Origin: a virus | Length of the DNA stretch: 64,000 nt | Reading direction: 5' to 3' (one strand) | Virus record (IMG/VR): IMGVR_UViG_3300042554_001073 | Shown here: positions 1 to 64,000 of the stretch, one piece after another | How the letters are laid out: every line of letters starts with the position of its first letter | How positions within the stretch are numbered: the stretch's first letter is position 1 | Made by a program: the position numbers and the translations under genes | The notes under the pieces: model-generated | What the model was told of the DNA's origin: nothing | Database searches by the model: none | What the model saw: only the letters and a program-made list of their open reading frames with translations

Positions 1-360
1 TATGGTGATTATGATACTTTGTATAATGGAGTTCATCACTACGAAACAACAGAAGTAACTAATAGTCAAGGTGTGGTTATTATCCCAGCAGGTCTTCAAG
101 TCCAATCAGATTATACATTAACTTATTATGATTATTTTGCTGATAGTTTAGTAACTGTAAATGATGCTGTAATACCAGTCACTAATTACGAATACGAAGA
201 AGGTGTCGAAAACGATAAAAGAAATATTTTCATTCTTAAACAAGAATACTTGAATGTTGTTCAAGATGATATGGAAGAAATTATGACATATAGAAAAGGT
301 TCCACTCAATATAAGAGCGGAACCGTGAAGACTGGAGAAAATATTAGACTTTATGAGTGA
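1..360 (+). CDS. gp53: Baseplate wedge subunit gp53, 3' part (runs off window start)
   Basis: Frame open from base 1 (YGDYDTLYNGVHHYET...); HHYET motif and position convergent with gp32 are typical of cyanomyovirus gp53. Confidence 0.8.
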   Translation, partial: YGDYDTLYNGVHHYETTEVTNSQGVVIIPAGLQVQSDYTLTYYDYFADSLVTVNDAVIPVTNYEYEEGVENDKRNIFILKQEYLNVVQDDMEEIMTYRKGSTQYKSGTVKTGENIRLYE

Positions 361-1278
361 TCACTCTTCAGCAAGACGCTGGAAGTAAGAGAGAGCATCA
401 TCTTCATCTTCGTCATTAGAGGAAGCACTTACTTGGGGAAGTTCAGGTTCGGGACGACGTGAAGTAAAGTCGGGAGTATAACTACCACGATCATTATCTT
501 CATTATCAACCTCTTCATCCAGACGAGGACGAGGAGCATTCTTTTGACCCAGAACATACTTGAGACGCTTCTCAAGATCTTCATAAGACTTGAACTGGTC
601 AGGAGCAGTTACTGCTGCTAGAGAGTATTGCTTCTTCCACACTGCCTCCAGAGCATCATCATCATCCAGTAGAGGGGAGACACGATCAAACTCAGACTTA
701 TCATAGTTCCAGTAACCATCCTTTTTCACCAGTTTGAGTTTGAAGTTAGCACCTTGCCAGAAGTCAAAAGGATTGATAGGAGTTTCATCCTCAAACTCAG
801 GTTGCATTGCTTCCATAATCTTGTCGAAGATTTTCTTACCATACTTAAATAGGAAGACACGACCTTCATTAGCAGGATTCGCAGGATCCTTCACCACATA
901 GATGTTGGAGTAGTAAGACAGTTTACGCTTCTGCTTACGAACAGTTTCTTTATCTTTATCACTACCACTGTTCCACAGTTCGCGGTTGTGCTCGGACACA
1001 GGATCTTTCTGACCAAGAGTAGTCAGAGAGTTCTCGATGTACCAACCACCAGGACCTTGGAAGGCATGAGTATAGAGTTTTGCCCAGGGAAGTTCTTCAC
1101 CTTCAGGGGCAGGGAGGAAACGGATAACTGCGTAACCATTACCAGTCTTATCCATTTCGGGTTTCCAGAGACGCTCATCAGCGCCACCAGAAGTTGTGCT
1201 CATCTTCTCTACTTCCTTTACCAGTTTGGAAGTCAGTGAACCAAGAGAAGATTGTTTTTTAAGGTCAGCAAAAGACAT
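361..1278 (-). CDS. gp32: Single-stranded DNA-binding protein gp32
   Basis: MSFADLKKQS start, D.R.WKPEMDKTGNGYAVIRFLPAP, HAFQGPGGWYIENSLTT, acidic tail; ATG at 1278 preferred over the ORF-track start. Confidence 0.97.
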   Translation of the reverse strand: MSFADLKKQSSLGSLTSKLVKEVEKMSTTSGGADERLWKPEMDKTGNGYAVIRFLPAPEGEELPWAKLYTHAFQGPGGWYIENSLTTLGQKDPVSEHNRELWNSGSDKDKETVRKQKRKLSYYSNIYVVKDPANPANEGRVFLFKYGKKIFDKIMEAMQPEFEDETPINPFDFWQGANFKLKLVKKDGYWNYDKSEFDRVSPLLDDDDALEAVWKKQYSLAAVTAPDQFKSYEDLEKRLKYVLGQKNAPRPRLDEEVDNEDNDRGSYTPDFTSRRPEPELPQVSASSNDEDEDDALSYFQRLAEE

Positions 1279-1327
1279 TAGGATTACCTCGGATTGTACG
1301 GATTTGGCTTGTGTGTACTTCGTTATT

Positions 1328-1672
1328 CTACAGGTCGGAACCTGTTTTGTCAATCTGCTGCTTCATCACATCCAACATACTGGACATATTGTTGAAGATC
1401 ACATTCATATCGACATTTGATGGAAGACCCATCATCGAAGCAGACTCAGCAATGCGTTCTTTCATTTTAATCGCTTCTGGGTCATCAGATAGACTCAGGC
1501 GAGTATAAAGAACTTTTTGTTTGTCAAGAAGTTTTTCTAGAAGTTTAACATGCTCTAGTTTTTCTTCTCTTGTCATAGTGGGAAACTTAAAGACGTTTTT
1601 ATAAACATCTTCCTGCATTTCACCAATTTCAGTCATCTCTGCGCGGACAACTTCAGAACTGAAGAAACTCAT
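1328..1672 (-). CDS. Conserved cyanophage protein (DUF1825-like)
   Basis: FFSSEVVRAEM...LSLSDDPEA; usual gene between gp59 and gp32. Confidence 0.75.
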   Translation of the reverse strand: MSFFSSEVVRAEMTEIGEMQEDVYKNVFKFPTMTREEKLEHVKLLEKLLDKQKVLYTRLSLSDDPEAIKMKERIAESASMMGLPSNVDMNVIFNNMSSMLDVMKQQIDKTGSDL

Positions 1673-2265
1673 TTTTCTCCTAGAATAATTTCCTTTAATA
1701 GTTTGCGATAACGCTGTACATCAATATTTAGGAATGGACTATACTTTTTCAATTTTCGACTGACGGATTCCCACACTGGATCTTGAAGTTTCTTATCAAA
1801 ATCTTTCCCGAACAGGAATATCTTATCATAAATGACTAGTGTTTCGGGGCTAATTTTCCCGCTCAGGAATTTTTTAAGAATGGGTGGATGACCCTTTGAA
1901 CAATCAAAAATATCATCTACCTTCTGGTTTTCAAATAAACTTTGCGTTTCCTCCTTGAAAACATATGAAAGTGATTGATTTCTTTTCTTCCATTCTTCAT
2001 ATCTACCTTCACCTTCTCTCATCATTTCACCAATCCAAAGTTTATTGGGATCAGTACAGGTGATGAAGTTAGATACAAAGAACTCAACTATTTCTTGGTC
2101 AGTCTTTTGTCGTGAAACTTTCTCAAACCAAAAACGATCTTTACGTTTGTAGAAAGATTGTACAGTCGCACGACTCTTACCACAATACTTGTGATAATCA
2201 TAACTGTCTTTAGTAAAGTGATTTTTTAAAGACAGATAACAACGATAAGCATCAACAGGCATCAT
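1669..2265 (-). CDS. gp59: Helicase loader gp59
   Basis: Y..YLSLKNHFT...YDYHKY.GK..A...SFYKRKDRF.FEK; synteny. Confidence 0.9.
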   Translation of the reverse strand: MMPVDAYRCYLSLKNHFTKDSYDYHKYCGKSRATVQSFYKRKDRFWFEKVSRQKTDQEIVEFFVSNFITCTDPNKLWIGEMMREGEGRYEEWKKRNQSLSYVFKEETQSLFENQKVDDIFDCSKGHPPILKKFLSGKISPETLVIYDKIFLFGKDFDKKLQDPVWESVSRKLKKYSPFLNIDVQRYRKLLKEIILGEK

Positions 2266-2268
2266 TCA

Positions 2269-2526
2269 TCAAAGTGGTAATCTTGCTCTCGAACTCCTCT
2301 TGAGAAAGTTTAGTTCCATTGCTTCGTACTTAATCTTTTCCTTTAGAGGTTTCGAAATAAGTTTGGGAACAGATTCTACATCGATATTGTTTTGCTCACA
2401 GAAGTGAACGATAGCATCAATGTAGTTCATTTCTGGATTTGTTTGTACTAGAGATTCAATCTCTTGAGCAAATCGAGATGGGCAAAAGAATTTACTTTCT
2501 AGAACTTTTTCTAATTCATTCTCCAT
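2269..2526 (-). CDS. gp33: Late transcription coactivator gp33
   Basis: F..EIE..V....MNYIDAIVHFCE.N.ID.E.V.KLISKPLKEK...EA..LNFL. Confidence 0.9.
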   Translation of the reverse strand: MENELEKVLESKFFCPSRFAQEIESLVQTNPEMNYIDAIVHFCEQNNIDVESVPKLISKPLKEKIKYEAMELNFLKRSSRARLPL

Positions 2527-3196
2527 CTGACCTAATATTGTGATGTACAAATTCTTTAATGTAGCGAACTAATAGTTTAATATAGTCCCCTTTGTTTCTT
2601 TTGTCAAATACTTTGACTTCTCCTCCAGGAGTAACCATTAGGGTGATAAGTTTTTTAACTACTTTGCCAGTTAGTTCGTAATACGCAGCAGCATAAAATG
2701 TTTCTTGAACAAAATAGTTTTCAATCCACTCTTCGGGTTTAATCTTGTCTGATGTTTTAAAGTCAATGACTGCGAGTTCGCCGTCATATTCGGCAATACA
2801 ATCAACTCTACCAGCCAATCCAAGATATTCTGAATAGAGCGTTCTTTCGATTGCGTGTATGTTATTTATCTTATCAAGTTCTGGTTTAAGGTGATAGAAC
2901 ATAAACTTTGTCAGGGGTTGATAATCATCCCAGTTTAGTTCTTTGTTTTCCAGATAATCCTGACAGACTTGGTGAAAGTCAGTACCCCGCGCTGTTGCTC
3001 TCTTTGTGATACGATTTGCTTCTTCAAGACCAACACGCTCTCGCCACTTCACAAAGATTTGACGATTGTAGAATGAAGTTACAGACGTAATAGAAGGCAC
3101 CCAATCTCCACTTGGAAGTTCGTAGAGACGGATGCTTTCTGTTGTTTTACACTCTAATTCAATGTCACCTAAAAAATTATGATGAATAAAACTCAT
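2516..3196 (-). CDS. PD-(D/E)XK (RecB/Cas4-like) exonuclease
   Basis: PSITSV, RGT.FH, LAGRVDCIAEYDGELAVIDFKTS. Confidence 0.88.
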   Translation of the reverse strand: MSFIHHNFLGDIELECKTTESIRLYELPSGDWVPSITSVTSFYNRQIFVKWRERVGLEEANRITKRATARGTDFHQVCQDYLENKELNWDDYQPLTKFMFYHLKPELDKINNIHAIERTLYSEYLGLAGRVDCIAEYDGELAVIDFKTSDKIKPEEWIENYFVQETFYAAAYYELTGKVVKKLITLMVTPGGEVKVFDKRNKGDYIKLLVRYIKEFVHHNIRSDGE

Positions 3197-3948
3197 AAAC
3201 CAACTTCCATTTTCGCAAGGATGTATTCTTTCACCAATCCAGAGCGAACAATATCTTCAACTCCAAATTCAATAATATCAATTGAAGGCATGATACGAAG
3301 AACTTTCATGAAGTCTATGATTCCATTCTTTTCATTCGTCTTCAGAAGATCACTTTGAGTAGCATCACCACAGAACATAATCTTACTGTTCTCACCTACA
3401 CGAGTAATTATACTATCAAGTTCGTGATAATTCAAGTTTTGAAATTCATCAACAATAATAATAGCATTGTCAAGAGTTGTACCACGAATAAAAGACGTAC
3501 TCCAAAAACTGATTGTACCTTGAGTTTTGAGATTACCATAGAGCATTTCAAAGTCTGCTTCAGATGGTAACTCAAACATATACTTTACCATGTTCTTATA
3601 TGGAATCTGATAAAGAGAGGATTTATCCTCATGATCACCTGGAAGAAAACCAATCTCCCGAGTTGCCACAAGGGAACGTACAATATAAATTTTTTCGTAA
3701 GGAGTTTTTTCGTCAAGTACATCTCTTAAAGCATTATAAAGAGTGATAAAAGTTTTTCCAGTACCAGCACAACCATAAGCTACAAGGTTTTGATCTAGTT
3801 TATAGCAACGGAATAGTTCCTCTTGATTTTCAGTAAGAGGTTCTATAGTCCTCATCAAATCTGTATTGAGTGGTTTTTTCCTTTTCATTTGCTTATTGCT
3901 CATTCCAAAAGGAACAGGAGATTTTGGAGAATTTCTTTTTGCTGGCAT
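3193..3948 (-). CDS. phoH: PhoH-family ATPase
   Basis: GCAGTGKT Walker A, RGTTLDNAIIIVDEFQN, GDATQSDL, DIVRSGLV. Confidence 0.96.
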   Translation of the reverse strand: MPAKRNSPKSPVPFGMSNKQMKRKKPLNTDLMRTIEPLTENQEELFRCYKLDQNLVAYGCAGTGKTFITLYNALRDVLDEKTPYEKIYIVRSLVATREIGFLPGDHEDKSSLYQIPYKNMVKYMFELPSEADFEMLYGNLKTQGTISFWSTSFIRGTTLDNAIIIVDEFQNLNYHELDSIITRVGENSKIMFCGDATQSDLLKTNEKNGIIDFMKVLRIMPSIDIIEFGVEDIVRSGLVKEYILAKMEVGL

Positions 3949-3956
3949 GACTTAAA

Positions 3957-4205
3957 TTAAATTGGTTTAACATTAGATCCGGGAACTTTTGATACTCTAT
4001 GAAGAACATCATTCCATCCAGGTTTACTTTTAACTAACCTGTCGTAGATTTCTCCAACTTCTCCAGACCCAGGACAAGTGGAGGGATCACTCCAATCTCT
4101 ATCCCAATCTGGATTGTCCTCTTTCCACTGATCCCAATCATGAACACTTAAAGTAACTTCTTTTTGTTCGCCAGTTTGTTTATTAATAACAGGATACGTT
4201 GCCAA
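3957..4205 (-). CDS. Conserved cyanophage hypothetical protein
   Basis: MATYPVINKQTGEQKEV...W..ENPDW; late-promoter-like AATAAATA upstream. Confidence 0.75.
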   Translation of the reverse strand: MATYPVINKQTGEQKEVTLSVHDWDQWKEDNPDWDRDWSDPSTCPGSGEVGEIYDRLVKSKPGWNDVLHRVSKVPGSNVKPI

Positions 4206-4234
4206 ATTTAATCCTCCATTTTATATGTCAATAT

Positions 4235-4954
4235 TTATTCGATAGTGATAGAAGGGGGATCAATACATTCTGAACATCCTTCACGAGTCCAACCAAGTGC
4301 TTCAGATACCGCAGGGAACTGACAGGTAAAGATACAACGTACCAGTTCAGCAATCTCCATATGTTCCTTCTGTGTACCGTGTGCTGAACGCAAATCAATG
4401 TAGTGGATCCAAGAACGCACAGAGCCTGTCATATAGAGGCGTGTAGGGGTCGCTAGAGGCAGTACGAACCTGGCACACTCCTTTGCCACTCCAGCGTCTA
4501 GAAGGCGCTTGTAGATGCGTAAAGATTGCTCAAAATGAACACGAATGTCCTCACTCAAAACTAGGTTGAGATATGCGGGAATGTCATCAATACTATTCTG
4601 ACGATTCTTATCATCCTGACGACGAAGTTCAGGAAGAGGAATTGATTTACCAAGAAGAGTACTGTCAGCATAACGCTGCGAAAATTCTTGATATGTAAAA
4701 CTTCTATGGCGAAGAATCTGGGCTGCAATACCACGAGTAGTATTAATCTCTACAGTCATTGTTGCTTGCTCAAAGATGCTCCAGTGTTGATGCTGGATAC
4801 AATACTTTAGAAGTCCAGAGAACTTTTCATTCTCTTGATTAGCAGGATTACTTACCCGAGCACAATATGCCATGTGCTTCTCTGCATCGGGTGTAACACT
4901 GATGAGTTTTACTTCTGGTTTCATATACTCAAACTCATCAATCTGGGTATCCAT
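4235..4954 (-). CDS. thyX: Flavin-dependent thymidylate synthase
   Basis: HWSIFE, QILRHRSFTYQEFSQRY, KECARFVLP, SWIHY; start may be 4924. Confidence 0.96.
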   Translation of the reverse strand: MDTQIDEFEYMKPEVKLISVTPDAEKHMAYCARVSNPANQENEKFSGLLKYCIQHQHWSIFEQATMTVEINTTRGIAAQILRHRSFTYQEFSQRYADSTLLGKSIPLPELRRQDDKNRQNSIDDIPAYLNLVLSEDIRVHFEQSLRIYKRLLDAGVAKECARFVLPLATPTRLYMTGSVRSWIHYIDLRSAHGTQKEHMEIAELVRCIFTCQFPAVSEALGWTREGCSECIDPPSITIE

Positions 4955-5117
4955 CGTCATCTCCGTCATAAAATACTTCGTCGTAATCAGCAATGTGTCG
5001 TGAAATCTCTTCGTAGTTCATCTTATACGAATCTACATCAGAATAAACTTCTGACTTTAGACATTCTACCAGAGACTCAAGGTTTTTGACAATCAGCTTA
5101 AGCTTTTCTCTATCCAT
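4938..5117 (-). CDS. Conserved cyanophage hypothetical protein
   Basis: MDREKLKLIVKNLESLVECLKSEVYSD...; usual neighbour upstream of thyX. Confidence 0.7.
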   Translation of the reverse strand: MDREKLKLIVKNLESLVECLKSEVYSDVDSYKMNYEEISRHIADYDEVFYDGDDDGYPD

Positions 5118-5149
5118 CTTTATCAACCTCAACAAAGGTATTATACACA

Positions 5150-5178
5150 AAAAAAGAGGGGTCGTCAAGACCCCTCTG
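5150..5178 (-). terminator. Intrinsic terminator
   Basis: GAGGGGTC/GACCCCTC hairpin followed by a T-tract on the minus strand. Confidence 0.7.
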
Positions 5179-5320
5179 ATTTAAACATTTCTTCAAACCA
5201 TTCCACAAGATGAATGCGATAACAAGACCAATAACGACATCCACGATATGTTAAAAGATAACAAGCTGGACCTCTACTGTCCTTGTCAGCATCATCATAG
5301 TGATAATGGTAATTTTCCAT
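5165..5320 (-). CDS. 51-aa peptide with LTYRG motif (DUF4278-like)
   Basis: MENYHYHYDD...YLLTYRGCRYW...; TAATG overlap with upstream ORF; not in ORF track. Confidence 0.65.
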   Translation of the reverse strand: MENYHYHYDDADKDSRGPACYLLTYRGCRYWSCYRIHLVEWFEEMFKSEGS

Positions 5321-5406
5321 TACTTATTCAGCAATAGAACTTCAAAATAAATTAGATAAATGAATGCTGTTGATGCGCCCATAATAGCCGCAATCATAGC
5401 AATCAC
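5320..5406 (-). CDS. 28-aa hydrophobic peptide
   Basis: GTG start, MIAMIAAIMGASTAFIYLIYFEVLLLNK; GTGA and TAATG overlaps with neighbours. Confidence 0.55.
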   Translation of the reverse strand: MIAMIAAIMGASTAFIYLIYFEVLLLNK

Positions 5407-5501
5407 TTACCTGCTCCTGCGTTTGCAAGCAGTGCTTGATGACGACGTTGCTCTTTCTGCTTTTGCTCTTTAATGAGTTGAAGCACATTGAGTTTCTTCA
5501 T
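5403..5501 (-). CDS. 32-aa basic helical peptide
   Basis: MKKLNVLQLIKEQKQKEQRRHQALLANAGAGK; TGATG coupling to upstream ORF. Confidence 0.65.
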   Translation of the reverse strand: MKKLNVLQLIKEQKQKEQRRHQALLANAGAGK

Positions 5502-5638
5502 CACTTATGTCCCTCCTTTACAAAACGAACACCGCGATAGTTTTCGTTGTACTGTTGGGGTTGCTGTGCCATTTGCTGTTGATACTCCAGACGCTTCTGG
5601 GTATCATACTCGATGCCACGATATACTACTTTAGACAT
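5501..5638 (-). CDS. DUF4278-family peptide (45 aa)
   Basis: MSKVVYRGIEYD...NYRGVRF, two YRG motifs; strong RBS AAGGAG; downstream of glnA-type RNA. Confidence 0.85.
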   Translation of the reverse strand: MSKVVYRGIEYDTQKRLEYQQQMAQQPQQYNENYRGVRFVKEGHK

Positions 5639-5671
5639 TAGGTTTTCTCCTTAGTTTTTTAGGTTAAAGAG

Positions 5672-5765
5672 CGTTCCTTCAGTCGGCTTTTGCGTTCGCT
5701 ATTTGCGAATAGCGAATGAACGATCCGTTCCGAGTCGGCTTACTTCCGTCCCATAGGGATGAACG
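5672..5765 (-). ncRNA. Tandem glnA-type (glutamine) riboswitch
   Basis: Two units (5726-5765, 5672-5722), each CGTTC...GAACG P1 plus a P2 hairpin; CGGAAGTA and GAAGGAACG segments as in the cyanobacterial glnA motif; 5' of a DUF4278 gene. Confidence 0.8.
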
Positions 5766-5772
5766 TGAGGTC

Positions 5773-5825
5773 ATTATAGACCTATTCATCCTATATAGCA
5801 ATTTTCTTTTGTAATTTGTGATACA
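5773..5825 (-). promoter_or_regulatory. NtcA-type box (5810-5825) and TATAAT -10 (5773-5778)
   Basis: TGTA-ATTTGTGA-TACA matches GTA-N8-TAC exactly. Confidence 0.65.
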
Positions 5826-5838
5826 ATTTTATACAATC

Positions 5839-6042
5839 TTAATCTTTGTTCTTCCTATCGTACTGATGCCACTTACACCATCCATCAGGTGATATCTTAC
5901 CACTCACTGCTGTACAAGCATTTGGTGGTCTCCACATATTACAATTGGAGCACTTTTCGTTACCTTTTGGTTCGTTAATATAACCCGCAGTCTTCTTTGA
6001 AGACTTTTCTTCTTCGGATAAAAAATCTTTAAAACTTTTCAT
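5839..6042 (-). CDS. HiPIP-like high-potential [4Fe-4S] protein (67 aa)
   Basis: Y21, C31-x2-C34, C43, GWC56 pattern (KCSNC...CTAVSGKISPDGWCKW); N-terminus MKSFKDFLSEE. Confidence 0.8.
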   Translation of the reverse strand: MKSFKDFLSEEEKSSKKTAGYINEPKGNEKCSNCNMWRPPNACTAVSGKISPDGWCKWHQYDRKNKD

Positions 6043-6359
6043 CAGTCTCTTTGTCTCCAATCTTCTGGTTTATCTCCAGTGAAGAAATCAATAATATCAT
6101 CAGCACCATTAAACCCTGTTCTATGATTTGAGGGATCGGGATCTCCCAAGTCAAGAGCATTCATAAATCCATCTAGACTATCTTCAGTCATATCAGGATT
6201 AGCAGCACGGCGTCTTGCTTGTCTTAAAATAGTAGCAGCAGAGCGATTGGACTTTGCCAACTTCTCTGCCCATATCATATCACTTAACTCTACGGATTCG
6301 CCTTTTACAATACGCTCACAGATTGCTTCAAGGCGCAAACGATATTGAGTAGAGAGCAT
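6042..6359 (-). CDS. Conserved cyanophage hypothetical protein
   Basis: MLSTQYRLRLEAICERIVKGESVELSDMIWAEKLAK...W.QRD; GATAAATA late-type promoter upstream. Confidence 0.75.
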   Translation of the reverse strand: MLSTQYRLRLEAICERIVKGESVELSDMIWAEKLAKSNRSAATILRQARRRAANPDMTEDSLDGFMNALDLGDPDPSNHRTGFNGADDIIDFFTGDKPEDWRQRD

Positions 6360-6386
6360 AGTCTTCTCCAGATATAGTGTATTTAT

Positions 6387-6713
6387 CTAACGCTCAATGT
6401 AACTGAGTGTGTGTTCTGTAGCATAAAGTTGTTGAATGATGATATCACAACCAATCTTAGGGTTACAATCACCACAAGTATAAACGTCTACAGCAGCCTT
6501 ACCTTCCTCAGGCCAAGTGTGAATACTAATGTGACTTTCTGAAAGCAAACAGACTACAGTAACTCCTTGTGGTTCAAACTTCTTTGAGATGGTTTGAACC
6601 ACAGTAGCACCACTAGCAACTGCTGCATTCTCTAGTAGGTCCACAAGACAACGCTCGTCGTCCAAAAGGACAAACGAGCATCCATACAGATTAAGAAGAT
6701 AATGCTTTCCCAT
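6387..6713 (-). CDS. speD: S-adenosylmethionine decarboxylase proenzyme
   Basis: G.HY, F.PQGVT...LSESHISIHTWPE.G.AAVDVYTCG (pyruvoyl ESH site). Confidence 0.95.
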   Translation of the reverse strand: MGKHYLLNLYGCSFVLLDDERCLVDLLENAAVASGATVVQTISKKFEPQGVTVVCLLSESHISIHTWPEEGKAAVDVYTCGDCNPKIGCDIIIQQLYATEHTLSYIER

Positions 6714-6931
6714 TATTCAATTGCTTCGGGGTCTATCCCATATTCGTTGAGTAGTTTATCTATCTTTGTTTGTTGACCCGAAAGTTTTTCAATTTCAAAA
6801 ATAGATGATTTTTGATACTTTTTAATTTTTTTATATTCTTTGATCAATTTATTAACTTCTCTATTTTTAATATAAAGACGAAACTCTTTATCGTCAGCGG
6901 ATTTAGCAAAACCCTTAAAACCTTCACTCAT
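6713..6931 (-). CDS. Hypothetical protein
   Basis: 72-aa ORF abutting neighbours. Confidence 0.65.
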   Translation of the reverse strand: MSEGFKGFAKSADDKEFRLYIKNREVNKLIKEYKKIKKYQKSSIFEIEKLSGQQTKIDKLLNEYGIDPEAIE

Positions 6932-7236
6932 CTCTTTTTCTTTTTCTCAGGTTGTTTATATCCCCAAAGTTTAGGGTTCACTCTACCATATCCAAAATCA
7001 ATTTTTTGAACTGCTCCTGGACCATACTTATCATAATACATGTCAAATAGATTTACTCTTTTTGTACATCGAGTCAAATCAATATGAGTTTCACCATCGG
7101 CAATATACCAAATTAAGTATGCGTCACTTGGAAATGAAGAATCTTTTGCTTTAGTGAGAGTTGTTTTTTCTAGAAGAATTTCACATCCATATTCATGTGG
7201 CAGAACAAGTTTTTGATTTTCTGAGTATTCTGCCAT
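6928..7236 (-). CDS. Conserved cyanophage hypothetical protein
   Basis: FPSDAYLIWY...HIDL.R...V.LFDMYYDKYG...KIDFGYG.VNPKLWG. Confidence 0.7.
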   Translation of the reverse strand: MAEYSENQKLVLPHEYGCEILLEKTTLTKAKDSSFPSDAYLIWYIADGETHIDLTRCTKRVNLFDMYYDKYGPGAVQKIDFGYGRVNPKLWGYKQPEKKKKR

Positions 7237-7262
7237 TTTTACATCTTCTCCAACAACTACTG

Positions 7263-7844
7263 TCATGAGCGACCACCCCACTGAATGTCGGGATATGCCT
7301 CTTTAACATTTTCCAAACTTATTTTGTATTTATTGTTCAAAATTTTATCTTTTGTAAGAATTAATACTTCTGCTTCTCTTGGATGTAAACCTTGAAGTAA
7401 ATTAATGAACATCATCTCACGACGAATCGTGCTCAGCGTATTATTTCCACCTTTAACATAATGATATAGATTTTGATACTCTCTGCGAAGAGAAGTGCGA
7501 CCCCTACCATTTAAGTCTTGTCCTGTCGCAGACTCCCCACCAGCAGCCTCTTTTGCTAGATTCTCTGATAAAGTTCCAGAGTAAACAGATTGCTCATCAG
7601 CACTTGCATAAGGAACATCTCCCTCAGGAAGAAGACTGATAACGGTGTCATCAAAGTTCCAAATAAAAATGGTCTTCAGAGAATCATGCTCATAAGTTTT
7701 TAGAACTTCAACTTTCTTAGCGTTGCTTCTTTGTTTAGAAGCAAGTTCTAAAATTTCAAAAACAAAAGGATTTGTAGGAAGAGTTTCGATTGGTTTTTCA
7801 GTCGTCGTCTTCTTCGTCTTCGTCGTAGTCGTAGTCATTTTCAA
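7263..7844 (-). CDS. Conserved cyanophage hypothetical protein
   Basis: LP.NPFVFEIL...WNFD...SLLPEG.VPY, RRE.MFI.LL.GLHP.EA. Confidence 0.75.
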   Translation of the reverse strand: MKMTTTTTKTKKTTTEKPIETLPTNPFVFEILELASKQRSNAKKVEVLKTYEHDSLKTIFIWNFDDTVISLLPEGDVPYASADEQSVYSGTLSENLAKEAAGGESATGQDLNGRGRTSLRREYQNLYHYVKGGNNTLSTIRREMMFINLLQGLHPREAEVLILTKDKILNNKYKISLENVKEAYPDIQWGGRS

Positions 7845-8022
7845 ATCTCACTGCTAAAATTTCGTCTGGTATTACATTCCCATTAACATCAAACATCTCT
7901 GGGTGTGTATAAACTGGTTGAGTTTGGTAGAAGTGTTCTTTTGCCAACCATCCTACTACTCCTCCTACAAAAAAGAACATGATTGAGACCAATGTTCCTA
8001 TGGTTAGAGTTACTGCTAGCAT
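7798..8022 (-). CDS. Small membrane protein
   Basis: N-terminal hydrophobic helix, HPEMFD.NGN..PDEI.A.RFEN, acidic tail. Confidence 0.7.
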   Translation of the reverse strand: MLAVTLTIGTLVSIMFFFVGGVVGWLAKEHFYQTQPVYTHPEMFDVNGNVIPDEILAVRFENDYDYDEDEEDDD

Positions 8023-8041
8023 TTGTCTTCTCCAGAGAGTT

Positions 8042-8248
8042 TTATTTTTTCCTTATGTCGAAGTGAAAGTCGATAAAGAAATGGAACTCTCTGCGGAAGA
8101 GAGAGATCATTTTACCAAACTTCACTTGAAAAGTTTTTGGTTTTTCTGATCTTCTCCTCCTATTGCGTAGTAATAACTCAACACCCCTGTTGATTTGGGG
8201 TTCTGATTTATTTAGTTTGCTTTTTGCGTCGCCCTGGTCTTTTGTCAT
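8042..8248 (-). CDS. Hypothetical basic protein
   Basis: INRGVELLLRNRRR...PKTFQVKFGKM.SLFRREFHF. Confidence 0.65.
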   Translation of the reverse strand: MTKDQGDAKSKLNKSEPQINRGVELLLRNRRRRSEKPKTFQVKFGKMISLFRREFHFFIDFHFDIRKK

Positions 8249-8567
8249 AACTGTACTTTTGGGCATCCTCTAATATTCCATGAAGGTAATTTCTAATTTT
8301 TCTTGCTTGTGGCTTTGGAATATGCCCATATCCTTCACGAAGTTGTTTATGAACTTCATCGGAACCACCCTCAAGATAATCATCAAGGTCTGTTACTAAA
8401 CTACTAATTTCGTTAGCCGTTGCGCTTTGAATAAATTCATCAACCTCAATTTTCTTTGTTCCACGAATTTTTAGATAATCATAAAACTTCAACACAAATT
8501 GTCCATTAAAAGCATAATCAATTGCTTTCTCAACATCATTGTAAACTTCGTGAAAATTGTTATCCAT
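8208..8567 (-). CDS. Conserved cyanophage hypothetical protein
   Basis: VEKAIDYAF.G.FVLKFYDYLK, LREGYGHIPKPQARKI. Confidence 0.75.
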   Translation of the reverse strand: MDNNFHEVYNDVEKAIDYAFNGQFVLKFYDYLKIRGTKKIEVDEFIQSATANEISSLVTDLDDYLEGGSDEVHKQLREGYGHIPKPQARKIRNYLHGILEDAQKYSYDKRPGRRKKQTK

Positions 8568-8803
8568 TAAACTAGGTTTTGCTCCTTAAGATATTGAACG
8601 GTATCTGTACAACCTCCAATATGTTTTTCGTCTACAATCACTTGAGGGAATGTAGAGCCAGTTCCAAATTCTGCATAGAATTCTTCACGACTAAAATCCA
8701 CACCAAGTTTATAAACTACGTGCTGTAGTTCTGCTAACTCTAGCACCTGTTGAACCTTTGTGCAATATGGGCAACCGTCTTTCGAATAAACTGTAAACTT
8801 CAT
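8567..8803 (-). CDS. nrdC: Glutaredoxin
   Basis: CPYC active site, TFPQV, IGGC.D. Confidence 0.95.
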   Translation of the reverse strand: MKFTVYSKDGCPYCTKVQQVLELAELQHVVYKLGVDFSREEFYAEFGTGSTFPQVIVDEKHIGGCTDTVQYLKEQNLV

Positions 8804-8823
8804 AATTGTTATAAAACTGAAAG

Positions 8824-9108
8824 TTATTTAGCGTTAACTGGAATTCCTTGACCTTCAGGAAGCCATACCTGTTGTTGAAGTTCTATTGGTGGTAGTTCTT
8901 CTTTTGCTGCTGGCAAACCTTGTTGTCCTGGAAGTTGTTTGTCTGTTGTTGATGTGACTGTAATCACTTGGTCCATAATAAACTTTTGCTTTCGATAAGT
9001 TCTCTTATCAGGAGCAAAACTAACCATCAACAGTGCGTCATATTCTTCACCACAGTGAGCGATTACCCTACCTGTGGTTTTGTCTGTCACCACCCAATAA
9101 TCATACAT
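8824..9108 (-). CDS. Hypothetical protein
   Basis: 94-aa ORF in line with the operon. Confidence 0.65.
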   Translation of the reverse strand: MYDYWVVTDKTTGRVIAHCGEEYDALLMVSFAPDKRTYRKQKFIMDQVITVTSTTDKQLPGQQGLPAAKEELPPIELQQQVWLPEGQGIPVNAK

Positions 9109-9220
9109 TCTTTTTCTTATGGCTCTTTGTATTATAGGTTTCTTTTGCTGGTCTGTAAAGGTTTGGAAAAGTATCTCTAATAATTTCTGCGAGTTTGTAA
9201 GGTGTCTCAGAAGTAATCAT
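9101..9220 (-). CDS. Small hypothetical protein (39 aa)
   Basis: MITSETPYKLAEIIRDTFPNLYRP...; read manually. Confidence 0.55.
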   Translation of the reverse strand: MITSETPYKLAEIIRDTFPNLYRPAKETYNTKSHKKKNV

Positions 9221-9221
9221 T

Positions 9222-9383
9222 TCAATATCTTGAGGGTGTGTAGTCAAGGTCTCCGAGGATATCTTCTAGCATTGTACCATACTCTTTGAATCTTTTGTCA
9301 CCAGCAATAAAACATCTTTGACGCATCCATACAGCATCCGCCAGAAGTTTTACCTGGTCTTCTGTGAGTGTTAAGGTTTTCAT
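9222..9383 (-). CDS. Small hypothetical protein (53 aa)
   Basis: MKTLTLTEDQVKLLADAVWMRQRCFIAGDKRF...; read manually. Confidence 0.6.
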   Translation of the reverse strand: MKTLTLTEDQVKLLADAVWMRQRCFIAGDKRFKEYGTMLEDILGDLDYTPSRY

Positions 9384-9416
9384 TTATAAAAAGCAACCTC
9401 TTTATGTATAAAATCG

Positions 9417-9788
9417 CTAGTATCTAATATTTTTCCTTGGACGATAAGCAAAAAGATTGGTTGGTTTGGGTGGTTTCATCCACTCTTCTATGATGTAAAA
9501 CTTTTCTTCACAATAAAAATCTTGCTGAACATACCACAACTTCCAATGGTCATGTCCTTTAGATTGATTACAAGACTTACAGCAACATACAACATTCCTT
9601 GTAATATCCAATCCACCTTTTGATTGTGGAATAACATGGTCCAGAGTCAAATCTTCCTCCGAACCACAGTAAGCACATTTATGGTCCCAACTTTCTTTTA
9701 TTTGTTTTCTCCATAATCGTTTTGCTTCTGATTGACTTGTTGCGTGTAGATTGAACAAGTATTCTTCAGGCGATTGGAGAGGTCCCAT
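9417..9788 (-). CDS. HNH endonuclease
   Basis: CAYCG...LTLDHVIPQSKGG...NVVCCCKSCNQSKG. Confidence 0.9.
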   Translation of the reverse strand: MGPLQSPEEYLFNLHATSQSEAKRLWRKQIKESWDHKCAYCGSEEDLTLDHVIPQSKGGLDITRNVVCCCKSCNQSKGHDHWKLWYVQQDFYCEEKFYIIEEWMKPPKPTNLFAYRPRKNIRY

Positions 9789-9936
9789 AAGTGCTTGCGA
9801 CTTGTAGGTATTTATTTTGTCAATAATGATAGTGGTCTGTCAAAGACATGAAGAACATAAACAACCCGAAGAAGATGAAGAAAAGAAGAATTCCAAGCAT
9901 AAAAAAAGGAGTTCAGAGAACTCCTTCTATTTATTT

Positions 9937-10998
9937 TTAGAGTGCGTTGCCTCGCGGTAGAACTTCCTCTGGGAACACAAAGTTCTCATGAGGTTGGTCT
10001 ACTGGAGCCATCCAAGCACGAAGACCTTCATTCAGAAGAATGTTTTTCGTGTAGAAAGTTTCAAATTCTGGGTCTTCCGCAGCACGAATCTCTTGAGATA
10101 CAAAGTCGTAAGCACGAAGATTAAGAGCAAGTCCAATGATACCGATACTAGAGGTCCATAGACCCATGACGGGAACAAAGAGCATAAAGAAATGAAGCCA
10201 ACGCTTGTTACTAAAAGCAATACCGAAAATCTGTGACCAGTAACGGTTAGCAGTAACCATCGAGTAAGTTTCCTCCTCTTGCGTTGGTTCAAAAGCCTTA
10301 AAGGTATTTGCCTGTTCTCCATCTTCATAGAGAGTATTCTCCACAGTAGCACCGTGAATAGCACATAGCAGAGCACCGCCTAGAATACCTGCTACACCCA
10401 TCATATGAAAGGGGTTGAGCGTCCAATTGTGAAAACCCTGAAGAAACAGAAGGAATCTGAAGATTGCTGCTACACCGAAGGATGGAGCGAAGAACCAACT
10501 GGATTGACCCAACGGATACATCAGGAAGACACTGACAAATACAGCGATGGGACCAGAGAATGCGATTGCGTTATAAGGACGGATTCCGACCAATCTAGCA
10601 ATCTCAAACTGGCGAAGCATGAAACCAATCAGGCTGAAAGCGCCGTGTAGTGCCACAAAAGTCCAGAGTCCCCCAAGTTGGACCCAGCGGACGAAATCTC
10701 CCTGAGCTTCAGGACCCCATAGGAGTAAGAGAGAATGTCCGAGAGCATCAGCAGGAGTAGAAACAGCAGCAGTAAGAAAGTTACACCCCTCCAAATATGA
10801 ACTCGCAATGCCGTGGGTGTACCAACTGGTAGCAAAGGTGGTTCCTGTAAGCCAACCGCCAAGAGCGAGATAAGCTGTAGGGAAAAGGAGAAGGCCAGAC
10901 CAACCGACAAAAACAAACCTATCACGCTTAAGCCAATCATCGAGAACATCAAACCACCCCCTTTGTGTAATTGGTTGTTGTAACGTAGATGAAACCAT
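9937..10998 (-). CDS. psbD: Photosystem II D2 protein
   Basis: [20 protein letters not shown]...[10 protein letters not shown]. Confidence 0.99.
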
Positions 10999-11001
10999 AG
11001 T

Positions 11002-11184
11002 TTACTTTACCTTATCGTAGATTGTAGTGTCACCATAATCGCGGTGAATTTTATATCCAACCACAGCACCTTTGGTATTCATTAGTGCTGGCATAAAAAC
11101 AATAGTGAAGAATACTGCTGGAGCTCCAATAAACAAAACAGCGACGATCACATAATAAGTCAGCAGTTCAGCAATGTCAGGCAT
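11002..11184 (-). CDS. Small single-pass membrane protein between psbA and psbD
   Basis: Hydrophobic YYVIVAVLFIGAPAVFFTIVFMPAL followed by NTKG.VVGYK.H.DYGD. Confidence 0.7.
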   Translation of the reverse strand: MPDIAELLTYYVIVAVLFIGAPAVFFTIVFMPALMNTKGAVVGYKIHRDYGDTTIYDKVK

Positions 11185-11211
11185 AATAAAACTTTACATT
11201 AATGTGGAAAA

Positions 11212-11238
11212 GAAAAGGGGTCCGAAGACCCCGAAGGA
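11212..11238 (-). terminator. Intrinsic terminator after psbA
   Basis: GGGGTC-TTCG-GACCCC hairpin plus T-tract. Confidence 0.75.
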
Positions 11239-11254
11239 TTTAGTTGTAACTAAC

Positions 11255-12334
11255 TCAACCGATTGCTGGAGCAGTGAGAGCAACAGGAGTTGACTCAGCA
11301 GCAGCAAGGTCAAGAGGGAAATTGTGTGCGTTCCTTTCGTGCATTACCTCCATCCCAAGACCAGCACGATTCAGAACATCTGCCCAGGTGTTGAGCACAC
11401 GACCTTGTGAGTCGATGATGGACTGGTTGAAGTTGAAACCGTTGAGGTTGAATGCCATGGTGCTAACACCAAGAGCAGTGAACCAGATGCCAACTACAGG
11501 CCAAGCAGCAAGGAAGAAGTGGAGTGAACGAGAGTTGTTGAACGATGCGTATTGGAAGATAAGACGACCAAAGTAACCGTGAGCAGCAACAATGTTATAA
11601 GTCTCTTCTTCTTGACCGAACTTGTAACCATAATTCTGCGACTCGTTCTCAGTGGTTTCACGAACCAGAGAAGAAGTTACCAGCGAACCGTGCATCGCAC
11701 TAAACAGAGAACCACCGAAGACACCAGCAACACCAAGCATATGGAAGGGGTGCATCAGGATGTTGTGCTCTGCCTGGAACACAAGCATATAGTTAAAAGT
11801 ACCAGAGATACCAAGAGGCATCGCATCAGAGAAAGAACCTTGACCGAAAGGATAGACCAGGAACACTGCGCTAGCAGCAGCAACAGGTGCGCTGTAAGCA
11901 ACGCAGATCCAAGGACGCATACCTAGACGGTAAGAAAGTTCCCACTCACGTCCCATGTAAGCGTAGATACCAATCAGGAAGTGAAACACAACCAATTGGA
12001 AAGGTCCACCATTGTAGAGCCACTCATCCAGAGAAGCAGCTTCCCAGATAGGGTAAAAGTGCAGTCCAATAGCATTGGATGAAGGAATAACAGCACCAGA
12101 GATGATGTTGTTTCCGTACATTAGAGAACCAGCAACTGGTTCACGGATGCCGTCGATGTCCACAGGAGGAGCAGCGACGAAAGCAACAATAAAACAAATG
12201 GTGGCAGCAAGTAGGCAAGGAATCATCAGAGTTCCAAACCAGCCGACATAAAGACGGTTGTTTGTTGATGTCACCCACTGGGCAAACTGTTCCCAAGTAT
12301 TCGATTGTCGTTGTTGTGAAAGTGTAGCAGTCAT
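11255..12334 (-). CDS. psbA: Photosystem II D1 protein (no intron)
   Basis: [30 protein letters not shown]. Confidence 0.99.
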
Positions 12335-12344
12335 TTGTCGTTAA

Positions 12345-12470
12345 AGGGTAAGTAAAAAGTCCAGGGGGAACTGGATGTTACGTTATTCCCCACACCACCC
12401 TCCAGTGTGGGTATGAGAGACGTAATTTATACTCCCCATAGGTCTCGGTTAATGGGAGTCGCAAAGATTA
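12345..12470 (-). ncRNA. PhotoRC-II-like structured psbA leader RNA
   Basis: CTCCCAT...ATGGGGAG, GAGAC/GTCTC, CCCACAC...GTGTGGGG and CCAG...CTGG pairings in the psbA 5' UTR; resembles the cyanophage PhotoRC-II motif from memory. Confidence 0.7.
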
Positions 12471-12501
12471 AAGAACTGTTACATTCCTTAACCTGTTGAT
12501 G

Positions 12502-12535
12502 TATTTATCATAGCATTGTTTTGAAACCCTGTCAA
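12502..12535 (-). promoter_or_regulatory. psbA sigma70 promoter with overlapping late-type promoter
   Basis: TTGACA-17-TATGAT with extended TG; GATAAATA overlapping the -10. Confidence 0.8.
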
Positions 12536-12611
12536 TAGGACCAGTTTACCAACCGACCTTTTTATAAATAAACGACAAAAAATCTAAATACTTAAAACTG
12601 CTTCTCCCTAT

Positions 12612-12803
12612 ATGCCAAGGGAATGGAACACTCCTAAAAGAGAACCTTGGAATGCACCGATACATAATATTCTAAAAGCAATAGACAATCACACTCAAGA
12701 ATACTTCAAGAGTGGTGATATGTGGCATCTACAAAAAGCAGAAAACTTAAGACAATATCTTGACGAACTAAAGACCTGGATACATAAACAAGAAGGAAGA
12801 TGA
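12612..12803 (+). CDS. Hypothetical protein
   Basis: MPREWNTPKREPWN...; TATAAATA late promoter at 12563-12570. Confidence 0.7.
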   Translation: MPREWNTPKREPWNAPIHNILKAIDNHTQEYFKSGDMWHLQKAENLRQYLDELKTWIHKQEGR

Positions 12804-12970
12804 AATCAGCACTTCTCATTGGACTCGTGATTATGAGACTCATAACCAATGAGGGATTTTTTAATGAAAATAGAAGACCACAACCAAAACGACAACCAGC
12901 AGAAGTCATTAGATTCATTAGAAGACCTGCCAAAAGAGGTAGGAAAAAATCGTGGTTCTATTCTGAATAA
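12800..12970 (+). CDS. Basic 56-aa protein with hydrophobic N-terminus
   Basis: ATGA overlap with upstream ORF; MKSALLIGLVIMRLITNEG...RRPAKRGRKK. Confidence 0.55.
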   Translation: MKSALLIGLVIMRLITNEGFFNENRRPQPKRQPAEVIRFIRRPAKRGRKKSWFYSE

Positions 12971-13190
12971 ACTTATCTTTTTTGTCTGTTGTTCCGTAAT
13001 TGGATTTGTTGGTATTAACTTTATTGCTTGTAACTTTATGGTTCCTGGAACCATCAATAGAGCAAATGTAAAAGGAGAATTAAAAAACCCTCCTCCTTTA
13101 GATTGTAAAGAATCCGAAAGAAGAGGATATGAAACTTTACTGACAATCTTAACTACAGTAATTGCGTTAAGAACCAAGTTAGAAGATTAA
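12849..13190 (+). CDS. Putative membrane protein (start uncertain), convergent with the lysin
   Basis: Two hydrophobic segments (LIFFVCCSVIGFVGINFIAC; LLTILTTVIAL). Confidence 0.55.
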   Translation: MRDFLMKIEDHNQNDNQQKSLDSLEDLPKEVGKNRGSILNKLIFFVCCSVIGFVGINFIACNFMVPGTINRANVKGELKNPPPLDCKESERRGYETLLTILTTVIALRTKLED

Positions 13191-13678
13191 GAACTCCAAA
13201 GTTTACCCTCAGCAGTTCTTCTACGAGCAAGTCCTTTCTCTACATTAGTTCCAGGATTGCGATAAAGATATAAAGCATCAGGAACTTTTGACCATTCCTT
13301 ATTTTTTAGGCATTTAGTAATAGTATTAAAGCCAGAACCACCGTAAAAACTGGCACCAAGATTATAAGCGAAGCTGAGCAGAGCGCCTCTTTGTCCATCT
13401 GTCATTTCTCCCCAATAAGGAATTCTCTGAAGTGATGGAAGAAATCTTTGCTCAAGATCAAACATTAATAGTTTGTCAGCATAATCCTGTGTAATCTTTC
13501 TTCCAAGTTTAAATGGTTGACCATTAAAATCTTTAGTGCTACCCCACCCAATAGTGATAGGAAGTCCACCAGTCAATGGGTCAGGATAAGCATTTAAGTG
13601 ACATCCCTCAAACTCCTTAATTAAATCAACACCACATTGAGGGATTTTAGATTGTGGCGTCGATTCTACTTTTTTACG
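13187..13678 (-). CDS. Phage lysozyme (GH24) domain in the -1 frame, lacking its own start codon
   Basis: LIKEFEGCHLNAYPDPLTGGLPITIGWGST, ALLSFAYNLG, GLARRRTAEG; frame opens just after a TGA at 13679-13681. Confidence 0.88.
   Translation of the reverse strand, partial: RKKVESTPQSKIPQCGVDLIKEFEGCHLNAYPDPLTGGLPITIGWGSTKDFNGQPFKLGRKITQDYADKLLMFDLEQRFLPSLQRIPYWGEMTDGQRGALLSFAYNLGASFYGGSGFNTITKCLKNKEWSKVPDALYLYRNPGTNVEKGLARRRTAEGKLWSS
13603..13675 (-). promoter_or_regulatory. Programmed -1 ribosomal frameshift signal (A_AAA_AAG plus H-type pseudoknot)
   Basis: Heptamer 13675-13669; stem 1 13665-13653/13636-13624 (13 bp); stem 2 13645-13637/13611-13603 (9 bp). Confidence 0.8.
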
Positions 13679-14364
13679 TCAAAGATTCTTCCCCAACCAT
13701 CATTGCCTTTGGGGCACCATCTACGTGCTAATTCACTACGTTTATAAACAGCACCTTTACCATTATTTACAGATCCAGTATAACCATCATTCAACGAACC
13801 ATAAGGATCATTGACAACATAATCGCCTGATGGGGTCTTACCAATCACAACTACCATATGCCCACCTGTGGGGTTAGATAGAGGACCGCGATGAAGAATA
13901 CCAATAACAACAGGTCTACCAGCGGCAAGCTCTCTATCAAGATCAGCAAAAGAAAGGCTATAAGAAAAACTGGATTTAATACCGTATGACGCAAGAACCT
14001 TGGTCTGAACCAAGTGATCAGTTGTGTCACCGATTGAGAAAACTTTTTGTACATAGGCGTCATCGCCCTTAGGTCCTTTTAGTGTACCAGGTTTGAAATA
14101 CTCAAGACACATAGCACAAGCAGAAGAGTTACAGGTTCTGTTAGCGTCTCTGTAATTATCTGTCTGTGGATAAAAAGGAACTTGTAAAATACTTGATTGA
14201 GGTTTGTCCTCTTTTGTTCTAAAAATTCTTACCCAATTAGCATCATCCTGTACTAATTCTTGAGCTTTCAGAAGCAAATCTTTTTCAAGTTGCTCTACTG
14301 CCACAACGTGTTTTGGATTTTTTTCGTCGTAGAATTTAAAGAAGTTATGAAGATCTATGAGCAT
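13666..14364 (-). CDS. C39-like cysteine peptidase with N-terminal lysin-associated domain
   Basis: QTDN...TCNSSACAM (Cys), GGHMVVVIG (His), VNDPYG (Asp). Confidence 0.85.
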   Translation of the reverse strand: MLIDLHNFFKFYDEKNPKHVVAVEQLEKDLLLKAQELVQDDANWVRIFRTKEDKPQSSILQVPFYPQTDNYRDANRTCNSSACAMCLEYFKPGTLKGPKGDDAYVQKVFSIGDTTDHLVQTKVLASYGIKSSFSYSLSFADLDRELAAGRPVVIGILHRGPLSNPTGGHMVVVIGKTPSGDYVVNDPYGSLNDGYTGSVNNGKGAVYKRSELARRWCPKGNDGWGRIFDVKK

Positions 14365-14425
14365 TATACTATCCAAACCCTGCACTATATTTATTAAAAA
14401 AAGGAGGGTTTTATCCCTCCTTTAC

Positions 14426-14953
14426 TCATACTGTTACTGTTTCACGAACAGTAGATTTCACATATTCTAGAACATTTTCCGGAGTAGTCTGCTCATAAGG
14501 GTCGGTGGTGGCATTGTCCCGTTGCCCATCTTCAACGAATAGTTTTTCGATGATTCCGTTATCCACGACCGCAGCATAACGCCAAGACCTATCACCGAAA
14601 CCAAGGTTGGACTTATTGACAAGCATTCCCATAGAACGTGTGAAGTAAGCATTGCCATCTGGAATGAGTTGGACATTCTTGATGTTTTGATCTTGTGACC
14701 AAGCATTCATCACAAACCCATCATTAACAGAGATGCAGTAAATAGCGTCGATGCCACTACCAATAAAGTCTTCATATTTCTCTTCGAATCCAGGTAGCTG
14801 ATAGGCACTGCAAGTAGGAGTGAAAGCACCAGGCAGGCTAAAAATGACAACACGCTTCCCATCGAAAAGTTCAGATGATGTACGATTTACAAATTCTCCG
14901 TTCTCACGAAACACAAATTCTACTTGGGGAACTTGATATCCTTCTTTACGCAT
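14426..14953 (-). CDS. Peroxiredoxin (Prx5/type II)
   Basis: LPGAFTPTCS, SVNDGFVM.AW, RSWRYA; start may be 14965. Confidence 0.93.
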   Translation of the reverse strand: MRKEGYQVPQVEFVFRENGEFVNRTSSELFDGKRVVIFSLPGAFTPTCSAYQLPGFEEKYEDFIGSGIDAIYCISVNDGFVMNAWSQDQNIKNVQLIPDGNAYFTRSMGMLVNKSNLGFGDRSWRYAAVVDNGIIEKLFVEDGQRDNATTDPYEQTTPENVLEYVKSTVRETVTV

Positions 14954-15003
14954 AGTAACCTCCATATTAGTATTTTTCCTTTTAAAAATATTGAACATAA
15001 TTA

Positions 15004-15147
15004 TTAATCAAAAACAGCAGTAACTCCCATTACTTTGGCATTTGGATTTCGTGCAAGTGCAGTTTCTCTAGCATCTTTATAATCTCTTGCCTCTACAGTT
15101 TCGTAGAAGACCTTTCCTGCCACATACAACTGCACTTTACACTTCAT
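15004..15147 (-). CDS. Conserved small cyanophage protein (47 aa)
   Basis: MKCKVQLYVAGKVF.E.VEARDY.DARETALARNPNAKV. Confidence 0.7.
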   Translation of the reverse strand: MKCKVQLYVAGKVFYETVEARDYKDARETALARNPNAKVMGVTAVFD

Positions 15148-15148
15148 C

Positions 15149-15256
15149 TCACCAAATACCAGGGATGATTTGTCCAGTCAGGGCATAAGAACCCATTGCG
15201 GCAACGATACCAATCATCGCTGCCCAACCATTAATACGTTCTGCGCGTTCGTTCAT
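15149..15256 (-). CDS. hli: High-light-inducible protein (35 aa)
   Basis: AERINGWAAMIG motif; below ORF-track cutoff. Confidence 0.93.
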   Translation of the reverse strand: MNERAERINGWAAMIGIVAAMGSYALTGQIIPGIW

Positions 15257-15546
15257 TTGTTTTCTCCTTGATAAGGGTGTTTTTGTTTTAGTTCAGGATT
15301 GGGTTGAGAAGGAACCACTGGGTTCCTTGACTTGTTTTTAATGATGATGAAAGCATCATTTTGATAGGTTACAGTTCCAAATGGTTTTGCCCATTTTGGA
15401 TTTGCGTTTGGACTAGTAGCAGTTCCTGTTACTGCCACACCACCAATCTCAACTGATAGTTCATCGTTACGATCCCATCCAAGAGTTTCAAGAGCAATAG
15501 CAAATTGCCCTAACATAGCAACAGATGATGGTTTAATTTCTGTCAC
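15253..15546 (-). CDS. Conserved hypothetical protein
   Basis: EL.VEIGG..V.G......[23 protein letters not shown]. Confidence 0.7.
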
Positions 15547-15836
15547 AGGTTCTCTTCCTGCTCAGTTAGGATCACACAATCGCTAGTCGGATATGCCACA
15601 CAAGTGAGGATAAATCCTTCAGCAACTTGGTCATCATCAAGGAATGATTGCTCACTGTTGTCAACCGTTCCACTAATCAGTTTTCCAGCACAGGAAGAAC
15701 AAGCTCCAGCACGGCAAGAATAAAGCATGTCGAGACCTGCTTCTTCTGCTGCTTCTAGAATGTACTGGTCATCAGCACACTCAATAGTAGTTTCAGTACC
15801 GTTAGGAGATTGAAGAGTAATGTTAAAAGTAGTCAT
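15543..15836 (-). CDS. petF: Plant-type [2Fe-2S] ferredoxin
   Basis: [13 protein letters not shown]...[10 protein letters not shown]. Confidence 0.97.
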
Positions 15837-15922
15837 TAGTAAGTGTCACAGAGTTTTTCAACAGATGCTGCCAACAAAACGAAGAAGGCAACTGATGTTA
15901 TTGTAAACAAGAGTGAAGTCAT
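15836..15922 (-). CDS. 28-aa hydrophobic peptide
   Basis: [28 protein letters not shown]; TAATG coupling to petF. Confidence 0.5.
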
Positions 15923-15931
15923 TGTCAAGTA

Positions 15932-16141
15932 TCAAACTACTCCAAAGAAGAGGTTGCCAGTGAGAGCATAAGAAATAGCCCCAGCAACAATACCGACCAT
16001 AGCCCAGCGTCCATTCATTTTCTCCGCTTTTTCAGCATAGGGTTCGATGCCATAACGCTCAAGGTCTTCCTTGGTCATGTACATAGAGGGTTCTTTGGCA
16101 AACATATTCATTTGCCCGAACTCGTTTTTAGTTACAGTCAT
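15932..16141 (-). CDS. hli: High-light-inducible protein (69 aa)
   Basis: AEKMNGRWAMVG; NEFGQMNMFAKEP N-terminus. Confidence 0.92.
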   Translation of the reverse strand: MTVTKNEFGQMNMFAKEPSMYMTKEDLERYGIEPYAEKAEKMNGRWAMVGIVAGAISYALTGNLFFGVV

Positions 16142-16167
16142 TTCGCTTTATTACGAATTGTTACACA

Positions 16168-16196
16168 ATTATATAGCAAAAAGAAAGGGATGTCAA
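16168..16196 (-). promoter_or_regulatory. Consensus sigma70 early promoter for the hli-petF operon
   Basis: TTGACA-17-TATAAT. Confidence 0.85.
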
Positions 16197-16221
16197 GCAT
16201 CCCTTAAGGTTTTATTTGGAT

Positions 16222-17187
16222 TTACTGACCGATTCGGTTTACGGCAAGTCGTGCTCGATTAAGAATAGATCCACTCAGAGGAACATATCCAAGGTCATCG
16301 GCAATTGATTGTGCCTTTGAACTCAGAGCATAGTTGAGTGCGTTACGAATAGCAGTGGTGTTAGAACCATTACCTGTACGATAAGCAAGAATCCAAGTCA
16401 GAGTTGAGATTGGATATGCATTTGCGCCAGCAGGATTTGGATTCTCGCCAGCAAGGTTTGAATCCAGTTTAATACCATTCAGAGCGGCAGAACCAGCAGC
16501 AGCGGTAGGAAGAACAAACTTACCTGCTTTATTTTGGAGTGCTGCTGCTTGAAGTTTATTTGCTTTCACAAATCCAGTGTTCACATAACCAATTGCCCCA
16601 TTGCTTTGACGGATGCGACCAGCAACACCCTCATTACCCTTAGCACCTACACCAGTAGGCCACTTAACAGACTTAGCAGCACCAGCAGTCCAACCACCAA
16701 ATGCTTTCAATGAGTTAGTGAAGGCATATGTAGTTCCAGAACCATCAGAACGATGAACAACCATCATAGGACCAGCAGCACATCCAACTTGCTTCCAGTT
16801 GTTAATACGACCAGCAAAGATATCAACTGCTTGCTTCTGAGTGAGTTTCAGGTTACATCCAGGTTTGTTATAAGCAATAGCGATTGTACCACCAACCATA
16901 GGAATTTGGACGACACCGCGCTTTACTTTGGCGGAGTCTGCTGCGCTGATTGCTTCGTCACTTGCTCCGAAGTTAACTGTTCCCGCAATGAATTGACGAA
17001 CACCAGCACCAGAACCAACGGACTGATAATTAACCCTATTCCCAGTAGCTCGTGCATAGTCAGCAAACCATCGTTGATAAATTGGGGCAGGGAAAGTAGC
17101 GCCTGCACCATTAATAGTGGGTCCAGCAAGAGCAGCAGCAGGAGCAGCGGCAACTAGACCAACAGCAAAAATATTTTTCAGTTTCAT
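16222..17187 (-). CDS. pstS: Phosphate-binding protein
   Basis: Signal peptide, GAGATFP.PIY, NYQSVGSG.G, HRSDGSGTT, YPI. Confidence 0.97.
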   Translation of the reverse strand: MKLKNIFAVGLVAAAPAAALAGPTINGAGATFPAPIYQRWFADYARATGNRVNYQSVGSGAGVRQFIAGTVNFGASDEAISAADSAKVKRGVVQIPMVGGTIAIAYNKPGCNLKLTQKQAVDIFAGRINNWKQVGCAAGPMMVVHRSDGSGTTYAFTNSLKAFGGWTAGAAKSVKWPTGVGAKGNEGVAGRIRQSNGAIGYVNTGFVKANKLQAAALQNKAGKFVLPTAAAGSAALNGIKLDSNLAGENPNPAGANAYPISTLTWILAYRTGNGSNTTAIRNALNYALSSKAQSIADDLGYVPLSGSILNRARLAVNRIGQ

Positions 17188-17239
17188 AAAAAGTTTTTAG
17201 AAGTGAATTGACTTCGTAATCAATAATAATGGAAGGAAA

Positions 17240-17267
17240 CCTTAAAGTCCACTAAGGTTTGGTTAAG
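17240..17267 (-). promoter_or_regulatory. Pho box (SphR/PhoB-type) upstream of pstS
   Basis: CTTAACC, CTTAGTG, TTTAAGG repeats at 10-11 bp pitch in place of a -35, upstream of a TATTAT -10. Confidence 0.65.
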
Positions 17268-17333
17268 GTTTTGATTACCTAATAAAAAACCACCCCAGAA
17301 AGGGGTGGCTTCACTCAAGTTATGAGTATGTTA

Positions 17334-18803
17334 TCAGAACTTGAACGTCGTCTGGATTACGCCACCCCAGTTAGAGGAGTTGCCAGCAAGACGCTGATTG
17401 TCACTACCGTAGATGATAGCAGGAGTGACGCTGATGTTGTCAGACACTTGGTACTTGTAGAAGATTTCAAGCATCGTGGACTTCTCAAGGTTAGAACCAG
17501 TAGGAGCTTGACCGATAGCAACGCCAGCAGAGTTGCCGTCAACAAACACATCATCCCAAGTCAGACCAGCAAACCAGGATTGACTGTTGGTAGCAGCACT
17601 AGGAGTACCACTCACAGTGTTCCAGCCATAACCACCAGAGATGGAAGGAACCCAACCAGATTCAGTGGGTTGCCAGTATGCGTTGATAGCATAACCGTTA
17701 GAAGTTTGACCAGGAACCAGAGTACCAGAAGCACCATTCAGACCGTTGTAGGTACGAACACGGGTGCCTTCAGTACCATAACGATAACCAAAAGCAGCAC
17801 CCCAGTTATCACCACGATAACCGATTTGAGCCAGAGTGTTGAGAGCACCAGAACGGTCAAACTCACCAGTAGAACTATCGTTACCATTTTGAGCAACGTA
17901 GTTTACACCAGCAACAAGACCTTTCTTACCATACTGGATACCAAAACCAGAACCAGTTGCCTTGTTATACACACCAGGAGCACCTGCTACTTGGAAGAAG
18001 TCAAGAATGTTTGACTTATAAGCAGTAGGAATCCAAGCGATTTCTGTGTTACGAACCAGAGCACCAGCAGTAAGAGTGGTGCTACCGTTGAACATAGGGA
18101 ACTGATAGAACAGACGGTCGATAACTACGTTGTTACCAACTTCGCTGGAAGTATCATCTGCTTTATCCAGTTTGAAGATAGACGAGCTGGAACCGAAAGG
18201 ATTGCTGCTGAAGTTAGCAGAACGAAGACGGGTACGCAGAAGGTCCTTACCAGTGAACGAGGTATCAAGGTTCAGACGCAGATCGTAGTTAAATGCTGTA
18301 CGAGTTACATCGCCACCTTTGGTTTGATAGTTATCAACACCACCGATTACGAAGTTTGCTTCACCACGAAGTTTGGTTGTGGTGGAGAACTGAGTTGCTT
18401 CAAGTTCAGCAACTTGTGCTTCCAGACCATCTACACGACCCTTGAGAACTGCGAGTTCAGCGCCAAATTCATTCAGAAGTGCTTTCAGTTCATCAGTAAC
18501 TTCAGTTACACGATCCAGGCAAGCATTCAGAAGTGCCGCTGCTTCATAACGGGTCATAGCACGACCACCACGGAAGGTGCCGTTAGGATAACCAGCAACG
18601 CAACCATAACGCTCTACGAGGTTAGAGAGTGCCTGATATGCCCAATCAGTAGGTTGAACATCAGAAAATTGAGTGACGCTTGTGACCTGCTCAGAGGAGG
18701 TATATTGGTTGACTGCTGCCATGTTAAGGTCTGCGGCATTCGCAGCAACAGGAGCAACCATACCCAGAGCAACAGGTGCAAGCATCAGTTGTTTGAGTTT
18801 CAT
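17334..18803 (-). CDS. Cyanobacterial Som-type outer-membrane porin (SLH plus beta-barrel)
   Basis: FSDVQPTDWAYQAL..LVERYGC..GYP, TRYEAAALLNACL, QFSTTTKLRGE, terminal TFKF. Confidence 0.95.
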   Translation of the reverse strand: MKLKQLMLAPVALGMVAPVAANAADLNMAAVNQYTSSEQVTSVTQFSDVQPTDWAYQALSNLVERYGCVAGYPNGTFRGGRAMTRYEAAALLNACLDRVTEVTDELKALLNEFGAELAVLKGRVDGLEAQVAELEATQFSTTTKLRGEANFVIGGVDNYQTKGGDVTRTAFNYDLRLNLDTSFTGKDLLRTRLRSANFSSNPFGSSSSIFKLDKADDTSSEVGNNVVIDRLFYQFPMFNGSTTLTAGALVRNTEIAWIPTAYKSNILDFFQVAGAPGVYNKATGSGFGIQYGKKGLVAGVNYVAQNGNDSSTGEFDRSGALNTLAQIGYRGDNWGAAFGYRYGTEGTRVRTYNGLNGASGTLVPGQTSNGYAINAYWQPTESGWVPSISGGYGWNTVSGTPSAATNSQSWFAGLTWDDVFVDGNSAGVAIGQAPTGSNLEKSTMLEIFYKYQVSDNISVTPAIIYGSDNQRLAGNSSNWGGVIQTTFKF

Positions 18804-18897
18804 AAAAGTGTTTTAGTACTAAACGACATTTAGATTATTAAGAATTACAACAGAATTCTTAAGTACTTATTTAGTTTACTACGAACCTTTAACCTTG

Positions 18898-19701
18898 TCA
18901 AGAGTTTTGCTGTTGGGTAAAAGAACTTTCTGTTACTCTTCCAAGATATGGATCATAGTTCATATAATCTTTGATATCAATCTGAGCTCCATTTTGCTGC
19001 CAGAAATTTGATAGGGCATCATAATTTCCTTTATGAAAAGCATCAATGTGTTCAGGATGGATAGATGAACCAAGTTCAATTCTGTAAAGAAGAAGAGGAA
19101 TGCTATAAGTGTTTCCCGAATTGTAAATCAAATCATCTGCTACTGGTCTTGGTTTTACACCATTATCCAGTCTATATTTTTCATCACCTTTGACATGATA
19201 CTTAAGTAGTTTTTTAGCATGGTGTCTAGTGATTAGATAACAAGCGGTAGAAAAATCATTCACAAATCTCTTGTGAAGTTTTACATGAATATCTCCAGTA
19301 CAGATAATGGCAATCTGAACTACATCCCAATCATATGGAATATGTGAGTAGAAATCTTGCCAGGTAAAGTTCCAATACTTTACCAAATCTAAGTTACAAT
19401 CATCCTCCATGATGATAGCATAAGAACTATCAGAGTTTTCATACCAATATTTGATTGCTTTAAGATGTGACGTAATACATCCGATTTCGCCAGATGACAT
19501 CATTTCAGGATAACGACCAGTAATGATATCACTCAAATCATCATCTCTACCATCATAAGCAGAGATTCGTGTATAGTTTTCAATCTCCCAATACTTAAAT
19601 TGAGATTCCATATAATCCCTTCTTTCAATCTGCTCATCAAGATTGATGTAGTATATCGGACCAATATTTTTAAGTTTGAAAGTTGATTTGTTCTTATCCA
19701 T
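18898..19701 (-). CDS. Glycosyltransferase family 25
   Basis: YYINLD...R, EIGC..SH, IMEDD. Confidence 0.85.
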   Translation of the reverse strand: MDKNKSTFKLKNIGPIYYINLDEQIERRDYMESQFKYWEIENYTRISAYDGRDDDLSDIITGRYPEMMSSGEIGCITSHLKAIKYWYENSDSSYAIIMEDDCNLDLVKYWNFTWQDFYSHIPYDWDVVQIAIICTGDIHVKLHKRFVNDFSTACYLITRHHAKKLLKYHVKGDEKYRLDNGVKPRPVADDLIYNSGNTYSIPLLLYRIELGSSIHPEHIDAFHKGNYDALSNFWQQNGAQIDIKDYMNYDPYLGRVTESSFTQQQNS

Positions 19702-20512
19702 TATACTTTTTAAGATAGTCCTGTTTTGAATAATACTCTAATAGTTGCTCTCTATTCATCTGCTGTATTTTTTCCCACTCTTCCATATTAGAAGACATGT
19801 ATGGATTATTGAACCAAGAGTTTTCTCCCCTCGAATGCTCTAGATGATAGACATAATTATTGATTCTACCAACATTATATCCCAGAGTTACAAATCTGTA
19901 AAATCTTTCTTTATCTTCTGGAGCGTATGCTTTAAAGTTTTCATTTTCCATTCCACCATCAATGTAGACTTGGCGGTTAAAGAACTGAACCCAACCAAAA
20001 TCTGATGTATGAACATTCGAATGTTTCTCAAGATAATCAAAGTCTCCAGTTTGTAAAAACTGAGAAACTACTTCATCAGTCGCATTAACTTGTTTCTGAT
20101 ACATTCCTTGCCCATAAGGATATATTACATCATGAGTGTGATGAAGGATTGATTGATATGCTTCGTGATAAGAATCTAACGGAAGTAATACATCACAATC
20201 ATAGTTAACTACTATTTCTGTATCAGTAGAAATGATCATTTCATTTAGAACCTTTTGGCGATGAAATAATGGTTCATCACTTTTTTCAAAGATATGTTGA
20301 ACATCTACATCAACTTCCAAAATATCTTTAAGGATAGGAAGAGCATCTCTTATAAAGATTGACTCTGAATCAACTTCTTTGATTATAATATTTGTATTAA
20401 AGTTTTCAAGAAGAAACGCTGTGGATGTAATAACATTTCGCAGTCTATCTGGAGATTCAATGCGAATTGGAATGATAAAGGTAGCTTTAGATAAATCAAT
20501 TCTAGAATCCAT
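19694..20512 (-). CDS. Galactosyltransferase-like GT (GT7 C-terminal domain)
   Basis: IIPIR...DR, NYDCD, GGMENENF..Y.PED.ER, YHLEH. Confidence 0.75.
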   Translation of the reverse strand: MDSRIDLSKATFIIPIRIESPDRLRNVITSTAFLLENFNTNIIIKEVDSESIFIRDALPILKDILEVDVDVQHIFEKSDEPLFHRQKVLNEMIISTDTEIVVNYDCDVLLPLDSYHEAYQSILHHTHDVIYPYGQGMYQKQVNATDEVVSQFLQTGDFDYLEKHSNVHTSDFGWVQFFNRQVYIDGGMENENFKAYAPEDKERFYRFVTLGYNVGRINNYVYHLEHSRGENSWFNNPYMSSNMEEWEKIQQMNREQLLEYYSKQDYLKKYNG

Positions 20513-21360
20513 CACAAAACAATCCAATCAGAACAATATAGGTCTTTCGTATCTTTGTCAGCATAGGCAGGACCAAACCACATTTTTGGAGCAATCACTT
20601 TCTTATTTGGGTTAGATTGTAACCATGCTCCCCACCAACTCATAGAACTATTGGCAATGATGGCATGTGAACAAAGTGACATCAAACAAAGATCCGTATA
20701 GGGTAAAAAGGATCCATCATCATACTTATACTGAGGTTCCGAAATAAAAAATCTGTCACCAGAGAAAAACTCCTGCTCTTTAACCCAATCAACAGAATCA
20801 GAAAATACAACTACAGGTTGATTTTCATCAAACTCATGTAGTGCCTTTTCATAATATTCCAATGACTGAACTGGATGTTGGTCAGAACAATTTACATATG
20901 CCCATTTAAATCCTCTTGGGTCTACAAGATTTGGATCTCCACGGCGAACATGAAGCATAATGGGTTCTTGACCATCAAACTGTTCTATAAACTCTTTACA
21001 AGGTTCTAAATGCTCATCCAAAAAAGTGAAGTCCTGTCGGATGATATCTGAAATATGCTTGAAATATTTTTCAGACTGAAAAAATCCATAGAGACTTACG
21101 TTGTCGGGACAAGTCTCAAATAGATTTTCGTCAAAATGGAAATGCCCCTCTTGGACATAATTTTCACCTTCAATGTATCCCACAGGAATGTGATCGAATT
21201 TGAAGCATTCGTGAAGACTATAGTTCTCGATTCCTTTATTTTCTGGTGAAGGAATTGTAATGTCATACTGATGTTTTGCTGCGATTCCACGTAGGGCAGC
21301 AAACTCAAACATTTGATTTCCAAGACGACCAAGATGACCTAGATGATTAAAACCTATCAT
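20512..21360 (-). CDS. Alpha-1,2-fucosyltransferase-like GT11
   Basis: GRLGNQMF, YGFFQSEKYF, HVRRGD, IIANSSMSWWGAWL. Confidence 0.9.
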   Translation of the reverse strand: MIGFNHLGHLGRLGNQMFEFAALRGIAAKHQYDITIPSPENKGIENYSLHECFKFDHIPVGYIEGENYVQEGHFHFDENLFETCPDNVSLYGFFQSEKYFKHISDIIRQDFTFLDEHLEPCKEFIEQFDGQEPIMLHVRRGDPNLVDPRGFKWAYVNCSDQHPVQSLEYYEKALHEFDENQPVVVFSDSVDWVKEQEFFSGDRFFISEPQYKYDDGSFLPYTDLCLMSLCSHAIIANSSMSWWGAWLQSNPNKKVIAPKMWFGPAYADKDTKDLYCSDWIVL

Positions 21361-22226
21361 AAGAATTTCAAAAGATTATTTACTCGATTGATGAAGGTAT
21401 GATTTTCTTTAACGTAACTCATTGCCTCTTTCATATTTACACTCTGATTAATCTCCGCTTCCAGAAGATTTTGATATAGTGTTTGTGGGGTTCCACCAAA
21501 AACAACATAATCACCAAGAGCACGTTTTACTAATGGTGAGTTGGTTCCAGTGATTCTACCATAACTAATATTCTTCCACATCCTACATGGAACATATCCA
21601 TGCTGAAGATGAAAATCGCTTCTAAAATCTGGACATAAAAAAGACTCTCTAATGAGATTCCGATTTTCTTCATCACTGGCATTCTGCGTATAAACCATAA
21701 ACTCAACGCCATGATTCTTACTTATGATATTAGCAAACTCCTGTGCCCACCAAGGACCTTGTTCATACAACATTGCGACATAATGTAGTTTTTTTGCTTT
21801 AGGATTAAATACTACATAATCATCAACATCAATCTCACTTGGAAGAAGATCGGTTCCCCATGGTTGATATAATGTTCTAGTTTGACTATCCCAATATGTA
21901 AGATCGGAAATCTTTTCATGGACTTCCTCTCTTGGTAGATAGTTTCCCAGTTTTAAAATATTCTCATAAGGTATTCCTTTTTCAACAAGTTCGCCCTCAG
22001 GAAAATGATGTGTAATATACTTACAATCTTTTCTTATTGGCAGACCTCTCTTTACAGAATCTTCAACAAAAATTAAAGAGTTTGATACATCAACGGAATC
22101 TACATCAGTTGTATCAACCCAATAAGTTTCCCACCCAAGTTCCTTAAAAGCCCTATAGTATCCATTCTGAACATAACTATGAGTCGATGTATGTAACTTA
22201 TGTGCCCAGATTATTACTTTGTTCAT
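21357..22226 (-). CDS. Putative glycosyltransferase
   Basis: C-terminal GT-B-like PCRMWKNISYG...HTFINRV; cluster context. Confidence 0.55.
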   Translation of the reverse strand: MNKVIIWAHKLHTSTHSYVQNGYYRAFKELGWETYWVDTTDVDSVDVSNSLIFVEDSVKRGLPIRKDCKYITHHFPEGELVEKGIPYENILKLGNYLPREEVHEKISDLTYWDSQTRTLYQPWGTDLLPSEIDVDDYVVFNPKAKKLHYVAMLYEQGPWWAQEFANIISKNHGVEFMVYTQNASDEENRNLIRESFLCPDFRSDFHLQHGYVPCRMWKNISYGRITGTNSPLVKRALGDYVVFGGTPQTLYQNLLEAEINQSVNMKEAMSYVKENHTFINRVNNLLKFL

Positions 22227-22969
22227 TCAGAATATTCCCAAGTATCAAAAAAATCTTTATGCTTTTCTTCAAGATATTCTAACTCACTTTGAATAAACTG
22301 CCAAGAGGTTCCGTCACCCTCAATAACAATATCATAATTTATTTTTGAAGTTGCGTTATTGGGATGTTGTCTACCTGTTGTCAGAACATCATTTATAATA
22401 AGAGGCATACCATGTCTCATACGAAGACGATGATACCACTCATGATCCATACTTAGAGATACGTTTGTATCAAAATATTCAATATCCCGATTTCTAATCG
22501 TAATATTTGTAGGACAACCCAAAAGATTATTACCAACTAAAAGATGTTCGGGATATTGAGGAACTCTAGTATCAAAGTAATTAACAGAATCATAAGTATG
22601 ATTAAAAGAATTGACCAACCAATACTTATCACTATTATCCAAGGAGTCTACAATAATTTTAAAAGCGTCTTTAGAATAAAGAAAATCATCACAATGTAAG
22701 ATTTTAATATACTCTCCCTTACACAAATCCATTACAAAATTTGAATTGGCAGACATGCCAATGTACTCAAGATTCTTTTTATAGACAATATTAAATTTAT
22801 CTTCATAAGTCTTACACAATGTTTCTGCCAAATCATTTTTTGAGTTGTCAGAAATAACAACCTCATAATCGGTAAAAGTTTGTTCTAGTATACTATCGAG
22901 ACATTGTTTTAAATAAGACAAATCTCTTTCATCTTTAATATAAGTTGGTATGGCAACAGAGATTTTCAT
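22223..22969 (-). CDS. Glycosyltransferase family 2
   Basis: ISVAIPTY, EVVISDNS, GEYIKILHCDD. Confidence 0.88.
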   Translation of the reverse strand: MKISVAIPTYIKDERDLSYLKQCLDSILEQTFTDYEVVISDNSKNDLAETLCKTYEDKFNIVYKKNLEYIGMSANSNFVMDLCKGEYIKILHCDDFLYSKDAFKIIVDSLDNSDKYWLVNSFNHTYDSVNYFDTRVPQYPEHLLVGNNLLGCPTNITIRNRDIEYFDTNVSLSMDHEWYHRLRMRHGMPLIINDVLTTGRQHPNNATSKINYDIVIEGDGTSWQFIQSELEYLEEKHKDFFDTWEYSE

Positions 22970-23757
22970 AGTAAAGTCCAGTGAGGTAAGTAAAGATCTT
23001 GTGTTGATAAGTGAGAACCACCAGAAGAATACCAGTTCTTAGGAGCAACGACATTCTTAGAATCTGCTAACCATGCTCCCCACCAACTAAATGAACTGTT
23101 GGCAATGATATGATGAGTACACATAGTCATCAAACAAAGGTCCATAAGATTATTGCCAGTTTCAGAAACTAAAAATCTATCTGGTTTAAACAAGTCCTGC
23201 TGCTTACACCAGTCAGTATCATCAGAAAAGATGAGAACTGGAAGACTGCTATCAAATTGTTCCAGTGCTTTTTGGTAGTATTCAAAACTACATTGTCCGT
23301 GAAAAGAGAAATGTTCTGGTTTCAAGTAGTCAGTTCTTCTTACATGTAGAGATATGACTTCATCAAACTCAAATGCTTCTTTGCATGGATTCCAAATTTC
23401 ATCCACAAAAGCGAAGTCTTCACGAATCTGATTTTCAATATTCTTAAAGTATTTTTCTGACTGAAAATATCCGTACAGACTTACATTATCTGGGCAGTTA
23501 TCTACAAAGTCCTGAGAGTAAACATGAGAACAGTTATCAGGTTCTTTATAATAATCTCCCTCAATGTATCCAATATGCGCTACACTAGGTAATTTGAATG
23601 CTTCAAATAATTGATGTTCATTCCACTGATCTCTAAAGTCTGAAGGAGGAATGGTAAACTCATAACCATTGCTAGCAGCAATACCTCTTGTGGCAGCATA
23701 CTGAAACATCTGATTGGCAAGTCTACCATTCTTCCCCAGGTGATTGTATCCAATCAT
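22966..23757 (-). CDS. Alpha-1,2-fucosyltransferase-like GT11 (second paralog)
   Basis: GRLANQMF, YGYFQSEKYF, HVRRTDY, IIANSSFSWWGAWL. Confidence 0.9.
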   Translation of the reverse strand: MIGYNHLGKNGRLANQMFQYAATRGIAASNGYEFTIPPSDFRDQWNEHQLFEAFKLPSVAHIGYIEGDYYKEPDNCSHVYSQDFVDNCPDNVSLYGYFQSEKYFKNIENQIREDFAFVDEIWNPCKEAFEFDEVISLHVRRTDYLKPEHFSFHGQCSFEYYQKALEQFDSSLPVLIFSDDTDWCKQQDLFKPDRFLVSETGNNLMDLCLMTMCTHHIIANSSFSWWGAWLADSKNVVAPKNWYSSGGSHLSTQDLYLPHWTLL

Positions 23758-23758
23758 A

Positions 23759-24466
23759 TTATTCTCCTAATTCAACTCCAGGGGGAAGTCTAAAATGAAA
23801 TCCGAAGGGCATAATACCTTCACACTCAGGAACTCTAACTTCCTGAGAAAATCTAACAGCAACTTCTACTGGAGCATATTTACATCCCTGCTCTAAGAAT
23901 ATGTGTCGATTATGTACACATACATTACCATCCTCGTGGTAATTTACAACTCCTTCTGGCATCCAATAGAAGTCGCTATTGTTTGTTTCCCAAGGAACTT
24001 CAACCTTATTTGGAACATCAAGAAACTTTTTACTTCTCAAAGAAAATCCACCATTACCAACTCGATGATGATTACCAAAAGGATCGATATAAGCGTCTTC
24101 AGCGTATGGCCAAGGAGCACCAATGTAATCATAATTCAACCAATCATTATCCCATTTTTCTGGGAACAAGACAAATCCATCTTGTTGAACTAATAGGCAA
24201 TGAGATGTATCTACATGTTCTCCGAGTTTATAGACAACATAATAGTTGTAATCATTATAACTACTGATTTCAATCTTTGGTTCTTCCAATAAGATACCAT
24301 CGTCCTTGAGAGAATCTTGGTATTGTTCTATATTTTCTGGTGTTGTTATTATCTTAACACTACCATAACTAATACCATTCATACTTGTGTAAACTGCTTG
24401 AATGGTTTCTTCTATTCTATCAGTAGTATCAATTGATATTAAGGTTACTCTATTTAAATCAATCAT
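23759..24466 (-). CDS. DUF5672-like glycan-cluster protein
   Basis: LLVQQDGFV...W...YDYIGAPW, VGNGGFSLRSK, FGFH. Confidence 0.75.
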   Translation of the reverse strand: MIDLNRVTLISIDTTDRIEETIQAVYTSMNGISYGSVKIITTPENIEQYQDSLKDDGILLEEPKIEISSYNDYNYYVVYKLGEHVDTSHCLLVQQDGFVLFPEKWDNDWLNYDYIGAPWPYAEDAYIDPFGNHHRVGNGGFSLRSKKFLDVPNKVEVPWETNNSDFYWMPEGVVNYHEDGNVCVHNRHIFLEQGCKYAPVEVAVRFSQEVRVPECEGIMPFGFHFRLPPGVELGE

Positions 24467-25760
24467 TAGTAAAGGATTCAACAGTTTTGTCAATATAATC
24501 AATCATCTTTTGATTGATAGTGGGAGAGCATCCAAGGAAGAACACTTTGTCTAGAACTTGGTTTGCTTCTGGATATTTAGTGGCATCATCAAGATGACTA
24601 TATCCAGGATGAAGGAGAATATTACCAGCAAAGTAATTTCTAGTTTGGATTTTATTCTTCTCCAAATAAGCAACCAAAGATCTCTTTAGATTTTTATCAT
24701 CGCAAATAATGGGAACTCCAAACCAACTAGTTTCTGCTCCTTCTCTTTCATTAACAACTCTTACTCCAGGAATTTTTTCTACTATTTCCTGAATGGCATT
24801 TTTATTACTTCTACGAATGTTATGAATTTCCTCAAACTTCAAGAGTTGAACTGAACCAACTGCTCCTTGCATATCCAATGGTTTGAGATTGTATCCCATG
24901 TTAGAAAAGACATACTTATGGTCAACAACATCATCATAACTCTCCAACCAAGTATCAAATCTTTTCCCACATACACCATTCGAAAGAAGATTTTGCTGAC
25001 CTACACAATAACAACCTCTACCCCACCAGGCAAAACTGCGGGCAAGGTCAACAATACCTTTTTCATTGGAAGAAACCATTCCACCTTCAATAGTACAAAT
25101 ATGGTGGGCAGGATAGAAAGAACAAGAAGCAGCAATAGCATGGTCCGTAAGATAGTTTCCATACCACTTGCTACCTAGACTATCACAGTTGTCAGCAATA
25201 ATGGCGATACTATTACGTCTACACAAATCAACAAACTTGTTAATGTCATATGGATTGCCAAGAACAGGCGACGAAATAGCAGCAACAGTTCTGTCAGTAA
25301 TCTTATCTGCGATTTGATCAATATCCCAGTTCAAGTCTTCCCAAACAATGTCAACAAAAACTGGTTTTAGACCACATTGAACAATAGGTGCTACAGTTGT
25401 AGCAAACCCACAAGCACAAACAATAATCTCATCACCATCTTTCCACCCAAAATATTTTTTAAGGGCAGCAAACATTACAAGGTTGGCAGAACTTCCAGAG
25501 TTCACCATCACTGAATGTTTGAAGTTAAATTTGTTTGAGAACTCATGTTCAAACTTATTAACCTTTTCTCCAGAAGAAAGCCACTTTCCTTTTAGAACAG
25601 AATGAATAAGTTCTCTTGCTTCTAGATCATCCCAGTATGGTCCAGAATAATAGACACTATCTTTTCCCGCAACGAATTCTTTTTTATTGGCAATGAATGG
25701 AAAGATATCTCCATCCATTTCTTTTGCGGACTCTATGAATTTGTCAATCAGTTGGTACAT
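24459..25760 (-). CDS. rfbH: DegT/DnrJ-family PLP enzyme, RfbH/DdhC (E1)-like NDP-4-keto-6-deoxyhexose 3-dehydratase
   Basis: SFYPAHHICTIEGG (His in place of Lys), GRGCYC...CGKRF, YNLKPLDMQ, TR..FAGNI..HP. Confidence 0.8.
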   Translation of the reverse strand: MYQLIDKFIESAKEMDGDIFPFIANKKEFVAGKDSVYYSGPYWDDLEARELIHSVLKGKWLSSGEKVNKFEHEFSNKFNFKHSVMVNSGSSANLVMFAALKKYFGWKDGDEIIVCACGFATTVAPIVQCGLKPVFVDIVWEDLNWDIDQIADKITDRTVAAISSPVLGNPYDINKFVDLCRRNSIAIIADNCDSLGSKWYGNYLTDHAIAASCSFYPAHHICTIEGGMVSSNEKGIVDLARSFAWWGRGCYCVGQQNLLSNGVCGKRFDTWLESYDDVVDHKYVFSNMGYNLKPLDMQGAVGSVQLLKFEEIHNIRRSNKNAIQEIVEKIPGVRVVNEREGAETSWFGVPIICDDKNLKRSLVAYLEKNKIQTRNYFAGNILLHPGYSHLDDATKYPEANQVLDKVFFLGCSPTINQKMIDYIDKTVESFTND

Positions 25761-26566
25761 AATTCTTCAATGATTTTTTCGATGGAGGTTGTTTGCTCAA
25801 ATCCAAGATTCTTTAACTTAGTGGTATCAAACCAAAAATCTTTTGTTTGTACTAGTTTGTGAAACTCAGGTGCTTCTTTATACTTTACTTGAGATGAAGA
25901 GTTTAGATACTCCTTTGCTGTATTGATTATATCACCAATTGTGGTTGGTTGTCCACTACCGACATTATAAATCTCATTTATATTTCCAGTATCACATATA
26001 AGTTTTATTGCTCTACACACATCATCGACATGCATTACATCTCTTATTGGAGTGCCATCATCATACAAATAAACATCTTCATTATTTTTCAATAGACTTA
26101 CCATATAACTTAAAGCATTCTTTTTTGAAGATGCTTTACCGTCACCAACACCAAGCACATTACAAAGTCTTATTATCCTATACTTTACATTATAAGTTTT
26201 ACAAAAGGAGATTAGTAAATCTTCCGCTGCTTTTTTTGTAATTGAATAAAATCCTGTTGGGGAGCAGGAGTATTCTTCTTTTGCTGGTAATTGAGTTTCC
26301 CCGTAAACAAACCAAGAACTAATAAAATTGAAAGTGATGTTAGAATCTCTACAAAAATCCAAAACTTCACAAAGAACCTTGAGGTTGGTTTCGACATCTA
26401 GAGTGATATTTGAATGAACATTATAATTGTCTACTGTTGAAATCAAATATAAAATATTTTTTGTTCTTGGTTTCCTTTCCTCTCTATTTTGCCTCAAAAC
26501 AAAATCTGGGTAGAGATTACAAAATCTACTACCCACAAATCCAGAAGCACCATATACACTAATCAT
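25748..26566 (-). CDS. NAD-dependent epimerase/dehydratase
   Basis: GASGFVG, YSITK, RDVMHVDD. Confidence 0.88.
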   Translation of the reverse strand: MISVYGASGFVGSRFCNLYPDFVLRQNREERKPRTKNILYLISTVDNYNVHSNITLDVETNLKVLCEVLDFCRDSNITFNFISSWFVYGETQLPAKEEYSCSPTGFYSITKKAAEDLLISFCKTYNVKYRIIRLCNVLGVGDGKASSKKNALSYMVSLLKNNEDVYLYDDGTPIRDVMHVDDVCRAIKLICDTGNINEIYNVGSGQPTTIGDIINTAKEYLNSSSQVKYKEAPEFHKLVQTKDFWFDTTKLKNLGFEQTTSIEKIIEELCTN

Positions 26567-27555
26567 TTCTTCCAATAATCGTAAATATTTTTTTCTACCT
26601 CATACTCCATAACCTTCACTTTTCGGTTTGGTTGTTTCATTGCCCAAACAAACATCGATTTAATCAACTCTTCAAGATTGGTTTCATCTCTAAAGTCCAG
26701 AATAGTTTTTGCTTTTGTATGATCGCAGTATGCGTGTTTAACTTCATGCCTTGGTTCACCATGCTCTATTGGAACTTCATATCCATACTTCTTCCCAATC
26801 TTCTGAACAACTTCAGCAACTTCATTAAGAGTGAAGTATTTGTCCGCACCAATATTGAATATTTCCCCATCATAATCCGTAAGAAGTTTATCAAATGGTT
26901 CCATATAATATTTAATATCAGAGAAAGCACGAGTCTGTTCTCCATCACCATAAACTAAAATAGGTTCTCCATTCAGAGTTTTGCGAATAAAAATGCCGAT
27001 TACATTGCGATACTTGTCCCAAATGTTTTGATAAATGCCAAGAACGTTATGAGGACGAACAATATTATAACGAAGTCCAAACTGCTCATGAGCGAGTTTC
27101 AAATCACATTCAACAGCATACTTTGCCACACCATAAGGATCCACTGGTTGTGGGCGCTTATCTTCGGTAAATGGAGGTTCTTGTTCTCCATATACTGCCA
27201 TACTTGAAGTAAAGATAAACTTCGTATCGTAATTGATACACTCATTGATTAGGTTGGCAGAACAAATAAGATTGTTTCTATAGTTAAAATTACGAATAAA
27301 GGGGGATAATCCTTCCGCAGCATATGCAGCAAAATGAAGAAGAACATCTGGATTATGTTCTTCAAAAAGTTCAGATACTTTTTTTCTTCGCTCCAAATCA
27401 AATTTAACAAAAGTAAATTTTTCTGCTTTAGGAACAAAAGCTTTATATCCACCCGACAGATCATCAATACCAATCACCTCATGCCCATTGGCTAGGAGAT
27501 GTCGTGTATAGTTTGCGCCAAGTAGTCCAGCGCATCCAGTAACAAATATCTTCAT
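26563..27555 (-). CDS. NAD-dependent epimerase/dehydratase (extended SDR)
   Basis: TGCAGLLG, YGVAK, RPHNV.G, RAFSDI. Confidence 0.9.
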   Translation of the reverse strand: MKIFVTGCAGLLGANYTRHLLANGHEVIGIDDLSGGYKAFVPKAEKFTFVKFDLERRKKVSELFEEHNPDVLLHFAAYAAEGLSPFIRNFNYRNNLICSANLINECINYDTKFIFTSSMAVYGEQEPPFTEDKRPQPVDPYGVAKYAVECDLKLAHEQFGLRYNIVRPHNVLGIYQNIWDKYRNVIGIFIRKTLNGEPILVYGDGEQTRAFSDIKYYMEPFDKLLTDYDGEIFNIGADKYFTLNEVAEVVQKIGKKYGYEVPIEHGEPRHEVKHAYCDHTKAKTILDFRDETNLEELIKSMFVWAMKQPNRKVKVMEYEVEKNIYDYWKK

Positions 27556-27560
27556 AACTT

Positions 27561-28160
27561 TTACTTTGATAAAATGAAAAATCCATTTCCATATGGATAC
27601 TGATCAATCCATTTTTGTTTGATTGATCCAAGAGAATAAGAAAATCTTTCCAGTCTAAATCCCTGAGACTCAAAAAGATTTATCCACCATTCTTCATCTT
27701 TTTTAGTGACATGAGTGATATCAACTTCATACTCTCTGATTCTAAACCTATCATCATCTCCCAAGGGAACAACAAAGAAAAACTGCGATGCTTTTCTTTT
27801 TAGAGTTTGAAGAACATCTGGTAAGTCAACCTCTTCAACATGCTCAAGAACATCTTTACAAATCAATAGATCATAATGATTATCATTTGGTAGAGAAACA
27901 TAATCTCTAACATTTGGATGACAGTTTTCTACAGCATATTCACTAATGTCCTCACCATAAGCATCACATCCAATAATACGAAGAGCATTAACTAGAAAAC
28001 CTTTAGCACATCCATAATCAACACAACTTTTAAAAGCAAAAGTGTTTTGAATATCTAATGCTTCTGGAATAGACCTAGTAGGTTCCCACTTGTAGTTTTC
28101 ATATCCAGAGATGTGTTTTCTAACACCATCTTCATAATAGTCTTTAGTGAAAAGATGCAT
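27561..28160 (-). CDS. Class I SAM-dependent methyltransferase
   Basis: VDYGCAKGF, G.DISEYA, DLLIC.DVLEH. Confidence 0.85.
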   Translation of the reverse strand: MHLFTKDYYEDGVRKHISGYENYKWEPTRSIPEALDIQNTFAFKSCVDYGCAKGFLVNALRIIGCDAYGEDISEYAVENCHPNVRDYVSLPNDNHYDLLICKDVLEHVEEVDLPDVLQTLKRKASQFFFVVPLGDDDRFRIREYEVDITHVTKKDEEWWINLFESQGFRLERFSYSLGSIKQKWIDQYPYGNGFFILSK

Positions 28161-28161
28161 A

Positions 28162-29295
28162 TCAAGCAAAGTCATTATGTTCAGTTTCAGTAAGAATATC
28201 GTCAATCAGTTCATTTTGGATAGCGTACTTACAGTAGTGGCAAGCATGATGTCTAAGAGTTGGTGGCTTATTATAGAATTCTTCTATACCATCAATATCA
28301 CAAACAGCAAACTGAGACTCTGGAACGTAGTTATAGTTATTTTCAATAGACAACTCAGCGGAAGGACATGCATAAATGTACCCATCGGTGAATAGAAATG
28401 GTTTAACCATGTGCATATAGCAGTGGTCATTTCTACGTTCACCTTTAAAGTTAAAGTCTGACAGGAAAGCATACTTTAACTTCCTACCACGATCCTGTTC
28501 GTAGTGCTCAATTACTCCACGAATAGTTTCAATGTCCTTCTCAGTTTCTTTTACATCCTTAATGGCATTAAAAGCGATACGACAAGGAATACCGTTCTCC
28601 TCTACCCAGTCTAACATACGAATGAAGTTTTCGGTAGTCTGGAACTTCTGAGATAGAACTCTCTTATTCTTTACATCAGTCCAATCGCCAGTGATGTTAG
28701 GGTTCTTAGATGTTTCTAGGTTTTCATCCCAAACATAAGCAGCAGATGGTTTACAATTAGTTCCCTCAAATACACTTAGGTCATACTCATAACCTTCATA
28801 GAAACCATACATACCAAGACGAACCCAATCAAATAGTTCTACAATATCTTTTTTGATTGGACGATCTGCCCCAAAGCGAGCACCATTTGTACAAATACCT
28901 AGACTAAATCCAAGGTCTTTGGCATATCTTACAATCTTTTTAAAGTCTGGGTGTATACTTGGTTCCCCACCACCAGTAAACTCAACACCAGTTACTCCAA
29001 TCTTTTTGAAACTATCAAGTGCTTGAAGAACTTTTTCTGTTGGGAGTTTCTCAGAGATGTCTCTGTTAGCAAAGCAACAGAACGAGCAAGTAAGATTGCA
29101 AGCATTCGTCAAGGAAATATGTGCCATCACAGGTGATGGTGGTTTTCCTTGTTGAAGTCCTTCTAGTTTATCTAAATGCTTGAGAAGTTTTGTTGCGTTA
29201 CTACTAAAACTTCTTCCTTGAACTGCGTCATCTTTTTTGACGAAAGTTCCATCATCATTAAAAATATTTGTACCCTTATATGGCAAGACAGTCAT
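28162..29295 (-). CDS. Radical SAM protein with C-terminal Cys-rich (SPASM/twitch-like) segment
   Basis: CNLTCSFC, FTGGGEP, TNG; C-terminal CY...YACP...CHYC. Confidence 0.9.
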   Translation of the reverse strand: MTVLPYKGTNIFNDDGTFVKKDDAVQGRSFSSNATKLLKHLDKLEGLQQGKPPSPVMAHISLTNACNLTCSFCCFANRDISEKLPTEKVLQALDSFKKIGVTGVEFTGGGEPSIHPDFKKIVRYAKDLGFSLGICTNGARFGADRPIKKDIVELFDWVRLGMYGFYEGYEYDLSVFEGTNCKPSAAYVWDENLETSKNPNITGDWTDVKNKRVLSQKFQTTENFIRMLDWVEENGIPCRIAFNAIKDVKETEKDIETIRGVIEHYEQDRGRKLKYAFLSDFNFKGERRNDHCYMHMVKPFLFTDGYIYACPSAELSIENNYNYVPESQFAVCDIDGIEEFYNKPPTLRHHACHYCKYAIQNELIDDILTETEHNDFA

Positions 29296-29325
29296 TTGTC
29301 AGTCTCCATGATGTTTTTCGCTGAG

Positions 29326-30072
29326 TTATTTATGGTCATGTATATAATCCCTTTCTACTAAGTTTTCATTCCAAATCAAGTAAAACATTCTTTCCATAAT
29401 ATGTGCCTCAGCACAAGTTGGATCGTGTGGAGGAACTGGTTTATAGTTTAGAACACTTTTTAGTTTTTCGTACAAATGTTTACTATACTTTAGAATATTC
29501 TCTTTGGGAACCGCAAAGTTTGAAGCAGGAATGAATTCTATTGTATCTGTTTTTGGTGGGTTAATAAAACACCAATCAAGAAGTTCATGATGACTTGAAA
29601 AGAATCTATCTTCCAAATCATTGTTGTAAGAATAATTACACCAAGCAACTGGTTGAATAAGTCTTCCATTCTGAAGAGTTTCAAGAGGAGTATAGTTTGT
29701 ATGACTATGATCTCCAACCAATAGTTTCTTGTCAACCCAAATACTAAACAACTCAGTTGTATCTAATGCTTGAAAAAACCTTTCCTTTGTTGTGTAGTAG
29801 TTTTCACCTCTAGAAAAAAGATTGCCCTTAACAAAGATCGAAACATCTGGAAGACAATCATAGTTATCTATTATGAAGTTCAATATATCATACTGATTGG
29901 CACCAAAGTTTGGAGACTTTGTTACTTTTCCAAGATGACTATAATCAACTTCAACATCACTTTTATCATAGATGAATGTATTTTCAGAAGAGAATCCATA
30001 AGGATGAGTTTCTTTCAACCATTCTAGATCCCAGTTGTAGTTAGAAACTACTAATGATTTACTATACGTCAT
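29326..30072 (-). CDS. DUF3431-like protein
   Basis: LVVSNYNWDLEWL, IYDK, N.G.NQYD...FIIDNYD.LPD, AHIMERMF. Confidence 0.7.
   Translation of the reverse strand: MTYSKSLVVSNYNWDLEWLKETHPYGFSSENTFIYDKSDVEVDYSHLGKVTKSPNFGANQYDILNFIIDNYDCLPDVSIFVKGNLFSRGENYYTTKERFFQALDTTELFSIWVDKKLLVGDHSHTNYTPLETLQNGRLIQPVAWCNYSYNNDLEDRFFSSHHELLDWCFINPPKTDTIEFIPASNFAVPKENILKYSKHLYEKLKSVLNYKPVPPHDPTCAEAHIMERMFYLIWNENLVERDYIHDHK
29327..29334 (-). promoter_or_regulatory. T4-type late promoter inside the sugar island
   Basis: CATAAATA about 30 nt upstream of the radical SAM start. Confidence 0.55.
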
Positions 30073-31022
30073 TTGTTTCCAGGAAATGGACCTTCACCTT
30101 TTAGGAAAAATCTTTCTTGTTTGAATCTTTCATTATAAAGATTATTCCTTAAACTATATTCTTCATACTCTTTCCAACACTCATCATAAGAAAAAAGATT
30201 TCCTTCTCTATCTTGATACATCCACCCACTATAAATGTTTTGTGGCATGGACCAATATCCATCAGAAACATTATGTCTTGCCCAATATTTTGGAGCAATT
30301 ATATTTTCAATAGTGTCACTAGTGAATACTGGGAAGAATGAGAAACTAGAGTTAGAAAGAATTACATGCTTAGAATTCTTAATTATAGCATAGTCCTTAT
30401 CAACAGTAAAATGATAAGCAGGTATTTCTGGGAGAATAGACTTAGACGCTTCTACATCATCAGTAATTGATACAAATCTCATATTTGGATTTATTTTAAC
30501 CATATTGTTCATGGCATTAATCCAATAGTCTCTGACTAAGAAGAGTACTGGATCATTCCTATACTCACCACCACGAACATTTAAGACACAAACATCATCA
30601 TCAATATATTCATAAGTATCATACTCTTCTTTTACTTTAAGCCACTGTTTTACAAGTTCCTTGTTGTGAATAAAATATCTTTCATCCTGCATATTACCAA
30701 ACATCAATGTGTTGTCTGGAACAGCAACAAGATTCTCATCAAACTTACTGATATGACATCCGTGTGTGCTATCGTGCCAACACGTTTGTAGGAACAATCT
30801 GGTATCTTTTTCATGATAGATATCCAATCCATCAGGAACAGGAGACCCATAATCAAGATCCATCCAATAGAATCCATTCTGATTGTATCGTTTATCTCCA
30901 GACCACCCAGTATCTTTTATTCCAAACTCAAGTCCCCTATCATGAGCGATTGACCTTGTTGTAACATAGCAAAATAGTTGGTTTCCTATTCCCTGACCAT
31001 TTAAAATTTCAGTAGCTAGCAT
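30069..31022 (-). CDS. GT11-like glycosyltransferase (third, divergent)
   Basis: GQGIGNQLF, NVRGGEY, ILSNSSFSFF. Confidence 0.75.
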   Translation of the reverse strand: MLATEILNGQGIGNQLFCYVTTRSIAHDRGLEFGIKDTGWSGDKRYNQNGFYWMDLDYGSPVPDGLDIYHEKDTRLFLQTCWHDSTHGCHISKFDENLVAVPDNTLMFGNMQDERYFIHNKELVKQWLKVKEEYDTYEYIDDDVCVLNVRGGEYRNDPVLFLVRDYWINAMNNMVKINPNMRFVSITDDVEASKSILPEIPAYHFTVDKDYAIIKNSKHVILSNSSFSFFPVFTSDTIENIIAPKYWARHNVSDGYWSMPQNIYSGWMYQDREGNLFSYDECWKEYEEYSLRNNLYNERFKQERFFLKGEGPFPGNK

Positions 31023-31026
31023 AGTA

Positions 31027-31908
31027 TCAATATTCTTTGATTAGATTAGCGTACTTATCCAAGTTGTCAAGGATGTATTGGGGGAAAGAATCGTCCATAG
31101 GGAATACTTTATAAGAAGCATATTCTCTACCAAGAGGATCAATATTGTCCTTTACTTTAGATACATTATTTTTAATAGCATCATTGTTCATTTCGGGATG
31201 TGATGAACACTCACACTTTTTAATCAGTCTTTCCTCAACAGTCAGTCCTTCACTACCAACATAACTCCAATGCCATCCACCAGGGAATATCCTAGAGTTC
31301 TTTTCATTTTCATGTTTAGACCTAAGTTGAGATAGTTCATATTTGTCAAGGATAGGTTTCCCAAATACCTTTGTTCCCAACCATCTTGGTCTGTCATTTC
31401 CATAATCAAAGTCTGGGGTCATTGCTCTGAGGATTCCAGTAACTTCAATCAAGTTCAAATAACTAATACAATTTTCCTGAGCAAAGTGATAGATTACATC
31501 TGTCTCAAAAAAAGACTTAAGTTCTGCTACAGCATCTGGATTTGGAACTTCATCAAGATCACCCCAAATGATAGCGTCCTCATCACCAACGTGCTTCAGA
31601 AGAAGTTCTTTTATAGTATCCTTCTGATAAGCGTCTCTCTGTTGTGCTTCAATCTGAGTCCCATACTTTCTACCATATTCTGATAGAAGAGATTTATCAG
31701 CGTCCTCAACAACATTATGAATTATCTTATGATTAAACTTTTCAAACTTATCTTTATTCTCTTGATAGTAGAGAATTTTATCATTACCTTGAAAATCTTT
31801 TGTTCCCTCACTCAGAACAAAAAAGTCTACATAAGGGTCAAGTAAATTCAATCTGATTTCAAGCAGATCTACTTCATTAAAAAATGGAAATACATCAAAT
31901 ACTTTCAT
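31027..31908 (-). CDS. Glycosyltransferase family 17 (MGAT3-like GlcNAc transferase)
   Basis: VFD.FPFFNEVDLLEIRL..L...VD.FV..E, QRD, DLDEVP, GGWHWSY. Confidence 0.85.
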   Translation of the reverse strand: MKVFDVFPFFNEVDLLEIRLNLLDPYVDFFVLSEGTKDFQGNDKILYYQENKDKFEKFNHKIIHNVVEDADKSLLSEYGRKYGTQIEAQQRDAYQKDTIKELLLKHVGDEDAIIWGDLDEVPNPDAVAELKSFFETDVIYHFAQENCISYLNLIEVTGILRAMTPDFDYGNDRPRWLGTKVFGKPILDKYELSQLRSKHENEKNSRIFPGGWHWSYVGSEGLTVEERLIKKCECSSHPEMNNDAIKNNVSKVKDNIDPLGREYASYKVFPMDDSFPQYILDNLDKYANLIKEY

Positions 31909-32758
31909 AGTCCTTCCTCATAGCATTAAAAACTTTAGCAATACCCTGGTCAATAGTAGTTTTTGGAGTCCACCATTTAGTAATAAAGGTGTCTGCCATA
32001 TTTCTTTTATCCAACTGAACACTATCTTTTTCTTCAGATGCTTTGATAACAACATCATATTTGCCCATAATAGCAAACTGACCAGCAATCATACTGGCAA
32101 TATCTATAATTTTTGTGTAGTGAAAACTTGTGATATGAAGATTATCTTCTGGTGTAAAATCAGTAAAGTTTTCCATCACTGTTTCAAGTGCTTCACAGCA
32201 GTCTTCAGCATAAAGAAAATCCCGTTGCTCCTGTCCATCAGTAAGCATATCAATTACACCGGTTTCAAATCCTTTACGAATAAAGTCAGTGATAACGTGT
32301 GCCTTTTCATGGTCTTTCTCAATACCATAGACATTCCAGAACTTCACAATCAATCCATTTAGTGACTTAGTATAAAGTTCACCAACGTTTTTAAGAACAC
32401 CATATGGAGAGTAACTCATGTTACTCATTTGAGAGGAAGCAAATACAAATCTCTTATTGTATTTTTTCAAGTACCCAAATGCATTTGCCATTAAACGAGC
32501 ATTGTTATCAATGAATTGGAAAGTGTGTTGATACTTTTTGAGATAACGAGAACCACCAACATCAAATGCAAGGAAGAATACAAAATCAGAATCTTGTATT
32601 GTCATTTCCAATGATGAATTTGGAATTCTGGTCATATCTTGGTGTTCATCATTGACAATATCAAACTCATGAACTGTATGTCCCTTGCCACGCAAGTATT
32701 CTGTAAGGTAGGCACCAATTTGCCCACTAGAACCCAGTACTGTAATTTTCATAGTCAA
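31895..32758 (-). CDS. NAD-dependent epimerase/dehydratase
   Basis: GSSGQIG, YGVLK, RDFLYAED. Confidence 0.85.
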   Translation of the reverse strand: MTMKITVLGSSGQIGAYLTEYLRGKGHTVHEFDIVNDEHQDMTRIPNSSLEMTIQDSDFVFFLAFDVGGSRYLKKYQHTFQFIDNNARLMANAFGYLKKYNKRFVFASSQMSNMSYSPYGVLKNVGELYTKSLNGLIVKFWNVYGIEKDHEKAHVITDFIRKGFETGVIDMLTDGQEQRDFLYAEDCCEALETVMENFTDFTPEDNLHITSFHYTKIIDIASMIAGQFAIMGKYDVVIKASEEKDSVQLDKRNMADTFITKWWTPKTTIDQGIAKVFNAMRKDYESI

Positions 32759-33804
32759 TTACCAAGTTGTTGATTAATCCAGTCGTAAGTTCGAGCAATA
32801 CCTTCTTCCAGAGACATTGAATAATCCCAGTTGAGTTTTTCCCGAATCAAATCATTATTTGAATTACGACCACGAACACCAAGAGGTCCATCAATATGCT
32901 TTTTAGTAATTTCTTTTCCAGCCGCTTTAGCAGCAATATCTGCCAACTGATTAATAGTTACCATCTCTTCAGAACCAATATTCACTGGTCCCATAAAATC
33001 AGACTGGACAAGGCGATATGTTGCTTCTACACATTCATCAATATACAAGAAGGAACGTGTTTGTTCTCCATCTCCCCAGATTTCAATCTCTCCACCGTCT
33101 TCAGGAAGTTCTGCTACTTTGCGACAGATTGCTGCCGGTGACTTTTCTTTTCCACCACACCAAGTTCCTTCTGGTCCGAATATATTATGATATCTAGCAA
33201 CACGTACAGGAATATTATAGTTGCGATTATAAGCAAAGTAGAGACGTTCTGAGAACAGTTTTTCCCATCCATATTCACTATCAGGTCCTGCTGGGTAAGC
33301 ATCATCTTCTTTGAGTCCAGGATTTTCTGGGTCCATCTGAATATGTTCTGGATACATACAAGCAGATGATGAGAAGAAAATAGTTGTTTTATTTACTGCT
33401 TTCAGTTCGTTCAAATCCTTTAACGAACGAAGAACATTTAAATTAATAGATGCTGAGTTATTCATCACATCAGCATCATGATCTCCCGTAAAAATATATC
33501 CAGCACCACCCATATCAGCAGCAAACTGATAGATTTCATCAAAAGTATCGATATAATTTGTTGGAACAAATTTATAAAAATTCCCAGAATATCCCCTAAA
33601 CTGTACTACTTTATCGACAAAAATTTGATCGGTTAAATCACCGAGAATAAATTCATCTGCTTGAGATAAAGAGTGTTCTGGATATTTTACGTCTACACCA
33701 CGAACCCAATATCCTTCATTCTTTAATCGTTTAACCATGTGACTGCCAATAAAGCCACCAGCACCAAGTACAAGTGCTGTTTTAATCTGTTGTGTCATGA
33801 ACAA
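32755..33804 (-). CDS. GDP-mannose 3,5-epimerase-like
   Basis: GAGGFIGSH, FAADMGGAGYI, SSACMYP, YGWEKL, IWGDG.QTRSF, GVRGRNSNN. Confidence 0.85.
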   Translation of the reverse strand: MFMTQQIKTALVLGAGGFIGSHMVKRLKNEGYWVRGVDVKYPEHSLSQADEFILGDLTDQIFVDKVVQFRGYSGNFYKFVPTNYIDTFDEIYQFAADMGGAGYIFTGDHDADVMNNSASINLNVLRSLKDLNELKAVNKTTIFFSSSACMYPEHIQMDPENPGLKEDDAYPAGPDSEYGWEKLFSERLYFAYNRNYNIPVRVARYHNIFGPEGTWCGGKEKSPAAICRKVAELPEDGGEIEIWGDGEQTRSFLYIDECVEATYRLVQSDFMGPVNIGSEEMVTINQLADIAAKAAGKEITKKHIDGPLGVRGRNSNNDLIREKLNWDYSMSLEEGIARTYDWINQQLGN

Positions 33805-33826
33805 ATCAATAATCTCCTAGTATATA

Positions 33827-34741
33827 TTATAGCATATTATGACAATACCAATCATAAGTTTTCTTAAGACCTTCCTCAAGAGATATCTTTGGTTCCCATC
33901 CAAGTTCTTTAATTTTATCTACATTTAGAACTTTACGAAGAGTTCCATTTGGGACATCACTATTCCATTTAATTTCACCAGTAAATCCAACAACTCTGGC
34001 AATCATCTGGGACAACTCTTTAATTGTAATGTCTTCACCAACTCCAATATTAATATGAGAAGATTCTTCATACTTCTGCATACAAACATAACAAGCTTCT
34101 GCTAAATCGTCAGCGTGAAGAAATTCTCTTTTAGGAGAACCATCGCCCCACAATGTTACATCTCCACCTTCGTGAAGTTTACGAATTAAAGCTGGTAAAA
34201 CGTGAGATGTTTCAAGATCAAAGTTATCATTGATGCCATATAGATTACACGGCATTACGCTAATAGCATTAAATCCATATTGTTCACGATATGATTGACA
34301 CATTTTAATGCCAGCGATCTTAGCGATAGCATAAGCATCATTTGTTGGTTCAAGTGGACCAGAGAGAAGTGATGATTCTACAATAGGAACCTCCGCAAAT
34401 TTGGGGTAAATGCATGAAGATCCCAGAAATAAAAGTTTCTTAACTCCTGTTTGATAGGCAGAATCTATAATGTTTGATTGGATCATCAAATTATCATAAA
34501 TCATTTCTGCTTTATGATTTTTATTTCCAAGAATTCCACCAACTTTTGCGGCAGCAAGGAAAACATATTCAGGTTCTTCTGAAAGAAAATATCTTATAGT
34601 TTCATCTTGATTTGTAAAGTCAACATCATCACGAGTTCCCTTGATAATATTAGTATACCCTTTACTTTCAAGGTTTCTTACTATTGCTGACCCAACCATT
34701 CCGTTAGCGCCAGCAACTAAAATTTTAGATTTCTTGTTCAT
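33827..34741 (-). CDS. fcl: GDP-L-fucose synthase
   Basis: [55 protein letters not shown]. Confidence 0.95.
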
Positions 34742-35735
34742 TTTTACACATATCCTCTACTAGTTGTTCAAACGAAGTATTTGGTTCCCACCCAAGTTTT
34801 TGTTTTGCTTTACTATAATCGCCAAGAAGAGAATCTACTTCTGCTGGACGGAAGTATTTTGGATCAACCATTATACAAACTAACCCAGTATTTGTATCAA
34901 TTCCAACTTCAGTTCCATCAACAGTAAACTGCCACTCTATATTCATTCCAAAGTAAGGTGCTGCTTCCTCAACAAATTGACGAACAGAATATTGTTTACC
35001 AGTTGCTATTACAAAGTCATCTGGTTCTTCTTGCTGTAGCATCATCCACATTGCCTCAACATAATCTTTAGCGTGTCCCCAATCACGTTTAGCATCAAGG
35101 TTACCCAACTTAAGAACAGTCTGCTTACCTTCAGAAATTGCTTTAAGACCCCTAGTAATCTTCCTTGTTACGAACGTTTCACCGCGTCTGGGAGATTCAT
35201 GATTAAACAAAATACCAGTACAAGCATACATTCCATATGCTTCTCTATAGTTTTTAGTAATCCAATATGCGTAAATCTTTGCTACACCATAAGGAGAACG
35301 GGGATAAAAAGGAGTAGTTTCGCGCTGAGGAGTTTCTTGAACAAGACCATAAAGTTCACTTGTAGATGCTTGGTAAATACGGACGCGATCTTCCATACCC
35401 AAGAGACGCACTGCTTCAAGAACACGAAGAGTTCCCATACCATCCACATCAGCAGTGTATTCAGGCATCTCAAAGGATACTTTGACGTGACTTTGAGCAC
35501 CAAGATTATAAATTTCATCAGGTTGAACTTTTTGTATAACTCGAACTATATTAGTAGAGTCTGTTAAGTCTCCGTAATGTAAGTTAATATTTTGAAATAT
35601 ATGATCAATTCTATGAGTATTAATCATAGAAGACCTTCTTATAATACCGTGAACTTCGTATCCCTTTTCTAAAAGAAGTTCAGCAAGATAAGAACCATCC
35701 TGACCAGTTATTCCAGTAATTAATGCTACTTTCAT
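34725..35735 (-). CDS. gmd: GDP-mannose 4,6-dehydratase
   Basis: [47 protein letters not shown]. Confidence 0.97.
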
Positions 35736-35809
35736 GAACAATGATGTTTTTTATATTGTAATAAAAAAGAGGGGTTATGTAAACCCCTCTTATTAAGATT
35801 CAGGCTCGC

Positions 35810-35915
35810 CACCAATTCTTTGACTGGAAATTGGAAACCAGGCGGGAGAGAGTCCCATCCGCACCACTTGCTCTTGAGAGAAGCAAGAAACTCTAAGGGG
35901 TCATTTGACTCCACC
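35810..35915 (-). ncRNA. wcaG-like structured RNA
   Basis: Two GTTT-stem-loop-TGGYG modules flanking GGTGCGG...CCGCC; upstream of gmd/fcl, as described for the cyanophage wcaG motif. Confidence 0.7.
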
Positions 35916-35923
35916 ACCTAGTT

Positions 35924-36151
35924 TTACTTAACCAGGAAAAGTTGGATTAGTTTTGGTACTTCTATAGCAGCATAAAAACCACACAAGAAGAGAATATCCC
36001 AAAACTTATATTTGATAGCAAAAGGAACAACAAAAACGTTCCCTATACATTTTACAAATAATCCAATTTTCATATCTCCCCAAAGCAGAAAGAAATATCC
36101 TGATAAGAGAAGAAGATTGCCAATGTATCGGAATACATTAGATTTTGCCAT
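35924..36151 (-). CDS. Small membrane protein
   Basis: LRY.GN.LLL.GYF.LLWG...GL..K.IG; three hydrophobic stretches. Confidence 0.65.
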   Translation of the reverse strand: MAKSNVFRYIGNLLLLSGYFFLLWGDMKIGLFVKCIGNVFVVPFAIKYKFWDILFLCGFYAAIEVPKLIQLFLVK

Positions 36152-36198
36152 TAGGGGTTTGCTCCCGACCAGTGCTGTTAAAGTCCATCCGTGACTAT

Positions 36199-36441
36199 TT
36201 ACTCATCATCCTCATCGTCTGTAACATAACAAGGAACTCTGTCTGGGTCAAGCCAACGCGCATACTCAATGTCTTCCATAGCAGTAGTACATTGTAGACC
36301 ATTATCAAAAAGATAAATGTCATTCCAACGTTTTGTGTATTCGTTTTGCTTTTGTAAGCGATAATCGGGTTTACCATTTATCTCAAGAATACCTGCTTCA
36401 ACAAAGCGATATCCTTCACGCTCCAGAAGAACCTTTGTCAT
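36199..36441 (-). CDS. Conserved cyanophage hypothetical protein
   Basis: YRFVEAGI.E.NGKPDYRLQK...W.DIYLFDN..QC..AMED. Confidence 0.7.
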   Translation of the reverse strand: MTKVLLEREGYRFVEAGILEINGKPDYRLQKQNEYTKRWNDIYLFDNGLQCTTAMEDIEYARWLDPDRVPCYVTDDEDDE

Positions 36442-36653
36442 GCAACCTCAACTGCTTCAAGATCAGCAAGAACATATTCCATAAGCATCTCATAATCATC
36501 CAGAGGATCACCAGAGAATACTACACCTTCGTTCTCGTAGTAGCGGCGGACCTTTTTGTAGAGTTTCGGATTCTTTACATCAAGGTAAAACTCACCATTT
36601 GCTGCTCCGCGAAGGGTGGAAACGTCTTTCTTGAATTTTGCTGTAAGAGTCAT
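36438..36653 (-). CDS. Conserved cyanophage hypothetical protein
   Basis: MTLTAKFKKD...L..AANGE.YLDVKNPKLYKKVRRYYENEGVVFSGDP. Confidence 0.75.
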   Translation of the reverse strand: MTLTAKFKKDVSTLRGAANGEFYLDVKNPKLYKKVRRYYENEGVVFSGDPLDDYEMLMEYVLADLEAVEVA

Positions 36654-36751
36654 TGTTTTGAATGTTGACCTTAGTATTATAAGGGTTTGACTTAGAGAAG
36701 TCAAGGAGTCCAGATTCCAATCTGGACTTGGACAGATTGGAATCTGTCCTA

Positions 36752-36825
36752 TGCTCGTTGAGAGAATCGAACTCTTCCTACGGCGCTTTATGAGAACGCT
36801 GCCTTCACCAGATGGCTAAACGAGC
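36752..36825 (-). tRNA. tRNA with CAU anticodon, probably Ile2 (or Met)
   Basis: GCTCGTT/AACGAGC acceptor, loop CTCATAA, TTCGATT T-loop. Confidence 0.8.
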
Positions 36826-36828
36826 ATT

Positions 36829-36903
36829 TGGTAGGACTGCTGGGAATTGAACCCAGTTCACACCGTTATAAGCAGTGGGCCTTAACCAATAGGCGACAGT
36901 CCC
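36829..36903 (-). tRNA. tRNA-Ile(UAU)
   Basis: Full cloverleaf, CACTG-CTTATAA-CGGTG, encoded CCA. Confidence 0.9.
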
Positions 36904-36910
36904 ATAAAGA

Positions 36911-37141
36911 TCAAGAACCTTCTTCGTGATTGGTGTGAATGTGTATCAGTTCATCATCCACAACTGATTCTACTGCGTACTTTATGGTTTCATTGTAAGG
37001 AACTATCACTGCGCTATTATCTCCGTCTCGTATAATAAATGATTCACCATTTTCAACTCTAGTCATTAGATTGTCAAAATCCGATTGAAACTCTTCGACT
37101 GTAAAGGATTGAAGATCTTCTAGTTCTGAATACATTTTCAT
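36911..37141 (-). CDS. Phd/YefM-like antitoxin-fold protein
   Basis: FTVEEFQSDFDNLMTRVENGESFIIRDGDNSAVIVPY pattern. Confidence 0.55.
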   Translation of the reverse strand: MKMYSELEDLQSFTVEEFQSDFDNLMTRVENGESFIIRDGDNSAVIVPYNETIKYAVESVVDDELIHIHTNHEEGS

Positions 37142-37156
37142 AAAGTGATTTTATGA

Positions 37157-37232
37157 TCGGAGTATTCGGATTTGAACCGAAATTATTCCTGCTCCCAAAG
37201 CAGGTGCCATGACCAAGTTAGGCGATACTCCG
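37157..37232 (-). tRNA. tRNA-Pro(UGG)
   Basis: Cloverleaf, CCTGC-TTTGGGA-GCAGG. Confidence 0.93.
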
Positions 37233-37346
37233 TTATTTGTTTTTGTGTATAATCATTATACCCAAGATTGGAACCATTGTCAAGAGGTAACACAGGATGA
37301 ATAAGAAAACTTGATTGTTGAGTAGTTCTCCAGCAAGATGTCTCAT
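37233..37346 (-). CDS. 37-aa membrane peptide
   Basis: MRHLAGELLNNQVFLFILCYLLTMVPILGIMIIHKNK; ATGA coupling. Confidence 0.5.
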   Translation of the reverse strand: MRHLAGELLNNQVFLFILCYLLTMVPILGIMIIHKNK

Positions 37347-37510
37347 CGTACTCTATCTATAATAGCAATGACGCCGTGGGCGTAGAAGAACAGCAGCACC
37401 GAACCGATTGCTGCTGATATCATTGTAGCAGTTTTATTGTGTTTGTCAATAGCAGCATCAATCATCTCCTGAACTTCAGAACGACTGATAAACTCATCGT
37501 GAGGTTCCAT
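37343..37510 (-). CDS. 55-aa membrane peptide
   Basis: EVQEMIDAAIDKHN..AT.IS..IG..LL.FYAHG; TGATG coupling. Confidence 0.6.
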   Translation of the reverse strand: MEPHDEFISRSEVQEMIDAAIDKHNKTATMISAAIGSVLLFFYAHGVIAIIDRVR

Positions 37511-37659
37511 CACTTTTCATCTCCAAGAAATTTAGCAAGAGGATCTCTTCTGGTCTTTACTATTTCTACTGCTCTCTTATAGAACATATTATCAGTATTT
37601 CCAGAAGCTTCGAAAGTTTCTTTGATACGGACCCAATTATTATAAGTATGTTGGTCCAT
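37510..37659 (-). CDS. 49-aa conserved cyanophage protein
   Basis: MDQHTYNNWVRIKETFEASGNTDNMFYKRA...RDPL. Confidence 0.65.
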   Translation of the reverse strand: MDQHTYNNWVRIKETFEASGNTDNMFYKRAVEIVKTRRDPLAKFLGDEK

Positions 37660-37782
37660 GTCTGTGATGCGTATTACTATTATATACTAATCACGGATAT
37701 TTGAAAGTCAACCAATTGTCAGTGTTTTGTAACACTGCGATACAGAAAACGGAATAAAATATTAATTTGGTATCTTATGTAA

Positions 37783-37867
37783 CGGAAAGGGTGGGATTCG
37801 AACCCACGGATGCTTTCACATCGCTAGTTTTCAAGACTAGAGCCTTAAACCACTCGACCACCTTTCC
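37783..37867 (-). tRNA. tRNA-Ser(UGA)
   Basis: CTAGT-CTTGAAA-ACTAG, long variable arm. Confidence 0.95.
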
Positions 37868-37877
37868 AGTATTAAAT

Positions 37878-38123
37878 TCAACGAATTTCGAAGTCTAACC
37901 TACGAACTTTACGTTGTCTTCTCGCTTCTTGCCAAGCAATATCTTGAGAAGTAAGAACATTTTTTTGTTCTTTCTGTGTAGAGTTTACCATAACTACTCT
38001 ACTTAAGTCAACAGCTGAAACACTATCACCTTTAACAGTCATAGTATTTGGACAACCACACACTTGTGTTTTATTCGTGCTGCTTATCTCCTTGTTGCAA
38101 TCTCTGCATCTCACTACTAACAT
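37878..38123 (-). CDS. Small Cys-containing (zinc-ribbon-like) protein
   Basis: RCRDC...CGCPN...G..VSAVDLS.V, KVRRLDFEIR. Confidence 0.7.
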   Translation of the reverse strand: MLVVRCRDCNKEISSTNKTQVCGCPNTMTVKGDSVSAVDLSRVVMVNSTQKEQKNVLTSQDIAWQEARRQRKVRRLDFEIR

Positions 38124-38244
38124 TTTCAATCAATCTCCTTATGTCCGCTAAGTGTATTCTAATGTCATCGAGTTCTTCATGAATATCTTGGTGATGAAAC
38201 CTTAGAGGTTTCTGAATCAACTTACTAAATGCTTTTTTCTTCAT
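38071..38244 (-). CDS. 57-aa hypothetical protein
   Basis: MKKKAFSKLIQKPLRFHHQDIHEEL...; ATGA coupling to dps. Confidence 0.55.
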   Translation of the reverse strand: MKKKAFSKLIQKPLRFHHQDIHEELDDIRIHLADIRRLIENVSSEMQRLQQGDKQHE

Positions 38245-38675
38245 TGTGTAAAGGATCTCAACATCCAGATAAATTTGCCGTGCTCTTCATTTAAATCATC
38301 AACAAGGTTAATTGTTCCTTTTGATTTTTGATTTTCTGCTTCTTCTGATACTTGAGTTAAAAGTTCTACAATCTTTTCATGGCACTTAATTAAGTCATTC
38401 ACCATCCCCATAGCATTTAGAGAACTATTTGCCTCTTCAACATGAGAAACTTCAGTAATTCTAGTTAAAGTAGGAACTGGTTTAATATTTAGATACCTCA
38501 TGTGCTCGGTCAGACGGTCTATCTGTTCGAACATTGCTTCATAATGAGCACCAAATAAATCATGAAACTCTTTAAAGTTGGGACCAACTACGTTCCAATG
38601 ATATACCCAGGTCTTTTGGAAAAGTACAAAAAGACTTGCCTGAGTATCAGAAAGTAATTTATATAGTGTTTCCAT
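38241..38675 (-). CDS. dps: Dps/ferritin-like DNA-protecting protein
   Basis: KTWVYHWNVVG..F..FH..F..HY..MFE.IDRL.EHMR; EHGKFIWML; TATAAATA at 38691-38698. Confidence 0.92.
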   Translation of the reverse strand: METLYKLLSDTQASLFVLFQKTWVYHWNVVGPNFKEFHDLFGAHYEAMFEQIDRLTEHMRYLNIKPVPTLTRITEVSHVEEANSSLNAMGMVNDLIKCHEKIVELLTQVSEEAENQKSKGTINLVDDLNEEHGKFIWMLRSFTQ

Positions 38676-38701
38676 CTTACTCTTTTTGAGTATTTATATA
38701 A

Positions 38702-38774
38702 TGGGAGCAGAGGGATTCGAACCCCCGACATTCTGCGTGTAAAGCAGACGCTGCTACCGCTGAGCTATGCTCCC
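38702..38774 (-). tRNA. tRNA-Val(UAC)
   Basis: TCTGC-TTTACAC-GCAGA. Confidence 0.95.
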
Positions 38775-38778
38775 GTTT

Positions 38779-38849
38779 CCTCTGTCTAGGAATCGAACCC
38801 AGTTTCCATGTGTGTTGTCCACCCGTCCTTACCAATAGACTACCAGAGG
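38779..38849 (-). ncRNA. tRNA-like RNA with degenerate anticodon arm
   Basis: Acceptor CCTCTG/CAGAGG, D arm with TGGTA, T arm CTGGG-TTCGATT-CCTAG; anticodon stem only 3 bp, no U33. Confidence 0.65.
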
Positions 38850-38850
38850 T

Positions 38851-39020
38851 TGTGGTAGGTGTTGGGGACTTTACCTATGTCTCCACTCTTTACATTCACC
38901 CAAGCACCAGACTTGCTTCGACCTGGGGAGCGGTTTTGGCACCTACAGAACGGTGATGAGTGCCCATCACCAGCAGAAGACACTTTCTGCAACTTTCACT
39001 GCGTTAGAGGGCAGTGAGAA
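38851..39020 (-). ncRNA. manA-like structured RNA
   Basis: Serial hairpins CACTGC/GCAGTG, GCAGAA/TTCTGC, GGTGATG/CATCACC, GTAGGTG/CACCTAC enclosing an inner domain; lies among tRNAs. Confidence 0.55.
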
Positions 39021-39053
39021 TATGATAGAATCAGACATTTCCAACCCTATCAA

Positions 39054-39126
39054 CTGGGGCGGCAGGGATCGAACCTGCGACCTAGATGTTAACAGCATCC
39101 CGCTACTACCGCTGAGCTACACCCCA
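39054..39126 (-). tRNA. tRNA-Asn(GUU)
   Basis: GATG-CTGTTAA-CATC. Confidence 0.93.
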
Positions 39127-39134
39127 ATGTTCTA

Positions 39135-39338
39135 TTACTTAGAACTTACAAAATCATTAATCGTTTCTGCTTGATTAAGGACATCTTGTAGAGTTGGAAA
39201 CTCTGGATAATCCATCTTCACAGTGTTTGCAGAATTTGCATTCCAATAACGAGCAGTATCCATTTCAATACTATACTGGTCATTCAGCATATTATATGCT
39301 TGCTTAAAGATTTCGAAACGAAGTTCGTAAGGTGTCAT
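39135..39338 (-). CDS. Conserved cyanophage hypothetical protein (67 aa)
   Basis: MTPYELRFEIFKQA...YPEFPTL.DVL.QAE.INDFVS. Confidence 0.7.
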   Translation of the reverse strand: MTPYELRFEIFKQAYNMLNDQYSIEMDTARYWNANSANTVKMDYPEFPTLQDVLNQAETINDFVSSK

Positions 39339-39385
39339 AGTTATAATCCTGTGTGTTTGTGTGTATAAAGAACCCAAAGGTTCAG

Positions 39386-39457
39386 AGCGGGGTATCGGAA
39401 TCGAACCGACGACATCTAACTTGGAAGGATAGCGTTCTACCGCTGAACTAACCCCGC
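39386..39457 (-). tRNA. tRNA-Gly(UCC)
   Basis: Loop CTTCCAA, U73. Confidence 0.93.
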
Positions 39458-39497
39458 TTATAGGACAATCATAAACTATTTTAGTTTGATTGTCAAG

Positions 39498-39579
39498 TGC
39501 GAGAGAAGGGACTCGAACCCTTATACCTTTCGGCATTGCTTTCTAAGAGCAACGTGGCTACCAATTACACCACTCTCGC
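39498..39579 (-). tRNA. tRNA-Leu(UAG)
   Basis: TTGCT-CTTAGAA-AGCAA, long variable arm. Confidence 0.93.
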
Positions 39580-40035
39580 TAATGATTGTTTTGATGAAAA
39601 TGTTTCTGTTTGCGAATGACAATTTGGACAAAGCAATCTCAAATTGCAGGGTCTATTATCATAACATTCTCCATTAATATGGTCAACTTGTAATCTCAAA
39701 GGTTTATTATTCCAAGTAGAAGAAACACCGCATTCAGAACAAAAGTCGCCCCTCTCTTCAACAAGTAATCTATGTAAAATACCTCTCTTACATTTTTTAT
39801 CTTTATGGAGATAATATTTCTCTAAGGATAAATGTTTATTTTGACCTCCACAAGTTCTTATCTTTGAAGTGTGGTCTGGTTTATAATTTGGAATCCACTC
39901 CTTAGTTCGAACACGAAGAGTATCATATTTACAATTAAACTCAACACAGATATCTGTTGGAGATTTTTCTCCACTCAACAAAGATTTTATAATATATTCT
40001 TTGTTGTCATCCAAATCTGTTCTTTTTCTCATATC
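39565..40035 (-). CDS. HNH homing endonuclease in the tRNA array
   Basis: CSECG...W...PLRLQVDHING...DNRPCNLRLLCPNCHSQT. Confidence 0.9.
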   Translation of the reverse strand, partial: DMRKRTDLDDNKEYIIKSLLSGEKSPTDICVEFNCKYDTLRVRTKEWIPNYKPDHTSKIRTCGGQNKHLSLEKYYLHKDKKCKRGILHRLLVEERGDFCSECGVSSTWNNKPLRLQVDHINGECYDNRPCNLRLLCPNCHSQTETFSSKQSLARVV

Positions 40036-40174
40036 GGTAAACTTGCTTGTATTATTTATAAGCAAGTTTACCGAAAGTTTTGATGGAGTAAGCGTAATAT
40101 ACCTTATGAGGATATAACAGAGGCTTACCCTCTATCACTTTTATATAGTAACAAACTCCGAAGAATTTGTCAAG

Positions 40175-40248
40175 CGTCCTTTGAGAGATTCGAACTCCCG
40201 ACACATAGGTTCGTAGCCTACTGCTCTTTTCCACTGAGCTAAAAGGAC
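40175..40248 (-). tRNA. tRNA-Arg(ACG)
   Basis: TAGG-CTACGAA-CCTA. Confidence 0.93.
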
Positions 40249-40251
40249 AGA

Positions 40252-40323
40252 TTCTGAGGGTAGGATTCGAACCCACGAATGGTGGGACCAAAACCCGCTG
40301 CCTTACCACTTGGCGACCTCAGA
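40252..40323 (-). tRNA. tRNA-Gln(UUG)
   Basis: Loop TTTTGGT, U1-A72. Confidence 0.92.
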
Positions 40324-40395
40324 AGCCCTCAGTCGGATTTGAACCAACGACCTACTCATTACTAGTGAGTTGCTCTACCACTGAGCTATAAGGGC
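40324..40395 (-). tRNA. tRNA-Thr(AGU)
   Basis: GCCCTTA acceptor, ACTCA-CTAGTAA-TGAGT, U73. Confidence 0.9.
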
Positions 40396-40397
40396 GG

Positions 40398-40469
40398 GGT
40401 GTCGTATGAGAATTGAACTCATCTAGGTAGTTCCACAAACTACTGCCTTAACCACTAGGCTAACGACAC
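40398..40469 (-). tRNA. tRNA-His(GUG)
   Basis: GTAGT-TTGTGGA-ACTAC, C73. Confidence 0.92.
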
Positions 40470-40470
40470 A

Positions 40471-40542
40471 AGGCAGTGGGTAGAATTGAACTACCGACAT
40501 AGAGGGTATGAATCTCTTGTTCTACCACTGAACTACACTGCC
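40471..40542 (-). tRNA. tRNA-Met(CAU), elongator type
   Basis: Loop TTCATAC, G1-C72. Confidence 0.85.
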
Positions 40543-40629
40543 AAAGTGGACGCTGACCTGCTGGTTACTCTTTCTGAAGAGGGAGGCGTCAGTCTTTTAT
40601 ATCCTAGCAAGCACCTTGCTGGAGTCCTA

Positions 40630-40718
40630 CGGAAGTGGTTGGATTCGAACCAACGGATGCTCTTAAGAACATCGGCGGATTAGCAATCCACTGCATTAGA
40701 CCTCTCTGCCACACTTCC
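40630..40718 (-). tRNA. tRNA-Ser(GCU)
   Basis: Loop TTGCTAA, long variable arm, G73. Confidence 0.94.
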
Positions 40719-40720
40719 AA

Positions 40721-40793
40721 TGGAAACAACTGGACTCGAACCAGTGCTCTTTCGATTATCAGTCGAATGCTTTACCAACTAAGCTATGTTTCC
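40721..40793 (-). tRNA. tRNA-Ile(GAU)
   Basis: TTCGA-CTGATAA-TCGAA. Confidence 0.95.
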
Positions 40794-40797
40794 ATAG

Positions 40798-40869
40798 TAT
40801 TCCTAACGGGATTCGAACCCGTGCTGCCACCTTGAAAGGGTGGTGACCTAACCGCTAGTCGATAGGAAC
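40798..40869 (-). tRNA. tRNA-Glu(UUC)
   Basis: CCACC-CTTTCAA-GGTGG. Confidence 0.94.
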
Positions 40870-40873
40870 ACGA

Positions 40874-40945
40874 CGACTCATAGGGGATTTGAACCCCTGA
40901 TACCTCTTAGACAGAGAGGCGTGTTAACCACTACACTAATGAGTC
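40874..40945 (-). tRNA. tRNA-Asp(GUC)
   Basis: CCTCT-CTGTCTA-AGAGG, G73. Confidence 0.92.
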
Positions 40946-40949
40946 AAGG

Positions 40950-41031
40950 TGGGAGGAACAGGATTTGAACCTGTGAAGGCAGAGCCGTCTGATTTACAGT
41001 CAGATTCCTTTAACCACTCGGAAATCCTCCC
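40950..41031 (-). tRNA. tRNA-Tyr(GUA)
   Basis: TCTGA-CTGTAAA-TCAGA, long variable arm. Confidence 0.95.
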
Positions 41032-41035
41032 ACGA

Positions 41036-41108
41036 TGGGTCTGGTCGGGCTCGAACCGACGACTTACAGGTTAAAAGCCCGCTACTCTACCAACTGAGTT
41101 ACAGACCC
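41036..41108 (-). tRNA. tRNA-Lys(UUU)
   Basis: Loop CTTTTAA. Confidence 0.95.
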
Positions 41109-41444
41109 ATATAATGTGGAAAATATTCGGTTGTCGATGTGCTGGTGGTCTCTCAACCACCCTTTAAGAATACCACCGTTTGGTCTCTGAGGGGAGATTG
41201 GTGGACACTTAGGAAACTGTCACAAACAACAAAAAAGGGGAGGAAACTTTTGGTTTCTCTCCCCTGTCTTTTGCTTTTATGGATTACATCTTACATATGT
41301 TTTTCCATATCCACAAACAGGGGAGAACCCTCAATATGCCAATAGCGGCAATCAAGAATACTAAACTGTTTGATGGTGATTTGGAAAGACATTGTTTTCG
41401 ACCTAAGTGTGTTTATTTATGAGACTTTTATTTAAAAAAGTCAA

Positions 41445-41518
41445 CGGGCTAGGTAGGATTCGAACCTACGACTCACGCTTTAGAAGAGCGTTACTCTATT
41501 CCACTGAGTTACTAGCCC
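41445..41518 (-). tRNA. tRNA-Arg(UCU)
   Basis: ACGCT-CTTCTAA-AGCGT. Confidence 0.95.
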
Positions 41519-41722
41519 AAGAGTCCTCCCTGTTTGTGCATCGTTGATAGGCATGGGAGGGGTGAGATTTACATGAAGTTTGGACCTTCAAAACTCATGA
41601 GACAATCATACCATTTCAGGATTTGATTGTCAAGTGGGTGCCGTGTGGTTGTGAATCTAAATCAATCCTCTTTGATAAGTGCCCCACTGGATCTTATCTC
41701 AAGTCTTGAACCACGGCATAAT

Positions 41723-42142
41723 CTATTTTATATCCTCTTCCTTACAACTGTCAACCCATGGAGCACAGAGTCTCATTTCTCCTCCAAGTTTCTTACACTC
41801 TTCAGTATAACACTTAGAAGTATCTAGAGCTTTCTCTATCAACCGTGGCAAAGGTATTCTAGATGGTTCAGAGTCCCTTGTCAAGCGTTCATACTCTGCA
41901 ATTGCTCTGTCCACATCTCTATGGACTCTCCTCTCCACGACGCCTGGATCCTGGAGCAGGACATCGTTGATGATGGTCTGAGGGAACAGAGTCCTCTGAA
42001 CCTCGTCTAGGAGGTCCCAGAGGCGCTCTGAAGGGACTCCTGAGCATTGGGAGAGGGTTGCTACGATACCACTGAGTACGATGCTTATAAAGATTATCTG
42101 CTTCTTATCTGGTTTCTTCTTACCGAAGTTAAAATTGAACAT
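41723..42142 (-). CDS. Conserved cyanophage membrane-anchored protein
   Basis: N-terminal TM helix and ATLSQC, C-terminal C..EEC..LGGEMRLCAPWV. Confidence 0.7.
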   Translation of the reverse strand: MFNFNFGKKKPDKKQIIFISIVLSGIVATLSQCSGVPSERLWDLLDEVQRTLFPQTIINDVLLQDPGVVERRVHRDVDRAIAEYERLTRDSEPSRIPLPRLIEKALDTSKCYTEECKKLGGEMRLCAPWVDSCKEEDIK

Positions 42143-42197
42143 AAAAAAAGAGGAGTAGCAACCGCTCTCCTCTATTTATTATTCGATTTTCAGTCAA

Positions 42198-42560
42198 TCA
42201 TACCCGCGAGTAGCAAATTTTAGCCACACCTTGACTTGGTGAAGCAATAGTAGAGAATGCACCATAAGATAAGTCAAGGTCTCTACCCGCGATATAAGGA
42301 CCGCGATCATTTACACGCACAATCACAGACTTACCATTTGATTGATTGGTTACACGCAATCTAGTTCCAAAAGGAAGTGTTTTATGTGCTACTGATTTTC
42401 CATAAGCATTGTATCTTTCGCCATTGGCAGTTGTCTGCCCGTGATATCCATCACCAACTCCATAATGTGATGCGAGTGAACATCCGCTCGCTGCCTTTGC
42501 TTGAAGGGGTGCTAGTCCTGCAGTAGCAATGGCAATAATTGAAAGTGTTTTAAAAAGCAT
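42198..42560 (-). CDS. rlpA: RlpA-like lytic transglycosylase (DPBB)
   Basis: Signal peptide; ASHYG..DGYHG..TANGE, AH.TLPFGT, VRVNDRGPY..GR.LDLS. Confidence 0.9.
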   Translation of the reverse strand: MLFKTLSIIAIATAGLAPLQAKAASGCSLASHYGVGDGYHGQTTANGERYNAYGKSVAHKTLPFGTRLRVTNQSNGKSVIVRVNDRGPYIAGRDLDLSYGAFSTIASPSQGVAKICYSRV

Positions 42561-42569
42561 TAAAATTAA

Positions 42570-42636
42570 TAGAACTCTACATCCCAATAGAAGGGGGGTA
42601 CACCACCCCTCTCGGGGGGCACCTTCCTGGGCTCTA
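42570..42636 (-). ncRNA. GC-rich structured leader upstream of rlpA
   Basis: Nested stems TAGAGC/GTTCTA, CCCA/TGGG, GAAGG/CCTTC, CCCC-CGAGAG-GGGG. Confidence 0.5.
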
Positions 42637-42715
42637 AATCAAAATCAAAGTCTCATAATAAAAAAGATTCACATAGTTGTGAATCTTAACATTATAAGTG
42701 AGTATTTATGGATTG

Positions 42716-42889
42716 TCAATCTTCTGGTTCTAGAGAGACAATCTCAAGTTCATCATCCTCAGGTTCAATCCATTCATAGAACTCTGCTAGAATAGCACGA
42801 GCATCTGTCTTTGAAATGCTTTTGTCAGCAGCACGATCAAGAGACCACTCTCGTATGTGTGCAACGATGTCTTCAGTCTTTGTTGCCAT
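42716..42889 (-). CDS. Small acidic hypothetical protein
   Basis: IR.WSL.RAAD......DA.AI..EF.EWIEP..DELEI.SLE. Confidence 0.65.
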   Translation of the reverse strand: MATKTEDIVAHIREWSLDRAADKSISKTDARAILAEFYEWIEPEDDELEIVSLEPED

Positions 42890-43316
42890 AGTAGTCTTTT
42901 CTGAAGTACCTGTTGAGGATGTTACTATTATACCAGGCTGGGGTGCCGTCGTCAAGGGATTCAGTGAGGACATTGTGGTTGAAGAGTCGTCTGGTCTCCT
43001 CAAAGTTTGTTTTGCCCTTTGTTTTATGTAATGATAAGATAGTTCGACTAAAATTTTCTCTGCCAAATTTGATAATGTCTTCTTTAAGTTCCGGACAAGA
43101 CCCATAATAATTTTTCCAATCTGATTCTGATTTTACTTTTCTTTTTTTTCCCTTAGGCGTTCTAAAAGAGAAGAAGTACTTCCTCCCAATATATCTTCTG
43201 CCATTGGACTTATTGGCAATGAGATAAACAAAACCAAAGTACTCCCCAATATCAGCACTGCTAAAAGGTTTGTTATTGTACGACCAAGGATTTTCATAGT
43301 CAATATCTGTACTCAT
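42873..43316 (-). CDS. Seg-like GIY-YIG endonuclease
   Basis: FGFVYLI.N..NGRRYIGRKYF, ESDWK.YYGS. Confidence 0.85.
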   Translation of the reverse strand: MSTDIDYENPWSYNNKPFSSADIGEYFGFVYLIANKSNGRRYIGRKYFFSFRTPKGKKRKVKSESDWKNYYGSCPELKEDIIKFGRENFSRTILSLHKTKGKTNFEETRRLFNHNVLTESLDDGTPAWYNSNILNRYFRKDYYGNKD

Positions 43317-43455
43317 CAATTATATCAAGAACTTCATTTAGATATTTATGAGCGAGTCCTTTGGAGTCCCAACCTGGTTGGTCTCGATATAATCTATCTT
43401 TTAATTTTAAAACACGAATCTTTATTTCGTCTTTAGTGAGTTGATTTTTAGGCAT
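43300..43455 (-). CDS. 51-aa hypothetical protein
   Basis: MPKNQL.K.E.K.RV.KLK..LY.....K.LAHKYLNEVL.II.EYRY. Confidence 0.6.
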   Translation of the reverse strand: MPKNQLTKDEIKIRVLKLKDRLYRDQPGWDSKGLAHKYLNEVLDIIDEYRY

Positions 43456-43504
43456 AAAAAAGGGGAGATTACTCTCCCCTATCTATAAAGTTTTTTTTAT
43501 ATTA

Positions 43505-44695
43505 TTACAGTTTGAAACCACTAAATGTGTCCTTTTTCACATCCTGTTTGATTCCGCCTACTACATAACTTTCTACTTCTGTTTCCTGGGGAGCCACCTG
43601 GAGACCTTTAGATGAAATCCAGTGCTGTGTCCAAGGAAGTGGATTATTGTTTGCTGAAATATCGTATTGTGGTTTAAGTCCTATTGCTTTTAACCTTCTA
43701 TTGGCAATCCACTCAACGTATTGTTGAAGAAGTTTATCGTTTAGTCCAATCATGCTTCCATCTTTGAACAGATAATCTGCCCAACGCTTTTCTTCATTTA
43801 CAGCACGATCAAACATAGCATATGTCCACTCTTCCTCCTCTTTCATAATCTGTTTCATTTCTGGATCATCACCATCACGCCATTTGTTCAGAATATTCTG
43901 TGTAATGGCTAGATGTTGGTTTTCGTCTCTTGCGATGAGAGAGATGATTTTAGCGGATCCTTCCATAAGCTTAAGTTCACCAAAGGCGAAACTACAAGCA
44001 AAACTAACGTAGAAGCGAATACCTTCAAGAATGTTAACGTTTGCGATTGCTCTATAGAGTTTTCGTTTAACATCATTGATTGACTCTTTTGCGTATGTAA
44101 CTCCTTCAAGATTGTGTAACCAAGTATCAGATACACCATACTGTTGTGATGCTTGAATAAAGTCATCATATGACTCTGTAACGCTCTTAGCACGTTCCAG
44201 AATACGTTCATCGGTCACGATTTTGTCAAACACCTCACTTGGGTCAGAATACACGTTTTTAATGATGTATGTGTATGAACGTGAGTGAATCATTTCCATG
44301 AATCCCCACACTTCCATACACGCTTCCAACTCAGGAAGTGAGCAGTATGGAATAAATGCCATGCCAGGACCACGACCCTGAATAGAGTCAAGCATAATCT
44401 GATACTTCAAGTTAGAAGTATAGATGTGCTTTTGCTCTGGGCGAAGTGTTTGATAATCTCCACGGTCCTTCTGGAGGGACACCTCTTCGGGTCTCCAGAA
44501 GTATCCTAGTTGCTGAGTAGTCAGTTTATCGAATACAGGATATTTGTATGAATCATATCTCTGGACTCCCAGAGGTTTTCCAAAAAACATTGGTTGCTTT
44601 TTGGTGTTCACTTGTTCAGTGTTAAAAACTGTCATACCTTTAATCTGTGTTTGTTGGTCTTCCGTGGAAGAAATTTTAAACTGCACAGGATTCAC
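43505..44695 (-). CDS. nrdB: Ribonucleotide reductase class Ia beta subunit
   Basis: FWRPEEVSL, E.IHSRSY, EGIRFYVSFACSF, RDENQH, APQETE..SY. Confidence 0.98.
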   Translation of the reverse strand: MNPVQFKISSTEDQQTQIKGMTVFNTEQVNTKKQPMFFGKPLGVQRYDSYKYPVFDKLTTQQLGYFWRPEEVSLQKDRGDYQTLRPEQKHIYTSNLKYQIMLDSIQGRGPGMAFIPYCSLPELEACMEVWGFMEMIHSRSYTYIIKNVYSDPSEVFDKIVTDERILERAKSVTESYDDFIQASQQYGVSDTWLHNLEGVTYAKESINDVKRKLYRAIANVNILEGIRFYVSFACSFAFGELKLMEGSAKIISLIARDENQHLAITQNILNKWRDGDDPEMKQIMKEEEEWTYAMFDRAVNEEKRWADYLFKDGSMIGLNDKLLQQYVEWIANRRLKAIGLKPQYDISANNNPLPWTQHWISSKGLQVAPQETEVESYVVGGIKQDVKKDTFSGFKL

Positions 44696-46973
44696 ACTCT
44701 CCCTCCTCTACTGAACTTAACTCACTTAGCAAATTTTGAAGATTGGGTTTCTCTTCAACTACCTCATCAGTCTTAATATCATAAGTGTTTTGGTAGTAAG
44801 AAGTTTTCCACCCGTACTTGTATGTAGTCAAAAAGTCATTTGCCATGACTGAAGTTGGCACCTCATTGTTATCATAATTTTCTGGATTGTAACTCCAGTT
44901 ACCAGAAATAGCTTGGTCAAAGAACTTTTGCATCACCGCAACAATGTTAATATAACCAGTGTTACTAGGCATATCCCACAGAAGCGTATAGTTGTTCTTG
45001 AGTGTATGATACTGCGGAACAATCTGCTTGAGTGGTCCTTTTTTGGATTTCTTAATGGACAAGTAATCTCTAGGGGGTTCGATTCCATTGGTTGCGTTTG
45101 ACACAACGGAACTGCTCTCCGATGGCATCTGTGCGGACAGAGTGCTGTGTCGGAGACCATGCTCGGAGATAGATACTCTAAGAGCTTCCCAATCATGCTG
45201 ATACCTTGGAGTGCTGATTTCGTCTACATCTTTCTTGTATGTATCGATGGGCAGTATTCCATCTGCATACTTGGTGCGTCCGAAGTATTCACAATGTCCC
45301 TTTTCCTTGGCAAGTTGATTTGATGCTTTCAGTAGATAATACTGGAAAGACTCCGCAAGTCCGTGAACAGCATTCCATGCTTCTTGGTCCGCATAATTAT
45401 ATCCAAGTTTTGCCAAATAGTGTGCTAGACCAATAAACCCTATACCAAGCGAACGACGTGCCTTGGTGGCGATTTCTGCCGCTGCTACGGGGTATTTCTG
45501 ATAGTCAATCAGTTCATCCAAACCACGAACAGAAAGTTCACAAAGTTCCTCAAGTTCTTCATCCGACTTTACTTTTCCAACGTTGATAGCAGAAAGAATA
45601 CAAAGAGCAATCTCACCACTCGTATCATCAATATGTTGAATAGGATAAGTTGGTAGAGTGATTTCTTGGCACAGATTACTCATCTCAACTTTATCCTTAA
45701 AGGATGAGTGAGAATTGCAATGGTCAATATTCATGATGTAGATACGACCCGTTTCAGCCCTTTCTTTAAGAAGGCTGAGAATGAGTTCCTGCGCTTTAAT
45801 AGTCTTTTTCGGAATGGACGGATTGTTCTCATATGAAACATAGAGATCGTCAAACTCAGGGAGTCCGAAAGAATCATAAAGTCCAGGTACGTCATGGGGA
45901 CTGAAGAGAGTAACCTCTTCATCTTTGATGAATCTCTCATAGAACAACTTACTAATTTGAATAGAATAATCAAGTTTACGAACTCGATTATCTTCAGTTC
46001 CTTTGTTATTCTTGAGAACTAGAATGTCTTCGATTTCTTGGTGCCAGATTGGGAAGTGGACAGTTGCTGATCCACCTCGGATGCCATTTTGTGTGCAACA
46101 TCTGACAGTTGCCTCAAACTTTTTGAGGAAAGGGACAACACCTGTATGCTGAACTTCTCCGCCTCGGATTTTACTGTTGATGCCACGGATGCGACCTGCG
46201 TTGATGCCGATTCCTGCACGTTGTGCAACATAGCGGCCAATAGCCATATCACTGCTAAAGATGCTATCGAGGGTGTCATCAACATCAACAAGAACACAGC
46301 TTGCAAATTGTCGAAGTGGAGTTCTAACCCCCGCCATGATAGGTGTGGGAATGTTGATTTTGTGCTTTGAGATTGCGTCATAATACCTCTTGACATATGA
46401 CATTCTGGTTTCTTTTGGATACTCTGCAAAAATTGTCAGAGCAATCATCATGTACATAAACTGTGGGGTCTCATATACACCACCACTGCTTCTATCTTGC
46501 ACGAGGTACTTATCAACGACCTGACGTAGACCTGCATAAGTGAATAGCATGTCACGCTCATGATCAATCCAACCATCAGCCTTTTCAATTTCTTCTTGAG
46601 AGTATTTGTTGTAAATATCACTATCATAAACTTCTGCAGAAACACAATCAATAATGTGCTGCTCCAGAGTAGGAAGTTCTTTCATTTTTCCGTACAGTTG
46701 CTTCCGTACAGAAAACAAAAGAAGACGTGCAGCAACATACTGATAATTCGGATGATCCAAATCAATCAAGTCCGAAGCAGAACGAATCAGAATCTCTTGA
46801 ATTTCTTCAGTAGTAATTCCATTATAGAACTGAATTCCCGACTTCATTTCAACCTGACTCGCAGAGACACCCGCAAGACCCTTACATGCCTCTTCAACCA
46901 TCAAATGCATCTTGTCTAGGTCAAGAGATTCAATTCTCCCATCACGCTTTTGTACCTTTGTTCCGTTGCTCAT
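44676..46973 (-). CDS. nrdA: Ribonucleotide reductase class Ia alpha subunit
   Basis: ATP cone, PTPIMAG, QFASC, SNLCQEI, MPSESSS, C-terminal CESCAV. Confidence 0.98.
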   Translation of the reverse strand: MSNGTKVQKRDGRIESLDLDKMHLMVEEACKGLAGVSASQVEMKSGIQFYNGITTEEIQEILIRSASDLIDLDHPNYQYVAARLLLFSVRKQLYGKMKELPTLEQHIIDCVSAEVYDSDIYNKYSQEEIEKADGWIDHERDMLFTYAGLRQVVDKYLVQDRSSGGVYETPQFMYMMIALTIFAEYPKETRMSYVKRYYDAISKHKINIPTPIMAGVRTPLRQFASCVLVDVDDTLDSIFSSDMAIGRYVAQRAGIGINAGRIRGINSKIRGGEVQHTGVVPFLKKFEATVRCCTQNGIRGGSATVHFPIWHQEIEDILVLKNNKGTEDNRVRKLDYSIQISKLFYERFIKDEEVTLFSPHDVPGLYDSFGLPEFDDLYVSYENNPSIPKKTIKAQELILSLLKERAETGRIYIMNIDHCNSHSSFKDKVEMSNLCQEITLPTYPIQHIDDTSGEIALCILSAINVGKVKSDEELEELCELSVRGLDELIDYQKYPVAAAEIATKARRSLGIGFIGLAHYLAKLGYNYADQEAWNAVHGLAESFQYYLLKASNQLAKEKGHCEYFGRTKYADGILPIDTYKKDVDEISTPRYQHDWEALRVSISEHGLRHSTLSAQMPSESSSVVSNATNGIEPPRDYLSIKKSKKGPLKQIVPQYHTLKNNYTLLWDMPSNTGYINIVAVMQKFFDQAISGNWSYNPENYDNNEVPTSVMANDFLTTYKYGWKTSYYQNTYDIKTDEVVEEKPNLQNLLSELSSVEEGECESCAV

Positions 46974-47938
46974 ATTTTCTTCCAGGTAGTAAATTTAAGT
47001 TTTGCTTCTAATCCAGAGTAAGTATTTGATTCTATCACGGACTGAATATTAAGTCCAGTTAAAAACATATCATTAATGTCCTTCTCCTTTATTGAGGATG
47101 GCCAAATTACAACTTTCTCTCCACGGTCAATGGCACGGGAGATTCTTGAATGGATTTCTGCATTACGTGGTTCGTTATCATAAATCCAAACACAATCGCT
47201 AATACCGCACTTACTGACATCACCATCAGCTCCGCAAAGAGCAATCGAGTTGCGAATGAAAGTTGAGTCGAAGGGACCTTCTGTGATGTAGACAGTTTTA
47301 CTTTTTTCAATCTCATCGAGACCGTAGATTTTTGGTGCGTCATCGTTAAGCATTACAGTGATGTATTTAATCTTGCTTGGACCAAGTGCTCTGCCTTGAA
47401 ATCCGACAAGAGTATTTTGATAGAACAGGGGAATAATAATCCTAGGTTCATCTTTACTAGTATCATCGAAGACATCTTTTAAAGAATTTGTCCACGATTT
47501 AAATGTATCTGTGTAATAAAATTTATCCGGATTTAACTTTCTATTTTCTAGATATGATTTTGCGTCAGGATTTTCTGATGCTTTTGGCAAATCCAACTTT
47601 GGTTTAAACTTTGGTGCTTCAAAGTTAAATGTTGGTTCTTCGACAGTAAAGTTTCTGCCCGTCTTTCCATCCTTAAACTTCTCAAAAGTATATTGCTTAT
47701 AGATTACTGAATCTAGTTGCTTGAGAAAATTATTAAAAGAAATATTGACTCCACAGTTGTGACACTTGAAGTTTGTATTATTTTTTACTTGATATAGGTA
47801 TCCCCTTGCTTTATTCTTGTTCCTTTGCGAATCTCCGCAAATAGGGCACCTAAAGTTATAAAGATTGTTCTTTACTTTCTTGAACTTTTGGAAGCGAGAA
47901 GAAATCAAATTGATGTATTTAACATCAACAAAATCCAT
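46970..47938 (-). CDS. gp61: DNA primase
   Basis: FRCPICGDSQ, FKCHNCG, YITEGPFDS, YDNEPRN, KDINDM. Confidence 0.97.
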   Translation of the reverse strand: MDFVDVKYINLISSRFQKFKKVKNNLYNFRCPICGDSQRNKNKARGYLYQVKNNTNFKCHNCGVNISFNNFLKQLDSVIYKQYTFEKFKDGKTGRNFTVEEPTFNFEAPKFKPKLDLPKASENPDAKSYLENRKLNPDKFYYTDTFKSWTNSLKDVFDDTSKDEPRIIIPLFYQNTLVGFQGRALGPSKIKYITVMLNDDAPKIYGLDEIEKSKTVYITEGPFDSTFIRNSIALCGADGDVSKCGISDCVWIYDNEPRNAEIHSRISRAIDRGEKVVIWPSSIKEKDINDMFLTGLNIQSVIESNTYSGLEAKLKFTTWKKI

Positions 47939-47940
47939 AA

Positions 47941-48324
47941 TTAAACCTTAAAGTTTCTCTGCTCTATTATAGACGCCTGGGGTTCTGGTGTCAAGATTTC
48001 GATGACACGAGTATTGTTAACCAAAAAGGTTATACACGCAATGGCACCGATTGCCATCCATACTCTTTTCTCTATAGTCTGTACTCTCGTAACAAGTGCG
48101 TCATAATCCCTGTCAACTTTATCACGGAGTTTGTCAATCTTAACAAAGAGTAAGTTGTCAACTTCTTCTTGTTTCGTAATCCTTTGTTCATGGACGGCAA
48201 GCATTCTGCCTACATTACTATTTACCTCACTCATTTTTTCGATAGCATCATCTATCTTGACGATGATATCTTTTAAATCTTCAAGTTTTTGTTCTAGGAG
48301 AGCAACTTTAATGTCTTCTGCCAT
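47941..48324 (-). CDS. Coiled-coil protein with C-terminal TM segment
   Basis: I.K.DDAIEKM.EV...V.RMLAVHE.RI, EK..WMAIGA. Confidence 0.7.
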   Translation of the reverse strand: MAEDIKVALLEQKLEDLKDIIVKIDDAIEKMSEVNSNVGRMLAVHEQRITKQEEVDNLLFVKIDKLRDKVDRDYDALVTRVQTIEKRVWMAIGAIACITFLVNNTRVIEILTPEPQASIIEQRNFKV

Positions 48325-48529
48325 TGGAGGATTTTAGGTAGTCTAGCCAGAGTTTTCTGCTTCCACGCCCACCAGAAATATACTGTCTATTTCTCTTTCT
48401 TACAGGAGGATCATCACCAGCCTCAACACTTCCCGCAATCTTACCATGTCCCATTGCCATAGTTGGCATATCTTCGTTTAGATATGCTCTCACTGCTTCA
48501 ATAATGCGATCAATCTTCTTCTTTTCCAT
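48308..48529 (-). CDS. Hypothetical protein
   Basis: G.IAG.VEAGDDPPV, G.GSRK.WL. Confidence 0.6.
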   Translation of the reverse strand: MEKKKIDRIIEAVRAYLNEDMPTMAMGHGKIAGSVEAGDDPPVRKRNRQYISGGRGSRKLWLDYLKSSNGRRH

Positions 48530-48902
48530 TGTAGATTTTATAAAGTTCGGATAAACAATAAAGATCAACCTGAATATCATGAATATATGTTTTTGGATAT
48601 TCTGGCAGTTTACCCAAAAATATAATAAAAGTTTTCATAGAAGACCATAACTCTTTTTCTATTTTAAAAAATAGCATAGGAGTTGTTGCTTCACCGAAAA
48701 TATTATAAAGAATAATGAAGTGATTGAGAAGAAGATGGGTTTTTAATTGCCCAGTATTCTTATATCGTTTCAATAATCTTTTAATATACTTAAAGTGATT
48801 TAAGTCTTTATCAAAATCCTCTCGCGTTACTGCTTGAGGGTTTTCATAATGTTTAATTGCGAATAAGAGGAAGTTATCCTCATTCAACTCATTAAAAATC
48901 AT
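48510..48902 (-). CDS. Conserved T4-like hypothetical protein
   Basis: F.ELNE.NFLLFAIKHY.NP....EDF.KDL..FKYIKRL, LLLNH.IILYNIFG. Confidence 0.75.
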   Translation of the reverse strand: MIFNELNEDNFLLFAIKHYENPQAVTREDFDKDLNHFKYIKRLLKRYKNTGQLKTHLLLNHFIILYNIFGEATTPMLFFKIEKELWSSMKTFIIFLGKLPEYPKTYIHDIQVDLYCLSELYKIYNGKEED

Positions 48903-48908
48903 ATACTA

Positions 48909-49430
48909 TCAGGCAGGTGGGAATGTTGGAGTGTTGCCCGTAGTAATTCCTGACATAGCAACTAGAACTTCACTCTTAACTCTCAAATTACCTTCCGAAT
49001 CATTATATGTGGTAACTCCAACCCAACCTTGATGAGTCAGAGCATACGAAGTTCCCTGGGCAGCTGCGATTCCACCCTCAGCAACACCATAGACATAAGA
49101 ATCATCAGTTCCCCAAGATGCTTCACTATACTTAGAATCTAGAACAGTATACTTTGGAAGTTGAGAAACTTTGAAACTGGTTCCAGCAATAGCAACTCCA
49201 CTTAGACCAGCAGTTGATCCAATTGTAAGTTGAGTTGTGCTAGCAATGCCCACAATAACAGCATCGCCATAATAAGTTCCCGCACGATTACCAAATCTAA
49301 TTACATCACCAGTTGCCGCAGCACCAACAGTTCCAAAAGAAGTTCCAGAACCAATTACAACACCAGTGGCATAATTTAATGATACTGTACCACCAGCACC
49401 TACTGCATCGTTATTTCCCCAGAGTGCCAT
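48909..49430 (-). CDS. Late Gly/Thr-rich protein (putative virion protein)
   Basis: MALWGNND, H.GWVGVTTY.D..G.LRVKSEVLVAMS; TATAAATA upstream. Confidence 0.7.
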   Translation of the reverse strand: MALWGNNDAVGAGGTVSLNYATGVVIGSGTSFGTVGAAATGDVIRFGNRAGTYYGDAVIVGIASTTQLTIGSTAGLSGVAIAGTSFKVSQLPKYTVLDSKYSEASWGTDDSYVYGVAEGGIAAAQGTSYALTHQGWVGVTTYNDSEGNLRVKSEVLVAMSGITTGNTPTFPPA

Positions 49431-49649
49431 GTCTTTCTTCCGTAAAAAAATTATTTGCTATGAATATTTATAAAAAAGAGAGACCTTACTTTTGGTCTCT
49501 CTTATGTTTTAAAACTGTTTTTAGAAAGTGAGTTATTAAATCTAATAGACCATTTTCCTCAAATCTTTTTGTCTTAGCTAACCACTCAGATGCGGTTAAC
49601 AACAAACCAAGAACAACAGTTATTCCCCAGTTTGTAACTAAGCAAGCAA

Positions 49650-49823
49650 TCACTTACAATTCTTTAGAAGTGCAGTTCTTACTGATGCTGCGATTACATT
49701 ATCAATATCATTATCAGTAGTATTCACATAACGCTCAAGTAGTTCAACTACAAGACGCTTAGTGTGGCAAGAATTCATAGCAGCAAGGATAAGTGGTTTT
49801 ACAACCTCTACTAGTGCGCCCAT
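49650..49823 (-). CDS. 57-aa hypothetical protein
   Basis: V.VVKPL......SC..K.LVV.LL..YV..TDNDID; late-type CTAAATA upstream. Confidence 0.6.
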   Translation of the reverse strand: MGALVEVVKPLILAAMNSCHTKRLVVELLERYVNTTDNDIDNVIAASVRTALLKNCK

Positions 49824-49861
49824 GATGTCCTCCGTAAATTGGATTCAGAACTATTTAGAAA

Positions 49862-51970
49862 TCAATCAGCCTCTAAAGGAAGTTTTCCACTCTTTTGCAT
49901 CTGAAGTCTTTGCTTCTGAAGCATTTGTTGCTTTTGTTGAAGCATCTTCATATTAGCAAGTTTCTGCTTATCCATCATCTCTTTCTTCTTATCAATTCCA
50001 GATTCAGGAGAAGGTGCTTCAATTGGTAGAGCCTGTTCTGCCATTTTCTTTGCCATCTTTGTGGCAGTGGCATACATCACTTCTTTGCCACGACCAGGAT
50101 ATCTTTTTTCAAAATCAGATGCCTTATCCTTCATAGACTTGACAATTTCTTCACGCTTTTTCATTTCCATTTTAGTCAGAGTCTTTTCATCAATCTGGAA
50201 TTCTTCTTTCTTCATACGCTCTGCTTCTTTACGCTTAGCGAACTGCATATAAGTTTCACCAGGCTTTAAGCGTCTGCTGTAATCTGGTTTTGTTTGTGCT
50301 GAAGTATCTTGACCACGATTTTCTTTTGCCCTCATCTTATTTCCAGCACCACTAATCTGACGATCTTTCTTAGGATCTGGATGCCACCAGTCACCCGCTT
50401 CTTGAATCCCAATCTCTTCATTTCTAATATCAGAAAGAAGTGAATCTAACTTACTTGCCTTCTTTTTCCTAGCAGGTGCTTTTGCTTTTGGTGCTGCTGC
50501 TTTCTTAGTTGTTGCTTTTGGTTTTGATTTTGGTGGAGTTGTAGGTTCTCCCCAAGGGTCAGCAGGTTTCTCCGCTTTTTTAGGTTCTGTCTTTGGTGCC
50601 TCTACTTTCTTGGTTTCTCCACCCTCCATCTTACGAGCAACATTTCTTGCTCCTCTAGAAACTGCTCTGGCACCTTTAGCAACTACTCTCTTCAGTCCAC
50701 TCTTCAACTTTGAACCAATTCTAGAAAGAAGACCTGGTTTTGATGATCCACTATCAGATGAAGAGGATGATTTTGTAGAAGATGATGATGAACTAGATGA
50801 TGTTGAGTCGGATGAAGAAGAACCTCTTCCTTTTTCATATCCTTTACCAAACTCTCTTTTAACAGCACTAGCACCTCTAGCAATTGCTCCTGCCGCATAA
50901 CCTGCACCACGAGCAATACCTTTACCAACTTTCTTAACAGCAGACTTAACTTTTTCAAGTCTGTCGCTCTTAATTTTTGTGTCGTGTCCAAGAGTTACTT
51001 TTGCCTCATTTAATAAAGCAGAGGAAATCTCAAGAGACTCTACAAGTGTATTTTCAATATCTTCAATATCATATCCCTCTTCTAGACACTCTAAAAATAC
51101 ATCCTCAACAACTTGCTCAATTAAAGAATCGTTGAGGAAAAAGATTTCAGATTCAGACATCTCATCAAAAATGCCGTCAAAATCTTCAATCTCAACCATT
51201 TCAATTAGAGTTCCACCAATCTGCTCAACTGCTTCACCTAGGGTTGGATTAATTTTGATTTTATTTTTTACTTTCTTTTCTTTGATTGGTTTTGAATCAA
51301 TCTCATCGGTTATTACTTCAGAAAGGTCTTGTCTCCAGTTTGAGAAACCTTCTTTCATACCTTTTGATTTCTTTTTCTTCCCACCCATCTCATCTTTACC
51401 AAGTCTGCCAGCAATTACATCACCTCTAGTTATCTTATCATATGGTGGATAGTTGTTTGCTAGGTTTCCGTCATTTGGTTTTTGCGCTTCACGCTTTGCC
51501 TTAGTCTTTGCAAGGATTCTATCTCTTGCTTCTTCTTGTTCTGACTTAGGAATAGCAGTTACAGCACCAAGCCTTTCTGCAGGCTTACCTGGAACTACAG
51601 ACTCACCAAGTTCTCCCATTGCCTTTTGCTTGCGGAGTTTCTTGGGATTTTTAGTCTTATCTGCTGAGTACATATCATCATTGTCATTATCAGGATCTAC
51701 AGCACTACGGTGTCTTGTTTGTCTTTCATGATCAGGCATATTTGCACGACCACTCTTCGCTTCATCTGGAGAATAGGTCCTACCACTGTTATACCATTCT
51801 TTACCAACATGTCCTCTCTTCTTAGCATCGGCAGAAGCTTCTTTACGCTTAAGTTTTCTGCGATTTGCCTTAAAATCCTTGAGAGTCATACCCTCATCTA
51901 GTTCAAATTCTTGTGAAGCAACCTGCTCCAAATATACTTGGGAGATATCATTCAGTGGATTAATAGACAT
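49862..51970 (-). CDS. Large low-complexity putative prohead core/internal protein
   Basis: Alternating basic and acidic blocks, repeated (L/I)xE motifs, KIKINP motif, poly-Ser and Lys/Ala/Pro tracts. Confidence 0.7.
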   Translation of the reverse strand: MSINPLNDISQVYLEQVASQEFELDEGMTLKDFKANRRKLKRKEASADAKKRGHVGKEWYNSGRTYSPDEAKSGRANMPDHERQTRHRSAVDPDNDNDDMYSADKTKNPKKLRKQKAMGELGESVVPGKPAERLGAVTAIPKSEQEEARDRILAKTKAKREAQKPNDGNLANNYPPYDKITRGDVIAGRLGKDEMGGKKKKSKGMKEGFSNWRQDLSEVITDEIDSKPIKEKKVKNKIKINPTLGEAVEQIGGTLIEMVEIEDFDGIFDEMSESEIFFLNDSLIEQVVEDVFLECLEEGYDIEDIENTLVESLEISSALLNEAKVTLGHDTKIKSDRLEKVKSAVKKVGKGIARGAGYAAGAIARGASAVKREFGKGYEKGRGSSSSDSTSSSSSSSSTKSSSSSDSGSSKPGLLSRIGSKLKSGLKRVVAKGARAVSRGARNVARKMEGGETKKVEAPKTEPKKAEKPADPWGEPTTPPKSKPKATTKKAAAPKAKAPARKKKASKLDSLLSDIRNEEIGIQEAGDWWHPDPKKDRQISGAGNKMRAKENRGQDTSAQTKPDYSRRLKPGETYMQFAKRKEAERMKKEEFQIDEKTLTKMEMKKREEIVKSMKDKASDFEKRYPGRGKEVMYATATKMAKKMAEQALPIEAPSPESGIDKKKEMMDKQKLANMKMLQQKQQMLQKQRLQMQKSGKLPLEAD

Positions 51971-51980
51971 TGTAATACTA

Positions 51981-53438
51981 CTACTTCTTAACCTTATACT
52001 TATTTATGAATTCCTTAATTTGTTTATATCCACTATAAGGTTTAGCGCCATATTGAAGGTTTGTCTTGTCTCCTTTTTCAAATCCAGGAGTTACGTCAAC
52101 AGCATACTTGAAGTATCCACCAGTTCCAACCAAAGTGTTTGGTTTTCCAGGAGTTCTCATTTTCCTTTCAACTCTTTTCTCTTGATATGCTTCTCTGAAG
52201 TTCTTTGGCACATTTCTTGCTTGAGGAATAAAAGCACCATAAGGACCTACTTTTGGATCCTCTTTATCCACAAATCCATCTATATTATTATCTCTTCTAT
52301 TCACGGATTTCTTTACAAGTTTTTTTAAGTTGGTTGATGGAACTTCTGCTTCTGCTTCCATAACATCACGAATCCAAGACTTAAACATATACTCATCTTC
52401 AGTTACACAAATCAGATAGTTTGTTCCTCTACGAATAATCTCACCAACAAGACCTGTATTTAAGTTCTCTACGATATCACCAATTCTAAAGATGTTACCT
52501 TTGATATAATTTTCACGAAGAGTTTCTGCATCATACTTAGGAGCAATCTGCCACAACTCAGCAACTTTCTTCTTTTTCTTTGCACCCATTCCTTGACGAA
52601 CTGCATCAAAGAGTGCTTGAGTGTCACCATCATCCAAAGTTTTTGGTGTTCCTTTACGAAAAGATTCAAAGTCGTCTTCAATCACAGCCTTTCTCATCTT
52701 AGATGCCGACATTCCTTCTACACCTTCAGCATCAGCATCACGAACACCTGCAGAAATTACACGAATCAAATCAAACTCATAAAGGTCACCATTATACTTC
52801 TGTGCTAGATTTTCAAACTCAGATTGTCTATCAGAACCCACAACTATATTTACATTTGCATATCCAGATTCTGATGCGGCAATTAATACATTAAAGATTG
52901 ACTTCATCTCCGCATCATTAATAATGTTCTCTTCAAAATCTGGGAACATCTTTTTCATAAATGAAATCTTCATATCAGGGTCAAGAGGATTTTTCTTGGG
53001 GTCTTGTGTCCTTGAAGGATAAATCTTGAGGTCTCCACCAGTTGCTGCTTTTCTAGCTGCCTTAAGAAGTTTTTCGTGTCCTACTGTCGGTGGATTAAAA
53101 CGACCAAATGCAACAGTTAATGTATCACTATCTGTAGGAACATCAGCAGTTGGAGTTTTTGCTTTTTCTGGTGCTTTTGGTGCAGGTGCTACAGTTGGTT
53201 TTGCTTCTGGTTTTTCTGGTGCTGGTGATTTACCTACTGCACCTTTTGGTCGATCTTTACCACCTTCTACTCTTCCCTTATCATAAAATACTAGTTTTCC
53301 TTTTTCTGTTTTCGCAACAAATTCTCCACGGGCGTCTAACCAACCGCCGTGACCATCACTCTTGAGGTTTAACTTCTTCGCTTGCATAGATGCTTGCGAT
53401 TGTGTTGCCTCTGTTAGAAATTTAGAAAAACTCTTCAT
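51981..53438 (-). CDS. Cytidylyltransferase-like domain protein
   Basis: FGRFNPPTVGHEKL (HxxH-like), KKNPL, VGSDR, SASKMR; N-terminus MKSFSKFLTEA. Confidence 0.88.
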   Translation of the reverse strand: MKSFSKFLTEATQSQASMQAKKLNLKSDGHGGWLDARGEFVAKTEKGKLVFYDKGRVEGGKDRPKGAVGKSPAPEKPEAKPTVAPAPKAPEKAKTPTADVPTDSDTLTVAFGRFNPPTVGHEKLLKAARKAATGGDLKIYPSRTQDPKKNPLDPDMKISFMKKMFPDFEENIINDAEMKSIFNVLIAASESGYANVNIVVGSDRQSEFENLAQKYNGDLYEFDLIRVISAGVRDADAEGVEGMSASKMRKAVIEDDFESFRKGTPKTLDDGDTQALFDAVRQGMGAKKKKKVAELWQIAPKYDAETLRENYIKGNIFRIGDIVENLNTGLVGEIIRRGTNYLICVTEDEYMFKSWIRDVMEAEAEVPSTNLKKLVKKSVNRRDNNIDGFVDKEDPKVGPYGAFIPQARNVPKNFREAYQEKRVERKMRTPGKPNTLVGTGGYFKYAVDVTPGFEKGDKTNLQYGAKPYSGYKQIKEFINKYKVKK

Positions 53439-53475
53439 ATTGATAAATCTTATACTTTTATTTATTGATTATTAA

Positions 53476-54702
53476 TTATTTCAACTTTCTGAAATTTCTT
53501 CCTCCATGAGTCAAATTGCCAACATCAAGCATCATTTTTGCAATAGTGCCATGTTCTGATTTAAGTCTCAATTTAAATAAAAAATCTTTTGATTGTCCTG
53601 GAGGAGCAAATCTAATATCACCGGCAGTTGCCTTTACTTCTAAAAGTAGTGGTTTGCCATTGTTTCCATATGCTCTCAAGTACTTAATATAATCTGGTGT
53701 CATTTGCTTTAATTTATTTTTATCAGCTATAACAATAGACGCTTTGTCTTTACCAAACGCAGCTTTTTCTAGATAATCATAATACTCTTCAGTTCTGGAT
53801 GTTCCTGTAGGTAAATTATTTTTTATAACTTCAAATAGGGCAGTCAAAGCAACTCTATTAACTGTTCCCTTTTTAATCTTAGCCTCAGGGTCTCCCTTAG
53901 CTGTTTCATTTATTTCATCAATAAACATTTTTGCTTGAGTCTTTGCTCTTCCGGTCAATCCCCTCTCAAACATATTATAAACTTCATTTGCACCTCTAAT
54001 CAAACCAATATTTTCAACCGTAACTGCATCACTTTTTAGAGAGAAATTTATATTATACTTAAGAATACTCTGCCCATTTGCTACTATTCGTATTAAAACA
54101 TCTGATTTTATAGCTCCTCCAGTACTTTCGCCACCAATACCATCTGCTATTACATTATATTGAACAACATCAGTGGTTTTATTTTTTAAAAATCTATTCT
54201 TCGCCACTACAAGTTGCCTAAAAAATTGAGAATGTTTTGCTTTAAGTAACGTATCAACCTTTTCAGCAATTTTACCAAAATCTCCACTTTCCCCAAAATT
54301 ATCTTTTAGCACATTCCCATATGCTCTTTCAACTTCACTAGCCTTTAAGGTTATATCTAATTTAACTTGAACAAAATCTGGAGGAGCAGTATAACCATTA
54401 GGTCCTGTGGTTTGCCTTCTACCCTGAATAACAAAATATTTTTCACCAGAACTCATGTGTTCATATTGCTGAGGATTAGCATCAACAACTTGAATTCCAA
54501 AATCATCGTCTTTTGGATATAGTCTATGAAACTCAACAGTCTTTGATTTTCCACTCTTAGCGTCTCTCATCAACTGAGTGTTTAGTCTCATATTTCTTAT
54601 TTTTGATTTTATTTTACCAATATCACTACCATCGTCAGGATCTATTAGAACAAGAGCACAATACATTGCAAATATTCCTTCAATAACGCTTCCTTCTTTC
54701 AT
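53476..54702 (-). CDS. Hypothetical protein, possibly a PD-(D/E)XK-type endonuclease
   Basis: 408 aa, AT-rich; KSDV...NFSLKS motif is only suggestive. Confidence 0.55.
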   Translation of the reverse strand: MKEGSVIEGIFAMYCALVLIDPDDGSDIGKIKSKIRNMRLNTQLMRDAKSGKSKTVEFHRLYPKDDDFGIQVVDANPQQYEHMSSGEKYFVIQGRRQTTGPNGYTAPPDFVQVKLDITLKASEVERAYGNVLKDNFGESGDFGKIAEKVDTLLKAKHSQFFRQLVVAKNRFLKNKTTDVVQYNVIADGIGGESTGGAIKSDVLIRIVANGQSILKYNINFSLKSDAVTVENIGLIRGANEVYNMFERGLTGRAKTQAKMFIDEINETAKGDPEAKIKKGTVNRVALTALFEVIKNNLPTGTSRTEEYYDYLEKAAFGKDKASIVIADKNKLKQMTPDYIKYLRAYGNNGKPLLLEVKATAGDIRFAPPGQSKDFLFKLRLKSEHGTIAKMMLDVGNLTHGGRNFRKLK

Positions 54703-54734
54703 TTTTTACAAACACTCTTTCAAGTATTTAGAAA

Positions 54735-54809
54735 TGGAGATAATCGGGTTCGAACCGATGAAACCTCCTGCGTGCAAAGCAGGCGCTCTACCAACTGAGC
54801 TATATCCCC
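54735..54809 (-). tRNA. tRNA-Ala(UGC)
   Basis: GGGGATA acceptor with G3-U70, CCTGC-TTTGCAC-GCAGG. Confidence 0.93.
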
Positions 54810-54943
54810 GATGAAATTGTTATGAGTATTTGGTTGTGAATACTAATAAAAGTATTACCTTCTGAATACTGACTAACAATATTAAATATTATAAAACCCT
54901 CTCAACTAAAAGTCAAGAGGGTTAGAGCAATCTTCCGATTTAT

Positions 54944-55141
54944 TTAGTTCTCGCCTCTCAACTCTCTCTTAATCTCATCCTTCAATCTTCTACGATCTTC
55001 ATCTTCTGCTGCTCTTTGTCTTTGAGCATCTGCAGAAGCTCTAGATTTCTCTTTGAACTTCCGCATTTGCTCTCTTGACCTTTGACGCAGTTCTTGACGA
55101 CGCTGCTCAATATCTTCAGAGAACTGATGATATGTTTTCAT
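54944..55141 (-). CDS. Small charged putative internal head protein
   Basis: MKTYHQFSE N-terminus resembles the T4 capsid-targeting sequence; R/E/Q-rich. Confidence 0.65.
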   Translation of the reverse strand: MKTYHQFSEDIEQRRQELRQRSREQMRKFKEKSRASADAQRQRAAEDEDRRRLKDEIKRELRGEN

Positions 55142-55146
55142 TCAAA

Positions 55147-56466
55147 TCAAAGTCCTTTAGCGTGTCTTGTTTTACCACTCTCATCAGTCCAGGTTTCTCT
55201 TTCGCGTCTTGGAGTTACATAACCTACACCAGGAACAGCACCAGTTTTTCCTTGGTCTCTTGCAGCATTTCTTGCTGCTGCTCTTTGTGCCGCTCTCTTA
55301 CGATTCTTCTCATAGTTGCTCATTGCCTCATCAAGCCATGCTTCAAACTCTTCTTTAGCGTGATACCAACCTTTTCCAGCATCTCTTTGAGAACCACCAG
55401 TTTTTTCTGCTTCTTTAGCACGACGAACTGCCATTCCCATCTTCATTCTACGATCTAGAGCATTACCACCTTTATCACGAAGTGCTACTTGTTTTGCTTT
55501 AACCTTTTCGTGTGGGAATGGTTTTTCTGCTTCATCAAGATAAAACTCATACATATCATCCCAAGTATAATCAGAAAGGTCATAACCTTCTTCTACCAGA
55601 GCATCTACCCAAAGTTCAAACTCTTCTTTCCAAGCATTTGGTTTTTCTCTGGTTGGTGTTAATCCTGCTCTTCTTGCTGCTTTGTTTCCAGTTCCAACAT
55701 AGTTCTGTTTCTTAATTGGATTTTTAGCCATGGTTCGGGTCATTGGAGTTCCACGCAGACCTTCTCTATCAAAGTCGCCTCTACCAGAACCACGAATTTG
55801 TCTGATGTGAGCAACATTAGCACCTTTACCAGACTTTGCTCTACCTGAAGGTGTAGAACGCTTGGCAATCATTTCTGCTGCTTTTGCCAATCCCTTTCTG
55901 CTATAGATTGCTTCATCTAACTCTTCCTCATCTTCCTCTTCTTCATCCTCATCGTCTTCTTCAGACTTTTTAGACTTCTTACCTTTCTTCATTTCCTTCT
56001 CATCTTCTTCATCATCTTCTTTCATTGCTTCAGCAATAATAGCAATCGCTTCTTCATCAATAATATTTGCCATCATCCACTCTGCTTCTTCCAGAGTTTC
56101 TGCGTATCCTTCTGCTTGGAGGAACTCAAGAACTACATCAAAGATATCAAGTTCTTCATTTGTTGGTTTCTTAGGCATAGAGAAACTCTTGCGCCCAAAA
56201 ATTCCAGCGTGTGCTGCTCTTTCTGCGTGTGCTCCTGACTTTTCTCCGTGTTTCTTAACGATATTTGCTTTGATTTTATCTGTTTTATTCTCCCCACTCT
56301 TAGTATAATTATCGGCATCACCATCAGACTCAAAATCATGAGTTGCTCTTTTTTTGAAAGCAGACATTTTAGTTTTGAGACTGATTTCATCAATCTGCTG
56401 AGGAGCATAAACTGCTTGATATGCTTCAAACATTCCGAAAGCATCTTTTCCAGTAAGTCTAGACAT
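55147..56466 (-). CDS. Modular putative prohead core/internal protein
   Basis: Basic modules delimited by IDE/LDE sites and acidic EEFxxWxxxLxEEGYDL blocks; TATAAATA upstream. Confidence 0.7.
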   Translation of the reverse strand: MSRLTGKDAFGMFEAYQAVYAPQQIDEISLKTKMSAFKKRATHDFESDGDADNYTKSGENKTDKIKANIVKKHGEKSGAHAERAAHAGIFGRKSFSMPKKPTNEELDIFDVVLEFLQAEGYAETLEEAEWMMANIIDEEAIAIIAEAMKEDDEEDEKEMKKGKKSKKSEEDDEDEEEEDEEELDEAIYSRKGLAKAAEMIAKRSTPSGRAKSGKGANVAHIRQIRGSGRGDFDREGLRGTPMTRTMAKNPIKKQNYVGTGNKAARRAGLTPTREKPNAWKEEFELWVDALVEEGYDLSDYTWDDMYEFYLDEAEKPFPHEKVKAKQVALRDKGGNALDRRMKMGMAVRRAKEAEKTGGSQRDAGKGWYHAKEEFEAWLDEAMSNYEKNRKRAAQRAAARNAARDQGKTGAVPGVGYVTPRRERETWTDESGKTRHAKGL

Positions 56467-56517
56467 CTTTTTACAAAATACTTTTTTAGTTATTTATAAA
56501 AAAAAGAACCCGAAGGG

Positions 56518-56703
56518 TCAAACACCAAGAACCGTACCAATACTATCATCAAGTTGCTGAATGACTTCACGAACATCAGTAATCCTTGGAGGAACACTTT
56601 GTTCATCATAAGTATATCCTTTTTGTGCCTCAAATAATACTTGGCGAACTGCTGCGGCAGCACGAGCATCCATTTTAACTGTTACTTGTTTTTCTTTAGT
56701 CAC
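56518..56703 (-). CDS. Hypothetical protein
   Basis: AAAVRQVLF..QKGYT....P.RI.D.R.VI..LD. Confidence 0.65.
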   Translation of the reverse strand: MTKEKQVTVKMDARAAAAVRQVLFEAQKGYTYDEQSVPPRITDVREVIQQLDDSIGTVLGV

Positions 56704-57113
56704 AGGTCTCCCTCCACACGATTTTCAGAACGGTAAACATCAAATGCACCCTCAGGATAACGAGCACTCAGTTTCTCATAGTTCATTTCCATAATCTCAC
56801 GGAAATTGGTGTCAAGTGCCATACACGCTTGAGCAAGATACCAGCAGATATCACCAAGTTCACGCTTCATATGAAAGACATTCTCTTCAGAGTATGGTTT
56901 ACCTTGGAGAATGATTTTCTTTACAACTTCAGTAAATTCACCTGCTTCTGCGCTCATACCTAGAGCAGCGGTAAGAAGACGAGGAACATCAGCATCATGA
57001 GCTGCTTCAAGTTCAGTCATTCTCGCAAGAAGTTGTGCGAAATCACTGCTAGCAGGACTTGTGGTTTGACGCACAAACTCAATGTACTTATCACTATCAA
57101 TAACTTTAGTCAT
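56700..57113 (-). CDS. mazG: MazG-like nucleoside triphosphate pyrophosphohydrolase
   Basis: LLTAALG..AEAGEF.E.VKK, ELGDICWY.AQ, N..KL..RYP. Confidence 0.92.
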   Translation of the reverse strand: MTKVIDSDKYIEFVRQTTSPASSDFAQLLARMTELEAAHDADVPRLLTAALGMSAEAGEFTEVVKKIILQGKPYSEENVFHMKRELGDICWYLAQACMALDTNFREIMEMNYEKLSARYPEGAFDVYRSENRVEGDL

Positions 57114-57114
57114 A

Positions 57115-58491
57115 TTAGAATTTAAATCCCTCAAATGTTTTTTTAGGTTTCTTTTCTTCATAATCATACTCTTCATCCTTTCCATTGTCAAGGATATCTT
57201 GTTGAGCAGATTGTTCGCAGTCATAAAGACGCATCTTAGCACGATCAATACCAACCACAAAACGCTTGTGAATGGTAGGATCATTATAACGATTCTTAAG
57301 TTGTTTTACAAGAATCTGTCCAAGTCCTTCAAGTTCTTCTGTAGAAATCAGAGCAAACATCAGGTCAGCAGTAGCAGGAAGACCGAATGATTCTGAAGTA
57401 TCTGTTAATTCCACATCAGAAGAACCATAACCAGAACGAGTTGTCTGTGTAGCACTTACAATAGGAACATTAAACTCCACAGCAAGACCACGAAGTTCTT
57501 CAGCAATAGATTTAACAAGTGTATATGAGTTAACATTACTTCCGCCCCTAAACCTAGAAGAAGAACAGATATTCAAGTAATCGATGAAGATAATATCTGG
57601 ATGAAATGATTTCTTGAGTGCAAGTTCATTCAGCAAGGACTTGAAATGTCCAGAGTGGGCAGAAGCAGTTGGATACTCCTTGATAATTAACGTACCTTGT
57701 GTCTTCTTCGCAAGGTTTGTGACTTTGTTCTCGAACATCTGTTTCGGAAGATCCGCAATATCCTGAATCGGGACATTGAGAAGGTTTGCATCAATTCGTT
57801 CTGCAATTCGCTCTTCCGCCATTTCAAGAGTGATGTACAAAACGTTCCTGCCTTGCAGTAAGACGGAAGCAGCAACATGGCACATAAAGAGACTCTTTCC
57901 GACACCCGTACCAGCAAGAGCGATATTGAGAGTCTTATTAGGTATACCACCTTTTGTAATTTTGTTAAAGTATTCAAGGTCGAATTCAATTTTCTCTTCC
58001 TTCTTATGATAGGACTCATATCTTTGTTCATAGTCTAGCAAATAATCATGACCAATATGAGTATCAAAAGATACTGCTAGAGCATCCGAAAGAATACTAG
58101 GAATACTATCACGATTTTTCTTCTCATCTTTACCATCTGCGATATGGATTGATTCCATAAGAGCAAGATAGATTGCTCGGTCACGACACCACTTTTCAGT
58201 AGTATCAACTAACCAGTTGAACTCTGTCGGTTCGTCATCAAGGTAACTCACCATTTGAGTGATTTCTTTGAAGGAAGTGTCATTAATATCTTGACGCTTT
58301 TCTACCTCAATACAAAGAACTTCTTTTGTGGCAGGTTGATTATATTCTTGAACAAACTTCAGAATCTCTTGAAATACTACTTTTTGATTTGTATCTTCAA
58401 AGTATTCCGACTTAATAAAAGGAATAACTTTGCGAACATATTCTTCATTATGAAGAAGATTGCGAAGAACTAGAATTTCAACTTTGTCCAT
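57115..58491 (-). CDS. gp41: Replicative DNA helicase
   Basis: AGTGVGKS, ITLEMAEE, IDYLNIC, SATQTTRSG, SESFGLPATAD, QLKNRY. Confidence 0.97.
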   Translation of the reverse strand: MDKVEILVLRNLLHNEEYVRKVIPFIKSEYFEDTNQKVVFQEILKFVQEYNQPATKEVLCIEVEKRQDINDTSFKEITQMVSYLDDEPTEFNWLVDTTEKWCRDRAIYLALMESIHIADGKDEKKNRDSIPSILSDALAVSFDTHIGHDYLLDYEQRYESYHKKEEKIEFDLEYFNKITKGGIPNKTLNIALAGTGVGKSLFMCHVAASVLLQGRNVLYITLEMAEERIAERIDANLLNVPIQDIADLPKQMFENKVTNLAKKTQGTLIIKEYPTASAHSGHFKSLLNELALKKSFHPDIIFIDYLNICSSSRFRGGSNVNSYTLVKSIAEELRGLAVEFNVPIVSATQTTRSGYGSSDVELTDTSESFGLPATADLMFALISTEELEGLGQILVKQLKNRYNDPTIHKRFVVGIDRAKMRLYDCEQSAQQDILDNGKDEEYDYEEKKPKKTFEGFKF

Positions 58492-59020
58492 GTGGCATAT
58501 CAAATACGAATGTTATTCTTGTCTCATCACCGATGTTTACGGTTCCATGAGGTAGTTTATTATTAAACCACAAAAGAGTTCCTGGTTCAACAATAGTGGT
58601 ATCAGTTCCACAAAAATACTGATAGGTTCCTAAAATAGAAAGATGATATCTATCTCTTGTAAGATAATAAGTTCCTTCATCAATATGTGCTCCAACAATC
58701 TCATCAACTGGAAGTGAAAGAAATCCGCAACGATGTATTTCTCTATTTCCAAAGTGTTTGTGAATAATCTTTCTTATCTCACTGTGATGAGAGTATGCTG
58801 GAGTCTTGATGTTTATTTCAGAATCACCAACAAAGTCTTCTTTGCTTTTGACCCCACCCATTATAAGTTGAAGAGCACTTACTGGCAAGTCAGCAAATCC
58901 TCTATCAACTAAGGACTGAGAATCCTTCAGATGTTTCTGATGGTCCCAGTCCTGAGGATATTTTTTAAGTTGATCTACAACTTTAGTTACATTGATTCCA
59001 GTTTTCAGAATCTTTATCAT
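58478..59020 (-). CDS. Aspartyl/asparaginyl beta-hydroxylase-like 2OG-Fe(II) oxygenase
   Basis: [28 protein letters not shown]. Confidence 0.85.
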
Positions 59021-60024
59021 GAACCGTAACTAAACTCCTGTTTAGCAATTTCATCAAGTTTTTCCATTACTTCTTGAGTGAAATACTCTTCTGGATTTGC
59101 TAGGATTTGTTTGGCATAGATTTTCTTTCCATCCATCTCATAACGTCCTGCTACATTCTTCCAAAGTCCACCAATCTCACCGAGTTCAAGAAGACCATAA
59201 TATCGATCAAGACCACGCTCATCATAATACAGACGTACTTCAACTTGCTTATTCTCCTTACTCAAACGCGACTTAGCAGTCTTAGCTTTGATAATATTGC
59301 CGACCACTTCCGTTCCGTCCTTTTCTTTCTTTTTGCTGAGATAAATGATCGTGCTTGCTGCGTACTTGAGTCCAGAACCTCCTCCCATTTCTTTAGTTGG
59401 TACGTAAGCTCCGATGACATCGTATGTATGATTTGTGACAATGAGCGGGACATTTGCTTGACCTAGTTTGAGTGTGAGCATTCGGAAAGCACCTTTGATA
59501 AGTTGGGATTTAGTCATATCCCGAACTTCTTTTTCATTAAGTGCGTCAGTAATCTCTTTAGTTGTGGAGAGCATACCCAGAGAATCCAATACAAACATAC
59601 ATGGTTTGCGGTCTTCTAGTGGTGCCTTCAAATACATATCTACTGCTTTGAGTGCCTTTGTACGAAACTCCTCAATAGTAACAACGTTAACAACAACCAG
59701 ACGAGTAGTATCAATTCCACGAGATTCAATTAGGGATTTAGTAATAGCAGCCTCAGTGTCAAAGTAGAGACAGTAACCATCGGGATTAGAATCAAGAAAG
59801 TTCTTAACCACGGCGAGAGAGAAAAAAGTCTTTCCAGTAGAAGACTCTCCAGCAATAGCAGTAATCTTGTTCCCAGATACACCGCCAAATACACTACCTG
59901 AAACCAGTGCATTAAAAATGTATGAGCCTGTATCAACATAAGTTTCTGTTTCGTCAATATCTGATGCTAACTTAGTAAAGTCATCACCAATCTCTTTTAC
60001 AATATCTTTAAGAAAATCCATCAC
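59017..60024 (-). CDS. uvsX: RecA-like recombinase UvsX
   Basis: [34 protein letters not shown]. Confidence 0.96.
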
Positions 60025-60185
60025 GCTACCATCCCGTATTCTTCACGAAGTATTTTTTTATAAGGCAAACCTTGCTCTCGCAATTCTTTTACAAGTTTAA
60101 GTTTTTGATAAAGTGCTACATCTCCACCAAGGTGCATAGCACTAACAATAGTATTCAGTTCTTCGTCATTAATAGGCAAGTCCAT
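60021..60185 (-). CDS. 54-aa hypothetical protein
   Basis: [25 protein letters not shown]; TGATG coupling to gp43. Confidence 0.6.
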
Positions 60186-62680
60186 CAAGCAAAAAATGAT
60201 TCAAGGTTTACAGTTTTTTCTACAGACCATCCAATTGCATCAAGGATAATTTTGAGCGGCTCTAGAAATGCTTTCTCAAATTGTAGTTCATAATCTATGT
60301 ATTTGTCAAGGTTAAGTTCCTTTGGAAACTCCTGAATGAAAGAAATAATATTCTCATGAATAGTGTTTGGTTTCTTCAGATAAATGAACTTAATCTTCTC
60401 TCCATTTTGAATAAGAGAGTATTTGTTTGTTAGTTTATTCTGCTTAATATAATGATTAAACAGAAGTGCTCCACGAACATGAATTGGTGTTCCTTTTATA
60501 TAAATGTCCGATGAAGATTGATACTTTTGAACATCAGAAGCAGAGCGTGGAAATGAGATTTGTTCTGGAGGAAGTTTTCTAAACTCCTTTCTAGCATTCT
60601 CAATAAAGTCAATGACTTCATCTTCAGTTCCACTCATCATCAACTTAAGAGCATCCTTAATCATCTTTCGGCAAGGAGCAGGAGTAGAAGACTTAACTGC
60701 TTCGATACCCATCATCTTGAGTTTGGGTTCTTCATAGCGAACGCCTTCACTATCCCACACGTTAAGAATATAACGCTTCTTGGCAGTCCAGATTCCACGG
60801 TCAGCAATATTCTCACGCTTCATCTGCATCTTCTGGTCATAGGCATTTACGTACTCAGCCAATTCTTGGTAAGAACCTTCAATATACTTTTCAAGTTCCA
60901 TAGAAGCGACCTTATCAAGGAACGAAACAACGCTTTCAGTAGTTTTCTCTCGCCCTTTGAATACACATTCAACCACAGGACCCATATTAAGGTAAATAGA
61001 ATCAGTATCTGAAGCAATAACATAATCAACATCCTCCGTCTTAAGAAGTTTATTCAGATAGGTATTCATTTTGTTTTCAATCCAACGGATTGATACTTGA
61101 CCACTCAAAGTAATTGCTTCAGCATTTTCGAGTTTATAGTAACGGAAATACTGATTTCCAATGGCACCATAAGCAGAGTTCAGAGAAATCTTCTTTGCCA
61201 TCTGAATATTATTACAGCGGGCAATTTCTTTTACCAGTTCTTTATTCTTGGTTTTCTCATACTCTTTCTTTGCCTCAATCATCTTCTTCTTGAAGATAAC
61301 ACGGTCTTGATACATCTTCTCCATCAACTCTGGAAGGAATCCACGAATATCCTTACGGAACATTGCGCCATTAGCACATACAGCATAATCACTGTACATC
61401 TCAAAACTGATTTGTTGATTGAGAATCTTATCAACATTTACAGTTGGGTGCCTTTCATCTACCAGAGTTTCTGGGGAAATGTTGTACTGCATAATCAGGT
61501 GAGGATACAGTGAGTTAAGGTCAAAGTTTACAACCCAATCATACTTACCAGGAACTGGTTCCTTCACATATGCTCCAGCATACTTCTCATTCTTCTGAGA
61601 CTTGTTCTTTGGAGGAATAACAATATTACGCTTCTTGAGATAGTTGTAGATAATGTTGTCCCACATCCTTACCTGATAGAACACATCAGCATAGTTTACC
61701 TTTGCGTCATATGCCATCGTAAGTGCGAGTTCAATCAGTTTCATTTTGTCTTCCAAACGGTCAACAAGTTCCACGTCAACGATGTTGTATTCAATGAACT
61801 TCTGCCAACCTTGAGTATAGAAGTCCTTAAAGGTATCAAACTCACTGTGGTCAAGTTTCTTCTGACCAAGTTCTACTTCAGCAATATAATCGAGACGATA
61901 TGATTCCTGTGCTTTATAAGTAAACTTCTTATAAAGGTCAAGATAGTCCAATTGAGTTAAACCACCAACATCAAATGTTGTGTGCTTACGTCCATTGATG
62001 TAAATCTCACCTTCAGTAACCAATCCCCAGTTAGAGAAACGCTTCATCAGTTTCTCACCAAGAACGCGATTCAACCGCTTACAGATATATGGAATATCAT
62101 ACAACTGAATGTTCCAACCAGTCACAACATCAGGAACATCAACCATCCAATAGTTAATGAAATGATTGAGAAGTTCATATTCACTGGGGCAATGATGATA
62201 TGTTACATTACTCTGTTTGTTATTGAATGGTTTTACTCCCCAAGTAATAATCTCTTTAGTTGTGTAGTCCTGAATAGTAATCGCAAGGATTTCTTCTGAA
62301 CAAGATTCGACATCTGGGAATCCCTGTTCAGAAGCAACCTCAATATCCAGAGTTACAAGTTTGATTTTACTAATATCAAACTTAATTTCATCCTCAGGAT
62401 ACTTCTCAGAAATGTATTGACAGATATATCGATCATTTCCATAAATCTCAAATCCATCAATTTCATCATACTTTTTGTAGAACTCACGACAATCCCGAAC
62501 TGTTCCGGGATTAATCGGTTCTACTGCTTCTCCACCTAATGTTCTATACTTAGAATCTTTTTTTGACTTTATAAAGAGAGTCGGAAAGAACTCATCTCTT
62601 GTCTCAAATCTTTTACCATTTTCTACTCCACGAACCAAAAATTGATTTCCAATCAACTGAACATTAGTGTAAAATCTCAT
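60185..62680 (-). CDS. gp43: Family B DNA polymerase
   Basis: LDIEV, GWN...FDIPY, FDLNSLYP, K..LNSAYG, SDTDSIY; no intein. Confidence 0.98.
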   Translation of the reverse strand: MRFYTNVQLIGNQFLVRGVENGKRFETRDEFFPTLFIKSKKDSKYRTLGGEAVEPINPGTVRDCREFYKKYDEIDGFEIYGNDRYICQYISEKYPEDEIKFDISKIKLVTLDIEVASEQGFPDVESCSEEILAITIQDYTTKEIITWGVKPFNNKQSNVTYHHCPSEYELLNHFINYWMVDVPDVVTGWNIQLYDIPYICKRLNRVLGEKLMKRFSNWGLVTEGEIYINGRKHTTFDVGGLTQLDYLDLYKKFTYKAQESYRLDYIAEVELGQKKLDHSEFDTFKDFYTQGWQKFIEYNIVDVELVDRLEDKMKLIELALTMAYDAKVNYADVFYQVRMWDNIIYNYLKKRNIVIPPKNKSQKNEKYAGAYVKEPVPGKYDWVVNFDLNSLYPHLIMQYNISPETLVDERHPTVNVDKILNQQISFEMYSDYAVCANGAMFRKDIRGFLPELMEKMYQDRVIFKKKMIEAKKEYEKTKNKELVKEIARCNNIQMAKKISLNSAYGAIGNQYFRYYKLENAEAITLSGQVSIRWIENKMNTYLNKLLKTEDVDYVIASDTDSIYLNMGPVVECVFKGREKTTESVVSFLDKVASMELEKYIEGSYQELAEYVNAYDQKMQMKRENIADRGIWTAKKRYILNVWDSEGVRYEEPKLKMMGIEAVKSSTPAPCRKMIKDALKLMMSGTEDEVIDFIENARKEFRKLPPEQISFPRSASDVQKYQSSSDIYIKGTPIHVRGALLFNHYIKQNKLTNKYSLIQNGEKIKFIYLKKPNTIHENIISFIQEFPKELNLDKYIDYELQFEKAFLEPLKIILDAIGWSVEKTVNLESFFA

Positions 62681-62940
62681 TCCTTAATCAAGTCCTCGTA
62701 TTTTTCAAGTAGAGTCGGAGTCGGGTCAGCAAGAGTGAGAATCTTATCCGAACTCATCATAAATGTATTTTCTTTTGTGTATCCACAAAGAAATGGTTCC
62801 ATTGTTTTGTCGCTTTTGATAACAAATGGATTAATCAACTTACAATCAGGTTCGCCAATATCAGCACCAACTTCCTCAATCTGACTGATCAGAATCAGAT
62901 TGTTCATTAGTGCTAGAATCTTCGTTAGTTTCTTTTCCAT
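62677..62940 (-). CDS. Conserved hypothetical protein (DUF6561-like)
   Basis: LISQIEEV.AD.GEPDCKLI.PF, MMSSDKILT..DP. Confidence 0.7.
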   Translation of the reverse strand: MEKKLTKILALMNNLILISQIEEVGADIGEPDCKLINPFVIKSDKTMEPFLCGYTKENTFMMSSDKILTLADPTPTLLEKYEDLIKE

Positions 62941-63253
62941 GATTAACTACGTCTTTAACATACATTTCTTTTAGTTTAATAGTTGGTTCCACCATTGTCA
63001 CCAACCAATCTGCTGGAACAGGAATCTTTTCATCGGCAGAAAGTGGAAGCCATGGATACAAAGAAACTTCGAATCCAGATTTTTTCTCAATTCCATCTTC
63101 CTCGACCATGCTTGGATTACGCATTCTAATCAAACATGGTTTGTCAAGATAATATCCGACTACTCTTTGGTTTTCTTCTTCACCATAAACCATCTCAGTA
63201 ACATCAGAAATCAAGTCTTCTCCAGACTTGAGTAGCATTAATTTAATCGTCAT
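62876..63253 (-). CDS. Conserved hypothetical protein (Sm-like)
   Basis: IKLMLLKSGED.I.DV.EM, PWLPLS.D..IP...DW.VT.VEP. Confidence 0.7.
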   Translation of the reverse strand: MTIKLMLLKSGEDLISDVTEMVYGEEENQRVVGYYLDKPCLIRMRNPSMVEEDGIEKKSGFEVSLYPWLPLSADEKIPVPADWLVTMVEPTIKLKEMYVKDVVNHGKETNEDSSTNEQSDSDQSD

Positions 63254-63350
63254 AATACACTCGAACCTCCATTCATTTTAGCAAGAAAAAAAGGAGGAGT
63301 CAACCTGGATTTTGCCAGGTGCTCCTCGCGCCGACGATATTCAGTTATAT

Positions 63351-63785
63351 TTATAGATAGTCTTTACGTTTGTGATGATCGGGGACAATCTTTCTTAAGT
63401 TGACAGAGAGGAGTCCATCTTCAAAGGATACATCTGCGACTTCTGTATCGTCTGCCAGTGTCCACGCTCTCTTGAAAGATCGTTGAGCCAATCCCTTATG
63501 GACGTAGTTGGTGTCAGATTCTTTATCCTCTTTTTGTCCTTCGATAAATAATTTCCCATCTTGTGTATAGACATAAACCTCCTTCTTCTTAAATCCAGCA
63601 AGTGCTAGTTCAAGTCGTGATTCCACATTGCTTACTTGAACAAGATTGTATGGGGGATAGTTAGAGGTTGTTTCGTGAATTTTAAAGATGCGGTCAAAAT
63701 ATTCATCCATTCCAATTGTATTGCGATTGATTCTTTCAAGCAAAGCAGGAAGATCCGCAGCCTGATACTTCATCAGATTAGTCAT
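63351..63785 (-). CDS. hsp20: Small heat-shock protein Hsp20
   Basis: NYPPYN, LE.ALAGF, KGLA.RSF...W.L, V.FEDGLL.V.L. Confidence 0.95.
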   Translation of the reverse strand: MTNLMKYQAADLPALLERINRNTIGMDEYFDRIFKIHETTSNYPPYNLVQVSNVESRLELALAGFKKKEVYVYTQDGKLFIEGQKEDKESDTNYVHKGLAQRSFKRAWTLADDTEVADVSFEDGLLSVNLRKIVPDHHKRKDYL

Positions 63786-64000
63786 TATAGTAGCTCCTTT
63801 AAAAGCGAGTTTGTGTTTTGTGGACCCTTTCGGCATCCAATACTAATTATACAAGAAAGCATAAAAAAGGAGGGTCGGAAACCCCCATCTTTTATTTCGG
63901 ATATTACGGCATGAAAACTAATGAAAGTTTTACGCCTTGAATATCAACTAATTTGAGTATTATGCTTTGAAAACTAACAAGAGTTTTACATAGTGAATAC

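Follow-up and report, generated by a model that had tools for sequence, protein, structure and literature searches.

A predicted PioC-type HiPIP of a T4-like cyanophage carries a capsid-targeting-like leader and is probably virion cargo

The DNA analysed here, a stretch of 64,000 nucleotides referred to as the window (IMG/VR virus record IMGVR_UViG_3300042554_001073), derives from a T4-like cyanomyovirus and also encodes thyX, speD, primase, gp41 helicase, UvsX, MazG and a cytidyltransferase. On its minus strand lies a short ORF (P0001; 5839..6042, stop codon included) whose 67-aa product begins MKSFKDFLSEEEK. Its translation contains Y21, C31-x2-C34, C43 and G54-W55-C56, the HiPIP ligand pattern that the initial annotation had reported for this ORF. 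The first ten codons (6013..6042, minus strand) encode MKSFKDFLSE, which resembles a capsid-targeting sequence (CTS); cleavage is predicted after E10, at an L-x-E site. The remainder, residues 11–67 (5842..6012, minus strand), would constitute a mature HiPIP domain of 57 aa, 6.5 kDa and pI 9.0, and aligns with residues 3–50 of PioC. The ORF has neither a twin-arginine motif nor a hydrophobic signal segment, in agreement with the earlier description of it as lacking a Tat or Sec signal, and either kind of signal is thus ruled out by the sequence. A longer version of the ORF, starting from a TTG at 6060, was rejected because the homologues keep the MKSF start and the extension would fall inside the upstream ORF.

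That upstream ORF (6042..6359, minus strand) encodes a 105-aa protein of phrog_507, conserved in 461 cyanophage records. Its TGA and the ATG of the HiPIP gene overlap by 1 base, which is the TGATG arrangement previously noted, and it couples translation of the two genes. The late-type promoter proposed near 6380 was also found: a T4-late-type motif, GATAAATA, occupies 6380..6387 (minus strand), 27 nt ahead of the start codon of the 105-aa gene, and NTAAATA is kept at –27/–28 of this gene in most related loci, with differing flanks. No terminator was found on the coding strand between speD, the upstream gene and the HiPIP gene. A second late-type motif, ATAAATA (53459..53465, minus strand), lies at –27 from the ATG of the cytidyltransferase, which also bears a leader (see below), such that both leader-bearing units of the window have NTAAATA at –27. 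Since an NTAAATA-type motif occurs at –40 to –18 of 13 of the 81 minus-strand ORFs in the window (about 16%), its presence is weak evidence when taken alone; the arrangement is consistent with late transcription of the HiPIP operon.

The neighbours of the HiPIP gene are metabolic and small genes (thyX, speD and a glutamine-riboswitch operon), not structural genes. The riboswitch (RF01739, 35.4 bits) spans 5668–5724 and is accompanied by a weaker second aptamer at 5726–5765 (minus strand). Both aptamers are upstream of a 45-aa DUF4278 ORF (5501–5638) that sits just downstream of the HiPIP gene, and there is a sigma-70-like promoter at 5801–5773, by the riboswitch region. About 130 bases of this region (5501–5765) match a part of S-PM2 that has no annotation, with 92.5% identity.

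We then considered the identity of the protein. As a single sequence it scored 21.5 bits (E=2.9e-4) against the Pfam HIPIP model (PF01355), narrowly missing the cut-off of 22, and two of its homologues, P0029 and P0033, clear this cut-off with 24.7 and 23.6 bits, respectively. A profile built from 17 close homologues matched PioC (PDB 6xyv) with E=3.2e-14 over residues 12–59, with the same C-x2-C-x8-C-x12-C spacing. The same profile also matched three further solved HiPIPs, including that of R. marinus (2.2e-4) and 1isu (1.6e-3). In the alignment of these 17 homologues the four cysteines, Y21, G54 and W55 are invariant; the cysteines and Y21 are likewise invariant in 80 diverse homologues, in which G54-W55 is invariant or nearly so. 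Such conservation argues that the ligand pattern did not arise by chance. Indeed, the aromatic residues that shield the cluster of true HiPIPs are kept in the phage family (Y21, W37/F and G-W-C). An exhaustive HMMER search recovered 2389 relatives at E<=1e-3. In PHROGs there is no family for the phage HiPIP, the sole match being of 11 leader residues to phrog_36347.

The predicted structure led to the same assignment. With only the 17 close homologues as input, AlphaFold (AF2) gave an unusable model (pLDDT 48), whereas the 80-sequence alignment raised pLDDT to 85.7. In the latter model residues 11–60 exceed a pLDDT of 89, and residues 1–10 (pLDDT 55) are detached from the domain. When this model was compared with the PDB using Foldseek, ranks 1–18 were all HiPIPs, the best being PioC (target-normalised TM 0.79, rmsd 1.2 A, 42% identity over 48 columns). 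The designation as a HiPIP made in the initial annotation is therefore backed by sequence, by profile and by predicted fold, and on these grounds we assign the 67-aa protein to the HiPIP family, as a minimal HiPIP of the PioC type. Its four cysteines would be expected to hold a [4Fe-4S] cluster.

The cellular relatives, which are typically 85–130 aa long, have twin-arginine signals directly ahead of the domain; PioC itself has a Tat signal and functions in the periplasm. The match to PioC, the confidence profile of the predicted fold and the boundary of the cellular domain all indicate that the phage HiPIP domain begins exactly where the leader ends. Judged by sequence, then, the leader takes the place of the Tat signal of cellular HiPIPs. 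In two distant homologues the protein has a start of the MKTFKQVLNE or MKKFKQFIIEE type, and the HiPIP domain follows 50–110 residues further on. Orthologues of the phage protein are present on at least 90 IMG/VR viral contigs. Among the matching phage records S-SRM01 is the only sequenced isolate with the HiPIP gene, S-CREM2 and S-SM1 being absent there. Its orthologue is 84% identical to the protein of the window; the S-SRM01 paper makes no mention of iron-sulfur proteins or proteomics.

Among the distant homologues, many short ones lack both a Tat signal and a capsid-targeting leader, so the domain evidently can work as a plain cytoplasmic protein. This raises the alternative that the phage product is a cytoplasmic auxiliary metabolic HiPIP, never packaged, that acts as an electron shuttle or redox buffer and whose N-terminus is a helix or a translation-favourable start. 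The metabolic neighbours (thyX, speD and the glutamine-riboswitch operon) would fit such a role, as would the short signal-less homologues, and ferredoxin and plastocyanin are examples of electron carriers already known from cyanophages. However, in the reducing cytoplasm a high-potential carrier would find few evident partners, and the late-type promoter would be left unexplained.

The leader of the phage HiPIP, MKSFKDFLSE, is close to the CTS of the T4 internal proteins IPII and IPIII (MKTYQEFIAE) and satisfies the CTS pattern M-K-(T/S)-(Y/F)-x-(E/D/Q)-F-(I/L)-x-E. The consensus for the HiPIP family is MKSFQEFLSE, and one group of orthologues has MKSYQEFIAE, which is identical to the T4 CTS at 9 of 10 positions. 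In T4, residues 4 and 7 of the CTS serve in targeting and residues 8 and 10 in processing (reviewed in PMC9026906); all four mapped positions are conserved in the HiPIP leader. We examined this conservation in 52 distinct DNA variants, drawn from the IMG/VR orthologue contigs, the window and S-SRM01. M1, K2 and E10–E12 are invariant and F7 is kept in 51 of the 52, while position 4 takes F, Y or L. Only L or I occurs at position 8, through five different codons. Synonymous turnover at this position, with the class of residue retained, indicates that selection acts on the leader peptide.

It could still be argued that the likeness to the T4 CTS is a coincidence, or reflects a shared history of 5' recombination, and has nothing to do with targeting; the leader comprises just ten residues, and many proteins of AT-rich phages begin with MK. 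The turnover at position 8 speaks against this, and so does the distribution of the leader on other proteins. In a scan of phage genomes, a single degenerate DNA pattern derived from the cyanophage leader had exactly three sites in T4 (ipII, ipIII and gp61.1) and none in the reversed control. Both ipII and ipIII are annotated as internal virion proteins. Gene 61.1 (18966–19130) encodes a 54-aa hypothetical protein that starts MKTFKEFIKE, and it may be an unrecognised CTS-bearing peptide. The TWY leader pattern gave 26 matches in 12 phage records, nearly all of them real ORF starts, as against 0 in the reversed controls.

Most cyanomyovirus genomes have the leader at the starts of 1–4 unrelated ORFs, again with 0 matches in reversed controls. 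S-SRM01 has four carriers, namely the HiPIP, a 102-aa protein, a cytidyltransferase and a 447-aa low-complexity protein. Five IMG/VR genomes yielded 14 matches, 13 at real ORF starts and 1 opening a 10-codon frame (controls 0), with up to four carriers in each genome. These carriers include small basic proteins of 60–283 aa that are like the T4 internal proteins, and some are adjacent, as are ipII and ipIII. Further leader ORFs of unassigned function occur in the IMG/VR genomes and in S-CRM01 (139045), and are candidate cyanophage internal proteins. Among them are a 131-aa protein behind a perfect TATAAATA, a 216-aa protein and the small basic proteins of 60–283 aa, some of which are in tandem.

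Within the window, a six-frame scan identified one other leader-bearing ORF, the T4-GC190 'cytidyltransferase' (P0168; 51981..53438, minus strand), a protein of 485 aa that starts MKSFSKFLTE. A strict regular expression that allows only D, E or Q at position 6 misses it, and the leader scan used a relaxed one. We also observed a module of about 35 residues, ..K.LGL...G.GG[WY].D..G...., right after the leader in several packaged enzymes. Its carriers are the window cytidyltransferase (residues about 11–55 of P0168; window 53300–53410, minus strand), the S-SM1 GC190 protein, and the kinase (gp14) and Cas9-like protein (gp12) of S-CREM2. This module may serve for docking in addition to the leader; it is absent from the HiPIP.

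Published virion proteomes provide an independent view of the leader-bearing proteins. Sullivan et al (PMC3037559) detected T4-GC190 in S-SM1 virions, and the supplement to that paper places its ORF at 148256–149419. The leader match in S-SM1 (MKKFSAFLNE) coincides exactly with the position of this ORF. The virion proteome of S-CREM2 comprises 52 proteins (PMC10665884). A six-frame scan of this genome found four leader ORFs: gp6 (SAM hydrolase), gp13, gp14 (APH-like kinase) and gp154 (cytidylyltransferase), with the leaders MKDFDSFLEE, (V)KRFDAFLTE and MKNFSSFLTE on the SAM hydrolase, the kinase and the cytidylyltransferase, respectively. All four are among the 52 virion-detected proteins, an overlap with a hypergeometric P of about 0.003 given that 52 of 221 annotated features were detected. 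Both gp154 and the S-SM1 T4-GC190 protein are orthologues of the window cytidyltransferase. In addition, gp136, gp15 and gp12 of S-CREM2 (OR473000), which are also virion-detected, have degenerate leaders. The first two read MQTFSMFFSE (ORF136, 107301) and MNFSEFNE (ORF15, 13331); in the Cas9-like protein (ORF12, 10313) an internal ..LRFASFMAE.. lies near the annotated start, which may be mis-called. Neither the S-CREM2 nor the S-SM1 proteome paper (PMC10665884, PMC3037559) remarks on a shared N-terminus.

Taken together, the presence of the leader on unrelated proteins, the retention of the T4 positions and the detection of all four S-CREM2 carriers in virions uphold the initial annotation's description of a T4-style capsid-targeting leader, and support the view that it behaves as a modular CTS of the T4 type. 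These observations make coincidence, or mere 5' recombination, a very improbable explanation of the likeness. They also weigh against a HiPIP that stays in the cytoplasm, since that alternative leaves unexplained both the occurrence of the same decapeptide on unrelated, virion-found proteins and the retention of the positions that serve targeting and processing in T4; we consider it unlikely. A protease of the gp21 family (Peptidase_S77) is encoded by S-SRM01, by a complete HiPIP-bearing IMG/VR genome (G003) and by S-CREM2; gp21 and the head-gene module were not found in the 64-kb window.

Distant phage homologues offer a further view of the domain. In these it is fused to GH19+LysM, InPase, Phage_Mu_F, NUDIX+DUF2213 or Acb1. 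The fusion proteins (P0035, P0053, P0057, P0065, P0083, P0042, P0070 and P0148) are metagenomic, and the HiPIP domain is N-terminal or internal within large proteins. MuF, InPase and lysozyme-type domains occur in the polyvalent proteins of phages, for which packaging and injection have been proposed (Iyer et al, 2017; PMC5512222); the list of polyvalent proteins given there contains no HiPIP or Fe-S module. A HiPIP domain is also fused to a GC190-type nucleotidyltransferase (P0046) that is homologous to the window cytidyltransferase P0168 (E=1e-21). The existence of this fusion in other phages points to a functional connection between the two proteins of the window that bear the leader. In the stretch 10001–17997 of an IMG/VR contig, the P0046-type protein is encoded beside ORFs of 1608 aa (amidoligase-like region) and 603 aa (transglycosylase match). 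Its setting, a large viral contig with very large ORFs around, gave no functional clue.

Recurrence of the domain in large multi-domain phage proteins, beside lysozyme, MuF, InPase and Acb1 domains, could also be taken to mean that the packaged protein is a non-redox metal knot, binding either an Fe-S cluster or Zn. It would then serve as a structural or adaptor module or, like T4 IPI*, which is an inhibitor of a host defence protein, would act against host defences. The mature HiPIP is indeed small and basic, as the T4 internal proteins are. However, the aromatics that shield the cluster (Y21, W37/F and G-W-C) are kept along with the four cysteines, and identity to PioC reaches 42%, both of which speak against a role of this kind. 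We regard a non-redox knot as quite improbable, more so than a cytoplasmic carrier.

We favour instead a model in which the HiPIP is cargo of the virion. With the export signal replaced by a head-loading tag of the T4 type, the protein probably travels in the virion and is delivered together with the DNA. In the specific form of this model, which we think somewhat likelier to be right than wrong, a prefolded HiPIP already loaded with its cluster is sent by the CTS to the prohead core, trimmed after E10 and released into the next host. The HiPIP gene would be transcribed with the upstream gene from the late-type promoter, and its product would gain its cluster and fold in the cytoplasm, as Tat substrates do. 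MKSFKDFLSE would then bring the protein into the scaffolding core of the prohead, where a gp21-type prohead protease would cut after L-S-E10 to leave a basic holoprotein of 57 residues and 6.5 kDa. The trimmed protein would remain in the head with the DNA and enter the next host at infection, in the manner of the T4 internal proteins. Two features make such a mechanism appealing: folding and cofactor binding of Tat substrates also take place in the cytoplasm, and HiPIP clusters are relatively stable in air. It would call for the cluster to survive within a DNA-filled capsid in oxic water. Packaging, cleavage after Glu10, occupancy of the cluster, ejection and a role inside the host cell are all things that we infer. 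As to that role, we would guess at one-electron redox chemistry, or at a redox-stable module working alongside enzymes injected with it. The role put forward in the initial annotation, in which the injected protein would tap photosynthetic electron flow or sense redox state on entry, is speculative.

A broader possibility, which we put forward tentatively and with a good deal of doubt, is that the Kyanoviridae have a general system of CTS-addressed protein injection, whose cargo is legible from ten codons. That cargo would include the air-stable [4Fe-4S] HiPIP, a nucleotidyltransferase, a SAM hydrolase, a kinase and a Cas9-like nuclease, and the HiPIP would act as a preloaded redox agent before phage gene expression, maybe together with GC190. 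Phage internal proteins deliver a first strike against the defences of the host; those known so far are protein inhibitors and enzymes. If our model is correct, a cofactor-loaded Fe-S electron carrier would represent a new class of injected protein, and the swap of signals, from periplasmic export to capsid import, would be a clear one. The leader would also provide a predictor, from sequence alone, of the proteins that abundant aquatic cyanophages deliver into their hosts, and would explain the presence of SAM hydrolase, kinase and cytidylyltransferase in cyanophage virion proteomes.

HiPIPs and the T4 CTS are individually well known. In the literature searched we came across no phage HiPIP, no cyanophage CTS and no Fe-S protein described as internal virion cargo. 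New here are the second leader gene of the window, the T4 positive control, the four-of-four overlap in S-CREM2 and the link through the GC190 fusion.

Among known systems, the closest counterpart of the domain is PioC of Rhodopseudomonas palustris TIE-1 (PDB 6xyv), a minimal HiPIP of 54 residues, to which the predicted mature phage protein is about equal in size. The two share the cysteine spacing and an aromatic shield of Tyr and G-W-C; unlike PioC, the phage HiPIP has a CTS-like decapeptide and an extra basic C-terminal tail. The counterpart of the leader is found on T4 IPII and IPIII. In both cases an N-terminal decapeptide ending in (L/I)-x-E occurs on several unrelated, often small basic proteins per genome, the genes lie outside the head-gene cluster, and the lineage has a protease of the gp21 family. 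The T4 internal proteins are orphan basic proteins, whereas the cyanophage cargo has a metalloprotein fold of cellular origin, and its packaging and cleavage are predicted. The virion enzymes of S-CREM2 and S-SM1 have the same type of leader as the HiPIP but are enzymes of other families. Finally, distant homologues of the domain are embedded in multi-domain phage proteins whose partner domains recall those of the polyvalent proteins (PMC5512222), whereas the HiPIP of the window stands alone behind its CTS.

What the first reader, a model, noticed from the sequence alone, without database searches (positions are those of the whole stretch)
13187..14364. Two-enzyme endolysin joined by a programmed -1 frameshift with an H-type pseudoknot
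Seen in sequence: the C39-peptidase ORF ends GAC GTA AAA AAG TAG, containing the slippery heptamer A_AAA_AAG (13675-13669). The -1 frame opens only 3 nt earlier (TGA at 13681-13679) and reads KKVESTPQSKIPQCGVDLIKEFEGCHLNAYPDPLTGG..., a GH24 lysozyme. There is no ATG/GTG/TTG in that frame until 13576, which lies after the catalytic Glu (EFEG), so a complete lysozyme has no standard start of its own. Three nt after the heptamer lies stem 1 AATCGACGCCACA/TGTGGTGTTGATT (13 bp, 2 G-U). Its loop segment ATCCCTCAA pairs perfectly (9 bp) with TTGAGGGAT at 13611-13603, giving an H-type pseudoknot (L1 7 nt, L2 0, L3 12 nt). A purine-rich SD-like GGGGAAG ends about 12 nt upstream of the heptamer. Established: A_AAA_AAG with an upstream SD and a downstream structure drives -1 frameshifting in E. 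coli dnaX and IS3-family elements; in tailed phages it is mainly known for tail assembly chaperones and capsid proteins. Inference: the phage makes a 232-aa peptidase plus a roughly 392-aa peptidase-lysozyme fusion at a fixed ratio, throttling muramidase output. I do not know of a description of this for a cyanophage lysin.
Basis: partly seen in the sequence, partly recalled or inferred. Interest (0 to 1): 0.92.

Follow-up and report, generated by a model that had tools for sequence, protein, structure and literature searches.

The report
Frameshift-split cyanophage two-enzyme lysin
Many cyanobacterial viruses, including the lab model S-PM2, appear to use a programmed one-base ribosome slip so that one cell-wall-lysis gene gives a short peptidase and a longer peptidase-lysozyme, which probably pair through a shared small domain; genome annotations miss this and no protein has been measured.

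Summary
Confirmed. The window is a T4-like cyanophage. ORF1 (232 aa: small N-terminal domain 'ND' plus C39 peptidase) ends on A_AAA_AAG-TAG, and a start-less GH24 lysozyme lies in the -1 frame (fusion 392 aa). Among 225 unique homologous loci, 139 of 140 with this layout carry a canonical heptamer of four types (A_AAA_AAG, G_GGA_AAG, C_CCA_AAG, U_UUU_UUU). A strong stem follows in 94% versus 9% expected, and is lost where the lysozyme gained its own start. S-PM2 shares it, so it is no homopolymer error. Stem 2 of the pseudoknot is limited to about 26 loci, without two-sided covariation; the SD is forced by the G-W-G codons. Found here: mirror loci keep the fusion in frame and use the same heptamer with a -1 stop 2 nt later (dnaX logic), and S-CREM1 has an internal start instead. 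ND is predicted to self-associate (0.80 vs control 0.09). Best reading: one gene makes two lysin subunits that pair through ND, rather than merely throttling lysozyme. This scan noted the basic frameshift on other genomes before; I found no paper on it. No expression data.

The parts
14400..14423 (-). Intrinsic-terminator-like hairpin closing the upstream peroxiredoxin gene
   Evidence: Redoxin PF08534 upstream
14388..14395 (-). T4-type late-promoter-like AATAAATA upstream of ORF1
   Evidence: sequence; ATAAATA lies within 80 nt upstream of 98 of 267 unique ND-C39 starts; function inferred
13666..14364 (-). ORF1, 232 aa: ND plus C39-like peptidase (short, 0-frame product)
   Evidence: (phrog_3617, phrog_10051 endolysin)
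14206..14361 (-). ND, about 52-aa helical N-terminal domain found on cyanophage cell-wall hydrolases; predicted to self-associate
13801..14187 (-). Peptidase_C39_2 domain, papain fold; invariant Gln67, Cys78, His169, Asp186 (numbering with Met1)
   Evidence: catalytic roles inferred from the fold
13688..13694 (-). SD-like GGGGAAG 12 nt upstream of the heptamer; forced by G-W-G-R codons, role unproven
13669..13675 (-). Slippery heptamer A_AAA_AAG, followed directly by the 0-frame TAG
13624..13665 (-). Stem 1 (13 bp; 13665-13653 with 13636-13624), 3' stimulator
13603..13645 (-). Stem 2 of an H-type pseudoknot (13645-13637 with 13611-13603, over the F-E-G catalytic codons); subgroup-specific
13187..13669 (-). 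-1 frame: linker plus GH24 lysozyme, 160 codons, no standard start before catalytic Glu (13609-13607) and Asp (13582-13580); fusion = 392 aa
   Evidence: dN/dS 0.04 upstream of the first TTG
41034..41109 (-). Phage tRNA-Lys(UUU); no tRNA-Lys(CUU) among the 22 tRNAs in the window (supporting context)

Best explanation
A late-expressed lysin gene is decoded into two proteins by programmed -1 ribosomal frameshifting. Ribosomes pause with two tRNA-Lys(UUU) on A_AAA_AAG in front of a stem (a pseudoknot in this subgroup). Those that stay in frame stop at TAG and release ND-C39 (232 aa); those that slip back one base read ...FDVKK-VESTP... and make ND-C39-lysozyme (392 aa). Shown by comparative tests: selection on heptamer, frame, stem and the start-less lysozyme N-terminus. 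Inferred: that slipping occurs and at what rate, that both domains cut peptidoglycan, and that the two products pair through ND so that the slip rate sets the make-up of a peptidase/muramidase complex (about 0.5 for this last step).
For: 139 of 140 unique loci with an ND-less lysozyme in the -1 frame behind an ND-bearing ORF carry a heptamer; none lie in the +1 frame. [quoted passage not shown] The first A is kept under five amino acids (Val 33, Ala 60, Thr 6, Ile 2, Glu 1). Strong stem in 83/88, 23/23 and 10/11 loci vs 8-11% in synonymous shuffles, but in only 1/14 loci where the lysozyme has an ATGA/GTGA start at the stop; junction MFE z -2.1 to -2.6 vs about 0 in the main control; three two-sided changes in stem 1 and several unrelated stem sequences. 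12 linker-length classes keep the frame; 27 loci have no ATG/GTG/TTG/ATH/CTG before helix 1. dN/dS 0.04 upstream of the first TTG. Present in S-PM2 and S-CAM7, whose annotated lysins are truncated. Mirror loci: 54/62 in-frame ND-lysozyme genes have A_AAA_AAG in the linker and 47/57 a -1 stop 2 nt later in four amino-acid contexts, against 1/202 other Lys-Lys pairs; likewise in-frame ND-C39-lysozyme fusions L118, L125 and ACG-2014f, in at least three places on the tree. S-CREM1 and L137 (lysozyme-ND-C39) have an internal AGGAG plus ATG just before ND. ND self-association model: score 0.80, best control 0.09, pLDDT at least 84, runs agree in at least 82% of contacts; the mark was reached by 20 of 30 solved homo-pairs and 1 of 23 single chains, counts that hold only roughly here. 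Phage and 60/61 genomes of the likely host family have tRNA-Lys(UUU); about 5/61 show a CUU version.
Against: No RNA, ribosome-profiling, proteomic or read data. Seven marine in-frame fusions lack any heptamer, and L060/L077 are fused by a seventh A, so two products are not universal. One clade (S-SRM01, L033) expresses an ND-less lysozyme from an ATGA overlap, so ND on the lysozyme is not essential. In the ND-lysozyme mirror group the stem does not beat synonymous shuffles and the members are related. C39 activity on peptidoglycan is untested.
Confidence: 0.85

Rival explanations
1. Frameshift is real but serves only to keep lysozyme low (lysis timing); the products act separately and ND is a cell-wall-binding or localisation module, not an assembly domain.
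For: ND occurs with C39, GH24, M15, GH73, GH25 and GH19 domains and in tandem copies, as binding repeats do; an ND-less lysozyme clade exists.
Against: Mirror loci make the lysozyme fusion by default and keep a truncating signal; ND-only short products with G_GGA_AAG (23 loci) have no enzyme to express; ND self-association model passes. Binding and pairing are not exclusive.
Confidence: 0.35
2. The lysozyme is a separate protein made by termination-reinitiation or initiation at a non-canonical codon (GTA overlapping the stop, or ATC in the loop); the hairpin is a termination-linked structure.
For: The -1 codon overlapping the stop is GTA in 117 loci and ATG/GTG in 14; coupling at ATGA clearly exists in relatives.
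Against: It does not explain four canonical heptamers, the kept first base, or the mirror loci; the stem would bury a start; the stem is lost exactly where a true start overlaps the stop; GTA follows automatically from AAG plus TAR; no conserved near-cognate start.
Confidence: 0.07
3. Transcriptional slippage on the A run (or T8 in S-CAM7) adds a base to some mRNAs.
For: Homopolymer runs; S-CAM7 has eight T; Thermus dnaX uses this route (PMC5009743).
Against: [quoted passage not shown]
Confidence: 0.04
4. Assembly error (A6 for A7) or a decaying pseudogene.
For: Two of about 120 related contigs (L060, L077) read A7 in frame; raw reads could not be examined.
Against: Same six A in 102 unique loci from independent samples and in two S-PM2 records; other heptamer types; lysozyme under strong purifying selection.
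Confidence: 0.01

Closest known systems
IS3-family OrfA/OrfAB and lambda gpG/gpGT -1 frameshifts (PMC5009743)
   Same: Short 0-frame product plus longer fusion sharing the N-terminus; X_XXY_YYZ heptamer with 3' stem or pseudoknot; both products act together.
   Different: Here the gene is a lysin, not a transposase or tail chaperone; both shift-in and shift-out polarity occur in one family.
E. coli dnaX tau/gamma (PMC5009743, PMC4344849)
   Same: A_AAA_AAG, single tRNA-Lys(UUU), 3' hairpin; the mirror loci copy its layout exactly (-1 stop 2 nt after the heptamer).
   Different: In this window the shift extends instead of truncating; the SD stimulator is not shown to be selected.
Two-polypeptide endolysins Lys170, LysIME-EF1, CD27L, CTP1L, LysP7951 (PMC9430671, PMC4777826)
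   Same: One lysin gene, a full-length and a short product that share a small domain and assemble through it.
   Different: Those use an internal in-frame start and share a C-terminal binding domain, in phages of Gram-positive hosts; here a frameshift yields products sharing an N-terminal domain of no known fold, in phages of Gram-negative cyanobacteria. Assembly is only modelled.
Lactococcus phage phi-vML3 lysin (Shearman 1994, PMC201772, not readable here)
   Same: Cited by PRFect (PMC10885494) among lysins with a frameshift.
   Different: Described in PMC3111421 as overlapping genes giving a lysozyme-like and a holin-like protein; I could not read the paper, so it remains a possible precedent.
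PHROG 3617 / ACG-2014f gp211 in-frame C39-lysozyme fusion
   Same: Same domain order and length (405 aa); covers both window frames.
   Different: Annotated as one hypothetical ORF; it carries the truncating version of the signal.

Membership tests
Bacterial programmed -1 frameshift (dnaX/IS3 type) | X_XXY_YYZ heptamer in 0-frame register inside the frame overlap | tested here: met
Bacterial programmed -1 frameshift (dnaX/IS3 type) | 3' stem-loop or pseudoknot about 5-8 nt downstream | tested here: met
   in this window the stem begins 2-3 nt after the heptamer, so its first pairs would be melted
Bacterial programmed -1 frameshift (dnaX/IS3 type) | 5' SD-like stimulator 10-14 nt upstream | tested here: inconclusive
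   present at 12 nt but forced by G-W-G; equal in non-shifting genes
Bacterial programmed -1 frameshift (dnaX/IS3 type) | Single tRNA-Lys(UUU) reading AAG | tested here: met
   host family inferred, actual host unknown, about 5/61 genomes have a CUU version
Bacterial programmed -1 frameshift (dnaX/IS3 type) | Trans-frame protein made in vivo | not testable with these tools
   needs reporter, MS or ribosome profiling
H-type pseudoknot | Loop-downstream pairing supported by covariation | tested here: inconclusive
   98% paired in 23 loci, no two-sided change; catalytic Glu is GAG in 25/26 vs 29% elsewhere, other Glu codons vary
GH24 phage lysozyme (PF00959) | Profile match with catalytic Glu and Asp | tested here: met
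   (E 4e-21); EFEG and YPD conserved, dN/dS 0.04
Peptidase_C39_2 (PF13529) | Papain fold with Cys-His-Asp | tested here: met
Two-polypeptide heteromultimeric endolysins | Short product from an internal in-frame start | tested here: not met
   window uses a frameshift; an internal SD plus ATG is seen only in S-CREM1 and L137
Two-polypeptide heteromultimeric endolysins | Products assemble through the shared domain | tested here: inconclusive
   ND model 0.80 vs control 0.09: supports, does not show

The most novel reading that the evidence does not exclude
Cyanomyoviruses build a heteromeric peptidase/muramidase lysin on an undescribed N-terminal pairing domain, and have repeatedly evolved ways to set its subunit ratio from one gene: shift-in frameshift (four heptamers), shift-out frameshift (a one-base change in the spacer flips the logic) and an internal start. 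This would be the first family in which programmed frameshifting controls phage lysis and the first such two-product lysin for Gram-negative hosts.
Probability: 0.45. Interest if true: 0.88.

Novelty: new variant of a known kind. Interest (0 to 1): 0.78.

Why it matters
How T4-like cyanophages lyse their hosts is poorly defined, and the lysins of S-PM2 (72 aa) and S-CAM7 (90 aa) are annotated without their catalytic Glu. The frameshift gives the correct proteins and a direct experiment in a cultured system. It extends phage -1 frameshifting beyond tail chaperones and capsids to lysis, offers a natural series of hairpin and pseudoknot stimulators and of opposite polarities on one gene, and would be a case of frameshifting in picocyanobacteria, whose own csoS2 does not shift (PMC12918739).

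Tried and rejected
No whole genome is held for the window. Rfam: no family over the junction. ND: no Pfam family, no PDB sequence hit, best structural Z 3.2, viral hits only to cyanophage lysins; a missing match does not prove a new fold. SD as stimulator: no support beyond codon constraint. Pseudoknot as universal element: rejected, most loci have a plain hairpin. Stem in ND-lysozyme mirror loci: not above the synonymous null. Three first tRNA-Lys patterns failed their positive control and were replaced. Change-counting on the tree crashed on row names; only the topology was read, from a quick tree with few columns. Literature: ten searches found no report of a frameshifted cyanophage lysin; subscription journals are mostly not covered and Shearman 1994 could not be read.

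Full report
Context. The window is part of a T4-like cyanophage genome (psbA, psbD, hli, ferredoxin, pstS, peroxiredoxin, 22 tRNAs). The closest isolates are Kyanoviridae: S-PM2, S-CREM1, S-SRM01.

Observation. ORF1 (14364-13666) encodes 232 aa: a 52-aa helical N-terminal domain (ND) and a papain-fold Peptidase_C39_2 domain with invariant Cys, His and Asp. It ends on A_AAA_AAG-TAG. The -1 frame encodes a GH24 lysozyme whose catalytic Glu and Asp lie before the first standard start codon. A -1 slip gives 392 aa. In-frame A_AAA_AAG occurs only twice in about 15,800 codons of this AT-rich window.

Comparative test. From IMG/VR, metagenomes and isolates I classified 225 unique lysozyme loci. In 140 of them a lysozyme without its own N-terminal domain lies in the -1 frame behind an ND-bearing ORF; 139 have a canonical heptamer in the overlap: A_AAA_AAG 102, G_GGA_AAG 23 (upstream ORF is ND plus a short tail, no peptidase), C_CCA_AAG 11, U_UUU_UUU 3 (S-CAM7 group). 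None lies in the +1 frame. The first three are named as highly shift-prone in E. coli (PMC5009743). The first A is kept under five amino acids, while no other four-fold column exceeds 87% for one codon (class membership makes the 102/102 itself circular, the 139/140 is not). The lysozyme segment upstream of the window's first TTG has dN/dS 0.04, so it is translated. In 27 loci there is not even a near-cognate start before helix 1, and linker lengths from 51 to 99 nt all keep the frame. S-PM2 has the same signal and its annotated lysin is a 72-aa fragment. The loci are related, so counts overstate independent events; the independent evidence is the different heptamers and unrelated stems.

RNA structure. 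A stem of about 10-12 bp follows the heptamer in 83/88, 23/23 and 10/11 loci against 8-11% in synonymous shuffles; several unrelated stem sequences occur, and the folding minimum of the region lies right after the heptamer. In 14 loci where an ATG or GTG overlaps the stop, only one keeps a strong stem: the signal decays where the lysozyme has its own start. Stem 2 is kept in about 26 loci whose lysozymes are spread over the tree. There the catalytic Glu is GAG in 25/26 (29% elsewhere; other Glu codons vary), and 98% of stem-2 cells pair, but with no two-sided change; stem 1 has three. The pseudoknot is likely but not proven, and not general. The SD-like motif is forced by G-W-G and is as strong in non-shifting genes.

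Mirror arrangement. Where the lysozyme is fused in frame, the same heptamer often sits in the linker with a -1 stop 2 nt later, as in dnaX: 54/62 ND-lysozyme genes have A_AAA_AAG and 47/57 have the stop, as TAG or TAA across four dipeptide contexts; only 1/202 other Lys-Lys pairs form the heptamer. In-frame ND-C39-lysozyme fusions L118, L125 and ACG-2014f do the same; L118 has the stem of its shift-in relatives with a spacer one base longer. The stem in the ND-lysozyme group does not beat the synonymous null, so I put shift-out at about 0.65. S-CREM1 and L137 have the order lysozyme-ND-C39 with an internal AGGAG and ATG before ND, a third way to a short ND-C39 product (or a remnant of a gene fusion). 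Exceptions: seven marine fusions without a heptamer, two A7 fusions, and the ATGA clade.

ND. Its homologues with recognisable domains are all cell-wall hydrolases (C39, GH24, M15, GH73, GH25, GH19). It has no Pfam, PDB or fold match. Four copies fold with score 0.80 against a best control of 0.09, pLDDT at least 84, at least 82% of contacts shared between runs, as an intertwined pair; the mark was reached by 20 of 30 solved homo-pairs and 1 of 23 single chains, counts that hold only roughly here. This supports, but does not show, pairing.

Decoding context. The phage carries tRNA-Lys(UUU) and no CUU version in the window; 60/61 genomes of the Synechococcus lacustris family have UUU and about 5 have CUU. 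This is the single-tRNA condition that makes AAG slippery (PMC5009743).

Mechanism. Most likely, late transcripts are translated into ND-C39 and, by -1 slip, ND-C39-lysozyme (0.85-0.9). The two probably pair through ND, so that slip efficiency sets the peptidase-to-muramidase ratio (about 0.5). Pure throttling, non-canonical initiation, transcriptional slippage and assembly error are treated under rivals.

Known and new. It works like dnaX, IS3 and tail-chaperone frameshifts, and gives an outcome like the two-polypeptide endolysins of Gram-positive phages (PMC9430671, PMC4777826), but is not a member of the latter by their defining internal start. I found no paper describing it; phi-vML3 is an unread possible precedent. 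Earlier notes of this scan report the shift-in signal on other genomes; a word search found no note of the mirror layout or ND pairing. Verdict: new variant of a known kind, interest 0.78.

Noticed in passing
window 36751-41519 and 54735-54809: Cluster of 22 phage tRNAs, including tRNA-Ile(TAT), tRNA-Thr(AGT) and two CAT tRNAs.
   Followed up: partly
window 12400-12471 (-): PhotoRC-II RNA motif (RF01717) upstream of psbA, with a sigma-70-like promoter at 12535-12507.
   Followed up: no
window 12612-13190 (+): Three small plus-strand ORFs (63, 56, 113 aa) converge on the lysozyme, stop overlapping stop; the 113-aa one has a hydrophobic segment and could be a holin-like or membrane protein; no Pfam or PHROG match.
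   Followed up: partly
window 9417-9788 (-): Free-standing HNH endonuclease just downstream of psbD.
   Followed up: partly
L127:74-295 and 22 similar loci: ND-only ORF ending in a CPHCGK motif (half zinc site) before G_GGA_AAG; two copies could share one zinc on dimerising (inference).
   Followed up: partly
L433:2001-2687, L434:2001-2855: Tandem ND-ND-C39 genes on Pseudanabaena-type cyanobacterial contigs, without heptamer or lysozyme.
   Followed up: partly
L061:3681-4295 and 7 similar loci: Lysozyme with a divergent N-terminal domain (MTIKF...) started by an ATGA overlap, no heptamer.
   Followed up: partly
window 18898-35741 (-): Long run of about 17 ORFs of 210-430 aa; the first two read like glycosyltransferases; not analysed.
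   Followed up: no
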